Made by a program: the position numbers and the translations under genes. Source: a virus. Taken from it: a stretch of 59,591 nucleotides of DNA. Below, piece by piece: positions 1-59,591 of this stretch. The DNA lies in the IMG/VR virus record IMGVR_UViG_3300028823_000151; one strand, given 5' to 3'. Below the pieces are notes generated by a model. It was not told where the DNA came from, made no database searches, and saw nothing but the letters and a program-made list of their open reading frames with translations. How positions within the stretch are numbered: position 1 is the first letter of the stretch; each line of letters begins with the position of its first letter.

Positions 1-144
1 AAAAACAATTTTTCTAACTGTTTTCCACTGTTCGCATTAAGTTCTCTGCCAGCTATTTGATTTAATTCATCTTGTAGATCGTACCTTAAATCATCAAGTT
101 GCATTCCTGTTTTGTACAGCTTTTCTTTATCAACCCTTACACCT
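1..144. repeat. terminal overlap, left copy (identical to 59448..59591)
   Basis: Base-by-base comparison of the first and last 144 nt shows them identical. Confidence 0.95.
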
Positions 145-797
145 GTTCTTCTCATTTGTAAAAGCAATGGAAACAATCTCATCTCTATGTCGTATACATT
201 CATTAAGTTTTGATCTTCCAATAATCTTTTTTGTTTTTGAAAAACTTTGTAAGTAAGTAAAGCATCTTGTGCACCATAAGGTGCAACAACTAATGCTGGC
301 AAAGTATACAATATTTTATTGTCAACCCTACCTTTAGGAAACTCTATACCGTTATGAATCATATACTCCTTAATATCCCTATAGTTTTTTCCAATACCTA
401 AATATTCTTCACCCAAGGAATCTAAACTGTAAGTTAATTTATATTCATCAATAAGTGGTTCAGCTATTTGGACATCATTATATACACCATTAACAGGTAT
501 TCCTTCATAATTTATTAACCAATCTAAGTCGTATAATCCATTGGCAAATATTTTATGATTGTTAGAACTTAACTGATCAATAATATATTTACGATTTAAA
601 TTAGCTTTTTCAGGAGTCACATCAAAATGATTTATTGGATAATATTCTGAAAGTTCTCCATTAGAAAAGGAAACTCCAGTAACGTATCCATCTTTACGAT
701 AGACACCTGGACCCTTTTCTTTTAGTAAAGGGTCCTTTGATTCTATATCAACTGCTATTTCTTTATCACCTTTATATTGATAATAGCTTAACTTCAT
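1..797 (-). CDS. DNA polymerase I family (PolA-type), N-terminal 3'-5' exonuclease part; same gene as 58388..59591, joined across the circular junction (about 618 aa in total)
   Basis: My minus-strand translation from the ATG at 797 (AAGGAGGA upstream) reads MKLSYYQYKGDKEIAVDIESKDPLLKEKGPGVYRKDGYVTGVSFSNGEL... DIE is the ExoI DxE motif. The stretch I translated by hand (797 down to about 650) has no stop; I did not verify the rest of the frame down to position 1 codon by codon. The ATG at 104 equals the ATG at 59551 and is in frame (797-104=693). The ORF is missing from the track because it runs off the window edge. Confidence 0.85.
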   Translation of the reverse strand, partial: MKLSYYQYKGDKEIAVDIESKDPLLKEKGPGVYRKDGYVTGVSFSNGELSEYYPINHFDVTPEKANLNRKYIIDQLSSNNHKIFANGLYDLDWLINYEGIPVNGVYNDVQIAEPLIDEYKLTYSLDSLGEEYLGIGKNYRDIKEYMIHNGIEFPKGRVDNKILYTLPALVVAPYGAQDALLTYKVFQKQKRLLEDQNLMNVYDIEMRLFPLLLQMRRTGVRVDKEKLYKTGMQLDDLRYDLQDELNQIAGRELNANSGKQLEKLF

Positions 798-1255
798 CTT
801 AGAAATTCCTCCTTTATATCAAATATTTCTAAAAGGTTTTTTACAGTATCAACACCTATTTTTCCTTCCCATTTTGTATAGTCATTGTGATACTCTATAT
901 CGTAGATCACTACAGGAATTTTAAATAGATGCATATACTTTAAACATTGATCACAAGGACCATGAGTAACTAACATAATAAAGTCACTTAGATCAGTATT
1001 GTATCCAAGATTTTTAAAGCAATCGAATATCGCTCTTGGTTCAGCATGAATAGCCCAACATCCATCTTGTTGCCATTCATACTCTTTTCGTACACATTTT
1101 TCACATGGAACTTCAGCCCCTCCATGACCTACTCCAACAATCTCACCTGTATTTTTATACATTAAGACTGCACCTACTTTTTTCTTAAGACATTGGGATG
1201 TTTCTGCCATAACCTTTGCAAGCTCTACAGCGTCTAAAAACTTTTCCTTATTCAT
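794..1255 (-). CDS. deoxycytidylate (dCMP)/cytidine deaminase family zinc enzyme
   Basis: Carries HAEPRAI (HAE catalytic/zinc motif), HGPCDQC (PCxxC) and CLKKKVGAV. GGAGGGG lies upstream of the ATG. The gene overlaps the hydroxymethylase gene by 8 nt. Confidence 0.85.
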   Translation of the reverse strand: MNKEKFLDAVELAKVMAETSQCLKKKVGAVLMYKNTGEIVGVGHGGAEVPCEKCVRKEYEWQQDGCWAIHAEPRAIFDCFKNLGYNTDLSDFIMLVTHGPCDQCLKYMHLFKIPVVIYDIEYHNDYTKWEGKIGVDTVKNLLEIFDIKEEFLR

Positions 1256-2072
1256 ATTCCCCTCCTATGTATCCTATGTGTTTAAATAAAGTTTGACTAT
1301 ATAATTCTAATAAATAGTCATCACACCCCTTTTCAAATTCAGAACGTTTAAATTCAGAGATACCTATTAAATTATAAACTTTAGATAACTTTTCTTTTAT
1401 AAGAAGTAAATTTCTTTCGTACATGTGAAGACTACCAGTCTGATGATTATAGTTTCCTAGTTTTATGTCATAGTTTGAACGTAACTCCTTAAGCATCTTT
1501 AATTGTATTAAACAAAAGAAAGGAACATCATAAGGTAAACCATACCAAATATCTGAAGACCTCATCTTAACAAATAAATGTAGTTTCCCTCCTCTTATAA
1601 AAAATTGTAAAAACATTGTACACGGATTGTCATTACTAGGATGAGCATTTTCTCTGTTATATATTGTCATAACAGCTTTCTTGCTGTCCTTATTTTGTAA
1701 CAACATTTCCCTTGCATATTCAAACTGAGTGTAGTTGTGATGGTTTCTATCGTGTAACAATAGTTTTCCATAGTTACTAAAGATTGTTCTTCCATCATCT
1801 GAAACCTTGTTCCAGAATTTTGAATGCTTAGAAATTTCTTTTAGAAAAGGGCTTCCTGAAGTATAGAATTCTAATTCCCCTTTTAAATAATCTATAGACA
1901 TATCCCTACAAGTTGCGAAACATTTTTTAGGCTTTGTCAAAGTGAAACTATAGTCTAACAGTTCAAAAACCTTTTCTCCTTTTCTGTTTAATATACTATA
2001 GTCAAAATCATTGTACACTTTATCCATTAAGCAACAATAAATTTTATTAAAATCATTCTGAACTATCTTCAT
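1248..2072 (-). CDS. deoxypyrimidine-monophosphate hydroxymethylase, thymidylate-synthase superfamily, T4 gp42-like
   Basis: GELEFYTSGS (cf. T4 gp42 RELEWYKSKS), NPCTMFLQFF (catalytic Cys), KMRSSDIWYGLPYD and TGSLHMYERN (cf. VGSLHVYSRH). The ATG at 2072 with GGAGGGG 6 nt upstream is preferred over the TTG at 2075 used by the track. Confidence 0.8.
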   Translation of the reverse strand: MKIVQNDFNKIYCCLMDKVYNDFDYSILNRKGEKVFELLDYSFTLTKPKKCFATCRDMSIDYLKGELEFYTSGSPFLKEISKHSKFWNKVSDDGRTIFSNYGKLLLHDRNHHNYTQFEYAREMLLQNKDSKKAVMTIYNRENAHPSNDNPCTMFLQFFIRGGKLHLFVKMRSSDIWYGLPYDVPFFCLIQLKMLKELRSNYDIKLGNYNHQTGSLHMYERNLLLIKEKLSKVYNLIGISEFKRSEFEKGCDDYLLELYSQTLFKHIGYIGGEYE

Positions 2073-2141
2073 CAACTTCCCCTCCTGTTGTAATAAACAT
2101 TATACATAAGTTTATAATAGACTTGATTAAAGTCGAAATTA

Positions 2142-2759
2142 TCATTCATTACTTTTTTCCTCCCTTATGTCTGGGGTGACTGGTTTTCCTTCATATTTAG
2201 GCTTCTCTGTAGGATACAGTCCATGGATTCCAAGACGACCTTCCCAAAATTCTCTGCCCTTATTAAATTTTTTCTCACACTCTATAATTCTACTGCTTAA
2301 AATTTGAGCGTATCTTTCTATTGGTCCATAGATATATCTATTTCCTAAAGTATGTTCTTCAAAACAATATAAGTATGCTTCCATTTCATCAGACAATTTA
2401 AAAAGAAGTAATTGATCTTCCGTTAAGATATTTTCTATACCTTTGTCTGACCAAGGTTTAAGTTCTTCAGGAAGTGTTTCCTCTTCAAGTACACTCCAAG
2501 CTTCTTTTGTCTTTTCATTTTTGTTTCGTATCAGCCTATTCATATCGCCTGTAAAGGTCTCTGCAAAATCATGATTCATAAGTATAAATAAAATGTCCTC
2601 ATTTATTTCTACTCCAAACTCTTTACAAAACAAATAGAACAACGTGGCAGTTCCGTGTCCATGTTCGCATAGATTTTGTGGTCTTAAAACAAATTCCATT
2701 TCAAATCTTTTGATTGAAATCATTGTTTTTCTTTTGTCTAAATAATTTTCGATATTCAT
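2142..2759 (-). CDS. HD-domain 5'-deoxynucleotidase, YfbR-like
   Basis: RPQNLCEHGHG...LMNHDFAETFTGD...KLSDEMEAYLYCFEE parallels E. coli YfbR (ENVSEHS...YHDASEVLTGD...KQADALCAYLKCLEE). AAGGAG SD present. Confidence 0.75.
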   Translation of the reverse strand: MNIENYLDKRKTMISIKRFEMEFVLRPQNLCEHGHGTATLFYLFCKEFGVEINEDILFILMNHDFAETFTGDMNRLIRNKNEKTKEAWSVLEEETLPEELKPWSDKGIENILTEDQLLLFKLSDEMEAYLYCFEEHTLGNRYIYGPIERYAQILSSRIIECEKKFNKGREFWEGRLGIHGLYPTEKPKYEGKPVTPDIREEKSNE

Positions 2760-2761
2760 AT

Positions 2762-3829
2762 TTACTCCTTTATTAGTTTTGATATATGTGGTTTTAGTTT
2801 ACCTATTTTGGAAAACTCAATTAAATTATTGTACAAAGGTTCTTTAGGATGTAACTTCTGTATTTTTTCAACTGTATGTATACAGTCGCCATAAAAATAT
2901 TCCTTACCCCAGTAAGGATATAAACCTACACGAAAACTTCTTTGACTACATAGAACACATGAAATAAGATCTTCTCTATATCCTTCCGCAAGTAGTGCTC
3001 TAACCTTTTGAAACTTTTCACCTTGCCAAATATCAAGTACATGTTCTTCGTTAACGTTACCTAAGTCTATACACTTAGCACCATTACTACAACAAATATC
3101 TACGATTCCATCATAACCTATTGTCATATATTTGTAGGGTTCTTTACATACTTTTCTTAATGGAAAGTCCTGTAATTTTGAACCTGTATATTTTTCCCAT
3201 TGGGAAAGTTTTAGGTTGCCTCCCCAATTGTGCATACGTCTTGTAACGTTACCATCACAATTAAATATGTCACTTTCGTCTGTTAAGATAATTGTTTTAT
3301 GTTTATAACCTTTATAAGAAAAAGCATTAACGTTGTCTTTATAATAGTCATAAACTTGTATTCCTTTTATTTCTAAAATTCTTTTGTTTCTTTCTAGTTC
3401 ACCTATAAAGAAATCCCTTTGTGCCTTACTATAAAAATCTGTTTGAGCATAATTAAGACCCTTGTCAAACAAGTCTATAAATTCAAATATGTTTTTACTT
3501 TTATAGACTTCAGTATTTGTTATTATAAGTATCTGTGCCTTTGGCATTTTTTCTCTTATAATACCTATGTACTCTCCTACATTCTTATGTAGAGTTGGTT
3601 CACCTTGTAAAGAGATTGATATACGTTTTGTTTTTTCTGTCAGGTTATCTACAATATTCAACAAAGTTTCTTTTGTTATTCTACCAGTAGAAGCTTGTGA
3701 CCTTCCACAGAAAGAACAATTAAGGTTACATCCTCTTACAAATTCTATACGAACCTGATTTGGTTCTGTAAAAACAAGTAGATTATGTTTCCTTAATTCT
3801 GCGACATGCTCCTTATCATACATTTCCAT
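2762..3829 (-). CDS. radical SAM enzyme with C-terminal SPASM/twitch-like Cys-rich domain
   Basis: VRGCNLNCSFCG is the CX3CX2C radical-SAM cluster motif. The C-terminal VCKEP...GIVDICCSNGAKCIDLGNV...ISCVLCSQ resembles an auxiliary Fe-S (SPASM) domain. Confidence 0.85.
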   Translation of the reverse strand: MEMYDKEHVAELRKHNLLVFTEPNQVRIEFVRGCNLNCSFCGRSQASTGRITKETLLNIVDNLTEKTKRISISLQGEPTLHKNVGEYIGIIREKMPKAQILIITNTEVYKSKNIFEFIDLFDKGLNYAQTDFYSKAQRDFFIGELERNKRILEIKGIQVYDYYKDNVNAFSYKGYKHKTIILTDESDIFNCDGNVTRRMHNWGGNLKLSQWEKYTGSKLQDFPLRKVCKEPYKYMTIGYDGIVDICCSNGAKCIDLGNVNEEHVLDIWQGEKFQKVRALLAEGYREDLISCVLCSQRSFRVGLYPYWGKEYFYGDCIHTVEKIQKLHPKEPLYNNLIEFSKIGKLKPHISKLIKE

Positions 3830-3831
3830 AG

Positions 3832-4689
3832 TTACCTTCCGTTATATTTTCTAAACTTTACTTTTTGATTTCCAGTGTAAGCATTAAGATACTTAACATA
3901 CTTTTGATATTCACACAACCAATGTTCAACTTCCCTTAAGGTTATTTTTTCTTCTGGAAAGTATATTCTAAATTCTTCTTCCATTACTTCCCTTACAACT
4001 ACTGCATCAGGCAACCAATCTCTTTGTTTTATTCTTACAGTAGGATAACCAAACCTTATAAGGCTCATTCCTTGTCTTGCCCCAGGACCCATGTTTGCAT
4101 AGGTATTTTTATCGGTTGGATTAAAGTAGTCTGTGTATTCAAAATCACAAGCATATTCGTATGCCATAAAACCACCAACACCAGGAAATTGTTTTAGAAA
4201 ATCTACAAGCCTTTCCATAGAGTTTTCTTTAATAACTTCTTTTATATAATCGTTAGCTTTTAAACTTTCAATTAAAAAGAATGGAGCTTCATACGTTTCT
4301 AACCAACCACCAGGTACTCTTGGATTTCTTATAAAGCATGAAGAAAATAATTTTTCCCCTTCTTCTTTTCTACTACTAAGAAAATCTTTTACTTCAGATA
4401 AATTGTCCAGTTTACAGTTTTCTTTTATTCTACAGAATGTAGAATATGTAGAAATAAACCTGTATAAAATTATTAAATCCCATCTTTCAAAGGGAAGTAT
4501 GTTTTCTATTAACCACTTTGTACACTTATCGTATTGACGAAACACATTACAGAAAAAGAAATTTTGGAATATCTCATCCTCAGTCCAAGGAGCTGGCATT
4601 CCTTCTTCCTTTAATTTGTAAATCTTATGTCGTTCAATAGCCGTATCTAAGAAGTGATTAAAGTGTTCAGAATTAAAATGGTTATTCAT
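3832..4689 (-). CDS. putative DNA base hypermodification protein, alpha-glutamyl/putrescinyl-thymine pyrophosphorylase (aGPT-Pplase)-like
   Basis: The N-terminal ERHKIYKLKEEGMPAPWTEDEIFQNFFFCNVFRQYDKCTKWLIENI matches my recollection of the conserved start of this family (..R..I...R..G...PWT.D.IL....FCN.YR..DR.....). This rests on memory only and was not searched. Confidence 0.5.
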   Translation of the reverse strand: MNNHFNSEHFNHFLDTAIERHKIYKLKEEGMPAPWTEDEIFQNFFFCNVFRQYDKCTKWLIENILPFERWDLIILYRFISTYSTFCRIKENCKLDNLSEVKDFLSSRKEEGEKLFSSCFIRNPRVPGGWLETYEAPFFLIESLKANDYIKEVIKENSMERLVDFLKQFPGVGGFMAYEYACDFEYTDYFNPTDKNTYANMGPGARQGMSLIRFGYPTVRIKQRDWLPDAVVVREVMEEEFRIYFPEEKITLREVEHWLCEYQKYVKYLNAYTGNQKVKFRKYNGR

Positions 4690-4706
4690 ATATTTCTCCT
4701 ATCATC

Positions 4707-5624
4707 TTATTCATATCCTTTTAAAAATGTATTAGTTCCAAGTATAATTTTCATACCTTCTTCAGCTGGTATATAAGGTTCCTCGCCTTCAGGTAAAAAT
4801 CTTTTCCAGTCTATTGTACAATCTAATCTTTCCTCATCCCATAGTCCGTTGTTCTTTATTTTAAGATCAACATACCCAGGAAATTCTTTACATAATTGTT
4901 TAGCGGATTCAGATTGTGCTTCTACTGTTCTTGTTTCTGAACATCCACCTTTGTATCCTGTTCCAGGGTCACCACAGCACCAACGAGCATTGCTTAAAGA
5001 CTTGTAACCTTTTGACAATAATTTTAATTGTACATAACGATCACTCATAAAAGGAACAGGCATTTCATTAATCTTTATACCTTCCTTTATTAAAGTTGGA
5101 ACATGGTAACAAACGAATCTTATAATTGGAATATTCTTAGGAAACATGTATTTAATTCCTTGGCTTCCAAGCTTCAATGGCAGTCCAACTATTGGGTACT
5201 CCTCATTACAAAGTTGTATACTTTCATAAAGTATTTTATTAAAGCAATCGTTTGCAATAAAGTCTTCATGCCTTGAAGTATATTTTGAAGATAGATTTTC
5301 ATCTCTGAAATACAAGTTTATATCATCGTCAATTATAAATAGGTATTCAGTAAAATTTTCCTTTGCTATATCAAAACACTTTTGTCTTTTATCTGCGATT
5401 GTAGAATCATCAGGTACAACAAAGACAGGTGCATAATTATCTACAGCTTTTCTATAGTCACTTGCTTCACTTTCTCGAACTATAATTTCGTATAGATAAT
5501 TAAAGCTAAAAGGGTCTATATGTTTCCATATACCTATTCTTTTTTCTATAAGATGTATCCTATTTCTAGATGGAATACTTATAGAATAATTTAAGTTTGT
5601 TAACTTATTATAAATTTCACTCAT
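4707..5624 (-). CDS. GT-A-fold glycosyltransferase-like protein (possible DNA-base glycosyl/other group transferase)
   Basis: YSISIPSRNR near the N-terminus and LFIIDDDINL (DxD) are GT-A hallmarks. They resemble phage IPSYKR-type/TET-associated glycosyltransferases. The assignment is weak. Confidence 0.4.
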   Translation of the reverse strand: MSEIYNKLTNLNYSISIPSRNRIHLIEKRIGIWKHIDPFSFNYLYEIIVRESEASDYRKAVDNYAPVFVVPDDSTIADKRQKCFDIAKENFTEYLFIIDDDINLYFRDENLSSKYTSRHEDFIANDCFNKILYESIQLCNEEYPIVGLPLKLGSQGIKYMFPKNIPIIRFVCYHVPTLIKEGIKINEMPVPFMSDRYVQLKLLSKGYKSLSNARWCCGDPGTGYKGGCSETRTVEAQSESAKQLCKEFPGYVDLKIKNNGLWDEERLDCTIDWKRFLPEGEEPYIPAEEGMKIILGTNTFLKGYE

Positions 5625-7038
5625 TCATAGACCTCCTAAAAATACTTTCGTAACCGAATTGTGAATTAGAATGTACAATATGTAAATTCTTTTTTGCTCT
5701 TGTTAAAGCTACATATAAACATCTTAATTCAGAATCCAAGGCTTCTACATTTCGTTCAAGGTTATTGTCAATAGTTTTAGTTACATCTAACAACAAAACA
5801 ACATTGTCAGCTTCACCACCCTTTACTCCATGTATTGTATTCACTTCACAATTTGTTTTAGTAACATCAACTTTGTTTTTAAACAAGTCTTTAAAATAAG
5901 TTTTCTCGTTTATATCAAAGTTCAGAGAATAAAACCACGGATCTTTAATGTTTATAATGTCTCTTAAATAAGGTTTAAGTGATAGGTCAGTATAAATTTG
6001 TTCAGGATCATACTTCCTATGTTTTTCATAAATCCTTACAGCGTTATACTTTTTCATATCAACACTATACCTGTGCTTATATTGAAAAGTCATTCCTAAC
6101 TCCCGTAACCTTTTTCCATATATAGATAAGTGATAATTATTTCTGGCTAGAAAGTAGTAAGATTCCTCATTGTTTATAGGTATCTCATCTACTTTATTAT
6201 AAAAATAAATTTCACCACCTTCTTGTACAGGGTCAAAGATTTTATCTACACGATTAGATATTTGTTTTGAAAATAGTTTAGAAAAATTTAGTATCTTTTG
6301 TCTAAGTCTGTACGATTTGTCCAACACAATGTTTTCACTATGTTTTGAAAGATTTAAAAAATGTTTTATATCAGAGCCTGACCATTCATATATTGCTTGG
6401 TCATCATCCCCTGCTATATAAACTTTGTTACAATTTCTAAAAGCTACTTCACAAAATTTCCATTGCAAGGATGTAAGGTCTTGTGCTTCATCAATTATAG
6501 CTACTTGAACAGGTAACGGTTTATCTTTTTTAATAAACTCTACAATTAAATCATCAAAATCCTTTACTCCCATTTCAGTTTTAAATCTTTCATAGTTATT
6601 GGAAACAAAATTTACTTTCTTTACATCTAAATCCTCCAACAATATTTCAGCGGTCCTTGGATTATTTTTCTTTAGAGAAACATAAAACAAATATTTATCA
6701 TCGTTATTGATAAAGTCCTCTGTGTAGTAACCTACAAAGTTCATACCCATTGCCCTTGAAAACTCTTTATAATTTTTCTTGGAAATCATTTCATACCTTG
6801 ACATTCCAAGGTCTCTAAAAGCTAATGAATGAATAGTTCTAAAATAAGGTAAGTCAGAATCTTTATAACCAAACTTTTCAGTAGCTCTATCTCTTCCTTC
6901 ATAACTTCCTTTCTTTGTAAAAGAAACAAAGGCAATTTTATCTGAATCATAATCATCCAAAATGTCAGAAAGTAAGTTCAATAAGTACGTTGTCTTTCCA
7001 CACCCTGGAGCTCCAAAGATCATTGTTGTTTCTTGCAT
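5617..7038 (-). CDS. superfamily 1 (UvrD/Rep-like) DNA helicase
   Basis: FGAPGCGKTT (Walker A), AIIDEAQD (motif II), AGDDDQAIYEW (III), TIHGVKGGEADNV (V) and LYVALTRAKKNLHIV (VI). The ATG at 7038 immediately follows the stop of the upstream gene; the track start at 7056 is a TTG. Confidence 0.85.
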   Translation of the reverse strand: MQETTMIFGAPGCGKTTYLLNLLSDILDDYDSDKIAFVSFTKKGSYEGRDRATEKFGYKDSDLPYFRTIHSLAFRDLGMSRYEMISKKNYKEFSRAMGMNFVGYYTEDFINNDDKYLFYVSLKKNNPRTAEILLEDLDVKKVNFVSNNYERFKTEMGVKDFDDLIVEFIKKDKPLPVQVAIIDEAQDLTSLQWKFCEVAFRNCNKVYIAGDDDQAIYEWSGSDIKHFLNLSKHSENIVLDKSYRLRQKILNFSKLFSKQISNRVDKIFDPVQEGGEIYFYNKVDEIPINNEESYYFLARNNYHLSIYGKRLRELGMTFQYKHRYSVDMKKYNAVRIYEKHRKYDPEQIYTDLSLKPYLRDIINIKDPWFYSLNFDINEKTYFKDLFKNKVDVTKTNCEVNTIHGVKGGEADNVVLLLDVTKTIDNNLERNVEALDSELRCLYVALTRAKKNLHIVHSNSQFGYESIFRRSMNE

Positions 7039-7039
7039 A

Positions 7040-7498
7040 TTACCTGTCCAGTCCAAACAAAGGTAGAGGATCCCTTAACATAACTCCACACTTTAAAGGG
7101 GATATAAAATCATTTGTACTATTATAATAAAAAGTTTTACCTCTTCTATCTATTAAAAGGTAAGTCACTAAAGATTTATCTTTGCTAAACTTAATTCCAT
7201 AAAGTCTTATTGGATATCTCACACTATAAGAATTAAATTTTCTAGGTCTATTCTTTTTGTGAAAACCTTTCTTATGATAATCTAAAAACAAATATTGGTA
7301 TGTTAGATACTCATAACTATTTCCAAGATACTTAACTCCGCTTGGATTATATTCAAACTGTTCACAAGTATCGTACTTAAACATTTGTCCTACACGTTCT
7401 GAAAGTTCATCAAATGAAGGGATAAAAACTTCACCTTTAATAGATACAGTAAACAAAAGAACTATAGTTATAATTGTAAAAAATATTATTTTCTTCAT
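7040..7498 (-). CDS. secreted or membrane-anchored hypothetical protein
   Basis: N-terminal MKKIIFFTIITIVLLFTVSIKG looks like a signal/anchor sequence. The gene is packed tightly between the primase and helicase genes. Confidence 0.55.
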   Translation of the reverse strand: MKKIIFFTIITIVLLFTVSIKGEVFIPSFDELSERVGQMFKYDTCEQFEYNPSGVKYLGNSYEYLTYQYLFLDYHKKGFHKKNRPRKFNSYSVRYPIRLYGIKFSKDKSLVTYLLIDRRGKTFYYNSTNDFISPLKCGVMLRDPLPLFGLDR

Positions 7499-7509
7499 AA
7501 TTTTCTCCT

Positions 7510-9129
7510 TTAAAAATCTTCGATAAAGTCTGAAAAGTCTGGTTCAAAACTTTTTTCTACAGGTTCAAAGTAATTAAGTAATTCCTTCTTAACTGTAACC
7601 ACTCTAAGTTTTTTCCTTTTATCTTTTCCATTAGATTCTGTATTTACATCCTTATTCATTTCCGCTTTAAAGTCGTCTTTCAATAAACGATATACTTCTT
7701 GTTTATCAAAATTAAGCCCACGCTTTTTATCATTAACGTACACAACTAGATCCCTCATACGGAACCAATATTCTCCGCTAGAAGAATCAAAAAACACACG
7801 ACCATCTTCAATTTGTCTTCTGTTTTCAGCCGGGACTCTTCCAGTAATAAACTCGAATACACTAAGCTTCAATAATATTATTGGAGAAGTATCATCAGCT
7901 TCATCTATAGTTTTTACGTCAACTTCTTTTAGAGCTTGGTTAACCTTTTTAAACCATTCGTGTTGCTTTAACTTTGTAGGAATTTCATAAAGTTCCCTCA
8001 TACACAATTTAATGAAAGTGTCCTGTTTCAATAATTCATCCTCACTTTTAAAGACTAACCTTGTATATTTTTCTTGATCCTGTCTTCTAACTTCCCATTC
8101 ATAATAAGGTTGTTTAGATTTATATTGTGTTAGAACTCCACACTCTATAGTTGAAAAGTATCCGTCATCTTTTCCAACACCAAATTCCCTTTTACGACAT
8201 TCGTTCTTATTACAATAATCTGAACATGGAAAGTCATTACATTTATACTCGTAATCTCTTTTTCGTAAAGATGAAACAATTGTTTTTTCGACCTCCTTTT
8301 CTGATAATGGATATTTTAAATTTCCATTTGCCTCTAATAACTGTTGTTCAAAAAAGTCTTCATCCTTTTTCTTTAAATAAACACCTAACGAAAACAGAAA
8401 AATATTTCTACCTGAATTAAAATCCAACGGATCTAAAATTGTTATTGACTGCAAACAAGGTGGTGCGTCATTATAATCTAGATCATGTAGAAATTCTCTC
8501 ATATCCTTTACGGTTGTCATCTTTCCTTTTATATAACTAAGAGCTTCAGGTAAAGACAATTCTTGTCCTTCTTTTATTGCGACTTGTTTTGTCTCCTTAT
8601 GATTGTAGTAAGGTAAGTTAATTGCATTACCTATTTCTCCATCCCTTAGTTTAGTTTGCTTAGGAAAAATTTCAACAGTCCTATTTGTTTTGTTTTTAAC
8701 GTAAGTATCTATTGCTAATATAGAAGCCATACTTTTCATTATCTTTACAGCTTCTTTAGGACTCTGAGCTTGTTTGAAAAAAGAATACAAGTGCAATCCT
8801 CCACTTTTACTTTTGAAAGGAACCAATGGAAATTTATGTTTGTCTATAGCTTCAATAAAAGTTATCATGTCCTCATTATATATGTCAATATCTATAGCTG
8901 AGAAAAAACATTTACTGTCTTCAGATATGGGGATTATTCCCAGTCCTTCTTTACCTTCTAAATGTTTTTTATAATCTGTTATAGTTATTAACTTATCTTT
9001 TACAGTACGATACTCCCCTTGAAGCTTTCCATTTACCTCGTCTTTTCCGTACACTAATTTTAAATAATTGTTTTTAGAACCGGAAAATAATTTTTTAAAT
9101 TCCTCAACATCATGTGAATTTAGTGACAT
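7510..9129 (-). CDS. archaeo-eukaryotic primase (AEP/prim-pol) superfamily DNA primase with Cys-rich C-terminal region
   Basis: FFSAIDIDIY (DxD), SKSGGLHLYSFF (sGxGxH) and EIFPKQ. A later segment, CNDFPCSDYCNKNEC, looks like a zinc-binding region. Confidence 0.7.
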   Translation of the reverse strand: MSLNSHDVEEFKKLFSGSKNNYLKLVYGKDEVNGKLQGEYRTVKDKLITITDYKKHLEGKEGLGIIPISEDSKCFFSAIDIDIYNEDMITFIEAIDKHKFPLVPFKSKSGGLHLYSFFKQAQSPKEAVKIMKSMASILAIDTYVKNKTNRTVEIFPKQTKLRDGEIGNAINLPYYNHKETKQVAIKEGQELSLPEALSYIKGKMTTVKDMREFLHDLDYNDAPPCLQSITILDPLDFNSGRNIFLFSLGVYLKKKDEDFFEQQLLEANGNLKYPLSEKEVEKTIVSSLRKRDYEYKCNDFPCSDYCNKNECRKREFGVGKDDGYFSTIECGVLTQYKSKQPYYEWEVRRQDQEKYTRLVFKSEDELLKQDTFIKLCMRELYEIPTKLKQHEWFKKVNQALKEVDVKTIDEADDTSPIILLKLSVFEFITGRVPAENRRQIEDGRVFFDSSSGEYWFRMRDLVVYVNDKKRGLNFDKQEVYRLLKDDFKAEMNKDVNTESNGKDKRKKLRVVTVKKELLNYFEPVEKSFEPDFSDFIEDF

Positions 9130-9452
9130 ATTTCATCTTTATCCTTTACCTCATAAACCTTTTCTTTAACGTACAGTTTTTCATCTTCAAGATAAAACTG
9201 TTCGATACAAATACCCTCTTCATCCGGTGCAGGTTTTCCTGGTAGAACAAAAGGATATTCAAAAAGTTCCTGAGCCTCTATGAATACAGAATCATTAATC
9301 CTTATAGCTTTTAGTTTTCTTATTCTATTTCCCCTATTAACTAGAGCACGAATAGAAACTGAACTTCTATTTGTTAATTTTGAAAATTGTGTTACTAACC
9401 AATAATCAGTTCCATCTATGTTTATAGTTTTCTCATTATAAACCTGGATCAT
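9120..9452 (-). CDS. hypothetical protein, possible helix-turn-helix DNA binding
   Basis: The ORF overlaps both neighbours. YWLVTQFSKLTNRSSVSIRALVNRG looks excisionase/MerR-like. Confidence 0.4.
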   Translation of the reverse strand: MIQVYNEKTINIDGTDYWLVTQFSKLTNRSSVSIRALVNRGNRIRKLKAIRINDSVFIEAQELFEYPFVLPGKPAPDEEGICIEQFYLEDEKLYVKEKVYEVKDKDEICH

Positions 9453-9720
9453 CTTTTCCTCCTAGATTGATATTACTTTTAAATTTGACAATTTTGTTTC
9501 CACCCACAACAATCATCTCCTTACTTTTAGGGTGAATTATTTCTCTTTGTTTAGTTTCCTTTAATTCAAAGGTTCCGAATCCTCTAAAAGTCACTTTTCT
9601 ATTGTTCTCTAATTCTTTAATCACTATTTCAAATATCAAATTTATTGTATCAACTACCTTTTTTCTAGGAAGATTTAACTGCTTAGAAATATTTTCGGCT
9701 ATTTCTTTTTTCGTAGCCAT
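9436..9720 (-). CDS. HU/IHF-family (type II) DNA-binding protein
   Basis: MATKKEIAENISKQLNLPRKKVVDTINLIFEIV...FRGFGTFELKETKQREIIHPKS has the typical HU fold signature and beta-arm. GAGG SD present. Confidence 0.85.
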   Translation of the reverse strand: MATKKEIAENISKQLNLPRKKVVDTINLIFEIVIKELENNRKVTFRGFGTFELKETKQREIIHPKSKEMIVVGGNKIVKFKSNINLGGKDDPGL

Positions 9721-9728
9721 ACTTTACC

Positions 9729-10208
9729 TCATATCAATATGTTTTCCTCCATAAGTAAAGTATCCATTAACTCTCTTTTTGTAGTACATACACAAAAGTT
9801 TTTTGGACGTGGTAAATTTCTCTTAAATATTTCGTATACTAAATAAGGTAAGTGTCCTTCAGTTACATATACAGTATCTTTAGACAATAAGTAAACACAC
9901 AAAAGAGCTTTATCTAATTGTATAGAAACAACGTTACCTTCCAATAATGGAAAAGGCTTTTTGATATATGAATAAGATTCTCTTACAATTTCAATAAAGT
10001 TTGGAAGTTTCTTCCTTGAATAAATGTATATAACATTTCCAATATTTGAAGCTCGTATACCTTTAATTTTGCATTGCTCTGAAATATAATATGCCTGCCC
10101 AAAATATTCTGCACTGTAAGAAAATTTTGGATACCCGTCTGGAGCTTTATCTAATTTTGTGATTGCTACTATTTCATTTGTTCTTAATTCATTAGTTCCT
10201 TGTTTCAT
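9729..10208 (-). CDS. hypothetical protein
   Basis: The ATG at 10208 is preceded by AAGGAG at 7 nt (MKQGTNEL...). The track start at 10274 would overlap the upstream gene. Confidence 0.55.
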   Translation of the reverse strand: MKQGTNELRTNEIVAITKLDKAPDGYPKFSYSAEYFGQAYYISEQCKIKGIRASNIGNVIYIYSRKKLPNFIEIVRESYSYIKKPFPLLEGNVVSIQLDKALLCVYLLSKDTVYVTEGHLPYLVYEIFKRNLPRPKNFCVCTTKRELMDTLLMEENILI

Positions 10209-10218
10209 TATTTTCTCC

Positions 10219-10518
10219 TTAACTAAAATATTTTTTATTATAGTAAAGTAAAACATTGTACAGCCTATACACATAAAACAAAAACACTGTATTTATTAAA
10301 GGTATAACAGCGACAATAAAAGTTAACTTACAACTGCTAAGTAAGTTCTGACAATCCTCAATGTCCTTTGAATTACCTTGTCTGAACACTGGGATATTGT
10401 ACAACATAAACACAAGATCTTTATCCAAAATCTTTTTTCTTACAATAAATATAAGAATGATGCTTGCTAAATAAACTATAGCCAAACAATATGCGAATAC
10501 GAATTCAAATAGATTCAT
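10219..10518 (-). CDS. small membrane protein (2-3 TM)
   Basis: Hydrophobic segments FAYCLAIVYLASIILIFIV and FIVAVIPLINTVFLFYV. AAGGAGGG SD present. Confidence 0.5.
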   Translation of the reverse strand: MNLFEFVFAYCLAIVYLASIILIFIVRKKILDKDLVFMLYNIPVFRQGNSKDIEDCQNLLSSCKLTFIVAVIPLINTVFLFYVYRLYNVLLYYNKKYFS

Positions 10519-10527
10519 AAACCCTCC

Positions 10528-10818
10528 TTAATGTTTTCTATGTACTTCAACTTTACCAATTGAATTAGTTATAATTTCTTCTAGCAAAGAGTCCAATATA
10601 GAATTAACGGATAGATAAATGAATATACTAGACATAGCTCTAAACTTTTTGTCGTGTAACATCTTTGTACTTATTAACTCTATATTTCCAGTGTCGTTTG
10701 TTAGAGTATTCATCTTACTAATTTCACTAAAGAATTCAAGTATGTCTTCAAGGTCATACCCTAACCTTTCAAAGAAATCTTTTAACTCATCCATTTCCTG
10801 TTCTTCCAACTTATCCAT
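10528..10818 (-). CDS. acidic hypothetical protein
   Basis: AAGGAGG SD. The N-terminus is very acidic (MDKLEEQEMDELKDFFERLGYDLEDILEFF). Confidence 0.5.
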   Translation of the reverse strand: MDKLEEQEMDELKDFFERLGYDLEDILEFFSEISKMNTLTNDTGNIELISTKMLHDKKFRAMSSIFIYLSVNSILDSLLEEIITNSIGKVEVHRKH

Positions 10819-10999
10819 AAATCCTCCTTATAAAGTTCCGATTAATGTTACATAGTTTATTAAAGATTGGATCAGTCTGATAACATTGAACTGCTTCATC
10901 AATAGTTGTACCCCCTGTACACACCCTTTCAAGTTCTTCTCTAGGACCTTTGTACAGTAGGTACAAAAACAATAGATACTCTTTTTCTAAATCATTCAT
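10811..10999 (-). CDS. hypothetical protein
   Basis: Called from tight packing with its neighbours; the SD is weak. Confidence 0.4.
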   Translation of the reverse strand: MNDLEKEYLLFLYLLYKGPREELERVCTGGTTIDEAVQCYQTDPIFNKLCNINRNFIRRIYG

Positions 11000-11000
11000 A

Positions 11001-11708
11001 TCAACTTTCCGTGTTCAGTTCAATATTTTTATTTAAGTTAAACCTACTAAACAGATCCACTGGAAATAAAAAGTAAGAAAATTTACTTCTAGGATTCTGC
11101 TTAAACTTGTTTGAACTTTTTATTTTATCCATAAACAATTCAAAATCCATTATGTTTTGTATCACTTGACATCCAGCGGAATACCTACCTATCTTTGTAA
11201 CTTCCTTAATATCAGAAGCACGATGTATATTGATACCAAAATATCCACGCTGTACAATATCCTCATCGTCCCTTCTAAAATTATTATTTCCGTCTCTCCA
11301 TATTGTTACTGGTGCACCCCACTGTGCCAATGCTTCATAACCCCTATGTATTCCAACCATGTAGGCGTTACGGTGATAACCGTAACAAAGATGTGCAACA
11401 CCTTTTTTATCGCCAGCAGCTCCACCTACGAAAGTCCAATAAGCTCCAGGATCACATGTTCCATTAAAAAGAAAAACTAATTTATCAATGACGACACCTA
11501 TATAGTCATTAAATCCATCGGCCCTTTGTCCAGCTTCATTTCTTATACCAAATATATTTACCTCTTCCCATGGAGCTCCATTAGATAAATATAATTGTTT
11601 GATGTGTTTGTAAAAATATGTTTCACGATTTCCTATACTTCCATCCTTATTAAAGACAAAATTGTTTTTACTAGACAAACTCATAAGTCGATTCTTAACT
11701 TGTTTCAT
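11001..11708 (-). CDS. putative peptidoglycan-active enzyme with L,D-transpeptidase (YkuD/Tlde1)-like catalytic motif
   Basis: INIHRASDIKEVTKIGRYSAGCQV fits H-x14-S-x-G-C-[IV]-like YkuD spacing. AAGGAG SD present. The functional assignment is tentative. Confidence 0.4.
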   Translation of the reverse strand: MKQVKNRLMSLSSKNNFVFNKDGSIGNRETYFYKHIKQLYLSNGAPWEEVNIFGIRNEAGQRADGFNDYIGVVIDKLVFLFNGTCDPGAYWTFVGGAAGDKKGVAHLCYGYHRNAYMVGIHRGYEALAQWGAPVTIWRDGNNNFRRDDEDIVQRGYFGINIHRASDIKEVTKIGRYSAGCQVIQNIMDFELFMDKIKSSNKFKQNPRSKFSYFLFPVDLFSRFNLNKNIELNTES

Positions 11709-11952
11709 CTGAAATCTCCTTTAATAGTTGTTCACTATTTTCTTTCATGTACTTAGTTATTTTAATATAAGACTCCTCAACCTTTTTCTCTTCAAAGCCA
11801 CGAAATAAAACTCGTGCAGGGTAACAAGTGTTCTTATATTCATCAACAATTATTGCCCAACCAAATACATGTAGAATTTGATTTATAAACAGGAGCAATC
11901 CTGTTTCTCTAAATTCTTTCCAAGTTCTTTTTTCTTTCATCTTATTTTTCAT
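11695..11952 (-). CDS. hypothetical protein
   Basis: The ORF overlaps both flanking genes (14 nt and 4 nt). Confidence 0.5.
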   Translation of the reverse strand: MKNKMKEKRTWKEFRETGLLLFINQILHVFGWAIIVDEYKNTCYPARVLFRGFEEKKVEESYIKITKYMKENSEQLLKEISDETS

Positions 11953-12224
11953 AGTTCATATCCTCTTTGTTTAAATTCATCCCTTAACCAATCTAGAGAT
12001 TTTGATACAGGTCGTTTAGATATTTGTTCCAGCTCATAATCGAATGCCATTAAAGCTCCATCACTCATCATATTTGTATTTGCATTTAGATAAATAGATA
12101 AAGTTCTATAAGAAACGAACCCTTTATTTTCTAACATGTTAATACAATTACGAATATGATCCGTACTCATATCCTTAATGTACAGTATCCTTCCATCCTT
12201 TGTTTTCCAAGTTCTTTCTTCCAT
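11949..12224 (-). CDS. hypothetical phage protein
   Basis: The N-terminal pattern W.TKDGRILYIKDMSTDHIRNCI is common in small phage proteins. GGAG SD present. Confidence 0.55.
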   Translation of the reverse strand: MEERTWKTKDGRILYIKDMSTDHIRNCINMLENKGFVSYRTLSIYLNANTNMMSDGALMAFDYELEQISKRPVSKSLDWLRDEFKQRGYEL

Positions 12225-12228
12225 TAAT

Positions 12229-12507
12229 CTACTCCACTTTACTTATTTGAGTTGACCATCTTGCATCGTACTTTCTTAAATCAACCCAATTATCTTTTTC
12301 AATTAGAGCCTTAATTATTTTAGCATAAGCCTTTATTGCCTGTCTTAAATGTTTAAAGATTAATATCTTCTTAATTTCTAAAGCCATTCCATACTTTTCA
12401 TCTGTCCTATAATAAGTAAAACTTATGGAACGCTCCCTTACACTTATAGAAACATTCTTTTGTTCACGTATACTTAACAACGTTTCTTTTTCTGTTATTA
12501 AAATCAT
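12229..12507 (-). CDS. hypothetical protein
   Basis: AAGGAGGG SD and a 4-nt overlap with the next gene. Confidence 0.5.
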   Translation of the reverse strand: MILITEKETLLSIREQKNVSISVRERSISFTYYRTDEKYGMALEIKKILIFKHLRQAIKAYAKIIKALIEKDNWVDLRKYDARWSTQISKVE

Positions 12508-12695
12508 TTGGCCCTCCTTTTAAAAGGCTTTACTAAGACAGTTCCCCCGCAGGAGGGACACTTCCTTCTATAAAATAAAATAAAAGGAAGTGTTAATCCT
12601 CCAGTGAGGAGAGCAAACAGTATTGTTAGAAAGCCTATCTTTCTTTTAGCTTTGACTTCCTTTTTACATATTAAGCAATACTTTATCTGTGCCAT
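12504..12695 (-). CDS. small zinc-ribbon membrane protein
   Basis: CLIC...CPSC pairs flank a TM segment (FLTILFALLTGGLTLPFILF). Confidence 0.5.
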   Translation of the reverse strand: MAQIKYCLICKKEVKAKRKIGFLTILFALLTGGLTLPFILFYRRKCPSCGGTVLVKPFKRRAK

Positions 12696-12710
12696 TAAAT
12701 TATCCTTTAT

Positions 12711-14264
12711 CTATTTAGGTAAATTTACTTCATTCCTTGAGTCTGATGTGTCAAATAAATATCTGTATTCAACACCAACAGCAAAGGCAATATTCTTTTG
12801 TATGTACCTTTTGTTACCAGCAGCGTTTCGCTTAGGAAAATAATGTAAGTAACCACCTGAACCTGTTAATGATAAACATTTAAAAGGTGTTATCTTAATT
12901 CCACCTGAAATTGAAACGCATGGAATCTGTGCATCTAAATCACTATAAGTCTTTTTATTTGCACCTCCATAATAATAAGCTGTACCAGCTCCAAACTCTA
13001 GCCAGTCAAAAGGTTTTAACTTTAAACCAAATTGTCCGTCCCAGGCATCACTATAATTGTCATTATATCCCAGTATCTCACCACCTTCATCAGAATAAGA
13101 ATCAGCGAGCTTAACAAAATAATAATGACCTTGTATACCTACTGCAAGCCAACCAGTTGGACTCCATTCAATTCCAAGCCCAACCAGAGAAGGTAAATTG
13201 TAACTTCTACGTCTTCCATCCACAAACATACCTGCAAAACTTTTTCCATCCTTAACACTTTCTTTCCAAGACAGAACTGTTTGAGATTCGTAACGCAAAC
13301 CAATATTTAAACTTTCTACTGGCCTCCAGTGTAAACCTATAATTGCCCCTATTCCATGGGCTTCTTTACTTGCGTCTAATTCCACTAACTCAGTAGTAAT
13401 ATTTGCAGGGTTATTTACTTCATCTGCAATTTGATCAGCAACCATACATCCATCACTAACAGCAACTGGAGTTATTCGATACTTTGTCCACCCTGAATAC
13501 TCGTTCTTAGCGTATATGTATCTTATACTGAAAGAAGTAGCGAAAACTTTTTCAATAATTTGATAAGCTGTACCTATTGTCCCAGCTAAATACATACTGC
13601 TACCTTTAACTTCACCACCTAACCAATCAACTTTAGTGTTTGAAAAATCTAAATGCTGCTCAACATACTTCATTGAATTAAAGTCAATGGATGGATCATT
13701 CGGATTAAAAAAGTCAGATCCAATAATTGATCTTATTGTAGGCGCAAGCCAATATTCAGTAACAGACATGTGTGCTTTTTCAGCTAACCCTTTGTGTGCC
13801 TGTTCAAAAATAATATCCTGTGCTTGATCTGAGACCTTTGGACAATTTTCATCCAACATAGGAATACCATCTTTGTAATGTCTTGTACCACCACCAGCAG
13901 GAATTGTGAACGATGCAAACAATGACCAACGCCCTTTCTTAAAAACAAAGTAGGCATTTGGTATTGCTGGAACAGGTTCATTAGAACCGTAAGTCTTACC
14001 CTTGTATTCCATTCCACTGTAAGATACTGTGATACTTTGTACACTTACATCAAAGTGAATTCCATCTTTCATAAATGCTGTGCCTGCTGGATTAAAATTT
14101 GCTATGTCCGCCCCTTCTGTAGAACCTATCCTTATAGGATTCATTAAGTAGTTAGCAGACTGGTTGGGCAAATAATCAATATTTGCCATTGCACGTTTCG
14201 TATAAATAAGTTGAGTTAATGTTGCCATAACTAAAGACAACAAAATAAATCGTAATGTAACCAT
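12711..14264 (-). CDS. outer-membrane beta-barrel protein, FadL/TodX (OMPP1) family-like
   Basis: The ATG at 14264 has a GGGGGG SD. Signal peptide MVTLRFILLSLVMATLTQLIYTKRAMA is followed by NIDY. The N-terminal NFNPAGTAF matches the NPAG hatch motif of FadL. The rest shows long alternating beta-strand patterns with Gly/aromatic girdles and a terminal strand AFAVGVEYRY. Confidence 0.65.
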   Translation of the reverse strand: MVTLRFILLSLVMATLTQLIYTKRAMANIDYLPNQSANYLMNPIRIGSTEGADIANFNPAGTAFMKDGIHFDVSVQSITVSYSGMEYKGKTYGSNEPVPAIPNAYFVFKKGRWSLFASFTIPAGGGTRHYKDGIPMLDENCPKVSDQAQDIIFEQAHKGLAEKAHMSVTEYWLAPTIRSIIGSDFFNPNDPSIDFNSMKYVEQHLDFSNTKVDWLGGEVKGSSMYLAGTIGTAYQIIEKVFATSFSIRYIYAKNEYSGWTKYRITPVAVSDGCMVADQIADEVNNPANITTELVELDASKEAHGIGAIIGLHWRPVESLNIGLRYESQTVLSWKESVKDGKSFAGMFVDGRRRSYNLPSLVGLGIEWSPTGWLAVGIQGHYYFVKLADSYSDEGGEILGYNDNYSDAWDGQFGLKLKPFDWLEFGAGTAYYYGGANKKTYSDLDAQIPCVSISGGIKITPFKCLSLTGSGGYLHYFPKRNAAGNKRYIQKNIAFAVGVEYRYLFDTSDSRNEVNLPK

Positions 14265-14281
14265 TGGAACCCCCCAATTTG

Positions 14282-14464
14282 TTATTTTCTCCAAACACGA
14301 ATTCCAATTCCAAAAACGATCCATCTAAAATAAACATACTTAGAATCTTCTACTCCGATGTGTTTTGCAATTGAAATTGTTGGAACAATGAATACTTCTT
14401 TGCACAGCTCATCATCCGTATACAAATTCCAAAACACAATCTTACTTTTTAGAAAGTGTTTCAT
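14282..14464 (-). CDS. hypothetical small protein
   Basis: Called only from packing and its 4-nt overlap with the upstream ORF. Confidence 0.35.
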   Translation of the reverse strand: MKHFLKSKIVFWNLYTDDELCKEVFIVPTISIAKHIGVEDSKYVYFRWIVFGIGIRVWRK

Positions 14465-14658
14465 TTCCCCTCCTTTATTCTACCTAGATTTTTAACTTGA
14501 AAAAAGTATCCGACTAAACTCAAGCGAATACCTGTTTTAGATTTATACTTTAATTCCCACAGAAACATTTTCTTTGCATACAAAGAACCAACCCCCATTC
14601 CTACGAGAAATATAAAGCAACACATTGGAATAAATTCTTTTAATAATTCTACGGTCAT
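14461..14658 (-). CDS. small membrane protein
   Basis: GGAGGAG SD and TM segment MCCFIFLVGMGVGSLY. Confidence 0.45.
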   Translation of the reverse strand: MTVELLKEFIPMCCFIFLVGMGVGSLYAKKMFLWELKYKSKTGIRLSLVGYFFQVKNLGRIKEGK

Positions 14659-15032
14659 TCAGGCTCCTCCATTTCATAATGTTTACCGTACTGAACAATC
14701 ATCCTACTATTAAAATAATCCATATTACGTTCTAAGTTTCTTATTTCTAATTTTAATTTAGTGTACTGTTCAGTAACGTTTAGTAATAATACAAACGAAA
14801 CAATGTTAAGTAACAACATTGTAAAGACTATCATCATACAAAGAGACAGAAATCTTTCCTGTCTCTTTGTTACTTGTATTTCTTTTTGTTTCAAGGTGTT
14901 ATACATAAAATATTGTTTTGGTATACTATGACCACAAAACGAACACCACTTATATTTTTGTTTTCCACTTTTATCGTCCTTAACTATGTACATTCTATTC
15001 TGTTTACAGTTAGGACAGATTTCGTGTTTCAT
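14655..15032 (-). CDS. zinc-ribbon plus single-TM protein
   Basis: The ATG at 15032 has AGGAG 5 nt upstream. CPNC...CSFCGH, then TM LSLCMMIVFTMLLLNIVSFVLLL, then a coiled-coil tail. Confidence 0.5.
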   Translation of the reverse strand: MKHEICPNCKQNRMYIVKDDKSGKQKYKWCSFCGHSIPKQYFMYNTLKQKEIQVTKRQERFLSLCMMIVFTMLLLNIVSFVLLLNVTEQYTKLKLEIRNLERNMDYFNSRMIVQYGKHYEMEEPE

Positions 15033-15040
15033 AATAACTC

Positions 15041-15328
15041 CTACCAAGAATTTTCGTATCGTCTCATTATATCCACAGCAAACTTTATTTCTTCTATTTC
15101 AGATTCAACGTCATCAACTGAAGAAGGGCAACTTAAATTTGGTTTTATCTTGTTTAGTAAATCTTCATATTCCTCAGCTTTTTGTTCCATTATAATCGCT
15201 GCTTGCATAACAATATCTGAAGTTATATTGTCGGACATTAACTTTGGTTTTGGTGGAAGAGGACGTGGAGCCTTTGGTATATTGTTCAATCCACCTTTGT
15301 TACTTTTACCTTCTTTTAATGTAGTCAT
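15041..15328 (-). CDS. hypothetical protein
   Basis: AAGGAGG SD and a 4-nt overlap with the upstream gene. Confidence 0.5.
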   Translation of the reverse strand: MTTLKEGKSNKGGLNNIPKAPRPLPPKPKLMSDNITSDIVMQAAIIMEQKAEEYEDLLNKIKPNLSCPSSVDDVESEIEEIKFAVDIMRRYENSW

Positions 15329-15654
15329 ATTTGCCTCCTTTCAAAATCTGAAATTGTTGTTTCTTCACAGTTGTTACACAAAAAATTTAATCTTGCTAAT
15401 TCATATTCTTTGTTTGTAATTAACCAACCACAATTTTGGCATTGCCAAAATGAATTTCGTTCCTTCTTTTGTTCTTCAGACAATTCCATAAGAAATTCCA
15501 TTACTGTATCGTGATCAACTTTTGCAACTGCTTGTAAGTACTCGATCATAAACTCTGTACTTTTGTCGTGGAAGTCACACTCCTCTTTTGCCATTACTAA
15601 CTGAGCGTATTTCTCATCACTTATTTCCATACTATTCCTCCTTATACCGGCCAA
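15325..15654 (-). CDS. zinc-finger hypothetical protein
   Basis: AAGGAGG SD and the Cys pairs CQNCGW...CNNCE. Confidence 0.5.
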   Translation of the reverse strand: MAGIRRNSMEISDEKYAQLVMAKEECDFHDKSTEFMIEYLQAVAKVDHDTVMEFLMELSEEQKKERNSFWQCQNCGWLITNKEYELARLNFLCNNCEETTISDFERRQI

Positions 15655-16079
15655 ACGTAAGGTAAGTTTCGTTGAGTATCAGGCCACAAAGGTAAATAAA
15701 ATTCTTCATACTTAGCTATTAAGTTTGAACGATGAGCTTCAATAAAGTTATCATCTATCCAATATGGTTTAACAGGTTCATCATCGTTAACAAGTGTTAA
15801 TAAATATTTGTAATGTTTATAACATTTCTCATTTTTGTAACCTCGCTTAACCCATTCTAACATAATATCATATAAGTAAACTTTAATAAGGTATGATTCA
15901 TAACCCTTCCACATTTTAACAGCCGAGTGGTTTGCCCAACCGTTAGTTGTAAGTTTAGTCTCTGAAAGTAATAAACAACGAGCAATCTGTATAGCTTCAA
16001 CTCGTTGCTTACCTAACCGCCTATAATCAAGACATTCAGCAGTATTGGAAATATTGTGATCAGTGATAAATGTTTGCAT
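15642..16079 (-). CDS. putative pyrimidine-dimer DNA glycosylase-like (endonuclease V/Pyr_excise-like) protein
   Basis: MQTF...AECLDYRRLGKQRVEAIQIARCL...WANHSAVKMWKGYE...WVKRGYKN matches my recollection of a small family annotated this way. Not verified. Confidence 0.45.
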   Translation of the reverse strand: MQTFITDHNISNTAECLDYRRLGKQRVEAIQIARCLLLSETKLTTNGWANHSAVKMWKGYESYLIKVYLYDIMLEWVKRGYKNEKCYKHYKYLLTLVNDDEPVKPYWIDDNFIEAHRSNLIAKYEEFYLPLWPDTQRNLPYVWPV

Positions 16080-16089
16080 AAATCCTCCT

Positions 16090-16197
16090 TTATATTATTG
16101 TTAAATATATAGACAGTATCAATAATACTATCGCTGCAGAACAAATACAAGAAATAATTATGAATGCTAGAAAAAACTTTAACCTTTTTCTAATCAT
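16090..16197 (-). CDS. 35-aa single-TM peptide (below the ORF-track cutoff)
   Basis: My own translation gives MIRKRLKFFLAFIIISCICSAAIVLLILSIYLTII*. The ATG overlaps the upstream stop region and fills an otherwise empty 110-nt gap. Confidence 0.35.
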   Translation of the reverse strand: MIRKRLKFFLAFIIISCICSAAIVLLILSIYLTII

Positions 16198-16405
16198 TGT
16201 TTTTGTCCTTAAAAGGTTTATACTTACTGAAGCCGAACACCCTGTATCCGTTATAGTTTTTTAGAAAGTCTATACAGCCCCAAGACTTATTTCCAAGGTG
16301 ACGAGCGAACGATATGTCAATAACCTTTTTCTTTTGATCAATCGAAACGTTTTTAGTTTCTAAGGACCCTATTGCTTTTTGTAGTGTTAGTTCACGCCCT
16401 TTCAC
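16190..16405 (-). CDS. hypothetical protein
   Basis: 4-nt overlap with the upstream ORF. Confidence 0.45.
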   Translation of the reverse strand: MKGRELTLQKAIGSLETKNVSIDQKKKVIDISFARHLGNKSWGCIDFLKNYNGYRVFGFSKYKPFKDKNND

Positions 16406-16620
16406 TCGTTACCCCCTGTAGAAATAAAGCCCCTTAACCGGACACTATAACCCTTTCGTATTATAGAAGTAATTGTATCCGTTAACTCTTCTCTTCCCTT
16501 ACCTGTCATTACTTGTAAATCCTGTAATGTGGCTAATCGCTGATGGGCAATGCGATAATTGTTAACGGTAGTCAACAATTTTTGTTCGTCGGTTGTTAAC
16601 GTACTAATATGGTTCATCAT
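16402..16620 (-). CDS. hypothetical protein, possible winged-helix DNA-binding regulator; first gene of the leftward operon
   Basis: AAGGAGGA abuts the double ATG. QRLATLQDLQVMTGKGREELTDTITSIIRKGY is HTH-like. Confidence 0.4.
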   Translation of the reverse strand: MMNHISTLTTDEQKLLTTVNNYRIAHQRLATLQDLQVMTGKGREELTDTITSIIRKGYSVRLRGFISTGGNE

Positions 16621-16656
16621 TCCTCCTTATAGTATTTTAGTATTTAATAAACTAAT

Positions 16657-16706
16657 ATTATACTATATTATAGTATACATTATATACTGTATAATAACAT
16701 TATACT
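16657..16706 (-). promoter_or_regulatory. candidate -10 boxes (AGTATAAT on the minus strand) for the leftward operon starting at 16620
   Basis: attatact at 16657-16664 and 16699-16706 reads AGTATAAT on the minus strand. I saw no convincing -35. Confidence 0.3.
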
Positions 16707-16868
16707 ATTGTAAAGAACTTTTTATTAAAGGTTTATACTGTATATACCGATAAATATAAGTTAGCTGTCACTAACTTTAAACAGGGGTTAGGTAAAAAGT
16801 TACTCAATTTTTAGACAGTAAGGAAGTGTAATTGCTTAATGAGTAACTTTTTAGAACATAACCTATTA

Positions 16869-16928
16869 TAGTGTTCAAGGCATATAATGTACAGTAATTA
16901 CCGTGCTTTGTGGTTTTAGTGTTCAAGG
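16869..16928 (+). repeat. direct repeat TAGTGTTCAAGG x2 (16869-16880, 16917-16928)
   Basis: Two exact 12-mers spaced 48 bp apart. The related (A)CTTTTATAGTGTT occurs at 17492-17505 and 52261-52274. Confidence 0.8.
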
Positions 16929-17102
16929 ACTTGTACTTTATTAGTGTTTAGTTATTTAGTATCTAGTAAAAATACATTATTCAGTTTTTGTACATTTGTG
17001 AGTAACTTATATAAGGAAAAGTTACTCAATCTACTCACAAATAAATGTTTAGTAGGCATGTAACCGCCCTTAATTACCGGCTGTTAAATGCCCTTTTTTA
17101 GC

Positions 17103-17128
17103 TGAGTAACTTGAGTAACTTGAGTAGC
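17103..17128 (+). repeat. three tandem 9-bp iterons TGAGTAACT-TGAGTAACT-TGAGTAGCA
   Basis: Read directly from ctgagtaacttgagtaacttgagtagcac. Confidence 0.9.
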
Positions 17129-17144
17129 ACACTCTGAGAAAACC

Positions 17145-17166
17145 TATTTTAGCAGTTGCTAAAATA
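17145..17166. repeat. 22-bp perfect palindrome TATTTTAGCA-GT-TGCTAAAATA
   Basis: Arms 17145-17154 and 17157-17166 are exact reverse complements. The palindrome lies between the plus-oriented and minus-oriented iteron groups. Confidence 0.9.
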
Positions 17167-17643
17167 CCAAAATGAAGCTTTTGTTACTCAGCTACTCAGG
17201 ACAAACTACATAAAAGTGTCAGGGCATGTAACATACGGTAAATACCGTTAGTTACAAGCCTTAACCCCTGAGTAATTTTGAGTAGAACTGAGTAACTTTT
17301 TACTTTACCCCCTGTTTAAATGTGCTTCATTTTGTACGAAATCTCGGTACTCATTTTCATGGCTACTGGGATTTTAAAAATCCATTTGTGCCTGACATAC
17401 TATAAAAGTGTGATTGCTAAAAAACCCTCATGCCAGTACGTTCGGTTTCGCCAGCATAATCGTATTTTGGCCATTTCGTTTAACGAATTATACTTTTATA
17501 GTGTTCATGATTTTTTGGATCCATTTCGCTCTCGCTCAAGTGTTAACAGGGGTTAACCCACTTGGGATAAGGAAGCAAACTTGAGGGATACCGAGAGGCA
17601 GACGAACAGAAATCTTGGACTATAACGCCTTATAGGAAGGGAA

Positions 17644-17674
17644 TAAAAAAACCCTGTACAATTGTACAGGGTTT
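17644..17674 (-). terminator. rho-independent terminator of gene 17709..18182
   Basis: aaaccctgtacaattgtacagggttt is a perfect palindrome (17649-17674). On the minus strand it is followed by a T-run, which reads as aaaaaaa on the plus strand. Confidence 0.8.
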
Positions 17675-17708
17675 AATTTAAAACGTGGAGGTGTCTTAAC
17701 GACTGCTA

Positions 17709-18182
17709 TTATTTAAGACCTTTATCTTTATTTAATGTAACCTTGTTTTCGGCTGGTCTATAACCTTGCCAGTTAGCAGGAGCGTCTTTTCCTTTTCCTT
17801 CTAACTTGTATGTACCTGTTTTAGGATCGAAAGAAATCCATACCCTATTTTCAGGCTCAACTTTAAGGATAGACTTACGGATAATACTTGCACATTCTTT
17901 ACGTCCCATTTTAAATTGTTTGAAAACTTCATCTTCAGAAACACTTTTCTTTTCGGTAAGAAAATCAATAAACTTGGACATCGCTGAACTTGATCCGCCA
18001 CCTGTAGCTATACCATATAGTGAAGGGCGAATTTTTGCAAGAGCGTCTTTGTACTTAGGATCTGATTGTTTGTCAACAAGCTCTTTAATTATTGCGAAAC
18101 TTTCTTTTTTCATCTGAGCCTTTGATTTACCTTCAGTCTTTGCAGCTCCTACAGTTTGTTCAGTTTTCTTTTCGTTTAACAT
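17709..18182 (-). CDS. hypothetical Lys-rich protein, monocistronic unit with its own terminator
   Basis: AAGGAG SD at 7 nt. A perfect palindromic terminator lies 35 nt downstream. Confidence 0.55.
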   Translation of the reverse strand: MLNEKKTEQTVGAAKTEGKSKAQMKKESFAIIKELVDKQSDPKYKDALAKIRPSLYGIATGGGSSSAMSKFIDFLTEKKSVSEDEVFKQFKMGRKECASIIRKSILKVEPENRVWISFDPKTGTYKLEGKGKDAPANWQGYRPAENKVTLNKDKGLK

Positions 18183-18267
18183 ATTGTTACTCCTTTTAAT
18201 TTAATTTTGTTTGGCTTTTAATAAGCCTATTAAGTGAGGGCGGTTAAGCCCTCGTATAATAGGACTA

Positions 18268-18498
18268 CTAAGCAACCAGTACGGCTCTGTTATAGTAAGC
18301 TATTTGTGTAAGGTTAAGAGTAACACTTTCGCCGTTTACTGAAAAGTTAATTAAGCCGTGACGTCTGAGTCGATTTAATTTGTACATGAAAGTTTTTCTA
18401 TCTTCATAGTTAAGTTCTTTCATAGCGTGTTTAATGTTTCTTGTTTTCTTGTTTGAAGCCCAGCGTATAATTCTTTCGTTTTTGTTTAGTTTTCTCAT
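18268..18498 (-). CDS. hypothetical protein, possible winged-helix DNA-binding regulator
   Basis: AAGGAG SD. The protein is basic, and RKTFMYKLNRLRRHGLINFSVNGESVTL is wHTH-like. Confidence 0.45.
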   Translation of the reverse strand: MRKLNKNERIIRWASNKKTRNIKHAMKELNYEDRKTFMYKLNRLRRHGLINFSVNGESVTLNLTQIAYYNRAVLVA

Positions 18499-18578
18499 TG
18501 TTGTTTCTCCTTTATTCTTTAGTTCGTTTGTTCTTTTGTTTTATACATTCAATATAATGTATTCGAAAAATAAAACAA

Positions 18579-18609
18579 GAACTTTTTTAGACGAAACAGA
18601 AAAAAGTTC
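18579..18609. promoter_or_regulatory. palindromic operator GAACTTTTTT-N11-AAAAAAGTTC (perfect 10-bp arms)
   Basis: gaacttttttagacgaaacagaaaaaagttc lies in the divergent intergenic region between 18498 (-) and 18970 (+). Confidence 0.7.
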
Positions 18610-18683
18610 AGGTACTTTGGATCTATTTATAGCGGTTTACCTGTATTCCCTACAATTCTCGTAGCACACTTTAATAGCGTTGC

Positions 18684-18713
18684 CTCATCTGTCCCAGACG
18701 GCAGTTTATTTTA
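18684..18713 (+). repeat. 30-mer CTCATCTGTCCCAGACGGCAGTTTATTTTA, copy 1
   Basis: Identical to 52199-52228. Lies 186 nt from the start of the leftward gene 18268..18498. Confidence 0.9.
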
Positions 18714-18868
18714 GTACCACATGTAAACTAACGTGGGGCTTTATAACCTTGTCAGGGCGTTTATATGGACTATACCCCTATTATATATACATAGTTGTAC
18801 AATGTGTACAGTTATACAGGGTTTTTACCTTATATACTGTAATACAATAAGCCTAAACAGTACAGCCG

Positions 18869-18899
18869 GAACTTTTTTATAAAAGGTACAAAAAATTTC
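18869..18899. promoter_or_regulatory. operator copy GAACTTTTTT-N11-AAAAAATTTC (9/10), about 70 nt upstream of the 18970 start
   Basis: Read directly: gaacttttttataaaaggtacaaaaaatttc. Confidence 0.6.
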
Positions 18900-18969
18900 T
18901 TTATTTCTCGTCTCAGTTTACGATATTATAAGTAGAGTAATAAAGGTAATTTAAAGACAGGAGAATTTA

Positions 18970-19206
18970 ATGAAAAACAGATACGAACAGCTTCAAGACT
19001 TACTTGTTGACACCATCCGGGAACGGAGGGGTTATGTTTATGTGTTTAAGGACCGTGAGTCTACAATCGTAGGCGTTATGGTACTTGCAAGAAACGAGAA
19101 ACCAGACAAAAACTATTTGTTATTGACCGATGAAAAGGTTGACGACGAAAAGTGTATGTACTACAAGTTTAGTGAAAAGACAAGACGTTGGTGTTTAACT
19201 AGATAA
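18970..19206 (+). CDS. hypothetical protein (early cassette 1)
   Basis: CAGGAG SD, its own upstream operator and a downstream terminator. Confidence 0.55.
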   Translation: MKNRYEQLQDLLVDTIRERRGYVYVFKDRESTIVGVMVLARNEKPDKNYLLLTDEKVDDEKCMYYKFSEKTRRWCLTR

Positions 19207-19232
19207 CCTTAAGAGCCTTTATTACCTACATT

Positions 19233-19264
19233 GGAACCCTGTATTTCGGTACAGGGTTCCTTTA
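19233..19264 (+). terminator. rho-independent terminator of cassette 1
   Basis: ggaaccctgta-tttcgg-tacagggttcc forms an 11-bp stem, followed by ttta. Confidence 0.75.
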
Positions 19265-19271
19265 CATGTAG

Positions 19272-19301
19272 CAACTTTTTCTAACGAGAATGAAAAAGTT
19301 C
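19272..19301. promoter_or_regulatory. operator copy CAACTTTTTC-N10-GAAAAAGTTC, followed by TTGTATACT, upstream of the 19360 start
   Basis: Read directly: caactttttctaacgagaatgaaaaagttc. Confidence 0.65.
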
Positions 19302-19359
19302 TTGTATACTTTCTTCTTATTAACTATATTGAGTGTATTAAAACAAAGGAGAAAAGGTC

Positions 19360-19566
19360 ATGAGAAAAGTATACAGATTAAAAAACACAAAACAAAACAT
19401 TCAAGTAGTTGTGTTTAAGACAAGGTTCAGCTCATACGAAATAGTAGCTTATGTTAATGACCAAAAGGAACACCTTCAAACTGTTAATGTAAACAATAGT
19501 AAATGGACTGAAGCTTGTAACAAAGCGGTTGCAGTAGCCAAAGTTCATTATGATAACTTAGTATAA
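19360..19566 (+). CDS. hypothetical protein (early cassette 2)
   Basis: AAAGGAGAAAAGG SD, its own operator and terminator. Confidence 0.55.
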   Translation: MRKVYRLKNTKQNIQVVVFKTRFSSYEIVAYVNDQKEHLQTVNVNNSKWTEACNKAVAVAKVHYDNLV

Positions 19567-19569
19567 AAT

Positions 19570-19583
19570 TTGTCCTCATAACA
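19570..19583 (+). repeat. 3'-UTR motif TTGTCCTCATAACA (also at 20009-20022)
   Basis: Exact 14-mers lie 4-5 nt after the stop codons of cassettes 2 and 3. Confidence 0.8.
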
Positions 19584-19615
19584 CTTGCCTTAACACCTAC
19601 ACACCTATCCTCAAT

Positions 19616-19645
19616 AAGACCCCTTTTCATTAAGGGGTCTTATTT
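19616..19645 (+). terminator. rho-independent terminator of cassette 2
   Basis: aagacccctt-ttcatt-aaggggtctt forms a 10-bp stem, followed by attt. Confidence 0.75.
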
Positions 19646-19649
19646 ACAG

Positions 19650-19680
19650 CAACTTTTTTCTCAGCGAATGAAAATTCTTC
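19650..19680. promoter_or_regulatory. operator copy with conserved left arm CAACTTTTTT and a degenerate right arm, upstream of the 19738 start
   Basis: caacttttttctcagcgaatgaaaattcttc lies at the same position relative to the SD as the 19272 copy. Confidence 0.5.
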
Positions 19681-19737
19681 TTGTAGTGTAGATCGTTTAT
19701 TGATATATTATATTCATAAACAAAAGGAGAAAAGTCT

Positions 19738-20007
19738 ATGAAAACAAGAACAGAGTACAACACAAATTTCAAAAACATTATGGGAAAATGTGATAACAAC
19801 ACATTAGTATCAAACATAGTACACGGAACATTGATGAAACTGAATTTAGGTTGGACTTTACAAAAAGCATTCTTTGAAACATGCGAATACGAAAACCTTT
19901 ATGGGAACCGTAAACACATTGTACAAATAAGAAAGAATGTTGCAGGCGTATTAAGAAACAGGTATGCTTTAATAGTTAACCCTACAGACAAAAGATGGAT
20001 GGAATAA
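19738..20007 (+). CDS. hypothetical protein (early cassette 3)
   Basis: AAAAGGAGAAAAG SD, its own operator and terminator. Confidence 0.55.
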   Translation: MKTRTEYNTNFKNIMGKCDNNTLVSNIVHGTLMKLNLGWTLQKAFFETCEYENLYGNRKHIVQIRKNVAGVLRNRYALIVNPTDKRWME

Positions 20008-20052
20008 ATTGTCCTCATAACATACTACAATATTATCCCACCTTACATCCTC

Positions 20053-20090
20053 GAAAATAACCCTTGTATAATAACAAGGGTTATTTTCTT
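20053..20090 (+). terminator. rho-independent terminator of cassette 3
   Basis: gaaaataacccttgt-ataata-acaagggttattttc forms a 15-bp stem, followed by tt. Confidence 0.75.
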
Positions 20091-20213
20091 ATATACTACA
20101 TACATTATTTTCCATTAGCAGTTTTTTGTTTCCGAGTTACAAATTTTAGTAGTATATTATATTAGTATAGTGTATAATACTTAATTAGTTTTACTATGTA
20201 TAAGGTTTAAACA

Positions 20214-20603
20214 ATGTCTAAAGAATTTGATCAAAAGAAAGAACAAATAGTCGCATGTTTTGAAAGGACGTTTGATAAGAACATGGCCTACACAAAACTT
20301 GGACTAACGGATAAGGAAATAGAACTGCTTGAAAACGACAAGGAGTTTCAACAACGTTTGGAATTTCGTCTTATAGACAAGCGTGAAGAATTGATAGACA
20401 AGTACTCAGAGTTTATGGAAAGTGATAATGAAAGTATTTCCTTTAAGGCTACACAAGAAATGGCACAGGTCCTTTATCCGGATTTCTTTAAGAACAAAAG
20501 GGAGTCGGGAATTATTATCAACAATAACCTAACCGACTTTAGTAAGTTCACAGATGATCAACTTAAAGTGATTATACAAAAAGGGAAATTAAGAAATGAA
20601 TGA
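20214..20603 (+). CDS. hypothetical protein, possible terminase small subunit
   Basis: Lies upstream of terL and has an HTH-like segment, MAYTKLGLTDKEIELL. The evidence is position only. Confidence 0.3.
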   Translation: MSKEFDQKKEQIVACFERTFDKNMAYTKLGLTDKEIELLENDKEFQQRLEFRLIDKREELIDKYSEFMESDNESISFKATQEMAQVLYPDFFKNKRESGIIINNNLTDFSKFTDDQLKVIIQKGKLRNE

Positions 20604-20877
20604 TCAAATAGAAAAGAATTTTACTTACCATGTACCAACTGAAGATGACATTTCTGTTTTGTCTATGATAAGACAAACCGCAAAGGACTTTGTTTACTTG
20701 TTAGATGAATTTTGTCCAGACTCTCGTGAACGTTCTTTAGCTATAACAAAAATTGAAGAGTCTGTAATGTGGGCCAATGCTTCTATTGTAAGAAACAAAA
20801 CTACATGGAAGGATAAACAGGATCCTTTAGAGGATCTTAAGAATGGAATAAAGATTGTAGAGGAAAACTATAAGTGA
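20596..20877 (+). CDS. hypothetical protein, possibly Acb2/Vs.4-like cyclic-nucleotide-binding anti-defence protein
   Basis: NFTYHVPTEDDISVLSMIRQTAKDFVYLLDEFCPDSRERSLAITKIEESVMWANASIVRN follows a widespread phage pattern (F.YH.P...IR....L...I....P.SRE.SLA.TK.EE..MWAN..I.R). I associate that pattern with this family from memory only. Confidence 0.35.
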   Translation: MNDQIEKNFTYHVPTEDDISVLSMIRQTAKDFVYLLDEFCPDSRERSLAITKIEESVMWANASIVRNKTTWKDKQDPLEDLKNGIKIVEENYK

Positions 20878-20888
20878 AGGAGGTCCTT

Positions 20889-21062
20889 ATGGCCGAGTTC
20901 AGAGCAAGTATTGAAGCTACAACTACTAGAAGAAAAATTAGAAAGGAAGATATGGATTCCTTTAAGGACTATAGTTCACATGAAGAAAAACTATCGCCAC
21001 TTGTTACAAGGGCAATAGAAAAAGGAAAAAGATTTCTAGAGGAGATAACAAGAGACGGATGA
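20889..21062 (+). CDS. hypothetical protein
   Basis: The ATG at 20889 follows GAAGGAGG (20876-20883); the track start at 20874 is a GTG. The stop overlaps the terL start (ATGA). Confidence 0.45.
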   Translation: MAEFRASIEATTTRRKIRKEDMDSFKDYSSHEEKLSPLVTRAIEKGKRFLEEITRDG

Positions 21063-22555
21063 ACCGATCTTTGGAAAGCCTTTCTGTTCAGGAAAGGATA
21101 GTTTCTGAGTTAGCAAGGAGAGAATTAGCTAGAAGAGATTTTTTAGAGTTTGCAAATTTTACAATGGATGAGTTTGAACCTACTTGGTTCCATGAGACTT
21201 ATTATAAGATACTTAATTATTTTTCTTTAGGTATGTTAAAGAAACTCATGGTTACAATAGGTCCACAAAATGGAAAAAGTGAAGGTAGTTCTAGAAGACT
21301 ACCTGCCTACATGTTAGGAAAGAATCCAAACTTAAAGATAGGCTTGGCAAGCTTCAACTCTTCTTTCGCACAGAAGTTTTCAATGGATGTACAAAGGATA
21401 ATTGTCGATTATCCTTATTACAATTTGTTTCCAGAAACTACCTTACAATCAACAGAATTTTCACCGGATACAAGAGGAAAGGAATACAAAAAGACCCAAA
21501 GCCTTTTTGAAATTGTTAATCATCAAGGGGCAATGAAATCAGTTGGTAGGGGTGGAGCCTTAACAGGTGAAAAGATAGACCTTATGATATTGGATGACCT
21601 TTATAAAGATTATTCAGAAGGAAACAGTCCAATTGTACGTGAAGCAGTTATCAATTGGTACTTGTCTGTTGTTCTTAAAAGGTTACATAATAAAAGCCAG
21701 CAGTTAATTGTTTTCACAAGATGGCATGAAGAAGACCTTATAGGGTATTTAGAAAAGAAAACAAAAGTTAAGACCTTAGAAAGCTGGAAGGATTTAGAAT
21801 ACTTTATAGACAATCCACAAGTTTGGTGTAAGATTAATTTTCCTACACTAAAGATTGGTGAACCTACTGAACTTGATCCAAGGGAACCTGGAGAAGCTAT
21901 TTGGCCTAACCGACATAGTCGAGAAGACAAAGAAGCTGAAAGGGAAATGGATGAAGAAAAGTTTGATTCATTGGAACAGGGTGACCCGAAACCTAAAAGA
22001 GGATTGCTTTATCAAAAAGGATTTAACCTTTATAAAATACGTCCTTCATATTTTAGGGAAATTAAAAACTATACAGACTCAGCAGATGAAGGGACAGATT
22101 ATTTATGTTCTATTTGTTATGGAGTAGGAACAGACAATAAGATTTATATACTTGACGTACTGTACACGCAAGCACCACAAGAAGAAACGGAACCTTTAAC
22201 AGCTGAATTATTGTCAATGAATAAAGTTACCTTTGCAGATTTTGAAAGTAACAATGGAGGAAAAGGTTTTGCTAGATCAGTAGATAGATTATTAAACAGA
22301 AAAATAATTATCGAATGGTTCCATCAAAGTGGGAATAAGGAAAGTAGGATTATAACTAACGCTCCAGCGTGTATGAGATATATATTGTTTCCAGAAAACT
22401 GGACAACAATGTGGCCTGAATTTTCAAGGGACCTTTTACGATTTAGAAAAAACTTTAAATCCAATAAACATAACGATGGACCTGATGCTTTAACAGGAGT
22501 CTTAGAATACAGTGGATTATTAACAGAAGTTAATGATGCATTAAATAGTTGGTAA
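21059..22555 (+). CDS. terL: terminase large subunit
   Basis: N-terminal FLEFANF...WFHETYYKIL, Walker A-like GPQNGKSEGS and Walker B DLMILDD. The C-terminal nuclease-like region and the 498-aa size both fit. Confidence 0.85.
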   Translation: MNRSLESLSVQERIVSELARRELARRDFLEFANFTMDEFEPTWFHETYYKILNYFSLGMLKKLMVTIGPQNGKSEGSSRRLPAYMLGKNPNLKIGLASFNSSFAQKFSMDVQRIIVDYPYYNLFPETTLQSTEFSPDTRGKEYKKTQSLFEIVNHQGAMKSVGRGGALTGEKIDLMILDDLYKDYSEGNSPIVREAVINWYLSVVLKRLHNKSQQLIVFTRWHEEDLIGYLEKKTKVKTLESWKDLEYFIDNPQVWCKINFPTLKIGEPTELDPREPGEAIWPNRHSREDKEAEREMDEEKFDSLEQGDPKPKRGLLYQKGFNLYKIRPSYFREIKNYTDSADEGTDYLCSICYGVGTDNKIYILDVLYTQAPQEETEPLTAELLSMNKVTFADFESNNGGKGFARSVDRLLNRKIIIEWFHQSGNKESRIITNAPACMRYILFPENWTTMWPEFSRDLLRFRKNFKSNKHNDGPDALTGVLEYSGLLTEVNDALNSW

Positions 22556-22567
22556 TAGGAAATAACT

Positions 22568-23848
22568 ATGGCAGTAGTTGACAAAGAAGGAAATGATATA
22601 ATAAAAGGATCACCAAGAATAGACGGGTGGCAAAATCTTTTTTCAGGTGTCGGAAAAAGAGGTAGAGATAAGACGGACGCGAATTACTACACTCCTTATC
22701 CTTATATTTATTTTGATGATGAACTATTAACACACCTTTACACCTATGAAGGATTGGCCACTAAAATAATAGATACACCAGCCAATGACATGACTCGTTC
22801 TTGGGTAACAATTGAAAATGATGATGAAGGAAAAATACAAGAAGAACTAAAAAGAATTGATGCACACAATAAAATAAACATGGCAATCAAGTTCACGAGA
22901 CTGTACAGGGGTGCATTAATCTTTATGGTATTTGAAGGGGATACAACGGACTTTTCTACTCCTGCACCAAAAACAATTAAGGGAATAAAAGCCTTAAGAA
23001 TTTATTCTGCAGCTCGTGTAAGAATAACGCAAGCAAACATTATATCAGATGTAGATAGTAACTACTTTGATGAAGTGGAAATATTTCCTATAAGAACAAG
23101 AGGTGGACAACTCTTAAACGTACATGAATCAAGGTGCTTAGTATTTAAAGGGGATCCATCCCCGGACTTTGATATCAACATTGACTTTGAATATCGTTAT
23201 TGGGGTTTACCTGTAATGGTAAGAATCTTTGAACGATTAAGTAACTATGGAATAATTGAAAAAGGTGTTAGTACTCTTATGCAAGAAGCTTCAGTAGGAA
23301 AGTACTCAATAGCTAACTTAGCAAACTTCCTTGCACAAAACACAAATGAAACTATAAATAAAATATATACAAGAATAGATATTATCGATAGAAGTAAATC
23401 TGTCCTTAATGCAGTCTTGCTTGATGCGAACTCAGGTGAAGATTATTCAAGGGACACTTTAAATCTTTCAGGAATTGAAGGAATTATAGATAGAGGAATG
23501 ATGAACTTATCTTCAGTTTGTGGTATACCTGTTACTCTATTGTTTGGTCGGTCCCCTGCTGGTCAAAACGCCACAGGGGATTCCGACTTTGAAAATTATT
23601 ATAAGTCTGTTAGATCTGAACAAACCAATTGGTTAATATATCCATTAAGAAAACTAGTTAATATTGTCGCAGGATACTTGAAAGTTTCAGAACCTAAAGT
23701 AAGATTTAATCCTTTAAGAGAAGCAGATGAAAAAGAAAAAGCTGAAATAAGAAAATTAAATTCTGAATCAGACAAAATTGACATTGAACAGGGAATACAC
23801 ACCCCTGAAGAAATCTTAGAAAGAAGAGAATCAGAAAACCCAATATGA
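22568..23848 (+). CDS. portal protein (DUF1073-like)
   Basis: Lies immediately after terL and is 426 aa. YWGLPVMVRIFERLSNYGIIEKGVSTLMQEASVGKYSIANLANFL is typical of this portal family. Confidence 0.75.
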   Translation: MAVVDKEGNDIIKGSPRIDGWQNLFSGVGKRGRDKTDANYYTPYPYIYFDDELLTHLYTYEGLATKIIDTPANDMTRSWVTIENDDEGKIQEELKRIDAHNKINMAIKFTRLYRGALIFMVFEGDTTDFSTPAPKTIKGIKALRIYSAARVRITQANIISDVDSNYFDEVEIFPIRTRGGQLLNVHESRCLVFKGDPSPDFDINIDFEYRYWGLPVMVRIFERLSNYGIIEKGVSTLMQEASVGKYSIANLANFLAQNTNETINKIYTRIDIIDRSKSVLNAVLLDANSGEDYSRDTLNLSGIEGIIDRGMMNLSSVCGIPVTLLFGRSPAGQNATGDSDFENYYKSVRSEQTNWLIYPLRKLVNIVAGYLKVSEPKVRFNPLREADEKEKAEIRKLNSESDKIDIEQGIHTPEEILERRESENPI

Positions 23849-24123
23849 AAATGTTAAGAAAACTTTTATATATTATTGTAAAACCTTTTGTTCAAGAAGC
23901 AATGAACTTTGAGATTAAAAAGTTTTATGAAAATTTCTTACAAAAAGAATTTGAAAGTGTAGCTGAACAAATAGCTAAAAAAGAAATAGATGAGTTTTAT
24001 AAATTTCTAATCGAACAACAAGAAAACACAAAACATATTGAGTCTATTGGAATAGAAGAAGAAATTGAATTAAACCAATTTGCTATAGAGGCTTTAAGTG
24101 GAGAAAACGCAAAGATACGATAG
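23845..24123 (+). CDS. hypothetical protein
   Basis: 4-nt overlap with the portal gene. Coiled-coil-like. Confidence 0.45.
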   Translation: MKMLRKLLYIIVKPFVQEAMNFEIKKFYENFLQKEFESVAEQIAKKEIDEFYKFLIEQQENTKHIESIGIEEEIELNQFAIEALSGENAKIR

Positions 24124-25237
24124 AGGGTTTTATGAAATACTATTTCGCGAAACTTTAAAGATGCATCGTAAATCAATTGGAGCTTCTGCAAGAACTAGAA
24201 CAAAGACTTTTAATAACCCTGTATGGATATTTCCTTCACAATGGGAAAGAGTTTATGGTAAGTTAATAAAAACTTATCAGAAAAACTTTACAGACTTTGT
24301 GTTAGAAACATTAAAGGAAGAGCTTCCAGATTGGATAACACAATATAAAGAAGGAACAAGAACAGACAGTACTTTAATTTCTAACTTGCGAAAAGAAGAA
24401 AACGAAAGAATAAAAATAGAAAAAAGATTAAGTACTGATTCTTATCCAGAAGATGATGAAGAAATAAGAAGATATTTGGTAAAAGTTTTAAGGGAAGATT
24501 TTAAGAAAGATTATTCAGAGGAATTTCGTTATGACATTTACTCAGATGAACTTAGAAACTTTACCAATAATCTTAATACTATTCTTACTAACATATACGA
24601 TAGGGGAATTGATGAAGTTTTAGCGGACTTATCAGCTATTGGGGAAAATGTATCAGGGTTTAATCAACAGCAATGGCAAAAACAACTTAGTAGGTTAATT
24701 GGAAGACAATTCACCTCCAATGAAGCTTGGTTGTCAGAAGTACTTAGCTTATGGACACAGGAAAACCTGAACTTAATAAGAGGACTAAGTGCTGAATATA
24801 TTAGACGTGTAACTTTTATAATTAACGATGGAGTACAAAACGGATTAACCCAGATTGAAATTACAAATAATGTAAGACAATTAAATTTCAGTATTGAGGA
24901 TGCTAGAGTTCGACTAATAGCCAGAGATCAAATAGCAGCTCTCAATGGAAGAATAACAAGATTGCGACAACAAGGTATTGGAGCAAACATGTATATTTGG
25001 TCCACTGAAAAAGATGAAAGGGTAAGAACTACCCACATAAATCTTGAAGGACAAATTTGTTTATGGGGAGATCCAAAAGTGTACAGTGAAGATGGAGGAA
25101 TAACCTTTATCTTTAGACCTCCTACAATGGCAATAGCAGAACCAGGACAAGAAATAAATTGTAGGTGTCAGGGAATACCATTCTTTGATAGAATGCTTGC
25201 AGAAGTAGATGAGGAAATTCTACAGGAGGCTGCATAA
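24098..25237 (+). CDS. minor head protein, Mu F / SPP1 gp7-like
   Basis: DERVRTTHINLEGQICLWGDP...EPGQEINCRCQGIPF is the Phage_Mu_F signature. The start is uncertain (GTG at 24098 or ATG at 24161). Confidence 0.8.
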   Translation: MEKTQRYDRGFYEILFRETLKMHRKSIGASARTRTKTFNNPVWIFPSQWERVYGKLIKTYQKNFTDFVLETLKEELPDWITQYKEGTRTDSTLISNLRKEENERIKIEKRLSTDSYPEDDEEIRRYLVKVLREDFKKDYSEEFRYDIYSDELRNFTNNLNTILTNIYDRGIDEVLADLSAIGENVSGFNQQQWQKQLSRLIGRQFTSNEAWLSEVLSLWTQENLNLIRGLSAEYIRRVTFIINDGVQNGLTQIEITNNVRQLNFSIEDARVRLIARDQIAALNGRITRLRQQGIGANMYIWSTEKDERVRTTHINLEGQICLWGDPKVYSEDGGITFIFRPPTMAIAEPGQEINCRCQGIPFFDRMLAEVDEEILQEAA

Positions 25238-25578
25238 TGGAAAACCCAGCTGTCTTTCTTTATAATTCTTATAAAAAGTCGGATAAATCTTTTGGAGTAG
25301 TAAGTCACCCAAACATAAAGGATGTACAAATTAGATTTATGAAGTGTTTGGATGAGCTGTACTTTAATGTTGATGATTTTTTGAAAACACACCCTAAGGA
25401 AAAGGTTGAAGAATACAAGAAGAACATAGGATTATGTCTTCCAATAGGTTGGAACAACTTTGAAAAGTTATGGATGAGCACAAAGGCATGGGAGATACTT
25501 TCTGATTCTTTAAGTTCAGTCGAAAAGAAAAGGGAAGCTCTTATTAAAGCCTTAGAAGAGGCAGATAAGAATGGATAA
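25237..25578 (+). CDS. hypothetical protein
   Basis: TAATG overlap with the upstream gene. Confidence 0.5.
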   Translation: MENPAVFLYNSYKKSDKSFGVVSHPNIKDVQIRFMKCLDELYFNVDDFLKTHPKEKVEEYKKNIGLCLPIGWNNFEKLWMSTKAWEILSDSLSSVEKKREALIKALEEADKNG

Positions 25579-25738
25579 AAGAATATCTAAAGAACAAGTC
25601 TTAAATGAAGTAGGAAAAGCCATAAATGAAGTTGAGTATGGAAAAATAATTTTAGTCATAAATGGTTCAACAGATTTTGTTGATATAATTATTGAAAAGA
25701 GACAAAGAATTAAATCCATAGAAAAACAAAAACAATAG
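25571..25738 (+). CDS. 55-aa protein, YezD/DUF2292-like (below the track cutoff)
   Basis: My own translation gives MDKRISKEQVLNEVGKAINEVEYGKIILVINGSTDFVDIIIEKRQRIKSIEKQKQ*. YG.I.L.I..G....I..EK matches the YezD pattern. The ORF overlaps the upstream stop by 8 nt. Confidence 0.4.
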   Translation: MDKRISKEQVLNEVGKAINEVEYGKIILVINGSTDFVDIIIEKRQRIKSIEKQKQ

Positions 25739-25776
25739 ATATTTTATTTGCATAAATCCGACAAACATTATTTATG

Positions 25777-25813
25777 GTGGGGTTGACACTCTCATCAACC
25801 CCACTTACTTTTT
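25777..25813 (+). terminator. rho-independent terminator after the terminase-portal-MuF unit
   Basis: gtggggttga-cactctca-tcaaccccac forms a 10-bp stem, followed by ttacttttt. Confidence 0.75.
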
Positions 25814-25823
25814 AGGAGGAAAC

Positions 25824-26093
25824 ATGGCAACTCAAATAGTCAATATAAGTTCTGCAAGTTGGACTCAAGTATCTGATGCAGGTGTTCAGTCTATCCTTAC
25901 TCCTTTAGTCCCGAATAAGACTTATCTAGTTAGATATTCGGACACCCAACCAACTGCAATTGAAAATACGGGACACAAATTTTTTGCAAAAGATGATTCA
26001 CCAAATGCACTTGTAGGATCAGCGAATACAGAAATTTGTTGGATGAAACTTGTTTCAGGTACAGCACAAGATGTACTTGTTTCTCCCTTATAG
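25824..26093 (+). CDS. hypothetical structural protein
   Basis: AGGAGGA SD directly after a terminator. It is the first gene of the fibre-like block. Confidence 0.5.
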   Translation: MATQIVNISSASWTQVSDAGVQSILTPLVPNKTYLVRYSDTQPTAIENTGHKFFAKDDSPNALVGSANTEICWMKLVSGTAQDVLVSPL

Positions 26094-26102
26094 GAGTTAA
26101 CT

Positions 26103-29075
26103 ATGATAACTAATAGAACAGTTATACTTGGATCAATTGGAGGTGAAGTTAGTTCCATTCAAAGTTATAAAGGGCTTTGGAATGCGGACACTAACACACC
26201 AACAATTCAATCAGGAGTAGGTACAGCAGGCGATTTCTACATTGTCAGTGTTGCTGGAACTACAGAAATAGATGGAATAAATACTTGGAATGTTGGTGAT
26301 AGAATAGAATTCAATGGAACAGTTTGGGAAAGACTAGAAGACCCAACAGCAGGTGAAATTTTAGCATTAAGATCTGACATTTTTGATAATGTTAGCGATA
26401 ATATGATACCAATGAAGTCAGCTGGTGTAGATGAATTTGAAGATTCATCTTTTACAGAAACAACGGAGTTTGTTGAATCCAGTAAAACTTTAATGCTTCC
26501 CCCAGATTCGTTACTACTTGGAGAGTCTGTACGGATGTCTAGTGCGTTTAGGTCTATTCTACTCCGGAATGAAGCTACTGGAGAGACATTACTAACTTCT
26601 ATATGTGGATATGATAATACTGGATCACTACCTTTTAATCATCCAGTATTTGAATCCCAGACCATAGATGTTAGACAGGCAGTTGACACCGTTACAGCTG
26701 GTTCTGGGAATTTGACTTTTGAATTATCAGTTACAGAAAATAGACTCATTCAGTCAATCGTCTTTAGGGCTTCTAACACTGGCAGTTTTACCATTGTTGC
26801 GAGATACAATAATGCGAGCGGAAAAGTTATTTATGATATGGACATTACAGTTGGTTCTATTGGAGACATGACCTTGAACTTACCTGCCCCATATCTTGAA
26901 GCAACGGGAGATACAATTCATATAACCATTACAGGTGATGTATTATTGTTGGGTGGTAACGTCGGTCCCGGAAGTTCGTTTATTCCTTATTATAGTGTAA
27001 CTGGACTTATTTATTCAGAGTTTGAAATCCATACGGATGAGGATTTTACAAAAGAACTTCATTCAGACACTTCAGAACCTACAGGATTCATTGATAGAAA
27101 TGGAACATCTTTATCTTTTGTAAATGCCACAAGAACTTTTACTTTAGAAGTAGCTACTACAAAAGATTATTATATAAAGGGTCAGAAATATACTTTAACC
27201 GGAAATGTGAATTATGTAATACCAGATACTGAAGGGTTGATTTATATTTACCTTCAAGATGACGGAACCTTAAATTCTATAACAACTTTTGATATTCCAA
27301 CATTATTACGTGACAATGCGTTTGTTTCAATTGTATATTGGGATGCAACAAATAATCTTAGGATTTATTTTGCTGATGAACGACATGGCGCAACTATGGA
27401 CTGGGCAACACATTCTTATTTGCATAATGTATTTGGTGCTAGATTTGATAGTGGGTTAGCTTTAAATAGTATAGTTGCAGACGGTGACGGATCGTCTGAT
27501 ACTCATGCACAATTTGGGTATGATGCTGGAGTAATTCGTGACGAAGATTTGATTCACAATATATCTGCTGATACCGCACCTTCTCAGATACCTATATTTT
27601 ATAGATCTGGAACAACTAACGTAAGACGTAAAGAAGCAGACAATTTTCCTTTAATTTATGATGGAGACGGAACATGGACAGGTGTATCAGGACGTCCAGC
27701 GTATAATGAAAATGTCGCAGGTTCTTGGCAATTATCAGAAGTTGGTACTAATGATTTTTGGCTTGTACATTACTTTGCAACAAACGATATAGAATATCCA
27801 GTAATTGGATGGTTAGGAATTGAGAGTTATGGAAATGTAACTATAGCCAGAGATATGGCAAGTGAAGAAATAAACCAATTGTCAGGTCTACCTTTTGCTG
27901 AATTTACACCAATAGCAACAGTAATTTTTGGAACAAACTCATATGCTAATACAGCAAACGCAGTTATAAGAAGTATAGACGTTGATAATGATTATGTTGA
28001 TTGGAGAGGGGCGTTCGATGTTGCATCAAATATTAGTGCCTCTGAACATAACAACTTATCAAATAGGGATGCAGCCAATGCACATCCTGCTTTAGCTATA
28101 GGGTATTCAAATACGATAGGTGGAACAGTTGTCGACAATGTCGATGACGCCTTAGACGAACTTGAAATACATAACAATTTGGATGGAAGAGATACAGCGG
28201 ACACTCATCCAGCAACTTCCATTTCATATTCCAATACTATTGGTGGAACAAGTATAGACAATGTAGACGATGCATTGGATGCATTAGAAACTCACAATAA
28301 TCTTGAGGGTAGGAGTACTACTGATACACATCCAGCAACGGCTATTTCATATAGTGCAACTATAGGAGGTGTGGTAGTGAATAATGTTTCAGAAGCTCTT
28401 GATGAACTTAGTGGAGCAGGTCATTATGATGAGCCACGACTCACTAATTTTTCTATGGATATACCGCCAAGGATTGACATAGGTACAGATTTAAACGTTG
28501 CGACTGGGTATTCCTTTTTTGCAACTCATATAAATAATATTGATGGAGACTTAACTTTAGTTGTAACGACTGGAGATAATAAAACAATATCTGCACCATT
28601 TACAGAAGGGCAGAATGCAGGTTCGGTTACTTTGTCTGGTATTGTGACAAGTTCAGCCACAACCGTAACTTTTCAGTTAACTGGCACTGATACAAATGGA
28701 GGAACCATACAATCTAATGTTGTTAGTATTGATGTGTCAGATGTTCCGGTTGAAGAGTTACTATACTGGAATACACAAACGTCAAGTAATGCAGCAGACT
28801 TTGATACAGGAACTGCAGATAGTCAAGAAATTACTGGTTCAACAAATACCATAACAATAGCTACATTTACAGGAAATAGATATCTTGGAATTGCACAACC
28901 AGCAACGGAAACTGATTTTACTCAAATAAATATTGGTGGTGTAAATCAAATTGGGGCATTTACAAAAAATTCTGGTGCAATAACGGTAAATACTGAAAGT
29001 TATGATGTATGGTTATCTAATAATGCTCTTGATGGAACAATCGTTAGTGGAGAAATTATAGGACTAGTGAGGTAA
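26103..29075 (+). CDS. large fibre-like structural protein with three tandem 41-aa repeats
   Basis: 990 aa. N-terminal KGLWNADTNTPTIQSGVGTAGDFYIVSVAGTTEIDGINTWNVGDRIEFNGTVWE is a common phage fibre module. The HNNL.GRD..D.HPA.AISYS.TIGG...DNVDDALDELE repeats are typical of tail-fibre repeats. Confidence 0.6.
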   Translation: MITNRTVILGSIGGEVSSIQSYKGLWNADTNTPTIQSGVGTAGDFYIVSVAGTTEIDGINTWNVGDRIEFNGTVWERLEDPTAGEILALRSDIFDNVSDNMIPMKSAGVDEFEDSSFTETTEFVESSKTLMLPPDSLLLGESVRMSSAFRSILLRNEATGETLLTSICGYDNTGSLPFNHPVFESQTIDVRQAVDTVTAGSGNLTFELSVTENRLIQSIVFRASNTGSFTIVARYNNASGKVIYDMDITVGSIGDMTLNLPAPYLEATGDTIHITITGDVLLLGGNVGPGSSFIPYYSVTGLIYSEFEIHTDEDFTKELHSDTSEPTGFIDRNGTSLSFVNATRTFTLEVATTKDYYIKGQKYTLTGNVNYVIPDTEGLIYIYLQDDGTLNSITTFDIPTLLRDNAFVSIVYWDATNNLRIYFADERHGATMDWATHSYLHNVFGARFDSGLALNSIVADGDGSSDTHAQFGYDAGVIRDEDLIHNISADTAPSQIPIFYRSGTTNVRRKEADNFPLIYDGDGTWTGVSGRPAYNENVAGSWQLSEVGTNDFWLVHYFATNDIEYPVIGWLGIESYGNVTIARDMASEEINQLSGLPFAEFTPIATVIFGTNSYANTANAVIRSIDVDNDYVDWRGAFDVASNISASEHNNLSNRDAANAHPALAIGYSNTIGGTVVDNVDDALDELEIHNNLDGRDTADTHPATSISYSNTIGGTSIDNVDDALDALETHNNLEGRSTTDTHPATAISYSATIGGVVVNNVSEALDELSGAGHYDEPRLTNFSMDIPPRIDIGTDLNVATGYSFFATHINNIDGDLTLVVTTGDNKTISAPFTEGQNAGSVTLSGIVTSSATTVTFQLTGTDTNGGTIQSNVVSIDVSDVPVEELLYWNTQTSSNAADFDTGTADSQEITGSTNTITIATFTGNRYLGIAQPATETDFTQINIGGVNQIGAFTKNSGAITVNTESYDVWLSNNALDGTIVSGEIIGLVR
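28047..28415 (+). repeat. three tandem in-frame 123-nt (41-aa) repeats inside the fibre-like gene
   Basis: The units begin with His codons at 28047, 28170 and 28293: HNNLSNRDAANAHPALAIGYSNTIGGTVVDNVDDALDELEI, HNNLDGRDTADTHPATSISYSNTIGGTSIDNVDDALDALET and HNNLEGRSTTDTHPATAISYSATIGGVVVNNVSEALDELSG. Confidence 0.9.
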
Positions 29076-29078
29076 ATT

Positions 29079-32000
29079 ATGCCAATAAATATATATGACA
29101 AGTTAAGATCAGCTTTTAGTGGACCGATCATTGATGCCAATGTTGTTGAAGTAGATGGAGAGAATATCAATAATGTTGATACTATAACGAATGCACAGTT
29201 AACGGCAGAGTCTTTACAAAATCAGATTATAAATATTCGTCAATCTCAAGAAATAAATTCAGGTAATTTTCAAACTTTTGAAAATAGTTTCGTTATAGAC
29301 GACACTAATGCTTCAGCGAATAATGGGGTGGTTAATATTTATGTATCTCCAACAGACAAAATAACAACTGTGACATTGCCATCAACGGCAGACATAGCGA
29401 CGGCAGGATTGACGTATCCAGTAAGTTTTGAATTTATTCATACTGGTGGTACTGGATCTTTTACTCGTACAAACATATTAAGGATTCAGTCTGCTGATGC
29501 GGTGTCTGGTAACTTAATTGATGCCCCTAACGAGGACAGCAATAGAACGTTCTTTAATTTAGTACAAAATGATATTGGATTGTTTGTAAAGGACAATGCT
29601 GGTGCAGATTATCGTTTGATCCTTGGAACCTTTGATGCTATGTCACAAGTGTCAAGAGGAGGAGTCTTTACTTTCCGTGACGACATTTCCATTACAAATA
29701 TTGTAGACATAGCAACTGAACTTGCAGGTGTTACCATAAATCAAGGGGACGCTTTTATTATCACCAATGGGGGACCATACTTTAATCAAGATATTGTTGA
29801 TGGAAGTGTAATAGTAGCTAAAATAAATAATCCAAGTTTGTTAAGTACATCTACGGACTGGTTAATACTACAGAGTGAAAGAGGAAGTGCTTTATCATCG
29901 AATCAAATGGCCTTCTTCAGGAATATTATACGTGATGGTACTAGATTTGATTTTACACGGAACATAAATATTGATCCGATAAACGTTATAGAATTCTTTT
30001 CTCAAGCTACAGGAAGCAATTTAGGATCACAGTATCTTTACAGGGCAGCAGCAGGTGAATCTGCAAGTTCTGCAAGGTCAGCCGTTGTAGCTAATCAAAA
30101 TATACAATTTTCAGATTTAATTGGTGGTAGATTACGACTGCAAGTACAATTTACCACCATAATAACATCGGGATTTTTACCGCAATTGGTAGATCTTAGA
30201 TTAACATATGGAGCAATCGAATTTGTGTTTCCTTTAACCGGAGTATCAAATTCACAAACTGCTACGGTAGAAATTGACATACCAAATATAAATTATTCAT
30301 CAATATTAAATACAAATTGTACAGTTACTTTGAACTTTAATTTTACTGGTAGGTCTTTTTCTGGGGTCTTTAGAGTGCAAGAAGTAGTAAATCGACTTAA
30401 AGGTAATTTGAATGATGCAGTTACAGCCATAGCGGAAGACCAAGCACAGATGGCAGAAAACCGTCTTGATGAAAGGCTTAGGTTACTTGCAACTAATATT
30501 GATAATGAAGAATCAGAGTTTGAAGCTATACGGAATAGAATTTCACCATTAAGAACAGACAATATATTATCACCAGATATAAATGCTTTATTTCTAAATA
30601 GTACTGGTAGTGACCCTTTCCCAACTTCCTTGGCTTCATTTAATGAGGTTAACTCAGATAACCCACGATTTACTGGTGGGAATGTAGCCTTATTTGTTGC
30701 TGTAATTTCTGACGGAGTAAACAGTCATGCGTTAAGAAACATTACTACAAGTTCTTCAATAGTCTTAGTAGATTCTGATCCAAATGTAACTCTCGGAGAA
30801 TCTTTGTCCAATGGGCTTAACACATATTTTGTTTATAGAATTACTGGTCTTACTTCTGGCCATGTTTATGAAATTGACGAAATACGTCAAGTACAGATTG
30901 TTGCATGGCCTGCCGATATTTCTGCACTACAACAAGAAATAGTTAGAATAGATTCAGAGTTAAGCCATGCGGCATTAAATCTTGATGACGAATTGGTGCA
31001 TTATCTTGAAAATGATATTGCTATTACAGAGGAGACAACTCCGACAATAAATTCTACTGCATATAATAATGGTCTTGGGGATACAGGTACACAGACTGTA
31101 TTTTATGAAACGAATCCTAACACACCGTCGGGTGGCTTCCTAAATTCAAAGCCCATTATTGATACTAATGGCACTGATAGATATAGAAGGAAATTAGTTT
31201 ACTTTCCACCAAACGATAGCTATTCCAATCAAGCCTATCTGGTAGCTTTTGATGGTACGACAGGAAGGGATTTAATTCGATATCTTGAGGGGGATTTTTA
31301 TGTGCGACAATTTATACCGGCAGTTGCGGGTGGCACTCAATTAGTAAATATTTATCCTACTCCAGAAAATCAAGTATTCAATCCAAATAATCCTTGGTTT
31401 ACTATATCGACAATAACGTTTCAAAATGGTGTACCAATTCCGCTAACTAATGAATTGTTTTTTACAAGAAATATTCCACCGTCTTCAACATTTCTATTTA
31501 TTGATTATCGTGGTCATGCAAACGGAAATGTTTTTGGGACTAGTAGCACCATATTAAATGGTGCTGGTGGTAACACATCAGTTTCACTAAGTTTTACTCT
31601 AAACGACGGTAATGAGTCTGCGACCGTAGAAGTACTGTATCGAGCTACACAGAGAGATATACGAGTAAGTGTTACCGAAAGAATATCAACAGGACTACCA
31701 ACGATAAACGACATTCAGATACGTTTGCGCTGGAGTGAAACGAGAACTATTCCGGCAACCCCAGCAAGTACAAGAGATATTTTAATTGAATCTTTACATT
31801 CCGGATACAATATATTTGCTATAAAGCCGAGTGCAACAAATACACTTGTCATAGTAGGTGATCAAGTAGAAATAGACACAAGATATCCATATACAACATT
31901 ATTTGGAGGTGGTGAAACTGGATACTTAAGAGCAAGAGATGAGACAACGCCTGATCCTGTATATCTTGACTATGAGGATTTTGATGTTATACCATCAGTA

Positions 32001-32222
32001 ATAATTGATCTTGAAAATCATGCTACATTACCGCAGTATGGATTATTTACAACAAATTATACTCACGAAACGTCAATAGATTTTGATACACAGATGACCG
32101 TTAGAGATGATAACGACAATGAGGTTAATGTTGGTACAGAGTTAGTATTGAAATCCCCTAACGGTACATATTACAGATTATCGGTTGATAATGATGGAAA
32201 TTTAATAACAACGGTCGTATAA
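29079..32222 (+). CDS. large structural protein (fibre/host-recognition candidate)
   Basis: 1047 aa with a Ser/Thr/Asn-rich beta-type composition. It starts 3 nt after the previous gene. I recognised no motif. Confidence 0.45.
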   Translation: MPINIYDKLRSAFSGPIIDANVVEVDGENINNVDTITNAQLTAESLQNQIINIRQSQEINSGNFQTFENSFVIDDTNASANNGVVNIYVSPTDKITTVTLPSTADIATAGLTYPVSFEFIHTGGTGSFTRTNILRIQSADAVSGNLIDAPNEDSNRTFFNLVQNDIGLFVKDNAGADYRLILGTFDAMSQVSRGGVFTFRDDISITNIVDIATELAGVTINQGDAFIITNGGPYFNQDIVDGSVIVAKINNPSLLSTSTDWLILQSERGSALSSNQMAFFRNIIRDGTRFDFTRNINIDPINVIEFFSQATGSNLGSQYLYRAAAGESASSARSAVVANQNIQFSDLIGGRLRLQVQFTTIITSGFLPQLVDLRLTYGAIEFVFPLTGVSNSQTATVEIDIPNINYSSILNTNCTVTLNFNFTGRSFSGVFRVQEVVNRLKGNLNDAVTAIAEDQAQMAENRLDERLRLLATNIDNEESEFEAIRNRISPLRTDNILSPDINALFLNSTGSDPFPTSLASFNEVNSDNPRFTGGNVALFVAVISDGVNSHALRNITTSSSIVLVDSDPNVTLGESLSNGLNTYFVYRITGLTSGHVYEIDEIRQVQIVAWPADISALQQEIVRIDSELSHAALNLDDELVHYLENDIAITEETTPTINSTAYNNGLGDTGTQTVFYETNPNTPSGGFLNSKPIIDTNGTDRYRRKLVYFPPNDSYSNQAYLVAFDGTTGRDLIRYLEGDFYVRQFIPAVAGGTQLVNIYPTPENQVFNPNNPWFTISTITFQNGVPIPLTNELFFTRNIPPSSTFLFIDYRGHANGNVFGTSSTILNGAGGNTSVSLSFTLNDGNESATVEVLYRATQRDIRVSVTERISTGLPTINDIQIRLRWSETRTIPATPASTRDILIESLHSGYNIFAIKPSATNTLVIVGDQVEIDTRYPYTTLFGGGETGYLRARDETTPDPVYLDYEDFDVIPSVIIDLENHATLPQYGLFTTNYTHETSIDFDTQMTVRDDNDNEVNVGTELVLKSPNGTYYRLSVDNDGNLITTVV

Positions 32223-32237
32223 TAAGGAGTATAAGAG

Positions 32238-32594
32238 ATGCCAAAACATATAACAATTGAAAACGATTTACATGACTTTGATTCACATCAAATACAAACT
32301 TTGAGCAGTGCAATTTCTCAAGTTATAGACGTGTATGACACCACTGTCCATACAGGAGCGACTTTATATGTACATCTTAATGATGGGGTTGACGCAGTAC
32401 GGATTCGATTTGAGTGTATACATTTTGGTGCTGGTACAGATATAAATCAAGATATATGTTATGTAGTAAATACTGCTCCATTAAACATATCAATAAGCAG
32501 AGCAATTGTATCAGATATTTTTCAAATTACCATTACAAATAATAGTTCTAATGCGATGACGGGAAAGTACTATGTGGTCTCACATAATCTATAA
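32238..32594 (+). CDS. hypothetical protein
   Basis: AAGGAG SD. Confidence 0.45.
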   Translation: MPKHITIENDLHDFDSHQIQTLSSAISQVIDVYDTTVHTGATLYVHLNDGVDAVRIRFECIHFGAGTDINQDICYVVNTAPLNISISRAIVSDIFQITITNNSSNAMTGKYYVVSHNL

Positions 32595-32615
32595 AATGTT
32601 TTAGGGGGAAGTACA

Positions 32616-32825
32616 ATGAAAATAAGAAGACAAGGACAACCGACTATCAATCTAGAAAAAGTAGAAATGATAGATTCCGTGGATGAAGTAGGACCACCAC
32701 CATCATGGGATATTGTGTTTAATGTAGGCGGAAGAGAATATCGATGGAGATTTGATGATCCTATTATCAGAGATGATGTATATAATAGAATTCAAAATCT
32801 TTGGGGATGCACAGACTTAAATTAA
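32616..32825 (+). CDS. hypothetical protein
   Basis: GGGGGAAG SD. Confidence 0.45.
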   Translation: MKIRRQGQPTINLEKVEMIDSVDEVGPPPSWDIVFNVGGREYRWRFDDPIIRDDVYNRIQNLWGCTDLN

Positions 32826-32848
32826 ATTGCCTGTAAGGTAGGAAAACA

Positions 32849-34585
32849 ATGGGAGATAAAGAAAGAATAGATGCCGTTAATGTCTACTCTTCAGGAATGA
32901 CTAAGGCTAGATCATTTATCAATCAGGGTAAGATAAATGAATCTAGTCCATGGTCTTTTACAGGAGCCGATGGAAATAAATTGTTAGGTCCAGAAGGAGA
33001 CGACTGGAAAAACTTTGCTTCCTATCATATAGCTGAAGATACAGATGCAAATGAAGAAACAAAGGGAAGGTATAAATATCCATGGGGAAAGGATGAAGAG
33101 ATCTATAGACGTGGAGTAATTGCCGCAAAATCTAGAGCAGCAGCTCAAGGTGAAACGGATATTTCAAATGCGGCAGATGAACTTCTACAAATGATAGATG
33201 AAAAACTTGATCAGATGTATGAAGACAGATTAAAGATGAGAGGAACAGGTACTAACATGGAAAAGATGTCTGGTGGCGGAACCAAAGAAAAGTTTTCAGA
33301 AGAAGGGGCAGGTACTAAAGAAAAGATGGCTGCTTGTCAAACAAGAAGATCAGAAGATTCTATGGAAAGTGTTGCAAGAATCGACTTTATGGAAATGCCA
33401 TATAACGAGGAAGAAGAATACGATGAGTATTTAGAAAAACCTTTTAAAAGAACTGAAGAAGGTTACTTACTTGGAAGAGCAATCTTTACAAATATTGGAG
33501 TATTTCCATATAGATTAGAAGATGGAAGCGTTCAATGGGAACTAAGGCCACCAGAAGAAGTATTTGATTATGACTCAATGTCGTCATTTAAAATGTTACC
33601 TATGACAAATGAGCATACCACTGAACCTGTGACAGTCAAAAATGTAAAAATGGAACAAGTAGGTTATTCTGGAGAAGAAGTAAGAAAGAGTGCTTTTCAT
33701 TTATCAAACACTTTATTGATAAATGATGAAGATACTATAATGGAAGTGGAAGAAGGAAAGAGAGGTCTAAGTGCAGGATATACTGTGGATCTAGAAGATA
33801 AAAGTGGTGTATGGATGGGCATTCCTTATGATAAAATTCAGAGAAATATAAGGGGAAATCACATTGCTATTGTGGATAAAGGACGGGCAGGTGATGATGC
33901 AAGAATGAGATTTGACTCTACTCATTCTGTAGGTATTTTGAGTCAGGATGATTTAAATAATCAAAGAAAAAATTTAAGGAGGAAAGACAGTATGACTTTG
34001 AAAAAGTTTACAGTCGATGGCGTTGAATACCAAGCTGATGCAGAACTGATTGCTTTATTTCAAAACGTCACTAAAGAAAACGAGAGCTTGAAAAAAGATC
34101 TAGAAAATTTTAAAACTCTACACGAAGATCATACAACTCTTCTTGCAGAAAGAGACCAGCTCAATGAGGATAATGAAACTCTTAAAAAAGAAGTAGAACA
34201 AGCTAAGTCTAATTCACCTGAAGAAGTTGAAGCTCTAGTTCAAGAAAGATTAGTTGTTATTGATGCAGCCAATAGGGCTAACATCAAAATTGAACCCAGT
34301 ATGAAAGAAGACGATATTAAGAAAGCAGTTATCGTACATCTTTTTCCTGGTTCAAAAAGTAAGTTAGACAATTGTAATGAAGTCTATCTTAAAGGAAGAT
34401 GGGACGGAGCACTAGAAAAGTTGGAAGAAATTTCCAGTAAAGAAGGCAATGAAAAACTGTCCTCAGATTCTTTGAATAATTTTCAAGAGAATAAACCTAA
34501 AGAAGATGCATCTGATACTGCATACAATAATATGGTAAAAAGACAACAAGAATCTTGGAAATCAAACTTAAGAGAGGAGGTATAA
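32849..34585 (+). CDS. head scaffold / prohead protease-like protein (DUF2213-like)
   Basis: MLPMTNEHT, GLSAGYTVDLE and IRGNHIAIVDKGRAGDDARM resemble the DUF2213 signature (NH.A.V..GRAG). The C-terminal half is a long coiled coil. The gene lies upstream of the capsid gene. Confidence 0.6.
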   Translation: MGDKERIDAVNVYSSGMTKARSFINQGKINESSPWSFTGADGNKLLGPEGDDWKNFASYHIAEDTDANEETKGRYKYPWGKDEEIYRRGVIAAKSRAAAQGETDISNAADELLQMIDEKLDQMYEDRLKMRGTGTNMEKMSGGGTKEKFSEEGAGTKEKMAACQTRRSEDSMESVARIDFMEMPYNEEEEYDEYLEKPFKRTEEGYLLGRAIFTNIGVFPYRLEDGSVQWELRPPEEVFDYDSMSSFKMLPMTNEHTTEPVTVKNVKMEQVGYSGEEVRKSAFHLSNTLLINDEDTIMEVEEGKRGLSAGYTVDLEDKSGVWMGIPYDKIQRNIRGNHIAIVDKGRAGDDARMRFDSTHSVGILSQDDLNNQRKNLRRKDSMTLKKFTVDGVEYQADAELIALFQNVTKENESLKKDLENFKTLHEDHTTLLAERDQLNEDNETLKKEVEQAKSNSPEEVEALVQERLVVIDAANRANIKIEPSMKEDDIKKAVIVHLFPGSKSKLDNCNEVYLKGRWDGALEKLEEISSKEGNEKLSSDSLNNFQENKPKEDASDTAYNNMVKRQQESWKSNLREEV

Positions 34586-34588
34586 CCA

Positions 34589-35347
34589 ATGGCTGAATAT
34601 GGAGCTTATGGCTATATTGATGAGGGCATTCAGGGACTTTATGATCAATTAGACGTTGATATTCAAGGTCGTTGGGTCGCTGGAGAAGAAATTGAATTTG
34701 GAGAAGCAGTGTTTACAAATACAGGTGAAGACAATATTGTTTATGCTTATAAAAACGATGTTGGTGTAATTGCTTTTGATGCAGACTTTGTATCAGGAAA
34801 TGTTATTACGATAACTGTAAATGGCGTCGCAACTTCTCCTGTAACTTTTGCCACCGATCACGATACAACCGCAGCTGCTGTTGCCAGTGCAATCAACGCA
34901 TTGGATGGAGTATCTTGTGTATTAGATCCAGCAGATACAGATAACAGAACATTCTTGATACAAGTTAAAGGTCAGAATGCAGAGGTTTCTGAAGAAGTTA
35001 CAGGTGGTGCATCACAAGCAACAGGAACGATAACTTATGACAGTTCACAAGTGTTTGTTGGTATATCAACCTTCTTTCAAAATTCAGTAGGTGTGTATCA
35101 AGAATTTGATCCTATAAACGTTTTGTCTAGAGGACTAATTTGGGTTCGTCCTACTGCCGTCACAAATGCAAATAAGAGAGTGTTTGTTGTTACTACTGCA
35201 GGAACTACATTGGGATCTTTTGGAACTGCAGGGTATGAAATAAATGCTACTTATCGAAGAAACGCTGATGCTAATGCCTTGGGACAGATAGAAGTGTTCG
35301 GCATAAGGCCAGCAACAAGAACTACTTATGCTGATACATTTATATAA
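34589..35347 (+). CDS. head-associated structural protein (decoration candidate)
   Basis: Lies between the scaffold and major capsid genes. It contains a small domain also present in the sheath insert. Confidence 0.4.
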   Translation: MAEYGAYGYIDEGIQGLYDQLDVDIQGRWVAGEEIEFGEAVFTNTGEDNIVYAYKNDVGVIAFDADFVSGNVITITVNGVATSPVTFATDHDTTAAAVASAINALDGVSCVLDPADTDNRTFLIQVKGQNAEVSEEVTGGASQATGTITYDSSQVFVGISTFFQNSVGVYQEFDPINVLSRGLIWVRPTAVTNANKRVFVVTTAGTTLGSFGTAGYEINATYRRNADANALGQIEVFGIRPATRTTYADTFI

Positions 35348-35364
35348 GGATAGGAGGATAGAAA

Positions 35365-36324
35365 ATGTCAGGAATTGAAAGACAGAACCCTTTAAAATTG
35401 GACGCGACAGAAACTGCCTTCTTTAAAAGACAACTTGAATCTGTCAAGGCCAAAACTTACGATACAAAATATAGGAATTTACATTCTCAAATGTTGATTC
35501 CTATGAGTACAGAACATCCTGCTGGAACTGACTTTATTATTTGGTATTCATTTAGTAAAGCTGGTACAGCTAAAATTGTTGCTAACTATGCAACAGATTA
35601 TCCAAGAGTTGACATCTATGCAGAAGAAAATGAAAATAAAGTTGTCACACTTGGAGCTTCCTACGGATATTCTATTAAAGAAATTCGTAGAGCACAACTT
35701 GCCAATAGTATGCCAGGTCCAAATGTATCCTTGGATATGAGAAGAGCTGATACATGTAGAAGATCCATTGAAGAAATAATGGATAGACTTGTTTGGTTTG
35801 GTGATAATGATTATGGTATGAATGGATTTTTTAATTATCCAGGAATTACTTCTTACACTATACCTGATGCAGCTGGTGGTGGTGTTGAACCTAAAAAATG
35901 GGCAAACAAAACTTCAGATGAGATAATTGCAGACTTGACTGGAATAGTTAGTGCCATTACAGTACCTACTCGCGGTAGAGAAGAACCTAACATGATTATT
36001 ATTCCAAGGGAACAATATGATCTTATTAGAAATAAGAGAATGGAAGGTGACGCAAATAAAACTGTTCTTATGTTTTACATGGACAATAATCCTGGTGTAA
36101 TGATAAAGGCAGTTGATGAATTAAGAAGTCAAGGTGCTGGAGGAACAGATATGATAATGGCCTACGTTATGGATCCAAATAATGTAGTTCAAGAAATCTG
36201 TCAACCTTTTGAACAGCTAGACTTTGATAAAAAAGGCGGACTTTATGAAGTACCTTGTCAAGCTGAATTTGGTGGAGTAATTGTATTCTATCCACAATCA
36301 GTTGCTTATGGCATTGGAATTTAA
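35365..36324 (+). CDS. major capsid protein (DUF2184-like, HK97 fold)
   Basis: TETAFFKRQLESVKAKTYDTKYRNLHSQMLIPMS...YATDYPRVDIYAEE...GYSIKEIRRAQLAN follows the DUF2184 capsid pattern. AGGAGGA SD. 319 aa. Confidence 0.75.
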   Translation: MSGIERQNPLKLDATETAFFKRQLESVKAKTYDTKYRNLHSQMLIPMSTEHPAGTDFIIWYSFSKAGTAKIVANYATDYPRVDIYAEENENKVVTLGASYGYSIKEIRRAQLANSMPGPNVSLDMRRADTCRRSIEEIMDRLVWFGDNDYGMNGFFNYPGITSYTIPDAAGGGVEPKKWANKTSDEIIADLTGIVSAITVPTRGREEPNMIIIPREQYDLIRNKRMEGDANKTVLMFYMDNNPGVMIKAVDELRSQGAGGTDMIMAYVMDPNNVVQEICQPFEQLDFDKKGGLYEVPCQAEFGGVIVFYPQSVAYGIGI

Positions 36325-36338
36325 TTAAGGAGAAACTA

Positions 36339-37004
36339 ATGATAGTAAATTGGAAAAAGCCAAAAGCTGGATTAAAAGTTATTCCTATTCAAGTAATGGA
36401 TGCAGAAGGAAAACAAAAGATAACAATTGGATACTTAACATTACTTCCAGGGTTTAATCACATTCCAGATGAAGATTGGAAGAAAAGTAGAGCATGTGTT
36501 CTAAGTGATCCAGAAGCAGAATGGATAGAAGAAGTTTTAGTCTCTTCTACAATAAAACCTGAAAAAGAAGAAAAGGTTATGTCTGTTGATTCTTCTTCAA
36601 TAGAAAGGAATGTAGAAAATCTTGTAGAGTTTTTAAAGAAAAATGATATTTATACTTATGCTGTTGAGTTTGCAGCGAAAGGAGAAAAAGAATTTGGAAA
36701 AGATTCTATAGAAGAATTTATATCCAATCATGAAGAAGTGTCCTCAGCTGCTGCGGAACATTTTTCTGTAGACAAAGAAGTTTTTTATGTTTCAGTAAAC
36801 ATTTCAGATCTTCCAGCAGTAAGAGCAGCGGAAATTGTTAAGGACACATGGAACTTAGGTACTTTAAATTCTTGGAGATCTTTTGAATCTAGGGACGAAA
36901 TAAGGTCTTTGATTTTAAATCAAATTGAGATTGTTGAAAACCCTACTAAGAAATCCAAAGAAGTTTCAGAATCAAGTACTTCAGTTGTTAGAAATGTGAG
37001 GTAA
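36339..37004 (+). CDS. hypothetical head-module protein
   Basis: AAGGAG SD and position after the capsid gene. Confidence 0.45.
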   Translation: MIVNWKKPKAGLKVIPIQVMDAEGKQKITIGYLTLLPGFNHIPDEDWKKSRACVLSDPEAEWIEEVLVSSTIKPEKEEKVMSVDSSSIERNVENLVEFLKKNDIYTYAVEFAAKGEKEFGKDSIEEFISNHEEVSSAAAEHFSVDKEVFYVSVNISDLPAVRAAEIVKDTWNLGTLNSWRSFESRDEIRSLILNQIEIVENPTKKSKEVSESSTSVVRNVR

Positions 37005-37008
37005 AGAA

Positions 37009-37431
37009 ATGGGTGTTAGTACCATATTATCTGCAATAGCACCACAATATGACTCTGAATCAGCTAGAGATACTTTTATTTCTCTAGCTGAAACAAGAGT
37101 TAATAGGTGTGCTTTTAATGACAAGGCAGATTTAGCAGTAGCCTATATGGCTGCTCACATGATAACAGTTAAGAACCTATCTAATAAGTTACAAGGAATA
37201 GCAGTAGGTGAAGTTTCATCTATGAAAGAAGGAGACTTAGCTTTATCTTTTAGAAGATCTGCAACCAGTGGAACAGACAATGATCTTGCTTCTACTGAAT
37301 TTGGAAAACAGTTTTTAATTCTACAAAAAGGTTCCATTATTGCTCTTGGAATTACAGGTAGAAGCGGAGCTGATGAAGGGTTCATAGGTGAAGACTTTAA
37401 CTTTGGAGGCGGATTTGTCACCTGTGACTGA
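37009..37431 (+). CDS. head-tail connector protein (DUF4054-like)
   Basis: ILSAIAPQYDSE...FISLAETRVNRCAF...DLAVAYMAAHMI follows the DUF4054 pattern. Confidence 0.5.
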   Translation: MGVSTILSAIAPQYDSESARDTFISLAETRVNRCAFNDKADLAVAYMAAHMITVKNLSNKLQGIAVGEVSSMKEGDLALSFRRSATSGTDNDLASTEFGKQFLILQKGSIIALGITGRSGADEGFIGEDFNFGGGFVTCD

Positions 37432-37855
37432 TAAAGATAAAGGATGGAAAAGAATACAAAGAGAGTTAAGAATACTTAATCGTAGATCTTTATTTATTGG
37501 ATATCCTAAAGGCAAAACAACACAGTTCAATATCAACAAGGCTTTTTGGAATGAGTATGGTACAAGCCGTATTCCAAGTAGACCTTTTAATAGGACAACT
37601 TTTGATAGGTTCCAAAGTAAAGTTATTAAGTATCAAAAAACCTTAATGCGACAAGTATACAGAGGTAAGATAAATGCTAGAATAGCTTTTACAAATTTGG
37701 GAAATCGTTATGTAGGTTATATCAGGAGAACAATAAAGGCTGGTCCTTGGACCCCTAACGCACCAGCAACTATAGCTAGAAAAGGTAGAGACGAACCTTT
37801 AATAGATACAAGAGAAATGTATAGAACAACTAAGTTTGATGTAAGGAGAAAATAA
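37388..37855 (+). CDS. head-tail joining / neck protein
   Basis: Called from position. The start is uncertain: GTG at 37388, or GTG at 37424 overlapping the upstream TGA. Confidence 0.45.
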   Translation: MKTLTLEADLSPVTDKDKGWKRIQRELRILNRRSLFIGYPKGKTTQFNINKAFWNEYGTSRIPSRPFNRTTFDRFQSKVIKYQKTLMRQVYRGKINARIAFTNLGNRYVGYIRRTIKAGPWTPNAPATIARKGRDEPLIDTREMYRTTKFDVRRK

Positions 37856-38238
37856 TGTCTGTACTTTTTCCAGAAGACATAACAGCTACAGATTATTCTG
37901 TCGTAAGAAATAAAATGGAAAGTTCTAAAGTCGCAGGAACCCCTTATACAATACAAGCAGATATACAACCTATGACAGATATTGAAGGGGGAGAATTATT
38001 TGAAAGTTTGCCAACACTTAGACGAGATGTTGGTCATGTTAAAGTATATAGTGATCAACAATTAGTTGTTGCAAAAGAAGGTACGGTAGGAACTGGAACA
38101 GTCTTAGATTGGTCGACAAGTAAATGGGAAATTATACATGAATATGAATATCAAAAACCTTCTCTATTTAGCTTAGTTGATCATTATAAATACATAGGTG
38201 AATACAGAACAGAACAGGAGTTAACAATTGATACTTGA
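37855..38238 (+). CDS. neck / tail-completion protein
   Basis: TAATG overlap and position. Confidence 0.45.
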   Translation: MSVLFPEDITATDYSVVRNKMESSKVAGTPYTIQADIQPMTDIEGGELFESLPTLRRDVGHVKVYSDQQLVVAKEGTVGTGTVLDWSTSKWEIIHEYEYQKPSLFSLVDHYKYIGEYRTEQELTIDT

Positions 38239-38782
38239 TGTCACGAATACAATATATGATTGGGTAGATGCAATTATAAATAACCCTTTAAATCCTCCTA
38301 CTCCATTGGTACCTATTGTTCCGTCTTATTCAAATACACCTGCACCAGAAGGAAGATACATAACTATAGACTCTACACCTACTATGAATGAAATAGGAAA
38401 AGCAGACTGGGAAGTTATTTATGATGAAACTGAAGACAAGTACTTTAATTATTTAAGGTCTGAATTTGAAGGGGCTGTTGAAATTTGGGAAACAAATGGA
38501 AATGGAGATTATTTATTAACATTAAGTAAAAACCAGTGGGTACAAGAAGCAATAAATAAATTAAGTAGAAATAAAATTTCTTATAAAAGAGATAATGGTA
38601 TTTTATTTATTCCAAGACAGCAGGGTGAACAATGGGAACGTGAATCAGTTTTAGAAATAATATTTGGATTTGGAACTGGATTAAGGTATGAAGTTGATGG
38701 AATTGAAGACGCTGAAATAAACGGAACTATCACAAAAGACGATGGCAGTGATAGGAATATTTATATTGATAAAGATGTATAA
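38228..38782 (+). CDS. tail-completion / sheath-terminator candidate
   Basis: TTG start with CAGGAG upstream. The gene lies directly before the sheath gene. Confidence 0.4.
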   Translation: MILDVTNTIYDWVDAIINNPLNPPTPLVPIVPSYSNTPAPEGRYITIDSTPTMNEIGKADWEVIYDETEDKYFNYLRSEFEGAVEIWETNGNGDYLLTLSKNQWVQEAINKLSRNKISYKRDNGILFIPRQQGEQWERESVLEIIFGFGTGLRYEVDGIEDAEINGTITKDDGSDRNIYIDKDV

Positions 38783-38800
38783 ATTTTTAGGAGGAAGTAC

Positions 38801-40663
38801 ATGGCTAAAATAGACTCTATAGTACAAGTCTTCATAGAAAGACAAACAAGATTTCCTTCACTTCCTGGTTTTGGTAATGGAGCGGTCATAGCTGAATTTA
38901 GTCTAGATAAGACCGTTAATCCTTTACTGGGAAATGGAAGGTATCAGTTGTACACGAGCACAATCGAAATGGCTAACGATGGTTGGCTAGAAGAAGATTT
39001 AGTCTTTGCATGCGCATTAGACTACTTCACACAAAATCCTAACCCAGGATTATTTATTGTTGGTAGAAAAGATTCTGCTGATGCTTCTTGGGCAGTTGCT
39101 TTGAATGCAGTTCAAGATGAATATTCTGATTGGTATGGATTTACAATAATATCTAGAGACCCTGATGATGTCTTGGCTGCATCAGTTTGGGCCGAAACCC
39201 AAATTAAGATTTTTGGATACACTTCAAGTCAGTTAGCTATGGGTGGTGTTAATGATCCAGCAACAAGTGGATTTTGGAGATCAGGTTCTTTAGGTGGTCT
39301 TTCATTATTTCAATTAGTTGATAATGGATACTTAGCGGTGGCAGTTGACGGAGGATCAGCAACTAATGTTACTGGAGTTGACTTTACATCACAACCTGCA
39401 ACAGCAGGAATCTTTACAAGTGGTGATGTAAGTTCTAACTTAGCAAATTTTATAACCCCAGTTACAGATGGGGAATTCACAATTGCTAAAGATGGAGCAA
39501 CTGGAATCAATGTTACTGGAATAGATTTTACAGGTGATACAGATTTAGCCGATGTTGCTACAACAATTGAATCAGCGATACAGGGAGCTGATGCATCCTT
39601 AACAGGTGTCACAGTAGTCTACACCGCACCAAATTTTGTTTTCACTTCAGACGTAACAGGTGCTTCAAGTTCGATAGTAATTACTGCCGTTCCAGGAGGG
39701 GTTGGAACTGATCTAACTGGAGCTTCATATGTTAATGGTGGAACATCTACTTCTGGAACTGATGCAACTTCTGCAGTAGCAAACTTTAATGAAGTAGCTA
39801 CAATTCTTCAAGCAGACATAAGGGCTCTTGGTGGTGCATACACAAATTTTACTGTAACTTACAATTCTACTGAAGAAAGATTAATATTTAGAAGTGGAAC
39901 AACTGGGGCTTCTTCTAATGTAATTTTATCAGATCCTTCAGGTCCTACAGGCACTGCTTTATTCGGAGAAAATTACGTTAATGGTGGAGCTTCCTTTGTA
40001 GGTAAGGATGCAGTTACTGCAGGAACAGATGATCTTGCAACAGTTATAAAGGCTCTAAATAGAGACAGAACAGTTCTTTGTTATTCCCCTAGAGCACAAG
40101 ACAGTGATACTATACCTACAAGTATGGACTTTGTTTGGTCAGCTATGATAGGAGAAGGTTTTCCATTCGATCCAGGTTCTCAAACTTTTGCCTTTAAACA
40201 ATTGTCTGGAATACAAGCTGTGACAATTTCCACAGGAGTTTATTCTACGCTTCAAAGTAACTTTGTAAACTTTGTTGATATAATAGCAGGCATCACACAC
40301 CTTGCAGGTGGTCCAAATGGTGGCAAAGTTATGAGCGGTGAATATATTGATATTATTCGAGGAACAGATTGGTTATCGCAGCAAATGCAATTAGCTATAT
40401 TTAGTTCATTGTTAAACAATAGAAAAATATCTTTTACAGATGGAGGAATCTTAGGTATTAAAGGACAAATATTTAAGATACTAACTCTTGGATATGATAA
40501 TCTATTACTAACTTTGCCAACCTTGGATGATGTAATAGTGCCTCTAGCAGAAAATGTTTCTGCAGCAGATAGAGCAGCAAGAACATTAAGAGACGTTACC
40601 TTTGTTGGAAGATATGCAGGTGCTATCCACAAAGTCGAAATTCGTGGAACAATTTCAGTATAA
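38801..40663 (+). CDS. tail sheath protein (DUF3383-like) with internal duplicated insert domain
   Basis: AGGAGGAAG SD. The N-terminal IVQVFIERQTRFPSLPGFGNGAVIAEF follows the DUF3383 pattern. 620 aa, followed by the tube gene. An internal duplication spans about aa 230-400. Confidence 0.7.
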   Translation: MAKIDSIVQVFIERQTRFPSLPGFGNGAVIAEFSLDKTVNPLLGNGRYQLYTSTIEMANDGWLEEDLVFACALDYFTQNPNPGLFIVGRKDSADASWAVALNAVQDEYSDWYGFTIISRDPDDVLAASVWAETQIKIFGYTSSQLAMGGVNDPATSGFWRSGSLGGLSLFQLVDNGYLAVAVDGGSATNVTGVDFTSQPATAGIFTSGDVSSNLANFITPVTDGEFTIAKDGATGINVTGIDFTGDTDLADVATTIESAIQGADASLTGVTVVYTAPNFVFTSDVTGASSSIVITAVPGGVGTDLTGASYVNGGTSTSGTDATSAVANFNEVATILQADIRALGGAYTNFTVTYNSTEERLIFRSGTTGASSNVILSDPSGPTGTALFGENYVNGGASFVGKDAVTAGTDDLATVIKALNRDRTVLCYSPRAQDSDTIPTSMDFVWSAMIGEGFPFDPGSQTFAFKQLSGIQAVTISTGVYSTLQSNFVNFVDIIAGITHLAGGPNGGKVMSGEYIDIIRGTDWLSQQMQLAIFSSLLNNRKISFTDGGILGIKGQIFKILTLGYDNLLLTLPTLDDVIVPLAENVSAADRAARTLRDVTFVGRYAGAIHKVEIRGTISV

Positions 40664-40683
40664 TATTATAAAGGAGAAATAAC

Positions 40684-41148
40684 ATGGCTGATCTACCTAT
40701 CCCAATACCTACCGATCTAATAGTTAGAACTTATGATCCTAAACTAGTTAAAATATTGTTCGAAGGTATTCCAATGACAGGTTATGCTGATGGAACTTTT
40801 GTTATGATATCAGTGCCTGAAGATTTTTGGGAAAAGAAAAGAGGAGCAGATGGAACAATAGACAGAACTGCAAAAAATATTTTTGATGTTCAGGTCACAC
40901 TTACTTTAAAGGGAACATCCTTGAGTAATTCCGTACTGACTCAATTTCATGCAAGAGATAAACAATTTGGAACAGGAAAATTTTCTGTTTTTATTGAAGA
41001 TTTAAATCAAGGTGTTCCACTACTTGTTGCAAGAGAAGGATGGATTGTAAAATATCCAGACACAGAAAAAAGTGATGAGTCTTCAAATAAAGAATGGGTA
41101 ATTGACACTGGTCCAGCAAACTACAATCCTACAGGACATATTCGATAA
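40684..41148 (+). CDS. tail tube protein (DUF3277-like)
   Basis: RTYDPKLVKILFEGIPMTGYADGTFVMISVPEDFWEKKRGADGTIDRT follows the DUF3277 pattern. Lies after the sheath gene. Confidence 0.65.
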   Translation: MADLPIPIPTDLIVRTYDPKLVKILFEGIPMTGYADGTFVMISVPEDFWEKKRGADGTIDRTAKNIFDVQVTLTLKGTSLSNSVLTQFHARDKQFGTGKFSVFIEDLNQGVPLLVAREGWIVKYPDTEKSDESSNKEWVIDTGPANYNPTGHIR

Positions 41149-41172
41149 TTAAACTTAAAGAAGAGGTAAATT

Positions 41173-41640
41173 ATGGAACCAAAAAGATTCACAATTAATC
41201 AAGGGGAGGAGAATGAATTTCAAATACTTCATTTTCCTCTAAAACCCTTGACCATACTACACTTAGACAAAAGACTTATGTCGTTATTTACAAGGGCACT
41301 TGGATCCGCTCCTATTATTGACGCATCACAAGGTGATGATTCAATGGACACTGGATTCTTTTTAGGTTTTTCTGAAGCTATGGATAATCTTTCTAAAGAT
41401 GATATGTTAAGTTTATTTTTAGAATTGTTTTCTACTTCACAATTACATTATAAAGATAGGGCTTATGACCTTAATAACGAAAATAGTTTTAATGAAGCTT
41501 TCCAATATTTAACTGTCATCGACATTTACAAAACAGCTTTTAAAATTATGCGGGAAAACTGTTTTAGTTTTTTCGCACTAGCGGAACAGATGGGAGTGGA
41601 CATAGACATTGGATCCCTAATGGGGAAAACCGATTCTTAA
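41173..41640 (+). CDS. tail assembly chaperone (G-like)
   Basis: Lies between the tube and tape-measure genes. An acidic protein containing a slippery heptamer near its end. Confidence 0.55.
   Translation: MEPKRFTINQGEENEFQILHFPLKPLTILHLDKRLMSLFTRALGSAPIIDASQGDDSMDTGFFLGFSEAMDNLSKDDMLSLFLELFSTSQLHYKDRAYDLNNENSFNEAFQYLTVIDIYKTAFKIMRENCFSFFALAEQMGVDIDIGSLMGKTDS
41568..41574 (+). promoter_or_regulatory. programmed -1 ribosomal frameshift slippery heptamer T_TTT_TTC
   Basis: The zero-frame codons are agt ttt ttc (S F F). This is an X_XXY_YYZ site placed at the first position where the -1 frame is open. Confidence 0.55.
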
Positions 41641-41879
41641 AGTCTTCTAAATCTGCTTCCGCAAAAAGGATGAAAACGTTGGGTAAACTTGGAGAACTTT
41701 CTGAAGAATTAGAAACTGAATTAGTTTTTTGGAGAGTAGTAATTGATGCAGGAATATCTCCACGGGAATTAAACGAATGTACAATGAGAGATATCTATAA
41801 GATGGAGAGTTTTTTAAATATGAGATCAGATTATTCTGATGCACTTTTATTGTTGCCTACACTAGGAAATAAGAAATGA
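41568..41879 (+). CDS. -1 frame extension of the tail chaperone (T part of a G-T fusion); the track lists only 41670..41879
   Basis: The -1 frame opens at 41568 right after a TAG (41565-41567) and runs to 41879, overlapping the tape-measure start by 4 nt. T_TTT_TTC sits at 41568-41574 in the zero frame of 41173..41640. Confidence 0.5.
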   Translation, partial: FFRTSGTDGSGHRHWIPNGENRFLKSSKSASAKRMKTLGKLGELSEELETELVFWRVVIDAGISPRELNECTMRDIYKMESFLNMRSDYSDALLLLPTLGNKK

Positions 41880-43618
41880 TTGTAAGAGAACTTGTAACTA
41901 AACTTGGATTCCGTGTTGACACTGGAAGATTAAGAAGATTTAACTCTTCAATAAATAGAACCAGAAGAAACATGGGGGGACTACCAGGAGTTCTTAGGAA
42001 TTTTTCTCAAGGATTTAGAGGACTAAATTTAGGTGGATTTTCTAATTTACTTTCTGGTATGGGTTCTTCTTTCGGTGGAATGGGTTCCGCAGCAGCAGCA
42101 GCAGCTGGACCTATCGCCGCAGTTGGAGCTGCAGTTGCGGCGACTGCAGTCATAATAGGTAGAGCAACTAGAGCCTATCTTGAATTTGAAGAAGGTTTAA
42201 GAGGACTAAGAAGAATAACTCTAGCAAATGCTAGAACTATGCAACGATTTAGTGATGCAGCTCTTAACGCAGCAGAAACAAGTGTATTCACAGCAAGGGA
42301 TGCAGCTCAAGCTCAAGTGTTTTTAGCACAAGCAGGCTTAAACACCGAACAAGTTATTGGTGCTCTTCCAGGAACTTTGAACTTAGCAGCTGCGGCAAAT
42401 CTTGGTCTTGCCCGTGCAACTGATATTGCTACAGATATTATGGCCGCGAATGGTTTACAGGTTGACGAGTTAAATAGAATTAACGATGTTTTAGTTGTTG
42501 GTGCACGATCAGCAACAACTACTGTTCAAGGTCTAGCTGGTGGCTTTGCAAACTTAGGTGCAACTGGTAGATTAGCAGGGGTTGAAATCGAAGAACTCGC
42601 TGCTTCATTAACAATAATTCAAGGCGCTGGTGTTAAAGGAGGTAGAGCGGGAACGTTCTTAAGGAATGCTATAGACGCTTTAAGAACTCCGTCTTCTAGA
42701 TTGTCCAGTGCTATGCAACAAGTTGGAATTGATATAAATGAATATGTTGATGTACAGAGAGGTACAATAAAAGACTTACCTGCATTCATTGCAAGGCTAA
42801 GAACTTTATCTCAGACAGACTTAACAACTTTCTTTAGAGGGTTCGCGGCAACTTCCCGTGCTAAGCGAGGGCTTGAAATACTTGTAGCTTCCGGAGATAA
42901 CTTTGATAGAGTTTTAGGAAACATAAGAAACTCAGCAGGTATTGCTGCTCAGTCTGCTGGCGTCGCTTTTGAAGGATTGGGTGGTGCAATAGCTGAACTT
43001 AGATCAAAGATGGATGTTTCACTTGTAAGGTTTATGCAGGACACCGGATTAAACAAATTGTTTGAGGGAATTGTAAGAACTTTAAGTGATGTTCTACCAA
43101 AGGCAATTAGATTTTTAGGTGTCGTCTTAAAACCTATTGTCTTAGTTCTAAGAGTTATATGGTCTATCTTTTCTTTTGTTCTTTCCATAATTGGAGGAAT
43201 TATAGATGTGGTTGTTAGATTAGCACAGGCTCTTTGGGAACAGATTTCTAGACCTATTGAATGGGTTCTTGAAAAATTAAATGAATGGGTTCAAGCTATT
43301 CGAGATTTCTTTTCAGACTTAGTTTCTTCAGACGGAATTATAGGTAGAATAATAAAGACAATAAGAGAGTTTATTGATAAAGCAATAAAATTTTTAGGTC
43401 TAGGTGACGATGAAGAAGATACAGGTGAACAAGAGCAAGCTAGAAGAGAAGGACAAGAAAGAGAAAGAACAATGGGTGGCGCTCCTGGTGGAGGCGGAGG
43501 AAATGTATATAACATAAACGCTCCAATATCTGTTAGTGGAGCTGGAAATCCACAAGATGTTGCAAGGTATATTGCATTACAGATAAGAGGATTAACAATA
43601 GAAGCCGGAGGAGTTTAA
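41876..43618 (+). CDS. tail tape measure protein
   Basis: 580 aa. Has a Gly/Ala-rich hydrophobic N-region, long helical repeats and a hydrophobic segment, VLKPIVLVLRVIWSIFSFVLSIIGGIIDVVV. Lies after the chaperone pair. Confidence 0.8.
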   Translation: MIVRELVTKLGFRVDTGRLRRFNSSINRTRRNMGGLPGVLRNFSQGFRGLNLGGFSNLLSGMGSSFGGMGSAAAAAAGPIAAVGAAVAATAVIIGRATRAYLEFEEGLRGLRRITLANARTMQRFSDAALNAAETSVFTARDAAQAQVFLAQAGLNTEQVIGALPGTLNLAAAANLGLARATDIATDIMAANGLQVDELNRINDVLVVGARSATTTVQGLAGGFANLGATGRLAGVEIEELAASLTIIQGAGVKGGRAGTFLRNAIDALRTPSSRLSSAMQQVGIDINEYVDVQRGTIKDLPAFIARLRTLSQTDLTTFFRGFAATSRAKRGLEILVASGDNFDRVLGNIRNSAGIAAQSAGVAFEGLGGAIAELRSKMDVSLVRFMQDTGLNKLFEGIVRTLSDVLPKAIRFLGVVLKPIVLVLRVIWSIFSFVLSIIGGIIDVVVRLAQALWEQISRPIEWVLEKLNEWVQAIRDFFSDLVSSDGIIGRIIKTIREFIDKAIKFLGLGDDEEDTGEQEQARREGQERERTMGGAPGGGGGNVYNINAPISVSGAGNPQDVARYIALQIRGLTIEAGGV

Positions 43619-44193
43619 TGGCAATATTTGATTTTAGACAACCTTTACCGACCACTTTATTTCTTGGAAGAGATAGGAACTTTTCAATTAAGAATGATAT
43701 AGAATCCATAAGTTTTGATCTTGTTCTTAGTGAAGATCATACACTTCCAAATGAAGTTACGGTTTATAATATTGAAGATGGAAGTATAATAACTGACAAT
43801 ATTAGATTGGCTCTTAGAACTGGAAGCTTAGTAGGGTTCGTAACAAATTTTTCTGTAAGAAGAGCAACAAGTTTATTTTCCAATTATCCTTTTCCAAAAA
43901 ACAGAGCGCAAGAAGCCTTTGATGCTTTGAAAAGAATAAGGGATAGCAGACAACTTGTAACACTTGTAACAAACTTAGAAATATATAATGACGTTGCTAT
44001 AACAGGTATATCAGCTGGTAGAAGTTCTGACGATGGAGAAAGTCAATCTTTTTCTATATCTTTTCAGGAGGCCAGAGTTGTTCAGTTAAGAACAGTTGCT
44101 ATTGAAGCTAGAGTAAATCCTGGCAACTTGAATAACAACAGAGCTAGACAAGCATCACCACAAAGTAATGTGGGTAGAACTACAGGGACTTAA
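43618..44193 (+). CDS. distal tail / baseplate hub-associated protein (XkdP position)
   Basis: TAATG overlap with the tape-measure gene. Position only. Confidence 0.4.
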   Translation: MAIFDFRQPLPTTLFLGRDRNFSIKNDIESISFDLVLSEDHTLPNEVTVYNIEDGSIITDNIRLALRTGSLVGFVTNFSVRRATSLFSNYPFPKNRAQEAFDALKRIRDSRQLVTLVTNLEIYNDVAITGISAGRSSDDGESQSFSISFQEARVVQLRTVAIEARVNPGNLNNNRARQASPQSNVGRTTGT

Positions 44194-44194
44194 G

Positions 44195-44551
44195 ATGATT
44201 ATAATACCAACATTTCAAACTCAAGCGGCAGACTTTATTCAAGAAATAGAACTTGAAGGTATCCTTGTTAGATTAAGAATAGTGTGGAATTCAAGATCTG
44301 AAAATTGGTATCTAAATTCTTACGAAGAAGTGAGTACAGGAAACAGATTGTTAGGAATAAAGATGGTAACAAACTTTCCTATTCTACTTGCTTTTAAATC
44401 TAGCATAGAACTACCAGGAAATTTATTTGTATTAAAGTCTAGTGAAGGTACACCAAATGAATTAACTTATGATAATCTAAGTAACGGATGGAACTTTGCA
44501 TATTTAACTTCAGAAGAGACAGAAGCTTGGAGAAACGAGAATGGCATTTAG
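44195..44551 (+). CDS. hypothetical tail protein
   Basis: The ATG at 44195 directly follows the upstream stop; the track start at 44168 is a GTG inside the upstream gene. Confidence 0.4.
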   Translation: MIIIPTFQTQAADFIQEIELEGILVRLRIVWNSRSENWYLNSYEEVSTGNRLLGIKMVTNFPILLAFKSSIELPGNLFVLKSSEGTPNELTYDNLSNGWNFAYLTSEETEAWRNENGI

Positions 44552-45404
44552 TCAGATTGTAGAATTAAAGGTAGGTACTTCTCCAACTACAGGTGGTGCT
44601 GGAGTAGGGTTATTGATTTCAGATTTAAACATTGAATTTGAAGTTCAAAGATCTATACAGTTTAGTGACAACTCTTGTACTATAACAATATATAATGCAA
44701 AAGAAACTACTAGAAACAATGTATTAGTAGAAGGAAACAATGTAGTATTGTCTGCAGGATATGAAGACGAAAGTATAGGCACTATCTATATAGGTAATAT
44801 TGTTTCATCAGTAAGTGTTCAAACTGGTGTAGACTGGCAAACAACAATTACTTGCGGTGGTTTACAGGGTGCGGATAGAAGATTTGATTATGTAACTGTA
44901 TCCTTATCTTATGCTCCAGGAACAAGAGTAATAGATGTATTAAATCAGATTGCCTTGTCTTTAGGTCTTAGAGTATTTGGAAGAGATAATGCACAGGGAA
45001 TAACACTTCCAAATGGATATGTTTTTGCGGGCACAGCTAAGGAAGCATTAAGATATTGTAAAAGAATTTTAAACAATACTTCAATTGATTTATATATAGA
45101 TAATGCGACGTTATTTATTTATAGACAAGGACAACAAGACAGTAGATTCCGTTCAGTTTACCTTGACTATAATTCAGGATTATTTCAAGCCTTTATTGAA
45201 AATGAAGAATATAGGGTAGGTAATAGAACAGAAAATAGACCTAGAGTAAAATACTCTTGTTTATTAAATCATAACTTGGAACCGAGTGGACTTGTTACAA
45301 TAAGAAGTAATAATGTAAACGGAACCTATGTTAATGAGAAAGTTGTTTTTAAGGGTGGAAATTTTGGAAAAGTTTTTATTTGTGAAGGAGAAGCTATAGA
45401 ATGA
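44541..45404 (+). CDS. baseplate hub / late-control-D-like protein (XkdQ position)
   Basis: Size (287 aa) and order in the baseplate module. Confidence 0.45.
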   Translation: MAFSQIVELKVGTSPTTGGAGVGLLISDLNIEFEVQRSIQFSDNSCTITIYNAKETTRNNVLVEGNNVVLSAGYEDESIGTIYIGNIVSSVSVQTGVDWQTTITCGGLQGADRRFDYVTVSLSYAPGTRVIDVLNQIALSLGLRVFGRDNAQGITLPNGYVFAGTAKEALRYCKRILNNTSIDLYIDNATLFIYRQGQQDSRFRSVYLDYNSGLFQAFIENEEYRVGNRTENRPRVKYSCLLNHNLEPSGLVTIRSNNVNGTYVNEKVVFKGGNFGKVFICEGEAIE

Positions 45405-45949
45405 CAATTAATCTTTTTGGTAGTGGTAAAGAGAATTTAATCGATGCGATTTACTTAGCTATAAATTCTTCCCTTGAAAATGTTCATACAGTATTACCAG
45501 GAAAAATTGTTTCTTGGAATGCTGGACAAAGGAAAGCAAGCGTTGAGCCGTTAGTAAGTATGAAAACAGTTAAGGAAGTTGATATAACTTTACCAGTCAT
45601 AGATAATGTACCTACAATATTTCCATCTGGAAGTAACTTTACTTTAAGATGGGACATTGCAACAGGTGATGGTTGCTTAATATTATTTTCAGAATATGGA
45701 ATAGGAAATTATTTAAACAGTGGGGGGCAGAATCAAGTTGCAGCAGATGATTCAAGTAAGTTTAATTTAACTGATGCAATATGTATCCCCGGACTATTTT
45801 CATTTAGTAGAGCTTCAAATTTACCTACTGATAATGAGATAAGTATTACTCAAGGAGGGGTAATAACTATTAAAAATAGTTCAGGGACAATTGAATTAAA
45901 GGATGATGGACAAGTAGATATAAACGGAAATTTGACAGTGGATGTATAA
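45401..45949 (+). CDS. baseplate spike / assembly protein V-like (XkdR, DUF2577-like)
   Basis: VLPGKIVSWNAGQRKASVEPLVSMK is an OB-like start; also supported by position. Confidence 0.45.
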   Translation: MTINLFGSGKENLIDAIYLAINSSLENVHTVLPGKIVSWNAGQRKASVEPLVSMKTVKEVDITLPVIDNVPTIFPSGSNFTLRWDIATGDGCLILFSEYGIGNYLNSGGQNQVAADDSSKFNLTDAICIPGLFSFSRASNLPTDNEISITQGGVITIKNSSGTIELKDDGQVDINGNLTVDV

Positions 45950-46329
45950 TGGCACTTGAAAATATAGCTAACGAAGATTTGACTTTAGCACATGGAACAG
46001 GATCTCCAATAAGTGGAGGAACTTTTACAGTTACTTCTGTTCCATCACAAAAAGTAAAAGCATTAGATAAAGGTGTGCATAAAGACCCTTTACAATATAC
46101 TTTCACTGGAGGAAATGCTTCTGGATTTGATTCAGGTTCTATAGCTACTATTGTTCCACAAACAATAAATGCAACAGCAACAAAAGTAAAAGCTGAAAAT
46201 CAATTAGTTATGAGAGAAGGAGACTTTGGAACTATGCAAGCACAAGGAACAGTTGGTGGAGTTCCTACTCCTATAGCTGGTCCAGTAGAAATATCAGATG
46301 CTGGACAAGACAAAGTAAAAGGACAATAA
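45949..46329 (+). CDS. hypothetical baseplate-module protein
   Basis: TAATG overlap. I recognised no motif. Confidence 0.4.
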   Translation: MALENIANEDLTLAHGTGSPISGGTFTVTSVPSQKVKALDKGVHKDPLQYTFTGGNASGFDSGSIATIVPQTINATATKVKAENQLVMREGDFGTMQAQGTVGGVPTPIAGPVEISDAGQDKVKGQ

Positions 46330-46331
46330 TA

Positions 46332-46697
46332 ATGTTTAACTTGGAATTAGACACAAATAATGATATAATAGTTGTAAACAATACTCAGTTATCTATAATA
46401 AATAGACCAAACTATATAGCACAAAAGATAGCAAGCCGAATAAAGACTTTTAGAGGTGAATGGTTTTTAGACGTTGATTTTGGTTTACCTTATTTTACTG
46501 ACATCTTAATTAAGACAAGAGACATAGAAAGTATAGATGTCATAATTAGAAATATAGTTCTTGGTACAAGTTCTGTATCTAGAATAATAAACTATGAATC
46601 TGAATTGGACAATGCAAACAGAACTTTTAAAGTTACGACATTAGACGTGGAACTTGAAAATGGAGAACAAGTTTCTGTCGGAGGAGTGGCAATATAA
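46332..46697 (+). CDS. baseplate wedge protein, gp25/GPW-like (XkdS, DUF2634-like)
   Basis: RIKTFRGEWFLDVDFGLPY; 121 aa. Confidence 0.55.
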   Translation: MFNLELDTNNDIIVVNNTQLSIINRPNYIAQKIASRIKTFRGEWFLDVDFGLPYFTDILIKTRDIESIDVIIRNIVLGTSSVSRIINYESELDNANRTFKVTTLDVELENGEQVSVGGVAI

Positions 46698-48148
46698 TGG
46701 CAATTTATGTTACTGTTAACGGATTTCAAAAGAAAACTTTAGCTGAAATTAAACTAGAATTAGAAGAACAATTTAGGTCTGTATTTGGAGAAACTATAGA
46801 CGTAGAACCAGAAGGACCTTTTGGACAAATAATTGGAATTCTTTCACAAAGAGACGCAAACCTTTGGGATGCACTAGAAGAAATTTATAAAAGTAGAGAC
46901 CCTGATCAAGCTACTGGAACAAGTCTAACTTCTATTGCAAGGGAAAGTGGAACAACTAGAAATCCTGCAGTTCCTTCTACTGTACAAGCTATTCTTTATG
47001 GAACGGAAAGTACAATTGTCCCTGAAAATAGTAAGTCTAGAAGAAACACAGATCGAGGAAGCAATCCAATATTATTTAATTTGGATAATGATATTGAAAT
47101 AAATAGAACAAGAACAAAGGAATTAATCCTAACTATTCCTACAGATCCAACACCTACAGAAGTGTTTTCAGTTACTATAGAATCTATAGTCTATTCACAC
47201 ACTGTTCCTGGTGGTGGAAACACTAAGGATGAAGTTATAGATGCAATAGTTTCTCAGATTGATCCATTGGATGATGTTATATCAGAAAATAGAAGTACAA
47301 CGTTGTATATTTTTTCAATTCCTACTTCTTTAAATATATCTAATACAGCAAATTTTCAAATAGATACTTTAGGATCTTCCGGTAATTTTACTGCTGATGA
47401 AAGTGGACCTATTCAGGTTCCTGCAAATACATTAACCGAAATTGTTACTCCTATAACAGGTTGGGAGGGACTGAATAACCCTTCATCAGGAGTTACCGGA
47501 AATGTCGAAGAAACTGACTTTGCTTTAAGATTAAGAAGAATACAAGAACTTTCTACAGGTCTTTCTACAGTAGCTTCTATAAGAAAAGAAGTTAATTCTG
47601 TTGAAAATGTTCTTGTTGTAGTTGTAGAAACTAACAGAACAAATATTACAGACGTTGATGGAAGACCACCACACAGCTTTGAAGTAGTTGTTTCAGGTGG
47701 AGATGATAATGATATAGCGCAAGCTATATTTGATTCAGCTCCTGCAGGAATAGAATGGTACGGAGTAGGTTCTAGTGGAACAGCAATAGATGAACTTGGA
47801 AATTCTTTTACTATATTATTTTCAAGACCAACGCCAGTCTATATTTGGATTCGTATAAGTAGAGATCTTAATCCTGAAGAAGCTTATCCTACTGATGGAG
47901 ACAATTTAATAAAAGAAAATATTCTAGAATACGTTTCAGAAAATATAACTATAGGAACAGACATAATAAGACAAAGACTTGCAACTCCAGTTTATGAAGT
48001 CCCTGGTGTTGGGGATATAATAATTGAATTAGCTGAAACTGCATCACCTGGAGATACTCCAGTCTACGCTGAAGATAGTATAATACTAGCTGGAAGGGAT
48101 CAAGGTGTATTTGCATTAAGCAGAATAACTGTACAGGACATACCATAA
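46697..48148 (+). CDS. baseplate J-like protein
   Basis: 483 aa. EETDFALRLRRIQEL matches the E.D..LR.R motif of the baseplate J family. Position supports it. Confidence 0.65.
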   Translation: MAIYVTVNGFQKKTLAEIKLELEEQFRSVFGETIDVEPEGPFGQIIGILSQRDANLWDALEEIYKSRDPDQATGTSLTSIARESGTTRNPAVPSTVQAILYGTESTIVPENSKSRRNTDRGSNPILFNLDNDIEINRTRTKELILTIPTDPTPTEVFSVTIESIVYSHTVPGGGNTKDEVIDAIVSQIDPLDDVISENRSTTLYIFSIPTSLNISNTANFQIDTLGSSGNFTADESGPIQVPANTLTEIVTPITGWEGLNNPSSGVTGNVEETDFALRLRRIQELSTGLSTVASIRKEVNSVENVLVVVVETNRTNITDVDGRPPHSFEVVVSGGDDNDIAQAIFDSAPAGIEWYGVGSSGTAIDELGNSFTILFSRPTPVYIWIRISRDLNPEEAYPTDGDNLIKENILEYVSENITIGTDIIRQRLATPVYEVPGVGDIIIELAETASPGDTPVYAEDSIILAGRDQGVFALSRITVQDIP

Positions 48149-48705
48149 TGGGTGAAATAGTTAGAATAACAGACTACTATGCAGAGGCTTTGGAATTATT
48201 CATAGAGCAATATAAAAATTCTACCAACTTGCAAGAAGTAATAAGATCATCAACACTTCAAGCTGATGATCTTGAAACAGCTATTTTTGAAGTTAGGGAT
48301 TTATTTTATATTGATACGGCAGAAGGAGAGCAACTTGATGTCATAGGAAGAGTACGGAATGAAGAAAGACTCGGTAGAAATGACAATGACTTTAGAGCAG
48401 CTATTCAACTAAGAATAAGTTTAAAAATAAGTGGAACCATAAGACAAATACAAAATGTACTTATAAGTTTTTATGGTGCAACTTACATTGACTATATTCC
48501 TGTCTATCCAGCAAAAGTTTTTTTAATAACGGATGCACAAATTCCAATACAAGCGTTAACCGAACTAACTCCAGCAGGTGTTGGAATATTATGCAGGGAA
48601 AGGAATGATGACGACAATCCAGTATTTGGATTTGAAGACGATGCTATTGATAATGTTTTTGCCGTAACACAAGACTTAGAATTTTTTGGGAAAGAGGAAA
48701 TATAA
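48148..48705 (+). CDS. baseplate / tail-fibre adaptor protein (XkdU/gpI-like)
   Basis: GEQLDVIGRVRNEERLGRNDNDFRAAIQLRI; also position after the J-like gene. Confidence 0.45.
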   Translation: MGEIVRITDYYAEALELFIEQYKNSTNLQEVIRSSTLQADDLETAIFEVRDLFYIDTAEGEQLDVIGRVRNEERLGRNDNDFRAAIQLRISLKISGTIRQIQNVLISFYGATYIDYIPVYPAKVFLITDAQIPIQALTELTPAGVGILCRERNDDDNPVFGFEDDAIDNVFAVTQDLEFFGKEEI

Positions 48706-49907
48706 TGGCAGGAAATTCACCAATAACTTTTTTTAGAGACTTAGTTGAAATAACAGGTGCTGAATTAGATATGGTAAATGATTTTGCTTATGTTAATAGA
48801 CCTGCAGAAGTCTCTAGAAACAATAGAGATAACATAATACCTTTAAATCAATTTATATCTTCTGTAGAAGAAAGTGCAGTTGTTCCTTTTTTAGAAAGAC
48901 TATTTAGACAATTTAAACTCTCTAATTTTGCTTATGTGCAAGTGGGAACTTCTTCATTAGCTACTACTAGAATAGAAGCAAGAGGAGATATTGTTTGTTT
49001 GACAGACACATCGGAGACAACTTCAAGCCTATTTAGGTCTACTGATAGGGGATGGACTTGGTTTGCACAAACTACTCCCACTGAAAGAATACAGGACATA
49101 GAACCAGGAGCAGGACAAGTTTGGGTCTTTGTTAGTAATGCTTCACCTTATGCTTATAGATCTACAAACGATGCAATAAGTTGGACCGCTGTTTCTGGAA
49201 TGCCAGTAGGAGAATACAGGTCAATATCTAATGACGGTGGAAACAATTGGTGTGCTTGTGGAATTTCAGGAGCAAAATTAGCTAATTCAACTGATGATGG
49301 AATTTCTTTCACAGCAAGAACTGAACCTGATTCAAATACAACTTTTGGTGATATACAACACTCCAGAAATTCTGGAGATAATGTTTGGATAGCAGTAGGT
49401 TCAAATTCAGTTAACGATAATGCTTTTGCTCGTTCTACAGATAATGGGACTACATGGTCTGCAATAGCAGTTCCTACAGGGCTGGGTTCCAATACTTGGG
49501 TAAGTGTAGACACAGATGGAGAAGGCAATTGGATGGCAGTTGCTGCGAGTGGAACAGCAAGTGAAAGGGTTGTGAGATCTACAGACAACGGATTAACTTG
49601 GTCTATACTAACATTACCTACAGAGTTTCAAGGAATTCATTTCAAGGTAAAGTATGACGATAATACTTGGATAATAACTACTTTCGATAAAGTAAAGATT
49701 ATTTATTCCTTGGATAATGGGATTAATTGGGAAGCTTCAACTTTTCGTAGATATAATGACCCTGCATACACATTACCAATTATAGGAATAACTTATACAG
49801 AAGGTGCATGGCTATTCTTAGCAAGTATATTTTTTATAGATCCCTCAGATGATGCTAACCCAACTAAGATATTAAGGTCATTAGAATTTCAAGAAGGTAT
49901 ATTTTAA
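48705..49907 (+). CDS. distal tail protein with six Asp-box (BNR) repeats, beta-propeller (sialidase/Ycf48-like fold); receptor-binding candidate, paralog 1
   Basis: RSTDRGWTW, RSTNDAISW, NSTDDGISF, RSTDNGTTW, RSTDNGLTW and YSLDNGINW are S-x-D-x-G-x-T-W boxes at roughly 50-aa spacing. Confidence 0.6.
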   Translation: MAGNSPITFFRDLVEITGAELDMVNDFAYVNRPAEVSRNNRDNIIPLNQFISSVEESAVVPFLERLFRQFKLSNFAYVQVGTSSLATTRIEARGDIVCLTDTSETTSSLFRSTDRGWTWFAQTTPTERIQDIEPGAGQVWVFVSNASPYAYRSTNDAISWTAVSGMPVGEYRSISNDGGNNWCACGISGAKLANSTDDGISFTARTEPDSNTTFGDIQHSRNSGDNVWIAVGSNSVNDNAFARSTDNGTTWSAIAVPTGLGSNTWVSVDTDGEGNWMAVAASGTASERVVRSTDNGLTWSILTLPTEFQGIHFKVKYDDNTWIITTFDKVKIIYSLDNGINWEASTFRRYNDPAYTLPIIGITYTEGAWLFLASIFFIDPSDDANPTKILRSLEFQEGIF

Positions 49908-49916
49908 GGAGGAGTT

Positions 49917-51125
49917 ATGGCAATAGATAGTTCCATACGTTATTTTAAGGATCTTACACAAATAGCTTCAGGAGATATTATAGGTGATCAACATTACCTG
50001 TACATTAATCGTCCAAATGAAACTGATCCAAATGACGTTGACAGTATAATTACAGTAGAAGAATTTGCTACTTCTATAGGAAGTATTGTAGTAAGACCAC
50101 AAGCAGAAAGATTTATCTATCAACTTCAAGCTTCTAATTGGATAAATGTTGATACTCCAGCTACTACTGGAGCGATACAAGTTGTTGAAGCTAAAGGAGA
50201 TATTTTCTGTGCCGCTGATCCAGACGGAACAACAACTAGCTTAATAAAGTCTACGGATAGAGGTTGGTTCTGGCAATTAAGAACTACCCCAACAGCTGGT
50301 ATTCAAGGAATTTCTGCAGGCGCAGGACAAGTCTGGTTAATAATAACAGGAAATGAGTCTCCATACGTTTACAGATCTACTGATGATGCAGAAACCTGGT
50401 CCCCTGTTTCTGGAGTTTCTGCAGGAACTTATTTTGGTATTGACAATGATGGTGGAGACAATTGGTGTATATGTGGAATAACAGATTCTAAACTGGCTAA
50501 CTCAACTGACAATGGAGTTTCTTTTACAACAAGAACCGCACCTGATGCAAACGCACAATACTATAAAGTTCGACATTCAAAAATTGCATCCGACGATGTA
50601 TTTGTAGCCACAGGAGTAAATCCTATAAATACAAATGCATTTGCTAGAACTACTGATAATGGAGCAACATGGAGTGCAGTAACAGTTCCGCTTGGAACTC
50701 AAACAAATATTTGGATTGGATTAGATAGTGATGGAGAAGGTAATTGGATTGCAGTTGCTGCGAGCGGAACATTAAGTGAAAGAGCTTTAAGGTCTACTGA
50801 TAATGGTGCCACTTGGTCTATATTAACAACTATTCCTACTGAACTTCAAAGTGGTTTTAGAGAAATAAGGTATGCAGAAGGAATGTGGATGATTCTATCA
50901 GTAGATAATACTAGAGTTATCTATTCTTTAGATGGAGGGGATACATGGTTAGCTTCAACCTTTCCATTATTTAATTCCTCTTCTACTGGAAATGAATTTG
51001 ATGGAATAGCTTTTTCAAATGGTGCATGGGTAATTTGTACTAGAGGATTATCTCCTGACCCTTCAGATAATTCTAACGCAACTAAAATACTTAGGTCTTT
51101 AGAATTCCAAAAAGGATTATTCTAA
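49917..51125 (+). CDS. distal tail protein with six Asp-box (BNR) repeats, paralog 2
   Basis: KSTDRGWFW, RSTDDAETW, NSTDNGVSF, RTTDNGATW, RSTDNGATW and YSLDGGDTW. It shares its N-terminus and its C-terminal ATKILRSLEFQ.G.F with paralog 1. Confidence 0.6.
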   Translation: MAIDSSIRYFKDLTQIASGDIIGDQHYLYINRPNETDPNDVDSIITVEEFATSIGSIVVRPQAERFIYQLQASNWINVDTPATTGAIQVVEAKGDIFCAADPDGTTTSLIKSTDRGWFWQLRTTPTAGIQGISAGAGQVWLIITGNESPYVYRSTDDAETWSPVSGVSAGTYFGIDNDGGDNWCICGITDSKLANSTDNGVSFTTRTAPDANAQYYKVRHSKIASDDVFVATGVNPINTNAFARTTDNGATWSAVTVPLGTQTNIWIGLDSDGEGNWIAVAASGTLSERALRSTDNGATWSILTTIPTELQSGFREIRYAEGMWMILSVDNTRVIYSLDGGDTWLASTFPLFNSSSTGNEFDGIAFSNGAWVICTRGLSPDPSDNSNATKILRSLEFQKGLF

Positions 51126-51191
51126 TAGGATATTATATATGTTTTACTTTAATAGAGGAAACAAAAATGATTGTATAGAAGAGGAAGAAAT

Positions 51192-51455
51192 ATGCCCACA
51201 ACCAACATTGATCAAAGTGTTCTTGGTAATCCGTATATTGTTGGTGCTCTATCTGCTCTTGGTGGGATCTTATTGGCTATACTTGCTTGGATAATAAATT
51301 ATATTATTAAAAGGAACGACGAGAGTCATAAAGAAATAAAGGATAGAGTACAAAACGTTGAGGAAGATATCGAAGAAATAAGGGAAGATGTCTATTATTT
51401 AAAAGGTACAGTAGAAGTCAGTTTAAATACAACTGATAAAAAGAAAAAGAAATAA
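51192..51455 (+). CDS. single-TM protein with C-terminal coiled coil (holin/lysis-regulator candidate)
   Basis: The ATG at 51192 follows GAGGAAG; the track start at 51171 is a TTG. TM segment IVGALSALGGILLAILAWIINYII. Confidence 0.4.
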   Translation: MPTTNIDQSVLGNPYIVGALSALGGILLAILAWIINYIIKRNDESHKEIKDRVQNVEEDIEEIREDVYYLKGTVEVSLNTTDKKKKK

Positions 51456-51468
51456 AGGAGGAATACCT

Positions 51469-51684
51469 ATGAAATTCTTAGAAAAAATTAAAAGCAGAAA
51501 GTTTATTGCAATGTTGATAATGGTTACAGCTTTCTTTGTTTATCCAGAACATTTCACAGGTACTCACTTAATTTGGGGAATGGCTATATTTGTTGGGGGT
51601 AATGTAGGTGAACATGTTACAGAAACAATAAAAGCTATTCGTGGATCTAAAACCAATATTGAGCAGATACATTCACCCCAATAG
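51469..51684 (+). CDS. two-TM small protein (holin candidate)
   Basis: AAGGAGGAA SD. TM segments FIAMLIMVTAFFVYP and LIWGMAIFVGGNVG. Confidence 0.4.
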   Translation: MKFLEKIKSRKFIAMLIMVTAFFVYPEHFTGTHLIWGMAIFVGGNVGEHVTETIKAIRGSKTNIEQIHSPQ

Positions 51685-52117
51685 AGTTAACGTTTTTATT
51701 TATATTTAATACTGAAAATTTAGGTCCAACACCTATAGCAAATCTATTAAATCTATAAAGATACATTACAGAAAAATCTAATTCCATAGAATCAAATCCT
51801 ATGTTGTAATTTATACCTGACTGTACTTGTATTCCATGAACCTTTTTTCTCCATGCAAGTGCTTCAGGTATTGTATCTTTTTGAATAACTATGTCAGAAG
51901 TTCCTTTTCCTTTAGCGTCTACCCTAACAGCTACTGAATTCCGCCTTAGAGTTACCTTATTAACCTTCATGTCCTCACCTGTTATTTTTATTACCTGTAC
52001 TTTGTTAATAGGAATTTTTGTTTCCTTCTTATAGTAATATACAGTTCCTCCAATACCTATTGTAGAACCTATTATAAGGCAGACTAGACCTGTTATAACA
52101 TATTTTTTGTAGTACAT
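51647..52117 (-). CDS. envelope protein with N-terminal TM/signal anchor and an outer-membrane-type C-terminal signature
   Basis: N-terminal VITGLVCLIIGSTIGIGGTV. The C-terminal half has beta-strand-like alternation and ends ...GVNVSAQYWF (terminal aromatic Phe). The gene is convergent with, and overlaps, the holin-like gene by 38 nt. Confidence 0.45.
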   Translation of the reverse strand: MYYKKYVITGLVCLIIGSTIGIGGTVYYYKKETKIPINKVQVIKITGEDMKVNKVTLRRNSVAVRVDAKGKGTSDIVIQKDTIPEALAWRKKVHGIQVQSGINYNIGFDSMELDFSVMYLYRFNRFAIGVGPKFSVLNINKNVNSIGVNVSAQYWF

Positions 52118-52142
52118 TATATACTCCTTATATATTTTAATT

Positions 52143-52185
52143 AACCCCTGTACAGGTAAAAACCTTATAATACAGGGGTTTTTGT
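52143..52185. terminator. hairpin with T-run at the convergent junction
   Basis: aacccctgta...18-nt loop...tacaggggtt followed by tttt. The loop is large and the strand assignment is uncertain. Confidence 0.4.
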
Positions 52186-52198
52186 AAAATTGTACTGG

Positions 52199-52228
52199 CT
52201 CATCTGTCCCAGACGGCAGTTTATTTTA
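52199..52228 (+). repeat. 30-mer CTCATCTGTCCCAGACGGCAGTTTATTTTA, copy 2
   Basis: Identical to 18684-18713. Lies 82 nt from the start of the leftward gene 51647..52117. Confidence 0.9.
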
Positions 52229-52295
52229 ACCCCACGTTAGTTTGTATGTCGGGATTTTATACTTTTATAGTGTTATACTATTACTAACAAAATTA

Positions 52296-53582
52296 TTACA
52301 ATTTTTGATAAACACATTTCAAAGAAGGAAATCTTAAACTTATTTCTCCATTTTCATCTTCTATTTCAGAGAAATAACGGACGGTTACAGTTTTCCCAAC
52401 AATTAAACTTGGATGCTTGTACCAAGAAATTCTTTGTGAATCTGTTAATCCACTTCCAACCCTTTGTTTAAATCCACTATGTTCAATTACAATGTTTCCA
52501 CAACAATCTTGTTGTATACCATCTATAACTTTAGTTCCTACAACTGTATCCACTACAACATATTCATCATCATAGAAAGGCTTTACTTTTAAAAGTTCAT
52601 TGGATCTTTTAAACTTTGTTGTACAATTTTTTCTCAACATTAAACCTTCCCATTCACTTGGAATACTTTCAATTAATAAGCTAAGTTCTTTTTTAGAGTA
52701 GATTAAAGTTTGATCAACAAGCTCTATAAACTTACAATCCTTAACATTATTTGCAAGCTCATCGTATCTTTTTGTAAATACTGTTTCAGTTTCTGTATCA
52801 TCAAATTCTTGTGTACTATATTTATCAAATACAAAAAACTTTGGACTCTCAATAGTATAATTTTTTCTTCTTATAAGTTTCATAATGGATTCAAAATCTT
52901 CATTACCATTTTCATCCACAACACATATTTCTCCATCTAATATTTGTCCTCCTAACTGTATATTATTTACTGGATAATTGTTTAATATATCTTCACTCAG
53001 CTTATCTAGTGTAAAAAATTCTTTTCCATGTCTAGAATAAAACCTTACTTCATCCTTAAATACGAACGCTAAGCAACGGACACCATCAAGTTTTCTACTT
53101 GCATACCAATCATCTTCCTTAAAGTCACACATTCCTTCTTCATAATCTTTTCCCAGAGGAACTAAAAACTCAGAAATTAAATTTGGAAAAGCTTCATTTA
53201 TTGTTTTTACAGATATTCCACATGAAAGATCTTTGTCTAATATTTTTAATATTGTTGCTTCATACAGTCCGTTTTGTTCTATAAAACTTACGCAATGTGC
53301 TATTGCTGTATCGCCTGTTATTCTCCTTGAACTCAAGTCTGTAAGTAGATCAAATATATTATATCCTTGTCTTAATTCTATTTTATACTTTTCATTTTCT
53401 TCATACAACAAAGATTCTATTCTATCAGAAGTAACATAAAAATTTATCATTGGATTATATATAAGTGCTAAGAGTCTTGCACACTTTTCAAATTTAGCAA
53501 TTACTTGTATCTTCCAATACTTGCTATTGTCCTGTGAACAAAAGTGTATAAGTTGAGTCATACTTTCTAATATAGTTTCCAT
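52296..53582 (-). CDS. ATP-dependent DNA ligase
   Basis: SRKLDGVRC (motif I KxDG), ILDGEI (III), FFVFD (IIIa), EGLMLR (IV) and LLKVK (V). Confidence 0.85.
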   Translation of the reverse strand: METILESMTQLIHFCSQDNSKYWKIQVIAKFEKCARLLALIYNPMINFYVTSDRIESLLYEENEKYKIELRQGYNIFDLLTDLSSRRITGDTAIAHCVSFIEQNGLYEATILKILDKDLSCGISVKTINEAFPNLISEFLVPLGKDYEEGMCDFKEDDWYASRKLDGVRCLAFVFKDEVRFYSRHGKEFFTLDKLSEDILNNYPVNNIQLGGQILDGEICVVDENGNEDFESIMKLIRRKNYTIESPKFFVFDKYSTQEFDDTETETVFTKRYDELANNVKDCKFIELVDQTLIYSKKELSLLIESIPSEWEGLMLRKNCTTKFKRSNELLKVKPFYDDEYVVVDTVVGTKVIDGIQQDCCGNIVIEHSGFKQRVGSGLTDSQRISWYKHPSLIVGKTVTVRYFSEIEDENGEISLRFPSLKCVYQKL

Positions 53583-53600
53583 AATTTCTCCTTTTAAATA

Positions 53601-53626
53601 AGGGGTACAGAATAATCTGTACCCCT
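53601..53626 (-). terminator. hairpin between the gene at 53634 and the ligase gene
   Basis: aggggtacag-aataat-ctgtacccct forms a 10-bp stem 8 nt downstream of the stop at 53634. The T-run is weak. Confidence 0.5.
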
Positions 53627-53633
53627 TGTAATT

Positions 53634-54380
53634 TTAGTATTCTACGTCTTCTTCAGATCCTGAACTTTCTATTATTGTATAGTCAGTTTCTGCACCTTTT
53701 AACATTTCCTTAGCAGGAAGAATAAGGTTATCTTTTTCTTCCGCTGTTATGAATCGTAGAAACTCAGGCGTTGCACCTATTGTAAACCAAGAACCTTTAT
53801 CGTTAGATTCTTCAATAGTTGAAAGTTTCCAAACACCAGCCCATGTAACATTAACAGGTTTGCTATTGTGCTTAAGCAATTTTAATCTTGTTGCAAATGA
53901 TTTTGCATGTTTCAATGAAGCAGTTGAAACGGGAAATACAAAAATGTCTGAGGGATTATCTATGTTTAAACAATAGAATTCTATTGTATCAACAATCTCA
54001 TTTCCTTCAGCATCCCATTTTTGTACACCTGATTGGTCAGCGACAATTGCTTGTTCGTTTTCTGGAGTTTTTGGATATCTTCCAACAAACCCACCTCTCT
54101 CTGGACGCCATACCACAAGTGTATGTTCCATCTTTAGAATAACAACATTGATTGAGTCATAAAGTTCTCTTGTCGCCGAGTTACAAAAATGTCCTTCCTC
54201 AGCATTTTCTAAAAACTGTGGATTATTTTTCTTACGTTCTGGACTTAGTGATTGAATAATTTTTAGGAAGGGTGTCTTAAAAGTTTGGCTACTTGTTCCT
54301 TCGAACCCTGAATCCATTCCTTCGAACAATCCTAATTCTGCAATTTCTGTACTTTCTTTTTTCGCAACTTCTTTACTCAT
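53634..54380 (-). CDS. hypothetical replication-module protein with acidic C-terminal tail (possible ssDNA-binding protein)
   Basis: Lies among the replication genes. The C-terminus ESSGSEEDVEY recalls the acidic tails of SSBs. I recognised no OB motif. Confidence 0.3.
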   Translation of the reverse strand: MSKEVAKKESTEIAELGLFEGMDSGFEGTSSQTFKTPFLKIIQSLSPERKKNNPQFLENAEEGHFCNSATRELYDSINVVILKMEHTLVVWRPERGGFVGRYPKTPENEQAIVADQSGVQKWDAEGNEIVDTIEFYCLNIDNPSDIFVFPVSTASLKHAKSFATRLKLLKHNSKPVNVTWAGVWKLSTIEESNDKGSWFTIGATPEFLRFITAEEKDNLILPAKEMLKGAETDYTIIESSGSEEDVEY

Positions 54381-54405
54381 GGTTTTCTCCTATCATTTAA
54401 TTTTA

Positions 54406-54951
54406 TTATTTAATTTTTGTTTCTCTGTACTGATATACTGAGATTCCTTCTGGTATTTTTTCACCAGATTCTAGCTTTGTACGACAATACTTAGACAGTG
54501 TTTGATGATGGATGCTTTTCTTACTTTCATAAGCAACATCATTTTCAAGTAAGTAGTCAAATACTTCTTCATCCATTTCATTTTCATCAATAACTATCTC
54601 TGACTTAAATAGAGCATTAATACGTTCTTCTGCCTCTACGTCACCTCCTTCAGCATTAACCATGTTTCTGTAGGCTTCAACATAGTTCTTGTTTGAAATG
54701 CTTGCTTTAATTTTATCTTCAACTATTACTTCCTCACCTGAGGAAAGTGTTAGTTTAGATACTCCAATTGAATCAAAAAGCTCTGGAATATATTCCCTTG
54801 AAACTTTTTCCAGTTCTTCTTTTTTGTTTTTAAGACTTTGTTCAATACCTTCAATCTCTATTGCAAGAGTTCTTTGTTTATTACAAAGATCCGACAATAG
54901 TTCTAAGGAATCTTGTGATACCTCAGACTGTTCATTAAATAAGTCAGTCAT
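54406..54951 (-). CDS. acidic coiled-coil hypothetical protein
   Basis: Packing and composition only. Confidence 0.45.
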   Translation of the reverse strand: MTDLFNEQSEVSQDSLELLSDLCNKQRTLAIEIEGIEQSLKNKKEELEKVSREYIPELFDSIGVSKLTLSSGEEVIVEDKIKASISNKNYVEAYRNMVNAEGGDVEAEERINALFKSEIVIDENEMDEEVFDYLLENDVAYESKKSIHHQTLSKYCRTKLESGEKIPEGISVYQYRETKIK

Positions 54952-55213
54952 TATTTCCTCCTATTATTTCTATTTTATTTGAACTTATTTTAATTTCAGA
55001 GATATTTACGTTAGTAAAAAACTCTGGAAAACTAGTTTCATGTAACACTACAAGTTCGTTTTCCTTTTGTTCTAACAAGGTTTTTGTCTCTAAAATTTCT
55101 TTCATTAAGGTTACTCTTCTATCACATAGTGAAATAAAAGAAAGCCAATTTTCAAAAGTTAAGTTGTCCTTTTCCATAAACTCCTTTTCCAATTTAGTTA
55201 CTAAATTCTTCAT
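54944..55213 (-). CDS. hypothetical protein
   Basis: Overlaps both neighbours (8 nt and 4 nt). Confidence 0.45.
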   Translation of the reverse strand: MKNLVTKLEKEFMEKDNLTFENWLSFISLCDRRVTLMKEILETKTLLEQKENELVVLHETSFPEFFTNVNISEIKISSNKIEIIGGNND

Positions 55214-55536
55214 ACTCTTACCATCTCTCTACTTTTGTTTTTAGTAGGGATTTGTGGTAGAAAAAATCCTATAGCATAAATAAATCCAAATATAAAGAAC
55301 ATAGCTATAAACATTCCAACCCTTACAGTAGAAACAGGAATATCAAATTTATGTGCTATTCCTCCGCAAAGACCCAATACAACTTTTTCATCTGAGCTTC
55401 TGTAAAAACCTTCATACTTCTTTTCTAATTCTTTTTGATAAAAATCTTTTGGTTCGTAATGGACAGAGATATCATTATCACTAATTGCTTTATCATAACC
55501 TATCTCAAGTTCATTTCCACAATGTTGACATTTCAT
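55210..55536 (-). CDS. zinc-ribbon plus PspC-domain membrane protein
   Basis: The N-terminal CQHCGN is followed by KVVLGLCGGIAHKFDIPVSTVRVGMFIAMFFIF, which follows the PspC domain pattern. Confidence 0.55.
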   Translation of the reverse strand: MKCQHCGNELEIGYDKAISDNDISVHYEPKDFYQKELEKKYEGFYRSSDEKVVLGLCGGIAHKFDIPVSTVRVGMFIAMFFIFGFIYAIGFFLPQIPTKNKSREMVRV

Positions 55537-55546
55537 ATTGCTCTCC

Positions 55547-55903
55547 TTATTTATAAATATTAAAATAAAACTCTCGCTGACAAGCTAACTGTTTTCTTAT
55601 ATAACTTTCTTTTGGTGGTAAGAAATAAAGTTTACCATAGTCATATAAACATAGACAAATACTATTGCGATTTCCAAAACGCTTATTCTCTTTTATCCAT
55701 GCTAACTGTCCTGGCCTCCAGTCTGGTTTTATTACTTCTGAATGATAAGGTTCCTTTGAACATTTTAATTCTATCCAAAGTATATTATCATTTTTAGCTG
55801 TATAAATGTCTGGTAACCTTTTACTTTCTACACGGAAAAAGAAAACACCTTCCCTTATTAGTAAAGGCGATACCATTTTTTTATACACTTCAGATTCAGT
55901 CAT
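55547..55903 (-). CDS. PD-(D/E)xK nuclease (VRR-NUC / resolvase-like)
   Basis: FFFRVES...LPDIYT...ILWIELKC gives E, D and E-x-K elements. Its adjacency to an SNF2 helicase is a common phage arrangement. Confidence 0.55.
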   Translation of the reverse strand: MTESEVYKKMVSPLLIREGVFFFRVESKRLPDIYTAKNDNILWIELKCSKEPYHSEVIKPDWRPGQLAWIKENKRFGNRNSICLCLYDYGKLYFLPPKESYIRKQLACQREFYFNIYK

Positions 55904-57550
55904 TTAATCCTCCAAAAAATTATCTGGGTTTGTTCTAAAGTAGTTTATAAGATTTTCTTTACGCTTTAACACTTCATAGATTCGAACATCGACAGTGTTC
56001 TTACATATAATATCTTTATAAAGTACTTTGTTTGTCTGACCAATTCTATGAGATCTATCCTCAGCTTGTAACCTTGAATCAGCCTTATGTGAATTACTAT
56101 AAAAATATTGTAAAGTTGAAAGCTGTAAATTTAATCCTTCCCCTCCTTTTAATGTACTTGCTATCAATATTTGAAATTCTTTTTTCTTAAATCTTTCAAT
56201 AATCTCATACGAACTTCCTCCATAATATTTTTCACAAGTGTATCCTGCTTGAGAAACTTTTTCAGTTATTAAGTCTATTTCTCCTCTGAACCTTGCCCAA
56301 ATAATTATGAAAGTTTCTTTAGGAACAGTTTCTAAATCTTCCAATAAAACTTTTATTTTATTGTTACTTTCTATGTATTCATATTCAAAAGTAGAGTCAA
56401 AGAATTCATCGCCATCTGAATTTACTTTTATAGTTGTTTCAGCGTAAGGAAATAATCCTCCAGTAACCATTTGTAACCTTAAATACATTACAACTTTGTT
56501 TACTATATTTATTTCTTTTCCTTGATACTCTGAATACATATCCTTTTTAATTTCTTCATAGATTTTCTTTTGTTCCTTACTTAAATCACAGTACAATTTT
56601 TCGTAAACTTTATCAGGTAAATCTAAACAATCTTCTTTCTTTACAAAGAAAGTGATTTCTTTTATTTTGTCTTTCAACTCTGGTAAGTTTTTGTATGAAG
56701 CAAACTCATCCATTCTTCTTACTTGTAAAATGTCTTTTGTTTTCATACCAAATTGTATTGAAATTTCTTGTAACTTTTGGTTAGTTAATTTTTCCTCCTT
56801 CTTTAATCTATTTTTAATAAAGCTAAAAGTCTTTTCATCAAGTACAGTAAAATATCTTCTACCTTCATTTGTAGATTTCTGTATCATAATTCCATAATGA
56901 TGTTCAAAGTAAAAGTAGTCCATACCAAAAAAGTTCTTTTGTAAAAATTCAAATTGACTCCAAAGATCAAAAGGATTATTTGGTGTTGGTGTACCTGTAA
57001 GTATAGTTTTATACTCTACACCTGCAAACATGTCAAGAATTTTATTTGTTCTTTTAGCACCTCCACGTTTTCCCCTTACAGGTTTTCTTCTACCGTTTTT
57101 AATCTTTGTACTTTCGTCAATTATTACAAATACTTTTCTATTATCCAATATGTATTTTATATATAAATCTATTGTATCCGACTGAAAGGCTTCAACGTTA
57201 GTAGAAAAAACAAATAATTTATTCTTATCTGAAACATATTTTTCAAATTCGTTTTTAAATTTCTTTGTCTTTCCTCCATTCCATTCAATTCCATTCCATT
57301 CTTTTATAATACAATGCTCTTCATATTGTTCCTCTATCCATTGACTTTTGACAGCATTTGGACTTATAATAATTACAGCGTCTATCTTATCTTGCATATA
57401 CAGTAAACTTGATTTTTCTATAGCAACTTTCGATTTACCTGTACCCTGTTCCATAAATAAAGCAAAACAACTTTTGTCTGATATAAATTCTTTTGCTTGT
57501 ATTTGATGTTCGTACATCGGAGGAATTTTCTTTAAAGAAATTGTTTTCAT
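55904..57550 (-). CDS. SNF2-family (superfamily 2) helicase/ATPase
   Basis: MEQGTGKS (I), VIIDESTKIKN (II), LTGTPTPNNPFDLWSQFEFL (III), ASTLKGGEGLNLQ (V) and QAEDRSHRIGQ (VI). Confidence 0.85.
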   Translation of the reverse strand: MKTISLKKIPPMYEHQIQAKEFISDKSCFALFMEQGTGKSKVAIEKSSLLYMQDKIDAVIIISPNAVKSQWIEEQYEEHCIIKEWNGIEWNGGKTKKFKNEFEKYVSDKNKLFVFSTNVEAFQSDTIDLYIKYILDNRKVFVIIDESTKIKNGRRKPVRGKRGGAKRTNKILDMFAGVEYKTILTGTPTPNNPFDLWSQFEFLQKNFFGMDYFYFEHHYGIMIQKSTNEGRRYFTVLDEKTFSFIKNRLKKEEKLTNQKLQEISIQFGMKTKDILQVRRMDEFASYKNLPELKDKIKEITFFVKKEDCLDLPDKVYEKLYCDLSKEQKKIYEEIKKDMYSEYQGKEINIVNKVVMYLRLQMVTGGLFPYAETTIKVNSDGDEFFDSTFEYEYIESNNKIKVLLEDLETVPKETFIIIWARFRGEIDLITEKVSQAGYTCEKYYGGSSYEIIERFKKKEFQILIASTLKGGEGLNLQLSTLQYFYSNSHKADSRLQAEDRSHRIGQTNKVLYKDIICKNTVDVRIYEVLKRKENLINYFRTNPDNFLED

Positions 57551-57559
57551 ACTATACCT

Positions 57560-58237
57560 CTAATACAAACAATATTTTTCTCGATAAGCTTCCCAAAGAC
57601 CAAATTCCTTTATTGCTTCAAAACATTCTATTATTTCTCGATTTATTTCCAATTCCAAAAGGTCAAAATTGTTTACGCGAAATTTTTCTATGTGAATGTC
57701 CTTTATTTTTGGATACTCATCCCATTCAGCTATTATATATTCAAAGTCTTTACACTTTGTAATATAACAATAGAGTTTATGCTGGACGCCTTTAACGTAC
57801 TTATTCTTTTTATAAGAGCCAGTTGTCTTAATGTCTTTTATAAAAGTAATTTCTTTATCCTTTTCCTTTACTGCATCATACTTTGCATAAAGATAACACT
57901 TGTAACCTTCTATATCTTTAGTTATTCCACCTTTCTTTCCAAAGGAAAAACCTTTTACTTCACTGCAAACTTTTTGAAAGTGGATTGAACCTCCAATAGA
58001 ATCATTATTTGCAACTGCATAAACTTTTTTCTCAAACTCCACTCCTCTGCGAGCTGCTTCAGGAAAATCTCCCGGAATACGATTAAGGGTATCTGAAAGA
58101 TCTTGTAAAGCCTTTTCACTCCAAGTTGTTTTTCCATCCCCGCCTTTATCCTCTTTGATAACTGTATGCGGAGCTTCTATTGCCCATCTTACAGCACCAA
58201 TTAAATTTTGTGTAACTAAGTGTGCTTTTTCACCCAT
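57560..58237 (-). CDS. PD-(D/E)XK (RecB/Cas4-like) nuclease
   Basis: RRGVEFEKKV, YLYAKYDAV, FIKDIKTTG (D/E-x-K) and QHKLYCYI (Q...Y). Confidence 0.6.
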   Translation of the reverse strand: MGEKAHLVTQNLIGAVRWAIEAPHTVIKEDKGGDGKTTWSEKALQDLSDTLNRIPGDFPEAARRGVEFEKKVYAVANNDSIGGSIHFQKVCSEVKGFSFGKKGGITKDIEGYKCYLYAKYDAVKEKDKEITFIKDIKTTGSYKKNKYVKGVQHKLYCYITKCKDFEYIIAEWDEYPKIKDIHIEKFRVNNFDLLELEINREIIECFEAIKEFGLWEAYREKYCLY

Positions 58238-58409
58238 CCTTTTTCTCCTTTTTGTTTTCGTTTAGCCAATCATAATCTATAGGACTATAACCTTCAAGCA
58301 TTCTTCTTTTAAAAATTCTATGTTTACATTTCTTACATTCATAATAGTTATGAACTCCAGAATACTTTACAAACTTGTATCTATGAATTAAACATACTCT
58401 ATTTTCCAT
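58230..58409 (-). CDS. 59-aa zinc-finger-like protein (below the track cutoff)
   Basis: My own translation gives MENRVCLIHRYKFVKYSGVHNYYECKKCKHRIFKRRMLEGYSPIDYDWLNENKKEKKDG*. It overlaps the polymerase stop by 22 nt and the next gene's start by 8 nt, and fills an otherwise unexplained 150-nt gap. Confidence 0.35.
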   Translation of the reverse strand: MENRVCLIHRYKFVKYSGVHNYYECKKCKHRIFKRRMLEGYSPIDYDWLNENKKEKKDG

Positions 58410-59591
58410 TCCTTTAGATCCCCCCAGTTTTCACCAATTTCTGCATCGACTATTACAGGAACCCTTAGACGTATACTTGTTTCCATTATGTGTTTCAATT
58501 CTTCGCCTGCATCCCTACCTATTTCAGTTCTTGGCATACTACAGTCCATTTCATCATGGACTGTTAAGTGTGGAATTAGAACGTCGAATACTCCAGCTTC
58601 ATAAGCATCAACCATAGACTTTTTCATAATGTCTGCTGCAGAACCTTGTATAAGTCTATTAAACATTATATATTCTTTTCCAGACTGTGGCATACGAGCA
58701 CGACGATTTAATATTGTTCTTATGTATCCAAACCGTTTTGCCTTTGATGCAACTCTCCTTCCTGTCTCTTTAACGAATGGAACTTTTGAATGATACATTT
58801 CATAAACAGCCTTAGCACCTTCAAGTTCCCAATTATATTTTCTAGACATAGATGTAATTCCCATCCCATAAGCAGCTCCAAAGTTTAGTGTCTTAATAAC
58901 CTTACGGTCATCAATACCTGTCATTTCCATAAGTTCAGCATGGTAGTCTACGTTTGGATCGTTAATATATCTTTGTCGTATAACCTCTGAACCTTCTCCA
59001 GAAGCGTAATGTGCTATAAGTCGATATTCAATTTGTGACCAGTCCATCTTTAACCAATCACAACCTTCCTCTGGAACAAATAGTTTTCTTACAACTTGAC
59101 CGGACAATACTTCACTATCATGTTGTATATATTCGTTTTCATTTTTTCCAGAAACTTGCTGTAAATTTGGATTTGATGAAGAGAACCTTCCACTTACTGT
59201 TCCATAATCATCACTTCTTAATTGATTAAAGCTACAATGTAGTCTATCACCTACCATTAATTCTGGATAAGGATGTATAAACATATTTAATAAAGTGGAA
59301 ATATGTCTAATTTCTAATATTTTTTTAGCTAGATCATGATCCATTTTACTTAATGTTTCCTTATCAAACTTTGGATTTCCTTTAAGTTGTCCTTTCATTA
59401 TCATTAACTCAGTAGGTTCATTGTATTCTACAGGATGTCCCATAGACAAAAACAATTTTTCTAACTGTTTTCCACTGTTCGCATTAAGTTCTCTGCCAGC
59501 TATTTGATTTAATTCATCTTGTAGATCGTACCTTAAATCATCAAGTTGCATTCCTGTTTTGTACAGCTTTTCTTTATCAACCCTTACACCT
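58388..59591 (-). CDS. DNA polymerase I family (PolA-type), polymerase domain; continues upstream into 1..797 across the circular junction
   Basis: KMDWSQIEYRLIAHY (motif A), RKVIKTLNFGAAYGMG (motif B) and HLTVHDEMD (motif C). The frame is open beyond the listed Met at 59551 up to the window end. Confidence 0.9.
   Translation of the reverse strand, partial: GVRVDKEKLYKTGMQLDDLRYDLQDELNQIAGRELNANSGKQLEKLFLSMGHPVEYNEPTELMIMKGQLKGNPKFDKETLSKMDHDLAKKILEIRHISTLLNMFIHPYPELMVGDRLHCSFNQLRSDDYGTVSGRFSSSNPNLQQVSGKNENEYIQHDSEVLSGQVVRKLFVPEEGCDWLKMDWSQIEYRLIAHYASGEGSEVIRQRYINDPNVDYHAELMEMTGIDDRKVIKTLNFGAAYGMGITSMSRKYNWELEGAKAVYEMYHSKVPFVKETGRRVASKAKRFGYIRTILNRRARMPQSGKEYIMFNRLIQGSAADIMKKSMVDAYEAGVFDVLIPHLTVHDEMDCSMPRTEIGRDAGEELKHIMETSIRLRVPVIVDAEIGENWGDLKEWKIEYV
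59448..59591. repeat. terminal overlap, right copy (identical to 1..144)
   Basis: As for the left copy. The repeat lies inside the polymerase ORF, so it most likely reflects circular assembly or a permuted genome. Confidence 0.95.

Follow-up and report, generated by a model that had tools for sequence, protein, structure and literature searches.

A stand-alone clade-1 aGPT-Pplase gene beside a TAGT-family glycosyltransferase gene: a possible kinase-free route to hypermodified phage DNA

Gene content of the locus

We analysed a complete viral genome of 59.6 kb (IMG/VR record IMGVR_UViG_3300028823_000151); "the window" denotes this whole stretch of 59,591 nucleotides. Megablast comparison of 12 kb with phages returned no close relative. 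The genes considered here are the following:

794..1255, minus strand: dCMP deaminase (Pfam PF00383, E 1.9e-13, and phrog_174)
1248..2075, minus strand: thymidylate-synthase homologue of the T4 gp42 type (best PDB sequence match 1b49)
2142..2759, minus strand: HD-domain, YfbR-like 5'-deoxynucleotidase (Pfam PF12917, E 3.6e-17)
2762..3829, minus strand: radical SAM enzyme with a SPASM/twitch domain (Pfam Radical_SAM and SPASM)
3832..4689, minus strand: stand-alone clade-1 aGPT-Pplase (PF18723, 'HMUDK_hel'), 285 aa (Pfam, AF2, VIA-align, hhalign)
4707..5624, minus strand: TAGT-family GT-A glycosyltransferase (GT), 305 aa (Pfam, PHROG, AF2/Foldseek, hhalign)
5617..7056, minus strand: UvrD-like SF1 helicase (Pfam UvrD-helicase, E 3.1e-26)

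An earlier note on this DNA had singled out the adjacent minus-strand ORFs at 3832-4689 and 4707-5624, and both are indeed present with the ISIPSRNR and IIDDD motifs and the stretch RWCCGDPGTGYKGGCSETRT. The radical-SAM gene starts 2 bp past the clade-1 gene, and the 3' end of the helicase gene overlaps the GT start by 8 bp. Five related loci, sharing 35-65% identity, keep the order helicase-GT-clade1-HD-hydroxymethylase, each with the helicase immediately upstream of the GT; the helicase is probably a replication gene outside the modification chemistry. The genomic contexts of metagenomic homologues were taken from IMG/VR loci only.

The clade-1 aGPT-Pplase

The protein encoded at 3832-4689 matches Pfam PF18723 with an E-value of 1.9e-45 and 155.8 bits (cut-off 25), over residues 8-267 of 285 and profile positions 2-274 of 281. 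Its AF2 model (pLDDT 94.5) has a helical, HhH DNA-glycosylase-like predicted fold. Among 48,161 PDB chains compared by VIA-align, the best match was 8z2m, PaMx11 gp46 (PUGT), with rmsd 4.2 over 213 residues and Z 10.0, a moderate value for an all-helical protein; DUF2419 followed, and then the HhH glycosylases Ogg, Nth and AlkA. Foldseek returned nothing significant for the model, PUGT being recovered only by the wide VIA-align search, and a PDB sequence search gave no match. The kinship with aGPT-Pplases on which the earlier note had built is thus borne out by the PF18723 match and by PUGT as best structural neighbour. The further premise that such a protein works downstream of a DNA kinase needs to be split: superfamily membership is right, but the enzymes shown to follow the kinase belong to clade 2, whereas the window protein belongs to clade 1. 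Pfam at E <= 0.01 gave PF18723 only and a clade-2 HMM reached E 0.39, so that by sequence the protein is a clade-1 member and not one of the proven clade-2 amino-acid:DNA transferases (AADT, PUGT). The context that gave PF18723 its name, a fused or adjacent kinase as in SP10 gp186, where the clade-1 domain (Pfam 'HMUDK_hel') is joined to the kinase, is a feature of gene neighbourhood and not a sequence criterion, and it is lacking in this kinase-free genome.

Near the C-terminus lies the motif EHWLCE, in which H256, C259 and E260, together with K263, are invariant in 32 sequences. The E-H-x-L-C-E pattern is kept alike in kinase-type and GT-type clade-1 loci, and the Cys-Glu pair and the His are strictly conserved in the closest members among about 5,600 clade-1 representatives, in all locus classes. 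An hhalign comparison with the clade-2 homologue Ab18 ORF09 pairs C259 with the column of Cys247, albeit in a short local match of 17 columns (E 0.064); in PaMx11 gp46, the catalytic Cys247 attacks C6 (PMC11472151). The modelled fold and the conserved Cys-Glu motif point to a protein competent for catalysis. Alternatively, clade 1 could be a non-enzymatic DNA-binding and base-flipping accessory which presents the hydroxymethyl base to a kinase or GT. Such a role agrees with the Pfam label (kinase 'helical domain'), with the fusion in SP10 gp186 and the position next to a kinase or GT in most loci, and with the finding that the clade-1 protein M6 gp55 is dispensable in vitro (PMC8989533). But the M6 kinase works without the clade-1 protein, and the strict conservation of Cys-Glu and His is difficult to reconcile with a purely adaptor role, which makes this role improbable in our assessment. 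The best 150 of 5,614 clade-1 representatives carried no informative extensions. No GT-clade-1 fusion was seen, the search for longer proteins giving a PolA-clade-1 fusion only; this is a weak negative, as proteins of 500-625 aa were left out.

The glycosyltransferase

The assignment of the 4707-5624 product as GT-A-like holds at the levels of profile and model. It matches Pfam TAGT (PF20691) with 32.1 bits (cut-off 27.5), over residues 15-134 only, and phrog_842 over residues 12-275 (E 2e-25), and its single-domain AF2 model (pLDDT 90.6, pTM 0.90) matches TarP, RmlT and GnT-I in Foldseek with probability 1.0. An hhalign comparison with gp22 of phage PhiJL001, a strong TAGT member, aligns residues 14-278 (97.8%, E 7e-13, 259 columns) and pairs GGCSETRT with GGCSVWRT and MSDRY with MEDFD. 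The C-terminal half of the protein had been described as having no recognisable counterpart. This view has to be given up, since both the phrog_842 match and the alignment to gp22 run through it and GGCSxxRT is a motif of the family.

The motifs recognised are R20/R22, DDD (99-101), MSDRY (193-197) and GGCSETRT (226-233). D99-D100-D101, a metal/NDP-sugar motif of the DxD type, is conserved in GT homologues; Asp195 is invariant, and most subfamily members have Ser in place of the EDY/F Glu, which a few retain. Conservation extends over the full length in 51 metagenomic homologues (41-60% identity). The IMG/VR scan with the single sequence found none, whereas the alignment-based scan did find relatives; tblastn of the GT against 50,697 phage records and a PDB search with the GT alignment profile gave no match. 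The TAGT family includes the beta-glucosyl-HMC-alpha-glucosyltransferases of T2 and T6, and phage GT-A enzymes have been reported to glycosylate 5hmC in DNA (bioRxiv 10.1101/2023.12.21.572611).

Absence of a DNA kinase and a clade-2 transferase

To our knowledge, every characterised thymidine-hypermodification pathway begins with a DNA kinase. The observation that the Pplase-family and GT-A pair occurs in a genome without the expected 5-hmdU DNA kinase stands after profile and Pfam searches. A 47-sequence 5-HMUDK (PF18748) profile, run at maximum sensitivity over all six frames of the whole genome, gave best E-values of 0.57-0.73, although the kinase profiles used recover 39-48 kinases in control loci. 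Pfam scans jointly covering every ORF of at least 40 aa contained no kinase family, and neither Pfam nor our own clade-2 HMM found a clade-2 transferase anywhere in the 59.6-kb genome. Two further P-loop matches are spurious: the ORF at 17709-18182 (157 aa) matches a Walker-A regular expression in a Lys-rich N-terminal tail and has no family match, and the one at 12711-14324 (537 aa) carries a signal peptide and resembles a FadL/TbuX-type beta-barrel.

These results bear on the suggestion that a kinase is present but too divergent to recognise, either in a small ORF or as a host enzyme, so that the classical 5-PmdU route operates and the GT adds an extra decoration. Roughly every second small ORF lacks a family match, and two related clade-1 loci (L033 and L034) have both a kinase and a GT. 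Against this, no ORF of the window has a Pfam kinase fold, all frames are negative by profile, and the genome holds no clade-2 transferase to use 5-PmdU. The same absence recurs elsewhere: the cultured phage PhiJL001 has neither a kinase nor clade 2 in its whole genome, and 23 GT-type loci have no kinase and no small P-loop protein within 8 kb on either side of clade 1. A missed kinase is now very unlikely.

Partners of clade-1 genes in 82 loci

Across 82 clade-1 loci, a kinase without GT was found in 46, a TAGT GT without kinase in 23, both in the two mentioned above and neither in 11. Clade 2 is present only where a kinase is present. The exclusivity of kinase and GT is strong on raw counts (Fisher p = 4e-10); the phylogenetically controlled test had 5 independent pairs and is underpowered (median p 0.5). 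In a quick IQ-TREE phylogeny, the well-supported branches require the GT label to have changed at least 5 times. The GT takes the place that the kinase usually has in the genomes of classical systems. This near-exclusive partnership lends some support to a GT that replaces the kinase step, whichever chemistry is used. A literature search found no paper describing a kinase-free module of clade 1 and GT.

Besides a missed kinase, the earlier note had offered two explanations, a different activation chemistry used by the Pplase-like protein and a GT that substitutes for the kinase step; either may apply. One way in which the GT might stand in for the kinase is as the activating enzyme. The GT would place a glycosyl group on the 5-hydroxymethyl oxygen, and Cys259 of the clade-1 protein would attack C6, expel the sugar and add another nucleophile; the final base would then carry a non-sugar group, rearranged by the radical-SAM enzyme as M6 gp53 does. 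Consistent with this scheme, a kinase and a TAGT rarely accompany clade 1 together, and whichever is present is usually its immediate neighbour; kinase-type and GT-type loci both keep the clade-1 Cys that aligns with Cys247, the catalytic residue of PUGT (PMC11472151). In addition, the only aGPT-Pplase-family domain of SP10 is the clade-1 domain of gp186 (PMC5889632, Table 3), so clade 1 may itself be a transferase needing an activated substrate. But sugars are poorer leaving groups than phosphate, and the reaction has no known precedent. The second, divergent GT and the sugar-type tailoring enzymes of the relatives are more in keeping with a glycan that is kept than with a transient one, and recurrent amino-acid-tailoring genes are lacking near GT-type loci. 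Activation by the GT thus appears unlikely, if less so than a purely accessory clade 1; if true, it would mean a new activation chemistry, an undescribed base and a function for the clade-1 family of about 5,600 members.

Nucleotide-pool genes and the modified base

The earlier note took 5-hmdU as the base in DNA. The thymidylate-synthase homologue at 1248..2075 makes this premise insecure. Among PDB sequences it matches T4 dCMP hydroxymethylase best (1b49, E 3.9e-20), and it carries Asp at the base-specificity position (RSSDIWYGLPYD), aligned with D179 of 'RSNDVVFGFRND' in T4 gp42; the uracil-type Asn expected of a dUMP hydroxymethylase is absent. Given the cytosine-type Asp, the DNA base may not be 5-hmdU; the choice is between hmU formed by deamination of hm-dCMP and hmC. 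The hydroxymethylase of a sister locus (L020) is also gp42-like. Elsewhere in clade 1 the dUMP-specific, SPO1-type Asn form ('GAN') prevails: where the hydroxymethylase motif is readable, about 58 of 60 other loci have it, among them the majority of GT-type loci from outside the lineage of the window.

The last 8 bp of the hydroxymethylase gene are also the first 8 bp of the deaminase gene, and the deaminase directly follows the hydroxymethylase in 4 of the 5 relatives and lies about 410 bp downstream in the remaining one (L017). The HD protein matches the NCBIfam 5'-deoxynucleotidase with E 6.7e-12, below that model's cut-off, and its gene is kept in all 5 relatives and in most clade-1 loci. 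It is a candidate for excluding the canonical nucleotide.

These genes could also belong to a T-even-like cytosine pathway, in which the gp42-like enzyme would make 5hm-dCMP, 5hmC would enter DNA and be glycosylated by the GT, and the deaminase would only feed dUMP to the host thymidylate synthase, like T4 Cd; the clade-1 protein would act on hmC derivatives or have an unrelated role. The Asp residue, T4 gp42 as best PDB match and the gp42-like enzyme of the sister locus agree with this pathway, and characterised TAGT members act on 5hmC or glucosyl-hmC (bioRxiv 10.1101/2023.12.21.572611). However, nearly all readable clade-1 loci have the Asn form, and the module order GT-clade1-(rSAM)-HD-hydroxymethylase is common to the window lineage and the Asn-type GT loci. 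Distant members of clade 1 have exactly the same candidate active-site residues as the window lineage, which argues for one shared target base. Moreover, the overlap of the deaminase and hydroxymethylase genes fits consecutive steps better than competition for a substrate. We therefore favour hmU from hm-dCMP deamination, and regard hmC as a real but clearly less probable possibility, the strongest among the alternatives considered.

The radical-SAM gene and variation among relatives

The radical-SAM protein (2762..3829) has no NCBIfam match reaching its cut-off. Its SPASM family occurs in 9 of the 82 clade-1 loci, 8 of which are of the GT type, and one relative (L010) has a B12-binding radical SAM in its place. 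The five relatives have 1-2 GTs each and 0-2 SPASM radical-SAM genes, or the B12-type enzyme; such varying content is a typical pattern of glycan diversification. Near GT-type loci, genes for PLP, FAD, acetyltransferase or amidotransferase enzymes do not recur; FkbM methyltransferases are among the neighbours.

A proposed kinase-free pathway

We propose that the locus encodes a variant of phage 5-hydroxymethylpyrimidine DNA hypermodification that dispenses with the kinase and in which the GT glycosylates the base, a reading to which we give even odds (probability about 0.5). Before replication, the gp42-like hydroxymethylase, the coupled dCMP deaminase and the HD nucleotidase would remodel the nucleotide pool, and the phage polymerase would incorporate a 5-hydroxymethylpyrimidine. 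This would be, in the favoured version, 5-hmdU made by the presumed route dCMP -> 5hm-dCMP -> 5hm-dUMP. On DNA, as suggested by its family membership, the TAGT GT-A would use a host NDP-sugar to glycosylate the hydroxymethyl group, and the radical-SAM enzyme may then tailor that sugar. The clade-1 aGPT-Pplase would be catalytically competent, using its Cys and base flipping to act on the very pyrimidine that bears the 5-substituent, and neither a DNA kinase nor a clade-2 transferase would be involved.

Several points weigh against this glycosylation pathway. Given the cytosine-type Asp, hmC is a serious alternative base; a sugar as mere final decoration leaves the constant place of clade 1 beside the GT unexplained; and the EDY/F Glu is Ser in the subfamily of the window GT. 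Many small ORFs are without annotation, where a cryptic phage kinase could lie, and a host kinase could also serve.

A recurrent clade-1 module with a GT in place of the kinase predicts at least one undescribed base, a sugar-bearing hydroxymethyl-uracil (base-J-like) or a derivative of it. Bases of this kind bear on how phages evade restriction and CRISPR and on how well their DNA can be sequenced, and the systems that make them are a source of DNA-modifying enzyme tools. Clade 1 is a large family, and the GT-type loci let its reaction be studied without a confounding kinase or clade-2 paralogue.

Comparison with known systems

Classical thymidine hypermodification, as in phages M6, PaMx11, ViI, PhiW-14, SP10 and SH-Ab 15599, combines 5-HMUDK with a clade-2 aGPT-Pplase/AADT (PMC5889632, PMC8989533, PMC11472151, PMC13458397). 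The window shares with these systems the supply of a 5-hydroxymethylpyrimidine at the nucleotide level, a dCMP deaminase, a candidate nucleotide-exclusion enzyme, a clade-1 gene (compare M6 gp55, ViI gp160, PhiW-14 gp72 and SP10 gp186C), a clustered radical-SAM gene (compare M6 gp53 and SP10 gp185) and a position of the cluster next to PolA. It differs in having no P-loop 5-hmdU DNA kinase, no clade-2 transferase and no PLP, FAD or acetyltransferase tailoring genes, and in the TAGT GT at the usual kinase position. Its hydroxymethylase is gp42-like (Asp) and not SPO1-like (Asn), and its radical SAM is of the SPASM type and not SPL-like.

With the T4 5hmC pathway the window has in common the Asp-type gp42-like hydroxymethylase, the dCMP deaminase and a predicted glycosylation after replication. 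Unlike T4, which uses GT-B alpha/beta-GT and the gp56 dCTPase, it has a GT-A TAGT and an HD nucleotidase; no ORF has a Pfam match to a GT-B alpha/beta-glucosyltransferase or a gp56-type dCTPase. The overlap of the deaminase and hydroxymethylase genes and the presence of the clade-1 aGPT-Pplase and the radical SAM are further differences from T4.

The closest parallels to the GT are the TAGT and other phage GT-A DNA glycosyltransferases (PF20691, the T2/T6 enzymes and the 5mYOX-associated GT-A), and more distantly the trypanosome base-J glucosyltransferase JGT. The window enzyme shares with TAGT the GT-A fold, for which TarP is the nearest PDB structure, the N-terminal Arg motif, DDD and GGCSxxRT, and a place beside base-hydroxymethylating genes. 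It nevertheless represents a divergent subfamily, which exceeds the Pfam cut-off by only 4.6 bits and has Ser for the EDY/F Glu, and its partners are a clade-1 aGPT-Pplase and a radical SAM and not TET/JBP and a methyltransferase.

Similar in architecture is PhiJL001 (AY576273), a cultured phage of Alphaproteobacteria, in which gp19-gp25 include a clade-1 protein (gp19), a TAGT GT (gp22, E 2.7e-53), a hydroxymethylase and an HD protein, like the window. PhiJL001 differs in its SPO1-type dUMP hydroxymethylase (Asn) and in having an Nmad5 protein (gp23) in place of the radical SAM; it is a high-GC siphovirus of the Mesyanzhinovviridae, with only 22-29% identity to the window in these proteins. 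Since it is in culture and has the same architecture, the prediction of a sugar-bearing base is testable in this phage.

Gene content of the modification cluster

The phage genome is complete and circularly permuted (59,591 bp, GC 30-38%), as indicated by the gene of the family-A DNA polymerase PolA, which is broken across the window ends (1-797 and 58388-59591, minus strand). It carries structural genes typical of Pam3/E217 myoviruses. Seven closely packed minus-strand genes, some of them overlapping, form a cluster after which the PolA gene comes next. In transcription order they are:

7056-5617, minus strand, UvrD-like helicase
5624-4707, minus strand, GT-A-like glycosyltransferase (GT)
4689-3832, minus strand, pyrophosphorylase-like (Pplase-like) protein, clade 1
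3829-2762, minus strand, radical SAM/SPASM enzyme
2759-2142, minus strand, HD YfbR-like nucleotidase
2075-1248, minus strand, thymidylate-synthase homologue
1255-794, minus strand, dCMP deaminase

The literature searched contained no description of a module in which a clade-1 aGPT-Pplase and a TAGT-family GT occur without the 5-hmdU DNA kinase (5-HMUDK). Lee et al. described kinase + AADT combinations only, and the GT survey, which mentions no Pplase, noted that some GT-A genes lie close to genes for dCMP deaminases and thymidylate-synthase homologues. The system appears to be a variant of the known hypermodification systems, with a chemistry that is predicted.

The clade-1 protein as a probable enzyme

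The Pplase-like protein matches Pfam PF18723 over its full length (E 1.9e-45). Pfam's present name for PF18723, 'HMUDK_hel, 5-hmdU DNA kinase helical domain', arose because gp186 of Bacillus phage SP10 (637 aa, a proven kinase) joins an N-terminal P-loop domain (PF18748) to a C-terminal PF18723 domain, the latter aligning with the window protein. In M6/PaMx11-like phages the two parts are neighbouring separate genes, e.g., Ab18 ORF12 and ORF13. By sequence, the window protein is assigned to clade 1 and not to clade 2, the branch of amino-acid:DNA transferases (AADT, PUGT) with published activity and structure (PMC8989533, PMC11472151, PMC13458397). The M6 pathway could be reconstituted without its clade-1 protein, gp55 (PMC8989533).

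The AF2 model is all-helical (pLDDT 94.5), and its top match among 48,161 PDB representatives is the clade-2 enzyme PaMx11 gp46/PUGT (8z2m, Z 10.0, 213 residues), followed by DUF2419 and HhH DNA glycosylases. The window protein has lost almost all sequence similarity to clade 2; hhalign gives one short segment only, REVEHWLCE of the window protein against QEVETILCK of Ab18 ORF09, which puts Cys259 in the column of PUGT Cys247, the proposed nucleophile attacking C6 (PMC11472151). H256, C259, E260 and K263 are invariant among 32 diverse clade-1 sequences, and the E-H-x-L-C-E motif is retained in kinase-linked and GT-linked members alike. From the position of Cys259 and the invariant motif we read the clade-1 protein as probably an enzyme rather than a passive 'helical domain'. 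SP10 makes alpha-glutamylthymine, and its sole aGPT-Pplase-family domain is the kinase-fused clade-1 domain of gp186 (L001:7038-8951; PMC5889632, Table 3). This domain may therefore be the SP10 glutamate:DNA transferase, which would run against the Pfam label and suggests that clade-1 proteins may be C5-methylene transferases.

The 931-aa predicted protein P0153 (JGI contig of 5,273 bp) carries a family-A polymerase domain (PF00476) at 323-529 and a clade-1 domain (PF18723) at 649-910. Either this is a true fusion that would tie replication to base modification, or two genes were called as one.

Kinase search and the glycosyltransferase

The earlier note had seen a Pplase-like and GT-A-like pair without 5-HMUDK, and had proposed sensitive profile searches of the ORFs for kinase folds. 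We used eight proven or annotated 5-HMUDKs as seeds (including SP10 gp186N, Ab18 ORF12, PhiW-14 gp37 and an M6 gp54 homologue), iterated on control loci to a profile of 47 sequences. Of 82 clade-1 loci, 48 yielded a kinase with this profile. The circularised window, searched in all six frames, yielded no 5-HMUDK (best E 0.57-0.73); Pfam scans jointly covering all 88 window ORFs of at least 40 aa gave no kinase family of any fold, and a profile search of the genome gave no clade-2 transferase. Two further Walker-A regex matches were spurious, one being the beta-barrel-like protein at 12711-14324. The pair without a kinase was borne out, and these results make a kinase too divergent to see, as the earlier note allowed, unlikely. 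A kinase among the unannotated small ORFs or supplied by the host is an improbable alternative.

The GT's match to Pfam TAGT (PF20691) barely exceeds the cut-off and is confined to its N-terminal half, and the C-terminal half had been thought to lack a recognisable counterpart. That view does not hold: PHROG 842 ('beta-glucosyl-HMC-alpha-glucosyltransferase') spans residues 12-275, and a 21-homologue profile can be aligned over 259 columns (97.8% probability) to PhiJL001 gp22, a strong TAGT member, with the C-terminal GGCSETRT on GGCSVWRT. The AF2 model is a single GT-A domain (pLDDT 90.6, pTM 0.90) whose PDB neighbours are TarP, RmlT and GnT-I, TarP being the top PDB match reported for characterised phage GT-A enzymes. 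As modelled, the C-terminal half is therefore the acceptor-side portion of an ordinary TAGT fold. A genuine peculiarity of the window's GT subfamily is the replacement of Glu by Ser in the EDY/F motif of most of its members.

Kinase or GT partners across clade-1 loci

In 82 loci, including the window and PhiJL001, partners were counted up to 8 kb away from clade 1 in both directions. A kinase without TAGT GT was found in 46 loci (with clade 2 in 23 of these), and a TAGT GT without kinase or clade 2 (GT-type) in 23; two near-identical contigs had both, the GT lying 4.3 kb off, and 11 loci had neither. Kinase and GT alike are mostly immediate same-strand neighbours of clade 1. Their exclusivity is strong on raw counts (Fisher p = 4e-10). 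GT-linked members are scattered in a quick ML tree of clade-1 domains, where well-supported branches force at least five label changes, and a sign test on phylogenetically independent pairs, too few in number, was not significant. The exclusivity is no more than suggestive.

Of the nine loci with a radical-SAM gene of the SPASM family, eight are GT-type. Neighbours at 16 GT-type loci of other lineages include FkbM-type methyltransferases but no small P-loop proteins, and PLP, FAD, acetyltransferase and amidotransferase genes do not recur there. Cultured PhiJL001 resembles the window in having a clade-1 protein (gp19), a TAGT (gp22), a hydroxymethylase (gp24, of the dUMP type) and an HD protein (gp25); its cluster also includes Nmad5 (gp23), and its whole genome has neither kinase nor clade 2.

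Tailoring genes and predicted pathway

The neighbourhood is conserved yet modular. Five related IMG/VR loci (35-65% protein identity) retain the order helicase-GT-clade1-HD-hydroxymethylase-(deaminase)-PolA and differ in tailoring genes, and metagenomic GT and clade-1 homologues pair off on contigs of matching size. L005 has a second GT in tandem, L007 and L008 have a divergent second TAGT following clade 1, and L007 has two SPASM radical-SAM genes. In L010 (IMGVR_UViG_3300017971_000337), SPASM radical SAM is absent and the locus instead has a 428-aa B12-binding class-B radical SAM enzyme resembling HpnJ/PhpK/AprD4, encoded between the GT and clade-1 genes (L010:8908-10194), which suggests that a shared scaffold serves a different tailoring chemistry. 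The L007 cluster (IMGVR_UViG_3300027896_001999) is interrupted by an HNH homing-endonuclease gene (L007:10599-10982), which separates the second GT from the radical-SAM genes.

In the predicted pathway, a 5-hydroxymethylpyrimidine would be incorporated into phage DNA and the TAGT enzyme would place on it a sugar from an NDP-sugar, presumably host-derived, given that sugar-nucleotide genes are missing from the phage. Tailoring or lengthening of the sugar would fall to the radical-SAM enzyme and to any additional GTs. If clade-1 proteins are themselves transferases, as argued from SP10 gp186, their retention beside a GT with the kinase dropped could mean that the sugar acts as a leaving group. 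We consider this quite improbable. A retained glycan accords better with the sugar-type tailoring enzymes and the variable presence of a second GT.

Which base is modified

The top PDB sequence match of the thymidylate-synthase homologue (1248-2075) is T4 dCMP hydroxymethylase (E 3.9e-20), above every thymidylate synthase, and the last Asp of its RSSDIWYGLPYD aligns with gp42 D179, a cytosine-type Asp. This gp42-like type occurs in the window lineage and its sister L020 (judged from the N-terminal gene part within that locus), whereas almost all other clade-1 loci, including PhiJL001 and most GT-type loci outside the window lineage, have the SPO1-type '...GAN' Asn enzyme. On one reading, the DNA carries hmC, glycosylated as in T-even phages. 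On the other, the base is hmU, as in every other clade-1 context. The hydroxymethylase gene overlaps the deaminase gene (794-1255, minus strand) by 8 bp; taken with the Asp-type enzyme and the Asn-type enzymes of nearly all other clade-1 loci, this suggests a route dCMP -> hm-dCMP -> hm-dUMP in which the coupled deaminase turns 5hm-dCMP into 5hm-dUMP. Based on this overlap, the module order shared with Asn-type loci and the unchanged candidate active-site residues of clade 1, we favour hmU over hmC at about 60:40.

An HU/IHF-type DNA-binding protein is encoded in the replication module (9436-9720, minus strand; one alignment member matches Bac_DNA_binding, E 2.8e-20). With phage DNA predicted to be modified, it is reminiscent of SPO1 TF1, which prefers hmU DNA. 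The 537-aa protein at 12711-14324 (minus strand) has an N-terminal signal/TM segment and a beta-barrel-like sequence, with no match in Pfam or PHROG and a weak PDB match to TbuX (FadL family); an outer-membrane channel gene is unusual in a lytic-looking phage. Just upstream of the terminase gene, a 93-aa protein (20596-20877, plus strand) matches the Acb2/Tad1 hairpin domain (PF24729, E 1.3e-18); it is likely to sequester cyclic-nucleotide immune signals and so to counter CBASS or Thoeris.

Follow-up and report, generated by a model that had tools for sequence, protein, structure and literature searches.

Why should a phage that appears to be virulent carry the gene for a full-size outer-membrane channel? 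The question is raised by a minus-strand reading frame in a virus record of 59,591 nucleotides (IMG/VR record IMGVR_UViG_3300028823_000151; the window), in which an original prediction, made from the letters alone, had recognized a FadL/TodX-like β-barrel. Bacteria employ FadL-type channels in the uptake of fatty acids and other hydrophobic molecules. We conclude, with a probability of about 0.95, that the gene encodes a functional-looking outer-membrane channel of the FadL/TodX/TbuX family and that, captured from cells in the distant past, it now belongs to the accessory cargo of a phage whose genome is complete and which is probably virulent.

The gene and its start site

The longest open frame at this locus (12711..14324) comprises 537 codons, and translation from the ATG at 14264 yields a protein of 517 amino acids. 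The latter appears to be the better start, since the upstream reading frame ends with a TAA at 14284-14282, a G-run lies close to ATG 14264 and most genes on this strand have an AGGAGG-like Shine-Dalgarno site in front of them; for comparison, the gene upstream of the barrel gene uses AGGAGGGG. Both neighbouring genes are separated from the barrel gene by gaps of 15–17 nt. According to our own arithmetic (~33% GC, a stop in ~7% of codons), a frame of 517 codons would arise by chance with p ~1e-17, and homologs of the protein reach E-values of 1e-115, which together exclude a chance ORF. Three assemblies (contigs of 59,477, 59,588 and 59,591 bp)—possibly built from the same reads—contain the identical protein, so that an assembly chimera is unlikely. 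The second member of its 90% cluster is merely the 537-aa alternative start call, which makes a dN/dS estimate impossible. The reading frame is thus real and intact, as originally called. The features discussed below are collected in Table 1.

Table 1. Positions of the barrel gene, its parts and its neighbours in the window
Feature	Position	Strand	Remarks
CDS, 517-aa FadL-family outer-membrane barrel precursor	12711..14264	-	Stop codon 12711-12713
Shine-Dalgarno-like G-run GGGGGG	14270..14275	-	5 nt 5′ of ATG 14264
Signal peptide (predicted), residues 1-27 (MVTLRFILLSLVMATLTQLIYTKRAMA)	14184..14264	-	n/h/c regions, A-x-A; predicted cleavage AMA/N
N-terminal hatch (plug), residues 28-67	14064..14183	-	Precedes first strand of the model; contains NPA
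L2 insertion, ~80 mostly helical residues 131-210	13635..13874	-	Extracellular loop; DSSP helices 135-204
Loop L4 motif FAGMFVDGR, residues 343-351	13212..13238	-	Near-invariant in clade
C-terminal tail, residues 504-517	12714..12755	-	After last strand (485-503); pLDDT <50
Hypervariable accessory block with barrel gene, 7.4 kb	10275..17708	-	Leftward (replication-side) gene cluster
Putative endolysin	11001..11708	-	1.0 kb downstream of barrel gene
63-aa membrane zinc-ribbon protein	12504..12695	-	CxxC-TM-CxxC; 15 nt downstream of barrel gene
Small TM gene	14461-14658		TM segment
Zinc-ribbon and TM gene	14655-15047		CxxC...CxxC plus TM segment
Zinc-ribbon gene	15325-15654		CxxC...CxxC

Family membership and predicted fold

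Taken alone, the barrel protein matches nothing in Pfam, NCBIfam or PHROGs (PF03349 does not appear at E up to 1), and a single-sequence phmmer search of the PDB returns TbuX as the sole family match, at E 0.4. Of its 20 homologs, however, 16 match PF03349 (FadL/TodX; best E 2.4e-18). The family profile retrieves TbuX (1.1e-15, the match spanning positions 55-415 of 437), CymD (4e-13), FadL (4e-10) and TodX (8e-8) from the PDB, and hhalign aligns the family with E. coli FadL at 97.2% probability over 400 columns. Since homologs and profiles match while the single protein does not, membership in PF03349 is transitive, as in a divergent subfamily. The AlphaFold2 model (pLDDT 82.9, pTM 0.77) consists of 14 long strands plus a hatch, with long loops on the extracellular side alternating with periplasmic turns of 2-5 residues. 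In Foldseek searches it matches FadL (E 1.6e-18, TMt 0.73-0.78) as well as TbuX, TodX and CymD (E 1e-15 to 1e-12), and the best 23 PDB matches all belong to the FadL family; judging from these superpositions, the barrel is probably closed. Homologs, profiles, alignment and model thus bear out the FadL/TodX-like barrel that had been proposed. The closest homologs, too, are outer-membrane proteins of the FadL family from cells rather than tail proteins, so that both checks named beforehand as possible refutations, the predicted structure and the kind of homologs, came out in favour of the barrel.

E. coli FadL (PDB 1T16 and mutants), the outer-membrane channel for long-chain fatty acids, shares with the phage protein the 14-stranded barrel, the N-terminal hatch and the aligned NPA motif, although the two are only ~13% identical in the structural alignment. 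In contrast to E. coli FadL, loop L2 of the phage-encoded protein is enlarged by a helical insertion of 80 residues, and a tail of 13 residues follows the β-signal. The best profile matches, the monoaromatic-hydrocarbon channels TbuX, TodX and CymD (PDB 3BRY, 3BRZ and 6Z34), align from the NPA almost to the C-terminus. Their genes reside in aromatic-degradation operons of Proteobacteria, whereas neither the phage gene nor its closest cellular homologs have such a neighbourhood.

Signal peptide, hatch and barrel architecture

The N-terminus, MVTLRFILLSLVMATLTQLIYTKRAMA/NIDY, has the make-up of a Sec signal peptide, a basic residue followed by ~15 hydrophobic residues and an A-x-A, as judged from the sequence, and a hydrophobic segment was detected in this region. 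The predicted AMA/N site aligns in hhalign with the AWS/A end of the N-terminal leader of E. coli FadL, which we take to be the signal-peptidase cleavage site of that protein. Both the n/h/c features and this alignment support the cleavable signal peptide of the original prediction. A lipobox is absent.

The proposed hatch motif, NFNPAGTAF, corresponds to residues 56-64. Its N58-P59-A60 (nt 14085-14093) is invariant in 20/20 homologs and aligns with the NPA of TbuX (profile) and of E. coli FadL (hhalign), which confirms its assignment. Counted from the N-terminus of the mature protein, the NPA begins at +31, about as far in as in E. coli FadL, where the asparagine of the motif is N33. Compared with the closest relatives, the hatch is the best conserved long segment (55-60% identity, 45% invariant). 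Hatch, NPA and a kink in strand S3 are the elements of the FadL mechanism (PMC8407342). The kink forms a lateral opening through which the substrate can leave via the barrel wall. Its SNYG in FadL (G103) is placed by hhalign near an invariant I-P-A-G-G-G...Y-K-D-G133 in strand 3, in a gapped part of the alignment that carries no confidence marks, so that the correspondence is uncertain.

The L2 insertion is modelled at lower confidence (pLDDT 54-75; alignment columns 187-290) and is common, in shorter form, only to the four closest cellular homologs, with 20-25% identity and many gaps. The L4 motif FAGMFVDGR, which from the strand order would sit at the mouth of the barrel, is 89-100% identical to the same four proteins, and its DG as well as the downstream P358 are conserved family-wide. 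Loops L2, L3 and L7 and the C-terminal tail, in contrast, reach only 10-30% identity to the closest relatives. The opposition between a conserved hatch and L4 motif on the one hand and diverged loops and tail on the other suggests that channel function has been retained. All 11 family-invariant residues are kept in the phage protein.

By sequence, the last strand carries a β-signal-like G497-x-x-Y500-x-Y502, the counterpart of the ...G-x-E-Y-x-F at the C-terminus of more distant members, and is followed by 13 more residues. While these distant members end in ...EY[KSR]F, the five-member clade that includes the phage protein extends 13-30 residues further. The tail is presumed to be periplasmic. 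FadL orthologs of Treponema pallidum (TP0548/0856/0858/0859/0865), to which the phage protein is likened by description only, keep the NPA (or NAA), and three of them have C-terminal periplasmic extensions (PMC8407342). The phage tail is short and disordered rather than a helical bundle. Compact and divergent, and with an L2 lid that is large and helical, this FadL variant may interest those working on structure and function of lateral-diffusion channels.

An accessory gene of a complete phage genome

The 59,591-nt genome is bounded by a 144-bp terminal repeat and therefore complete. It is myovirus-like and encodes terminase, portal, capsid, sheath, tape measure and baseplate proteins together with primase, helicases, polymerase, ligase and DNA-modification genes. 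The ORFs scanned include neither an integrase nor a repressor; those of at least 180 aa lying outside the scan are 9729-10274, which is conserved in related phages, and several in the structural module. The lack of an integrase among scanned ORFs and the phage's own replication and DNA-modification genes are consistent with the virulent lifestyle assumed at the outset. Scans of the genome with Rfam and for tRNAs were empty.

Four related IMG/VR phages delimit the accessory block in which the barrel gene resides. They share primase, helicase and other genes with this phage at 45-60% amino-acid identity and keep the flanking genes 17709-18182 and 9729-10274, but have no match to any gene of this phage from 10219 to 16620. 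HTH, Bro-N, pentapeptide-repeat, ligase-like and SprT-like genes occupy their accessory slots, and a profile search of their loci detected no barrel homolog. The barrel gene is accessory cargo, absent from the related phages, and lies as a cellular-type gene between bona fide viral genes, the arrangement expected of an auxiliary gene. Small membrane and zinc-ribbon genes do form a run around it, as had been noted (Table 1). Its immediate downstream neighbour, the 63-aa CxxC-TM-CxxC protein, has no match in Pfam and is taken as context only.

Phage-encoded outer-membrane barrels that the host assembles are not new: λ Lom, the Lc porin of PA-2 and NmpC of DLP12 are classical examples, expressed from prophages as morons with a promoter and a terminator of their own. 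Unlike the Lom and Lc morons, the barrel gene is part of a tightly packed, co-oriented run in a genome in which no lysogeny genes were detected among the scanned ORFs. Promoter-like or terminator-like sites flanking it were not found, the count of promoter-like sites being below shuffle expectation. A moron or lysogenic-conversion gene was rejected on these grounds.

Cellular origin and host

The closest relatives of the phage protein are uncharacterised FadL-like proteins from metagenome-assembled genomes (P0002-P0005), which are 36-43% identical to it over 95-99% of the length and share both the L2 insertion and the C-terminal tail; in the comparison made for the phylogeny, the identity to the nearest cellular relatives is 41-46%. 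The relatives are mostly from Spirochaetota and, like E. coli fadL, are encoded by stand-alone chromosomal genes; the gene neighbourhoods of the cellular homologs offered no clue to a substrate. A metagenome scan for further homologs returned cellular contigs only, and a scan of GTDB genomes one Spirochaetes MAG. In the phylogeny, the phage protein branches at the base of the four cellular proteins and outside of them, on a longer branch. The relatives show a cellular origin of the gene, in a lineage whose living members are mostly Spirochaetota; the original prediction had asked whether it was captured from the host. With a GC3 of 0.236, the gene falls within the range of the phage (~0.19-0.40, most genes 0.19-0.30). 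This match, and the fact that the best cellular relative is only 41-46% identical, point to an old capture, and the phage-type Shine-Dalgarno site, the tight packing between phage genes and the basal branching argue for long residence. The gene is therefore a long-resident, adapted phage gene.

That the closest relatives are mostly Spirochaetota suggests a diderm and possibly spirochaetal host, the former having been proposed from the barrel itself. The gene thus serves as a host clue for an uncultured phage lineage. To our knowledge, few phages of spirochaetes are known.

Possible roles during infection

The most likely role, to which we assign slightly less than even odds, is the import of a hydrophobic substrate during infection. 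The barrel gene would be transcribed together with its neighbours; co-transcription is probable since the gene has neither a promoter nor a terminator of its own and is flanked by gaps of 15-17 nt. The host Sec machinery would then export the precursor and the host BAM complex insert the product into the outer membrane. As in FadL channels, an NPA-dependent movement of the hatch would open a path through which the substrate enters the cell envelope, and the infected cell might take up more of whichever lipid or carbon source is limiting for phage production. The barrel would represent an auxiliary transport gene, with a logic comparable to that of phage-borne PstS. No fatty-acid-activating or β-oxidation genes were found among the phage ORFs scanned. 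The gene is carried by this one phage only and must hence be dispensable for the phage lineage. Furthermore, the time needed to make and insert an outer-membrane protein limits the benefit to be gained in a short lytic cycle. The fuller version—that the host is an uncultured spirochaete or some other diderm, and that the virulent phage equips its outer membrane with a FadL-type channel in order to import a hydrophobic nutrient or signal—is put forward tentatively, with less confidence than the role as such. A channel that is produced and active during infection would add the outer-membrane step in the uptake of hydrophobic compounds to the range of phage auxiliary genes, and the phage would offer a testable case of lytic re-plumbing of the lipid or carbon supply of the host.

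Surface remodelling or superinfection exclusion, with transport being secondary, appears unlikely, although several observations speak for it. The barrel would alter the surface seen by other phages: it might replace or dilute a FadL-type receptor of the host, or expose loops to which neither competitors nor the progeny of the phage itself can attach. The gene lies within a hypervariable accessory block, the kind of region in which phages keep exclusion and host-takeover genes. Precedents are provided by λ Lom and by temperate phage PA-2, whose porin Lc replaces OmpC. Moreover, the surface loops L2, L3 and L7 are the parts most diverged from the cellular relatives, and FadL is indeed a phage receptor in E. 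coli, as the original prediction stated and as the RefSeq product name of FadL, 'bacteriophage T2 receptor', says. However, receptors that are in the membrane beforehand would not be removed by making a new barrel, and the known precedents are expressed from prophages, whereas the ORFs scanned here include no lysogeny genes. Most conserved are the hatch and the mouth motif rather than the loops, which suggests that the channel itself is under selection. If exclusion were the true role, it would constitute a new way to edit the phage-receptor landscape. In a more exotic variant, diverged loops would re-key the cell surface against competitor phages while transport is kept.

It is improbable that the gene is a neutral passenger—recent host DNA with no role in infection—or an artefact of chimeric assembly. 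It is present in only one phage, and accessory blocks collect transient genes. On the other hand, the reading frame is intact and retains 11/11 family-invariant residues, GC3 and Shine-Dalgarno site match the phage, and the gaps on both sides measure 15-17 nt. Since the best cellular relative is only 41-46% identical, the capture is not recent, and three assemblies contain the contig, even if all of them may go back to the same reads.

About as improbable is a role as a lysis accessory: as infection ends, the barrel would substitute for a spanin and help to break through the outer membrane or to weaken it. The putative endolysin gene lies 1.0 kb downstream, small membrane proteins surround the barrel gene, and the 59,591-nt genome yielded no o-spanin candidate of the lipobox type. 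The endolysin matches phrog_3000 (1e-30) and phrog_33083 'endolysin' (4e-19), some of its homologs are fused to PG_binding_1 (PF01471), and an H162...S177-x-G-C180 signature is invariant. Its AlphaFold2 model (pLDDT 88.6) shows a weak resemblance to L,D-transpeptidases only (Foldseek E ~0.1), and sequence and profile searches of the PDB returned nothing. Phage contigs with the closest endolysin homologs (52-58% identity) carry no barrel homolog nearby, even in a profile search, and of the four genes that separate barrel and endolysin, three lack a strong hydrophobic segment. Furthermore, other small transmembrane proteins encoded at 51139-51455 follow the tail genes, a usual position of lysis genes, and the family-wide conservation of the NPA hatch points to gated transport rather than membrane disruption. 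We know of no outer-membrane barrel that acts in phage lysis. As the main reading, a component of a lysis cassette was set aside because no barrel accompanies the closest endolysin homologs, a lipobox is absent and the architecture is that of a gated channel.

The least credible proposal is that the barrel associates with the host BAM complex and modulates outer-membrane protein assembly as FadL-fold subunits do in Bacteroidota: chains of the BAM complexes of P. gingivalis, F. johnsoniae and B. thetaiotaomicron (PDB 9HJM chain F, 9N2D chain B and 9HIV chain F, respectively) share the 14-stranded fold and match in Foldseek (E ~1e-12, TMt 0.62-0.70), but they rank below all FadL, TbuX, TodX and CymD entries except the TodX deletion mutant 6z37, sequence profiles link the phage protein to TbuX and FadL and not to these chains, and both the strong use of AGGAGG Shine-Dalgarno sites and the spirochaetal relatives argue against a Bacteroidota host, so that this reading was set aside.

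Viral fadL genes

The original prediction had called a full-size outer-membrane transporter very unusual cargo for such a phage. For the FadL class this holds. Searches of 50,697 GenBank phage records by tblastn with the barrel protein and a typical family member found none, PHROG families matched no member of the barrel family, the structure collection BFVD contains no FadL fold, and IMG/VR scans with three queries (1-6 peptide patterns per query, hence of limited sensitivity) were empty. For outer-membrane barrels in general, the claim has to be softened: OmpC-like, SusC-like, OprO/P-like, autotransporter and 8-stranded barrels are likewise phage-borne, being annotated in uncultured phages, as listed in BFVD, and in Vibrio phage nt-1, but none of them has the FadL fold (TM to the phage model <=0.31). 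E. coli FadL matched four GenBank phage records, none of which was accepted as a verified phage case. Two are short fragments, a third match lies in 8 kb of unannotated sequence at the end of the Stx-prophage record GER2, which is probably flanking or non-phage DNA, and the fourth is an 'UNVERIFIED' faecal scaffold.

Viral fadL genes have been reported as auxiliary metabolic genes in ocean viromes (Hurwitz et al. 2013, PMC4053976). The idea—a virus-encoded long-chain fatty-acid transporter that reprograms host metabolism—is the same as the one considered here, but those assignments (SP6, K1E, SIO1 and others) are similarity-based, whereas the phage barrel has the support of family and predicted fold. 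The SIO1 'fadL' has been re-annotated as a GNAT acetyltransferase (PMC6775973), and tblastn with E. coli FadL did not match SP6, K1E, SIO1 or other phages with a claimed fadL. The earlier virome claims appear to be misannotations. If the proposed uptake role is true, the barrel would represent the first demonstrated outer-membrane lipid-uptake channel among viral auxiliary genes and the first genuine 'viral fadL'. As a family member, it already provides a validated example against which the disputed 'viral fadL' entries still used in virome annotation can be set.

The barrel protein belongs to the FadL family

The longest frame of the barrel gene spans 12711..14324 on the minus strand (537 aa). 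The ATG at 14264, giving the 517-aa form of the original prediction, is the preferred start because the upstream ORF ends with a TAA at 14284-14282, a G-run (14275-14270) lies 5 nt ahead of this ATG, and AGGAGG-like Shine-Dalgarno sites precede most genes on this strand. By our own arithmetic, the chance of a 517-codon open frame at 33% GC is ~1e-17. The gene is separated from its neighbours by 15-17 nt on either side, and nothing resembling a promoter or terminator of its own was found beside it. The protein is recorded in three assemblies on contigs of near-identical length (59,477, 59,588, and 59,591 bp). As predicted, the N-terminus has the look of a Sec signal peptide (residues 1-27, MVTLRFILLSLVMATLTQLIYTKRAMA; cleavage site of the A-x-A type), and the NPAG motif is present (NFNPAGTAF, residues 56-64).

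By itself, the sequence reached no Pfam, NCBIfam, or PHROG model, and its sole match among PDB sequences, the toluene channel TbuX, stayed below threshold (E 0.4). Among 5.8 billion proteins searched, 19 relatives were detected in addition to the protein itself. The four closest share 36-43% identity across 95-99% of its length, while the more distant ones bear PF03349 (OMPP1/FadL/TodX), matched by 16 of the 20 aligned sequences when each was scanned individually; N58-P59-A60 is invariant throughout this alignment. Against the PDB, the family profile matched TbuX (1.1e-15, profile positions 55-415 of 437), CymD (4e-13), the FadL proteins of P. aeruginosa and E. coli (~1e-10), and TodX (8e-8). 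An hhalign alignment with E. coli FadL (97.2% probability, 400 columns) superposes the NPA motifs and places the AWS/A end of the FadL N-terminal leader, its signal-peptidase site, on the predicted AMA/N of the barrel protein. In the AlphaFold2 model computed from the alignment (mean pLDDT 82.9, pTM 0.77), the hatch is a short N-terminal stretch of helix and coil, after which come 14 long strands connected by long loops alternating with 2-5-residue turns. The best 23 Foldseek matches in the PDB are all FadL-family proteins, led by FadL (E 1.6e-18; TM normalised to FadL 0.73-0.78) and followed by CymD, TbuX, and TodX. Profiles, hhalign, model, and fold search thus support the predicted FadL/TodX-like outer-membrane beta-barrel: the model is a 14-stranded barrel that superposes on FadL, and the nearest relatives are cellular FadL-family proteins rather than phage tail or other non-membrane proteins. 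We conclude that this is a genuine FadL-type channel gene, a new and divergent addition to a known family that is unusual for its place in a phage. An exhaustive HMM search returned 5,425 clusters (50% identity) at E up to 1e-3; the subfamily is therefore large in cells.

FadL-type genes among phages

None of the 20 family members matched any of 38,880 PHROGs, and tblastn with the barrel protein and a typical family member found nothing in 50,697 GenBank phage records. With E. coli FadL as query, only four GenBank phage records were recovered: two fragments, the end of a temperate Stx-prophage record, and a faecal phage scaffold marked 'UNVERIFIED'. The Stx-prophage record (Escherichia phage GER2, 88 kb) carries a full-length homolog 77% identical to K-12 FadL (816-2153 of locus L011, MG710528.1) in its final 8 kb, which are unannotated. 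The scaffold carries a 27%-identical homolog (10577-11761 of locus L012, MT836749.1). Each of these two homologs could be flanking bacterial DNA or true prophage-borne fadL. Viral fadL was claimed from viromes in 2013 (PMC4053976), the underlying assignments were later disputed (PMC6775973), and the claim is not borne out by this search of GenBank phages. Peptide-pattern scans detected no FadL-family genes elsewhere in IMG/VR, and BFVD contains no FadL-fold viral protein (best TM 0.31). For uncultured phages, BFVD does list OmpC-like porins, a SusC-like receptor, an OprO/P-like porin, autotransporter barrels, and small barrels, and it has one further barrel from Vibrio phage nt-1, so that outer-membrane barrels as phage cargo are not new per se. 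The original view of the barrel as very unusual cargo holds for the FadL type and is softened by these other barrel classes; the gene is the sole phage-borne FadL-type example in the collections searched.

Cellular relatives and possible host

The closest homologs lie on contigs between 17 kb and 1.5 Mb long, each as a stand-alone gene with an ordinary chromosomal neighbourhood. Two of them stem from Spirochaetota MAGs, and the contig with the closest homolog carries a marker gene whose named best matches are mostly from Spirochaetota (62-69% identity). In the tree, the phage protein sits at the base of its four closest homologs on a longer branch (41-46% identity over trimmed columns), and the GC3 of its gene (0.236) is similar to that of other phage genes; the capture is therefore old and the gene phage-adapted. 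Strong Shine-Dalgarno usage fits spirochaetes and counts against a Bacteroidota host. Since the barrel needs Sec and BAM, the host should be diderm, as first proposed, and it may be a spirochaete.

Possible role in infection

Two features are common only to the barrel protein and its four closest homologs: extracellular loop L2 is enlarged by an insertion of 80 residues (131-210), mostly helical and modelled with lower confidence, and there is a short disordered tail past the last strand, where more distant members instead end in the usual ...EY-x-F. Identity to these four homologs is 55-60% in the hatch (45% of positions invariant), 89-100% in the loop L4 motif FAGMFVDGR, 39-46% in the strands, and ~10-30% for most of L2, L3, L7, and the tail, with L3 reaching 50% against the closest homolog. 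Such conservation of plug and barrel mouth would be expected if the gated channel itself were under selection. In FadL, loops L3 and L4 bind the substrate, an NPA-dependent hatch rearrangement follows, and a strand-3 kink provides the exit (PMC8407342); hhalign gave no reliable placement of the S3-kink residue on the barrel protein. As the hatch, the NPA, and a conserved mouth motif are kept, a still working channel for hydrophobic substrates is the most economical reading. From this we infer, tentatively (probability roughly 0.45), a role in uptake during infection, whereby the phage-made channel would let the infected cell take up more of a lipid or carbon source that is in limiting supply.

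Surface remodelling or exclusion by the phage-made barrel appears unlikely: FadL does serve as a phage receptor and divergence is greatest in the surface loops, but the channel core is the conserved part and the precedents are prophage genes. That the gene is a neutral passenger or an artefact is improbable given its phage-adapted GC3, its retained invariant residues, and its recurrence in three assemblies. Still less probable is a role in lysis, brought to mind by a putative endolysin of undescribed type 1 kb downstream; in other phages, no barrel lies near the closest homologs of this putative endolysin. Pfam and PDB sequence searches gave no match for it. Its 267 homologs lie mostly on phage-sized contigs and include some PG_binding_1 fusions; its invariant H162...S177-x-G-C180 resembles the YkuD L,D-transpeptidase catalytic motif. 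Its AlphaFold2 model is confident (pLDDT 88.6), yet finds only weak L,D-transpeptidase matches as best PDB folds (E ~0.1, TM 0.25), and it may represent a divergent or new peptidoglycan-hydrolase fold. A BAM-associated role, based on lower-ranking Foldseek matches only, is the least probable. The identification of the barrel is solid and raises testable questions; the host of the phage is uncultured.

Genomic context

Hallmark genes identify the window as a tailed-phage genome. Nucleotides 1-144 are identical to 59448-59591, and the contig is therefore a complete or circular (or terminally redundant) genome of 59,447 unique bp. tRNA and Rfam scans of the window were both empty. Among the scanned ORFs, neither integrase nor repressor was found (ORFs of at least 180 aa outside the scan are 9729-10274 and several in the structural cluster), and the phage, first described as apparently virulent, is probably so. 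The nucleotide/DNA-modification cluster suggests hypermodified DNA, possibly carrying a glycosylated hydroxymethyl-pyrimidine, and is largely kept in related IMG/VR phages, some with duplications.

Features of the phage genome
Feature	Position	Strand	Remarks
Nucleotide/DNA-modification cluster	794-5624	-	dCMP deaminase, thymidylate-synthase-like, YfbR-like 5'-deoxynucleotidase, radical SAM, phrog_2396, beta-glucosyl-HMC-alpha-glucosyltransferase-like
Helicases (two)	5617-7056, 55904-57550
Primase	7510-9129
Putative endolysin	11001-11708	-
Three small proteins with paired CxxC motifs	12504-12695, 14655-15047, 15325-15654	-	Two also have a TM segment (CxxC-TM-CxxC, CxxC...CxxC-TM-coiled coil); flank barrel gene
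Barrel gene	12711-14264	-	517 aa
Pyrimidine-dimer DNA glycosylase	15642-16079	-	PF03013, T4 endonuclease V / DenV type, E 4.5e-18; in accessory block with barrel gene
Large terminase	21059-22555
Portal	22568-23848
Head-morphogenesis protein	24098-25237
Pair of very large ORFs (990, 1047 aa)	26103-32222	+	Between head-morphogenesis gene and prohead protease; first: sole match a short N-terminal one to tail proteins; second: no PHROG match
Prohead protease	32849-34585
Major capsid protein	35365-36324
Tail sheath	38801-40663
Tape measure	41876-43618
Baseplate wedge	46697-48148
Last large tail-cluster gene	49917-51125	+	BNR/sortilin-type repeats, hence possible receptor- or glycan-binding protein
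Small TM-containing ORFs	51139-51455	+	Follow last large tail-cluster gene; could be the real holin region
Ligase	52296-53582
DNA polymerase	58388-59551

The barrel gene lies in a hypervariable accessory block. Four IMG/VR contigs encode a primase 49-54% identical to that of the window, and the flanking genes (17709-18182 and 9729-10274) are conserved in them at 45-60% identity, as is the whole replication and nucleotide cluster. The window genes at 10219-16620 have no match in these contigs, and searching every locus collected with the family profile confirmed that the related phages have no barrel. The slot measures 7.4 kb in the window, 7.5 kb in one relative, and 1.3-1.9 kb in the other three; the relatives' slots contain HTH, Bro-N, pentapeptide-repeat, ligase-like, and SprT-like genes. 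In L006, a locus from one relative, a pentapeptide-repeat protein (4787-5452; PF00805, E 3e-70) accompanies Bro-N and HTH genes in the slot. Pentapeptide-repeat proteins can be DNA mimics, and this one might therefore be a candidate for anti-defence or DNA mimicry. Small zinc-ribbon and membrane genes had been noticed around the barrel gene, and such ORFs are present; the three paired-CxxC neighbours gave no significant family match. The ~1.1 kb at 16621-17708, which separates the accessory block from the conserved gene 17709-18182, contains no convincing ORF and no Rfam match. It holds several sigma-70-like sites at 16.7-16.9 kb and a strong terminator-like hairpin on the minus strand (17674-17649; 11-bp stem and T-run), and could serve the leftward gene cluster as promoter/regulatory region or as origin.

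What the first reader, a model, noticed from the sequence alone, without database searches (positions are those of the whole stretch)
16621..17708. 1.1-kb ORF-free region with 13 TGAGTARC iterons inside a cassette bracketed by 31-bp inverted repeats
In an otherwise gene-dense genome this stretch has no credible ORF. Between 16776 and 17320 I count 8 exact TGAGTAAC sites on both strands, 2 TGAGTAGC sites and 3 one-off variants. That is far more than chance allows for an 8-mer in about 0.5 kb. The cassette is bounded by imperfect inverted repeats (16776-16806 and 17289-17320) that each end in an iteron. Additional direct repeats lie within or beside the cassette: TAGTGTTCAAGG x2, GGCATGTAAC x2, ATAAAAGTGT x2 and AACAGGGGTTA x2. 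The candidate identities are a replication origin with iterons for a phage initiator, a regulatory array titrating one of the nearby winged-helix-like proteins, or a mobile or invertible non-coding cassette.
Basis: seen in the sequence. Interest (0 to 1): 0.7.

Follow-up and report, generated by a model that had tools for sequence, protein, structure and literature searches.

The report
Phage repeat array with winged-helix partner
This non-coding stretch is a real docking array of 13 short repeats that travels with a neighbouring, previously undescribed DNA-binding protein found in over a hundred uncultured phages; it most likely marks where the phage starts copying its DNA, though a role in DNA packaging or gene switching is not excluded.

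Summary
Ten of the genome's 11 exact TGAGTARC words, 13 with near-variants, lie in 16799-17296, and no shuffle reached that count. The region has no credible ORF, no Rfam match and no tRNA.

The array is the cis partner of the gene next to it, 17709-18182 (-). That gene encodes a 157-aa protein ("FAM") with a confident winged-helix domain and no match in Pfam, PHROGs, the PDB or cultured phages. FAM belongs to a family of 314 or more cluster representatives.

In 106 unique family loci, 36 of 72 long enough to judge carry an array close to FAM, against 6 of 80 FAM-less phage loci. Each array has 6-24 copies of a locus-specific 7-9-mer. The copies form tandem blocks (8-11 bp period) of alternating orientation in ORF-free DNA. 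The repeat word changes with FAM's recognition helix.

The module always sits at the boundary between packaging and early genes. FAM is transcriptionally insulated: 78 of 101 copies are followed by a terminator.

In the window, the array abuts the most AT-rich 150 bp of the genome.

Best reading: an iteron-type replication origin (about 0.4). Rivals are a packaging recognition site (about 0.25) and an early/late transcription switch (about 0.2). An invertible or mobile cassette is not supported.

The parts
16776..17320 (.). Iteron array: 13 TGAGTA(A/G)C-type sites in five groups of alternating orientation
   Evidence: 10 of the genome's 11 exact TGAGTARC words fall here; there are no ORFs of 60 aa or more.
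16799..16847 (.). Group 1: divergent pair of iterons (16799-16806 on -, 16840-16847 on +), a perfect 14-nt inverted repeat TAAAAAGTTACTCA / TGAGTAACTTTTTA
   Evidence: I9.
16999..17037 (.). Group 2: convergent iterons 16999-17006 (+), 17021-17028 (-) and the variant TGAGTAGA at 17030-17037 (-)
   Evidence: (I21).
17103..17128 (+). Group 3: three head-to-tail iterons with a 9-bp period (TGAGTAACT TGAGTAACT TGAGTAGC)
   Evidence: D1.
17129..17182 (.). 54-nt spacer between the inverted groups 3 and 4. It has A/T tracts roughly every 10 bp and the palindrome TATTTTAGCA..TGCTAAAATA (17145-17166)
   Evidence: I25; z = -3.5. L085 has the same 54-nt spacing between its inverted blocks.
17183..17198 (-). 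Group 4: two head-to-tail iterons on the minus strand (8-bp offset)
17269..17296 (+). Group 5: three head-to-tail iterons with a 10-bp period (TGAGTAAT, TGAGTAGA, TGAGTAAC)
17055..17092 (.). Hairpin-forming element GGCATGTAAC...GTTAAATGCC carrying TTACCG. It is one of three related copies (16878, 17054, 17222) spaced about 170 bp apart
   Evidence: D2, D3; z = -3.1. TACCG occurs 6 times in the array against 6 times in the other 17.4 kb.
17223..17260 (.). Second, stronger hairpin element GGCATGTAAC ATACGGTA..TACCGT TA GTTACAAGCC
   Evidence: -11.7 kcal/mol as DNA, z = -5.3, 0 of 200 shuffles fold as well.
16621..16775 (.). AT-rich tract (80% AT), the most AT-rich 150 bp of the genome. It is a candidate unwinding element and holds the promoter region of the leftward early operon, with two TATACTGTATA near-palindromes
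   Evidence: 99.9th percentile; promoter-like sites on the - strand; D13.
16865..16893 (-). Promoter-like site inside the array (TGTACA-17-TATAAT) reading towards the early operon
   Evidence: This is a consensus match only; the number of such matches in the region is not above the shuffle expectation.
17321..17648 (.). Unexplained ORF-free, GC-richer spacer between the array and the terminator
   Evidence: It is absent from the relative L081.
17649..17674 (-). Intrinsic terminator ending the FAM operon (11-bp stem followed by a T run)
   Evidence: The same feature follows 78 of 101 family genes.
17709..18182 (-). FAM: 157-aa winged-helix protein of an uncharacterised family, the proposed reader of the iterons
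18268..18498 (-). 76-aa protein in the same operon as FAM, winged-helix-like by sequence pattern only. It is conserved in L081 (47% identity); homologues (cluster c5) lie beside FAM, nearly always just upstream on the same strand, in about 12 other loci
20214..20603 (+). S129: probable small terminase subunit and the most conserved neighbour of FAM (48 of 72 loci)
   Evidence: top fold hit is Sf6 gp1, but weak: E = 0.8, TM 0.40.

Best explanation
The 545-bp cassette is an iteron array. It is the cis-acting partner of the insulated two-gene operon beside it (76-aa protein plus the 157-aa winged-helix protein FAM).

Proposed mechanism:
1. FAM binds the 8-bp words through its winged helix. This step is inferred from the fold, the linkage and the helix/word co-variation.
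2. Sites are grouped head-to-tail every 8-10 bp, and successive groups point in opposite directions across bent or hairpin-forming spacers. FAM, which has a long N-terminal helix that could mediate oligomerisation, could therefore fold about 500 bp into a compact nucleoprotein complex. This step is inferred.
3. The complex destabilises the adjoining tract 16621-16775, the most AT-rich 150 bp of the genome. The phage's own helicase and primase load there, possibly using the hairpin elements as priming signals, so the locus acts as the origin of replication. This step is inferred, by analogy with SPP1 oriL/oriR, lambda ori, P4 ori and RSF1010 oriV.

The general claim, that this is a specific protein-binding array functionally paired with FAM, I rate at about 0.8. 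The specific claim that it is the replication origin I rate at about 0.4, which is the confidence given here.
For: Clustering of the word is far beyond chance.

The only close relative, L081, has FAM at 47% identity. It keeps a 1.1-kb ORF-free gap with its own array of GTGTA(A/T)C, a one-base change of the core, including a 9-bp tandem triplet. Neither array contains the other's word.

FAM belongs to a family of at least 314 cluster representatives. There are 106 unique loci. Arrays of at least 6 copies of a private 7-mer in ORF-free DNA occur in 36 of 72 FAM loci against 6 of 80 FAM-less phage loci. They share the same block architecture.

The word tracks the FAM recognition helix:
- GRKEC..IRKS goes with TGAGTA (window, L096).
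- GRK(E/D)C..IRKH goes with TGTAACA (L081, L102).
- GRPEM.TK.RI goes with GGTGACA or TGTCACA (8 loci).

FAM has a confident winged-helix domain (pLDDT 90-95).

The AT-rich tract abutting the array is the genome's extreme. Most family arrays have a stretch of at least 75% AT within 250 bp.

Hairpin elements inside the array fold far better than shuffles.

The cumulative GC-skew minimum lies at 17-18.5 kb.

The phage encodes its own PolA, primase, two helicases and a ligase, but no recognisable initiator.

SPP1 origins are described as direct repeats plus an AT-rich unwinding element bound by a phage protein (PMC6316719). Exact, many-copy words fit a high-affinity specific binder. They fit less well with the weak, almost sequence-independent binding of a pac-type small terminase (PMC4737164).
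Against: No experiment or coverage data exist.

FAM matches no known initiator by sequence or fold.

FAM's most constant neighbour is a probable small terminase, not a replication gene. In about a third of loci FAM lies just upstream of TerS-TerL on the same strand.

The GC-skew minimum also coincides with the switch of coding strand, so it is not independent evidence.

The AT-rich tract is also simply the early promoter region.

The 8-bp words and 8-10 bp period differ from the classic 17-22 bp iterons.

Helix/word co-variation could reflect shared ancestry, and the small terminase helix co-varies at clade level too. L172 and L156 have near-identical FAM helices but different top words.
Confidence: 0.4

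Rival explanations
1. Packaging recognition site (pac- or cosB-like). FAM and/or the probable small terminase S129 assemble on the array, and the complex recruits the large terminase to start packaging of concatemers.
For: S129, with a small-terminase-like fold and position, is FAM's most conserved neighbour (48 of 72 loci).

In arrangements B and D the array lies immediately upstream of S129, as cosB does for lambda Nu1 and pac does for SPP1 gene 1 (PMC6316719).

The N-terminal half of S129 stays conserved with FAM and the array while the large terminase is swapped among at least four families. This would be expected if the DNA-recognition part belongs with the site.

Inverted site groups across a bent spacer recall cosB R3-I1-R2 (own knowledge).
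Against: In the window and the other type-A loci the array is 1.2-3 kb from S129, with FAM and a terminator between. This includes the GpA-type, lambda-like terminase loci, where cos would be expected beside terS.

Characterised pac sites have few, poorly conserved repeats, overlap the terS start, and are bound almost non-specifically (PMC4737164). Here there are 6-24 near-exact copies.

The array is closer to FAM than to S129 in the type-A and type-C loci, which together make up most of the mapped loci.

The small-terminase identity of S129 is not established (Foldseek E = 0.8).
Confidence: 0.25
2. Operator array of an early/late transcription switch. FAM binds on both sides of promoters embedded in the array and in the adjoining AT-rich tract. 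It represses or activates the operon(s) that start at the module boundary, comparable to the multi-site Mu repressor operator region.
For: In all four arrangements the array lies directly upstream of at least one major operon, often in a divergent promoter region.

There is a promoter-like site inside the window's array (16893-16865), and others at 16781-16686.

TATA-type words are 3.5-6-fold enriched inside arrays of 10-28 loci.

FAM is a small, insulated unit that looks built for strong expression.

The Mu repressor is a winged-helix protein with about 9-11 sites in three clusters (own knowledge).
Against: The flanking operon differs between arrangements: early only in A, late only in D, both in B and C. 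No single regulatory logic fits all of them.

Thirteen to 24 sites over 250-500 bp is far more than most phage operators have.

Promoter-like matches in the window's region are not above the shuffle expectation (8 found against 9.5 expected).

The late promoter region of the window (18.5-19.0 kb) has no iteron.
Confidence: 0.2
3. Another kind of nucleoprotein site: a replication-fork barrier that triggers the theta-to-concatemer switch (as proposed for gp38 bound at SPP1 oriR), or a centromere-like positioning site.
For: Alternating orientation of site groups resembles opposed Ter clusters bound by the winged-helix protein RTP in B. subtilis (own knowledge).

The SPP1 review describes fork stalling at protein-bound oriR as the proposed switch.

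The weak fold hits include the archaeal centromere binder AspA and the pNOB8 centromere protein.
Against: No ParA, ParM or TubZ-type NTPase was found among the genes scanned. There is no sign of a plasmid-prophage lifestyle: no real hits in isolate genomes.

The fold hits are non-significant generic winged helices.

The fork-barrier idea has no direct support here.
Confidence: 0.08
4. Invertible or mobile non-coding cassette bounded by the 31-bp inverted repeats.
For: The imperfect inverted repeats at 16776-16806 and 17289-17320 are real.
Against: An independent assembly of the same phage is 100% identical over 17 kb, with no inversion.

No recombinase or transposase was found among the neighbours scanned.

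The arms are themselves made of an outward-facing iteron plus flanking motif, and a long bracketing inverted repeat was not evident in the relatives' arrays inspected.

The array occupies the equivalent position in a relative whose FAM protein is 47% identical, with a different word. That pattern fits vertical co-evolution, not mobility.
Confidence: 0.02

Closest known systems
Iteron-type phage origins: SPP1 oriL/oriR bound by gp38, and lambda ori bound by O
   Same: Clustered repeats next to an AT-rich unwinding element, bound by a phage-encoded sequence-specific protein (SPP1: PMC6316719). The site lies in or beside the early region.
   Different: FAM has no detectable relationship to gp38 or O. 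The words are 8 bp with an 8-10 bp period, against about 19-bp iterons. There are 13 sites in alternating blocks over 500 bp, against 4-6. The array is outside the binder's gene, whereas oriL and lambda ori lie inside the initiator gene. Replication function is untested.
Satellite phage P4 ori/crr bound by the alpha protein's C-terminal winged-helix domain (own knowledge; no supporting paper could be retrieved)
   Same: An octamer iteron (TGTTCACC, recalled from memory) repeated many times in both orientations over a few hundred bp and read by a winged-helix domain. Several family words here (GTGTCACC, CTGTCACC, TGTCACA) look alike.
   Different: P4 alpha is a large primase-helicase with the DNA-binding domain fused to it. 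FAM is a stand-alone 157-aa protein with no sequence or significant fold match to it. The resemblance of the words may be coincidence.
RSF1010/R1162 oriV (own knowledge)
   Same: Iterons, an AT-rich segment and hairpin-forming single-strand initiation signals, used by an element that brings its own initiator, helicase and primase. The window has iterons, an AT-rich tract, two or three strong hairpin elements and its own primase and helicases.
   Different: Its iterons are 20 bp and direct only. RepC is unrelated to FAM. The role of the hairpins here is purely inferred.
Terminase recognition sites: lambda cosB (R3-I1-R2-R1) and SPP1/SF6 pac
   Same: Repeated protein-binding sites, some inverted across a bend, near the small terminase gene. 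The module always neighbours a probable small terminase.
   Different: Known sites are about 200 bp or less with 3-6 poorly conserved repeats and lie at the terS start (PMC4737164, PMC6316719). Here there are 13-24 near-exact copies over 250-500 bp, and in the window they are 2.9 kb from S129.
Phage Mu operator/enhancer region bound by the winged-helix Mu repressor (own knowledge)
   Same: Many short sites in clusters in a divergent control region, read by a winged-helix domain.
   Different: No transposase or lysogeny functions here. There is no homology. The flanking operons vary between family members.

Membership tests
Iteron-type replication origin | Cluster of repeated binding sites far above chance | tested here: met
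   10 of 11 exact words in 500 bp; 0 of 100 shuffles reach the count.
Iteron-type replication origin | Adjacent AT-rich DNA unwinding element | tested here: met
   16621-16775 is 80% AT, the genome's maximum. This is composition only, and the tract is also a promoter region.
Iteron-type replication origin | Cognate initiator protein, related to known Rep/O/gp38-type initiators, that binds the iterons | tested here: inconclusive
   An adjacent winged-helix protein co-varies with the word. It has no relationship to any known initiator. Binding cannot be tested here.
Iteron-type replication origin | Iterons of about 17-22 bp spaced about two helical turns apart, mostly in direct orientation | tested here: not met
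   Words are 8 bp, the period is 8-10 bp, and the blocks alternate in orientation.
Iteron-type replication origin | Replication starts there, or the site supports autonomous replication | not testable with these tools
   Needs marker-frequency analysis, 2D gels or a plasmid amplification assay.
pac/cos packaging site | Lies at or overlapping the start of the small terminase gene | tested here: not met
   In the window it is 2.9 kb from S129, with FAM, a terminator and small genes between. The feature is met in arrangement B and D relatives.
pac/cos packaging site | Terminase cleavage or genome termini at the site | not testable with these tools
   Only a circular assembly with a 144-bp overlap is available; there are no reads.
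Phage operator array (repressor or activator sites) | Sites overlap or flank mapped promoters of the regulated operon | tested here: inconclusive
   Promoter-like matches exist inside and beside the array, but no more than in shuffles. TATA-type words are enriched in many arrays.
Plasmid or prophage partition site (parS, parC, tubC) | Adjacent NTPase partner (ParA, ParM or TubZ) | tested here: not met
   None among about 40 window proteins scanned.
Invertible or mobile cassette | Recombinase nearby, and alternative orientations or presence/absence among copies | tested here: not met
   No recombinase was found. The second assembly is 100% identical. The array is retained at the equivalent position in L081.
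Known non-coding RNA family or tRNA | Match to an Rfam covariance model or a tRNA | tested here: not met
   nothing at gathering score. The best E-value hits are weak and centre on the terminator hairpin.
Small terminase subunit (for S129, 20214-20603) | N-terminal helix-turn-helix, helical oligomerisation hairpin, gene just upstream of the large terminase | tested here: inconclusive
   The topology fits. It lies upstream of, and usually directly adjacent to, the large terminase wherever that gene is within the locus, in most of its 48 loci. The top PDB fold hit is Sf6 gp1, but at E = 0.8 and TM 0.40. There is no sequence hit.

The most novel reading that the evidence does not exclude
The small winged-helix protein, FAM and the alternating-block iteron array form a previously unrecognised, self-contained organising-centre module. 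It marks the early/late boundary in a large clade of uncultured phages. FAM would be a new class of phage origin-binding or genome-organising protein. Its nucleoprotein complex could couple replication initiation with terminase recruitment and/or the early-late switch, which would explain why it always travels with the small terminase's DNA-binding half regardless of large-terminase type.
Probability: 0.3. Interest if true: 0.7.

Novelty: new variant of a known kind. Interest (0 to 1): 0.55.

Why it matters
Origins, packaging sites and master switches are unknown for almost all uncultured phages. Here a simple sequence signature, a terminated FAM gene plus a private-word array, pinpoints one such cis-acting control locus in over a hundred phage lineages. 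It also supplies the likely protein partner and a natural specificity series: many helix/word pairs that differ by one or two bases.

That makes DNA recognition by a new winged-helix family directly testable. It gives a handle for building replicons or packaging vectors for phages with no cultured host. It also cautions annotators that these 0.3-1 kb "gene deserts" are functional.

Tried and rejected
- Near and distant DNA searches and tblastn of FAM (three family members) against 50,697 GenBank phages found nothing. The primase finds only relatives at 33% identity or less.
- IMG/VR searches with the flanking proteins and the triple-iteron DNA string found nothing.
- The terminase-anchored loci are unrelated phages without the word. 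I reused them as a background control.
- Automatic back-translation of the family profile failed. I replaced it with a hand-written degenerate DNA signature.
- L084's AAGCGCGGGA x8 looked like an array but is a coding repeat, so I discarded it.
- TACCG as a universal second motif is rejected. It is enriched only in the window, in L081, and in loci where it is part of the iteron itself.
- DnaA boxes: there is no cluster.
- GC skew is not independent of coding-strand bias.
- Rfam and tRNA scans found nothing.
- Fold searches gave only generic winged-helix hits for FAM.
- The literature search for the P4 octamer iterons did not retrieve a usable source, so that comparison rests on memory.
Full report
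**Observation**

The window is a complete, circularly assembled phage genome. It has a 144-bp end overlap, about 33% G+C and Shine-Dalgarno-type ribosome sites.

Exact TGAGTARC occurs 11 times in the genome, and 10 of those lie in 16799-17296. The expectation for the whole genome is 3.5, and no shuffle out of 100 reaches 11. One 600-bp bin holds 11 hits, against 0-2 in every other bin.

The sites form five groups:
- a divergent pair (16799-, 16840+);
- a convergent trio (16999+, 17021-, 17030-);
- a head-to-tail triplet with a 9-bp period (17103, 17112, 17121, all +);
- a doublet on the other strand (17183, 17191, both -), 54 nt away from the triplet;
- a second triplet with a 10-bp period (17269, 17279, 17289, all +).

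The bracketing imperfect inverted repeat and the minor direct repeats are real. No credible ORF, Rfam family or tRNA is present. An independent gene call on another assembly also leaves the gap empty.

**Setting in the genome**

To the left, a long leftward block starts at 16620. It holds a denV-like glycosylase, an HU-like protein, a primase, helicases and nucleotide-modification genes. It wraps round the circle to a ligase, a helicase and PolA.

To the right lie a strong terminator (17674-17649, minus strand) and the two-gene leftward operon it ends: a 76-aa protein and a 157-aa protein. After a strand switch at about 18.5-19 kb comes the rightward late block, with a 129-aa protein (S129), the large terminase, the portal and so on.

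The array therefore sits between a terminated small operon and the early operon. The 155 bp between the array and the early operon are the most AT-rich 150 bp of the genome (80% AT, 99.9th percentile). The cumulative GC-skew minimum is at 17-18.5 kb, but that coincides with the change of coding strand.

**Relatives**

No GenBank phage is close. The 157-aa protein ("FAM") has one near homologue (47% identity) on a 7.9-kb metagenomic contig, L081. That locus keeps the order: 75-aa protein, FAM, a 1.1-kb uncalled gap, then a denV-like gene.

The L081 gap has its own array. All 9 copies of GTGTA(A/T)C in the locus lie within 450 bp, including the 9-bp-period triplet GTGTAACAC GTGTATCCT GTGTATCCA. 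The core differs from the window's by one base (GAGTAAC against GTGTAAC), and neither array contains the other's word. The gene on the far side of the gap is unrelated to the window's 72-aa gene. A second assembly of the same phage is 100% identical over 17 kb.

**The protein family**

An exhaustive profile search finds 314 cluster representatives, nearly all 140-190 aa. The family has no hit in Pfam, PHROGs or PDB sequences, and none in cultured phages.

The AlphaFold model has a long N-terminal helix followed by a textbook winged helix at residues 67-130, with pLDDT 90-95. Foldseek returns only generic, non-significant winged-helix matches.

**Is the array a property of the family?**

A hand-made degenerate DNA signature of the family's C-terminus retrieved loci from IMG/VR, metagenomes and MAGs. 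Of these, 136 were confirmed by HMM and 106 are unique. No copy was found in an isolate genome, so there is no sign of prophages and no host assignment.

Of the 72 loci of at least 2.5 kb, 36 carry at least 6 copies of a private 7-mer within 500 bp of ORF-free DNA and within 1.8 kb of FAM. The same rule finds such arrays in 6 of 80 FAM-less phage loci covering twice as much DNA, and five of those six belong to one related group.

The arrays share one architecture: blocks of 2-3 head-to-tail units with an 8-11 bp period, successive blocks in opposite orientation, 60-100 bp apart. An example is L096: -0 -9 -20 / +95 +104 / -181 -190 / +280 +291 +300. Hairpin-forming or A-tract spacers often lie between blocks. 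L085 even has the same 54-nt spacer between inverted 9-bp-period blocks as the window.

The words are related to each other (TGAGTACA, GTGTAACA, TGTTAACA, TGTCACA, GGTGACA and others). They follow the FAM recognition helix:
- GRKEC..IRKS goes with TGAGTA.
- GRK(E/D)C..IRKH goes with TGTAACA.
- GRPEM.TK.RI goes with GGTGACA or TGTCACA.

This is what a reader/site pair should look like. Shared ancestry is not excluded, however, and there is one discordant pair (L172 and L156).

**Context across the family**

The most conserved neighbour of FAM, present in 48 of 72 loci, is the homologue of window 20214-20603, S129. It lies upstream of, and usually directly adjacent to, the large terminase.

Its model shows a three-helix N-terminus plus a long helical hairpin. 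Its best PDB match is the Sf6 small terminase, but only weakly (E = 0.8, TM 0.40). It is probably the small terminase. The large terminase beside it belongs to at least four different families.

Four arrangements recur:

| Type | Gene order |
|---|---|
| A (window type) | <TerL <S129 .. >smallWH >FAM [array] >early genes |
| B | <TerL <S129 [array] .. >smallWH >FAM >early genes |
| C | <early genes [array] >smallWH >FAM >S129 >TerL |
| D | >FAM [array] >S129 >TerL |

The array is therefore always at the boundary between the packaging and early modules, and always within a few small genes of FAM.

FAM is never translationally coupled to S129; the smallest gap is 111 bp. In addition, 78 of 101 FAM genes are followed within 120 bp by an intrinsic terminator, against 15 of 170 control segments. 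FAM, with its small partner, is an insulated unit whatever operon lies next to it.

**Interpretation**

Two things are shown. The array is real. It is also specifically and repeatedly linked to an uncharacterised winged-helix protein family, with word and helix changing together.

What the complex does is inferred. I favour a replication origin (about 0.4) for these reasons:
- Many near-exact sites imply high-affinity, specific binding.
- The genome's AT extreme directly abuts the array.
- The array contains strong hairpin elements.
- The phage has its own replisome but no recognisable initiator.
- The pairing does not depend on which operon flanks it.
- The anatomy matches how SPP1's origins are described.

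A packaging site (about 0.25) is the main rival, because of the constant company of the probable small terminase and the cosB-like position in arrangements B and D. In the window's arrangement, however, the array is 2.9 kb from S129. Characterised pac sites are also much smaller and bound almost non-specifically.

An early/late operator array (about 0.2) fits the promoter-rich setting and the enrichment of TATA-type words inside arrays. It does not fit the changing identity of the flanking operon or the sheer number of sites.

A fork barrier or centromere (about 0.08) and an invertible cassette (about 0.02) have little or no support.

**Novelty**

The kind of element, an iteron array with a cognate binder, is known. 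The binder family, the 8-bp alternating-block architecture, the fixed position at the early/late boundary and the link to a small-terminase-like protein are not described in any library or paper I could reach. I rate it a new variant of a known kind, of moderate to good interest. It offers a directly testable protein-DNA specificity series across more than 100 uncultured phages.

Noticed in passing
window 794-5624 (- strand): A run of nucleotide-metabolism genes: dCMP deaminase, a thymidylate-synthase-like protein, a dNTP pyrophosphohydrolase-like protein, a radical SAM protein, phrog_2396 and a glucosyltransferase-like protein. This suggests the phage hypermodifies its DNA.
   Followed up: no
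window 20596-20877 (+): A 93-aa protein between S129 and the large terminase carries a precomputed Pfam hit to Acb2_Tad1_hairpin. It may be an anti-CBASS/anti-Thoeris nucleotide sponge.
   Followed up: no
window 16683-16693 and 16734-16744: Two copies of the near-palindrome TATACTGTATA lie 51 bp apart in the AT-rich early-promoter tract (D13). They may be an operator for a different regulator, for example the 72-aa protein at 16402-16620.
   Followed up: no
window 17321-17648: An ORF-free, GC-richer 330 bp lies between the array and the terminator. It folds somewhat better than shuffles on both strands (z = -3.4 and -2.9). It has no homologue and is absent from L081. It could be a small RNA sharing the bidirectional terminator.
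   Followed up: partly
window 1-144 and 59448-59591: An identical 144-bp overlap at both ends. The window is a complete circular assembly, broken inside the PolA gene.
   Followed up: yes
L017 8195-8454; also L019, L025, L029 and L032: FAM-less phages with about 50%-identical terminases carry their own ORF-free array, AAACTTA x7 in about 260 bp, about 1.5 kb upstream of the large terminase in L017. This is an analogous but independent repeat array.
   Followed up: no
L084 8500-8660; L145 7791-8136; L094 4594-5074; L191 5995-6259: Strong tandem repeats inside long ORFs (for example EKAREAREKA... in L084; GATTGGC x18, CAACGCG x19, AACAGCG x20). These are coding repeats that mask array detection.
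   Followed up: partly
L127 (contig JARRLT010000001.1): A FAM locus with S129 and a large terminase sits on a 44.7-kb contig binned as a Promethearchaeota MAG. It is most likely a mis-binned phage contig.
   Followed up: no
arrays of 10-28 family loci, e.g. L120 760-1140: TATA-type words (ATATAG, CTATA, AATTAG) are 3.5-6-fold enriched inside arrays. In L120 a TATAGAATTAGA element recurs between iteron blocks. These may be embedded promoters.
   Followed up: partly
S129 family (window 20214-20603 and 47 other loci): The N-terminal half is conserved across loci whose large terminases belong to at least four unrelated families, while the C-terminal tail varies. This fits a modular small terminase whose DNA-binding half stays with the genome.
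   Followed up: partly
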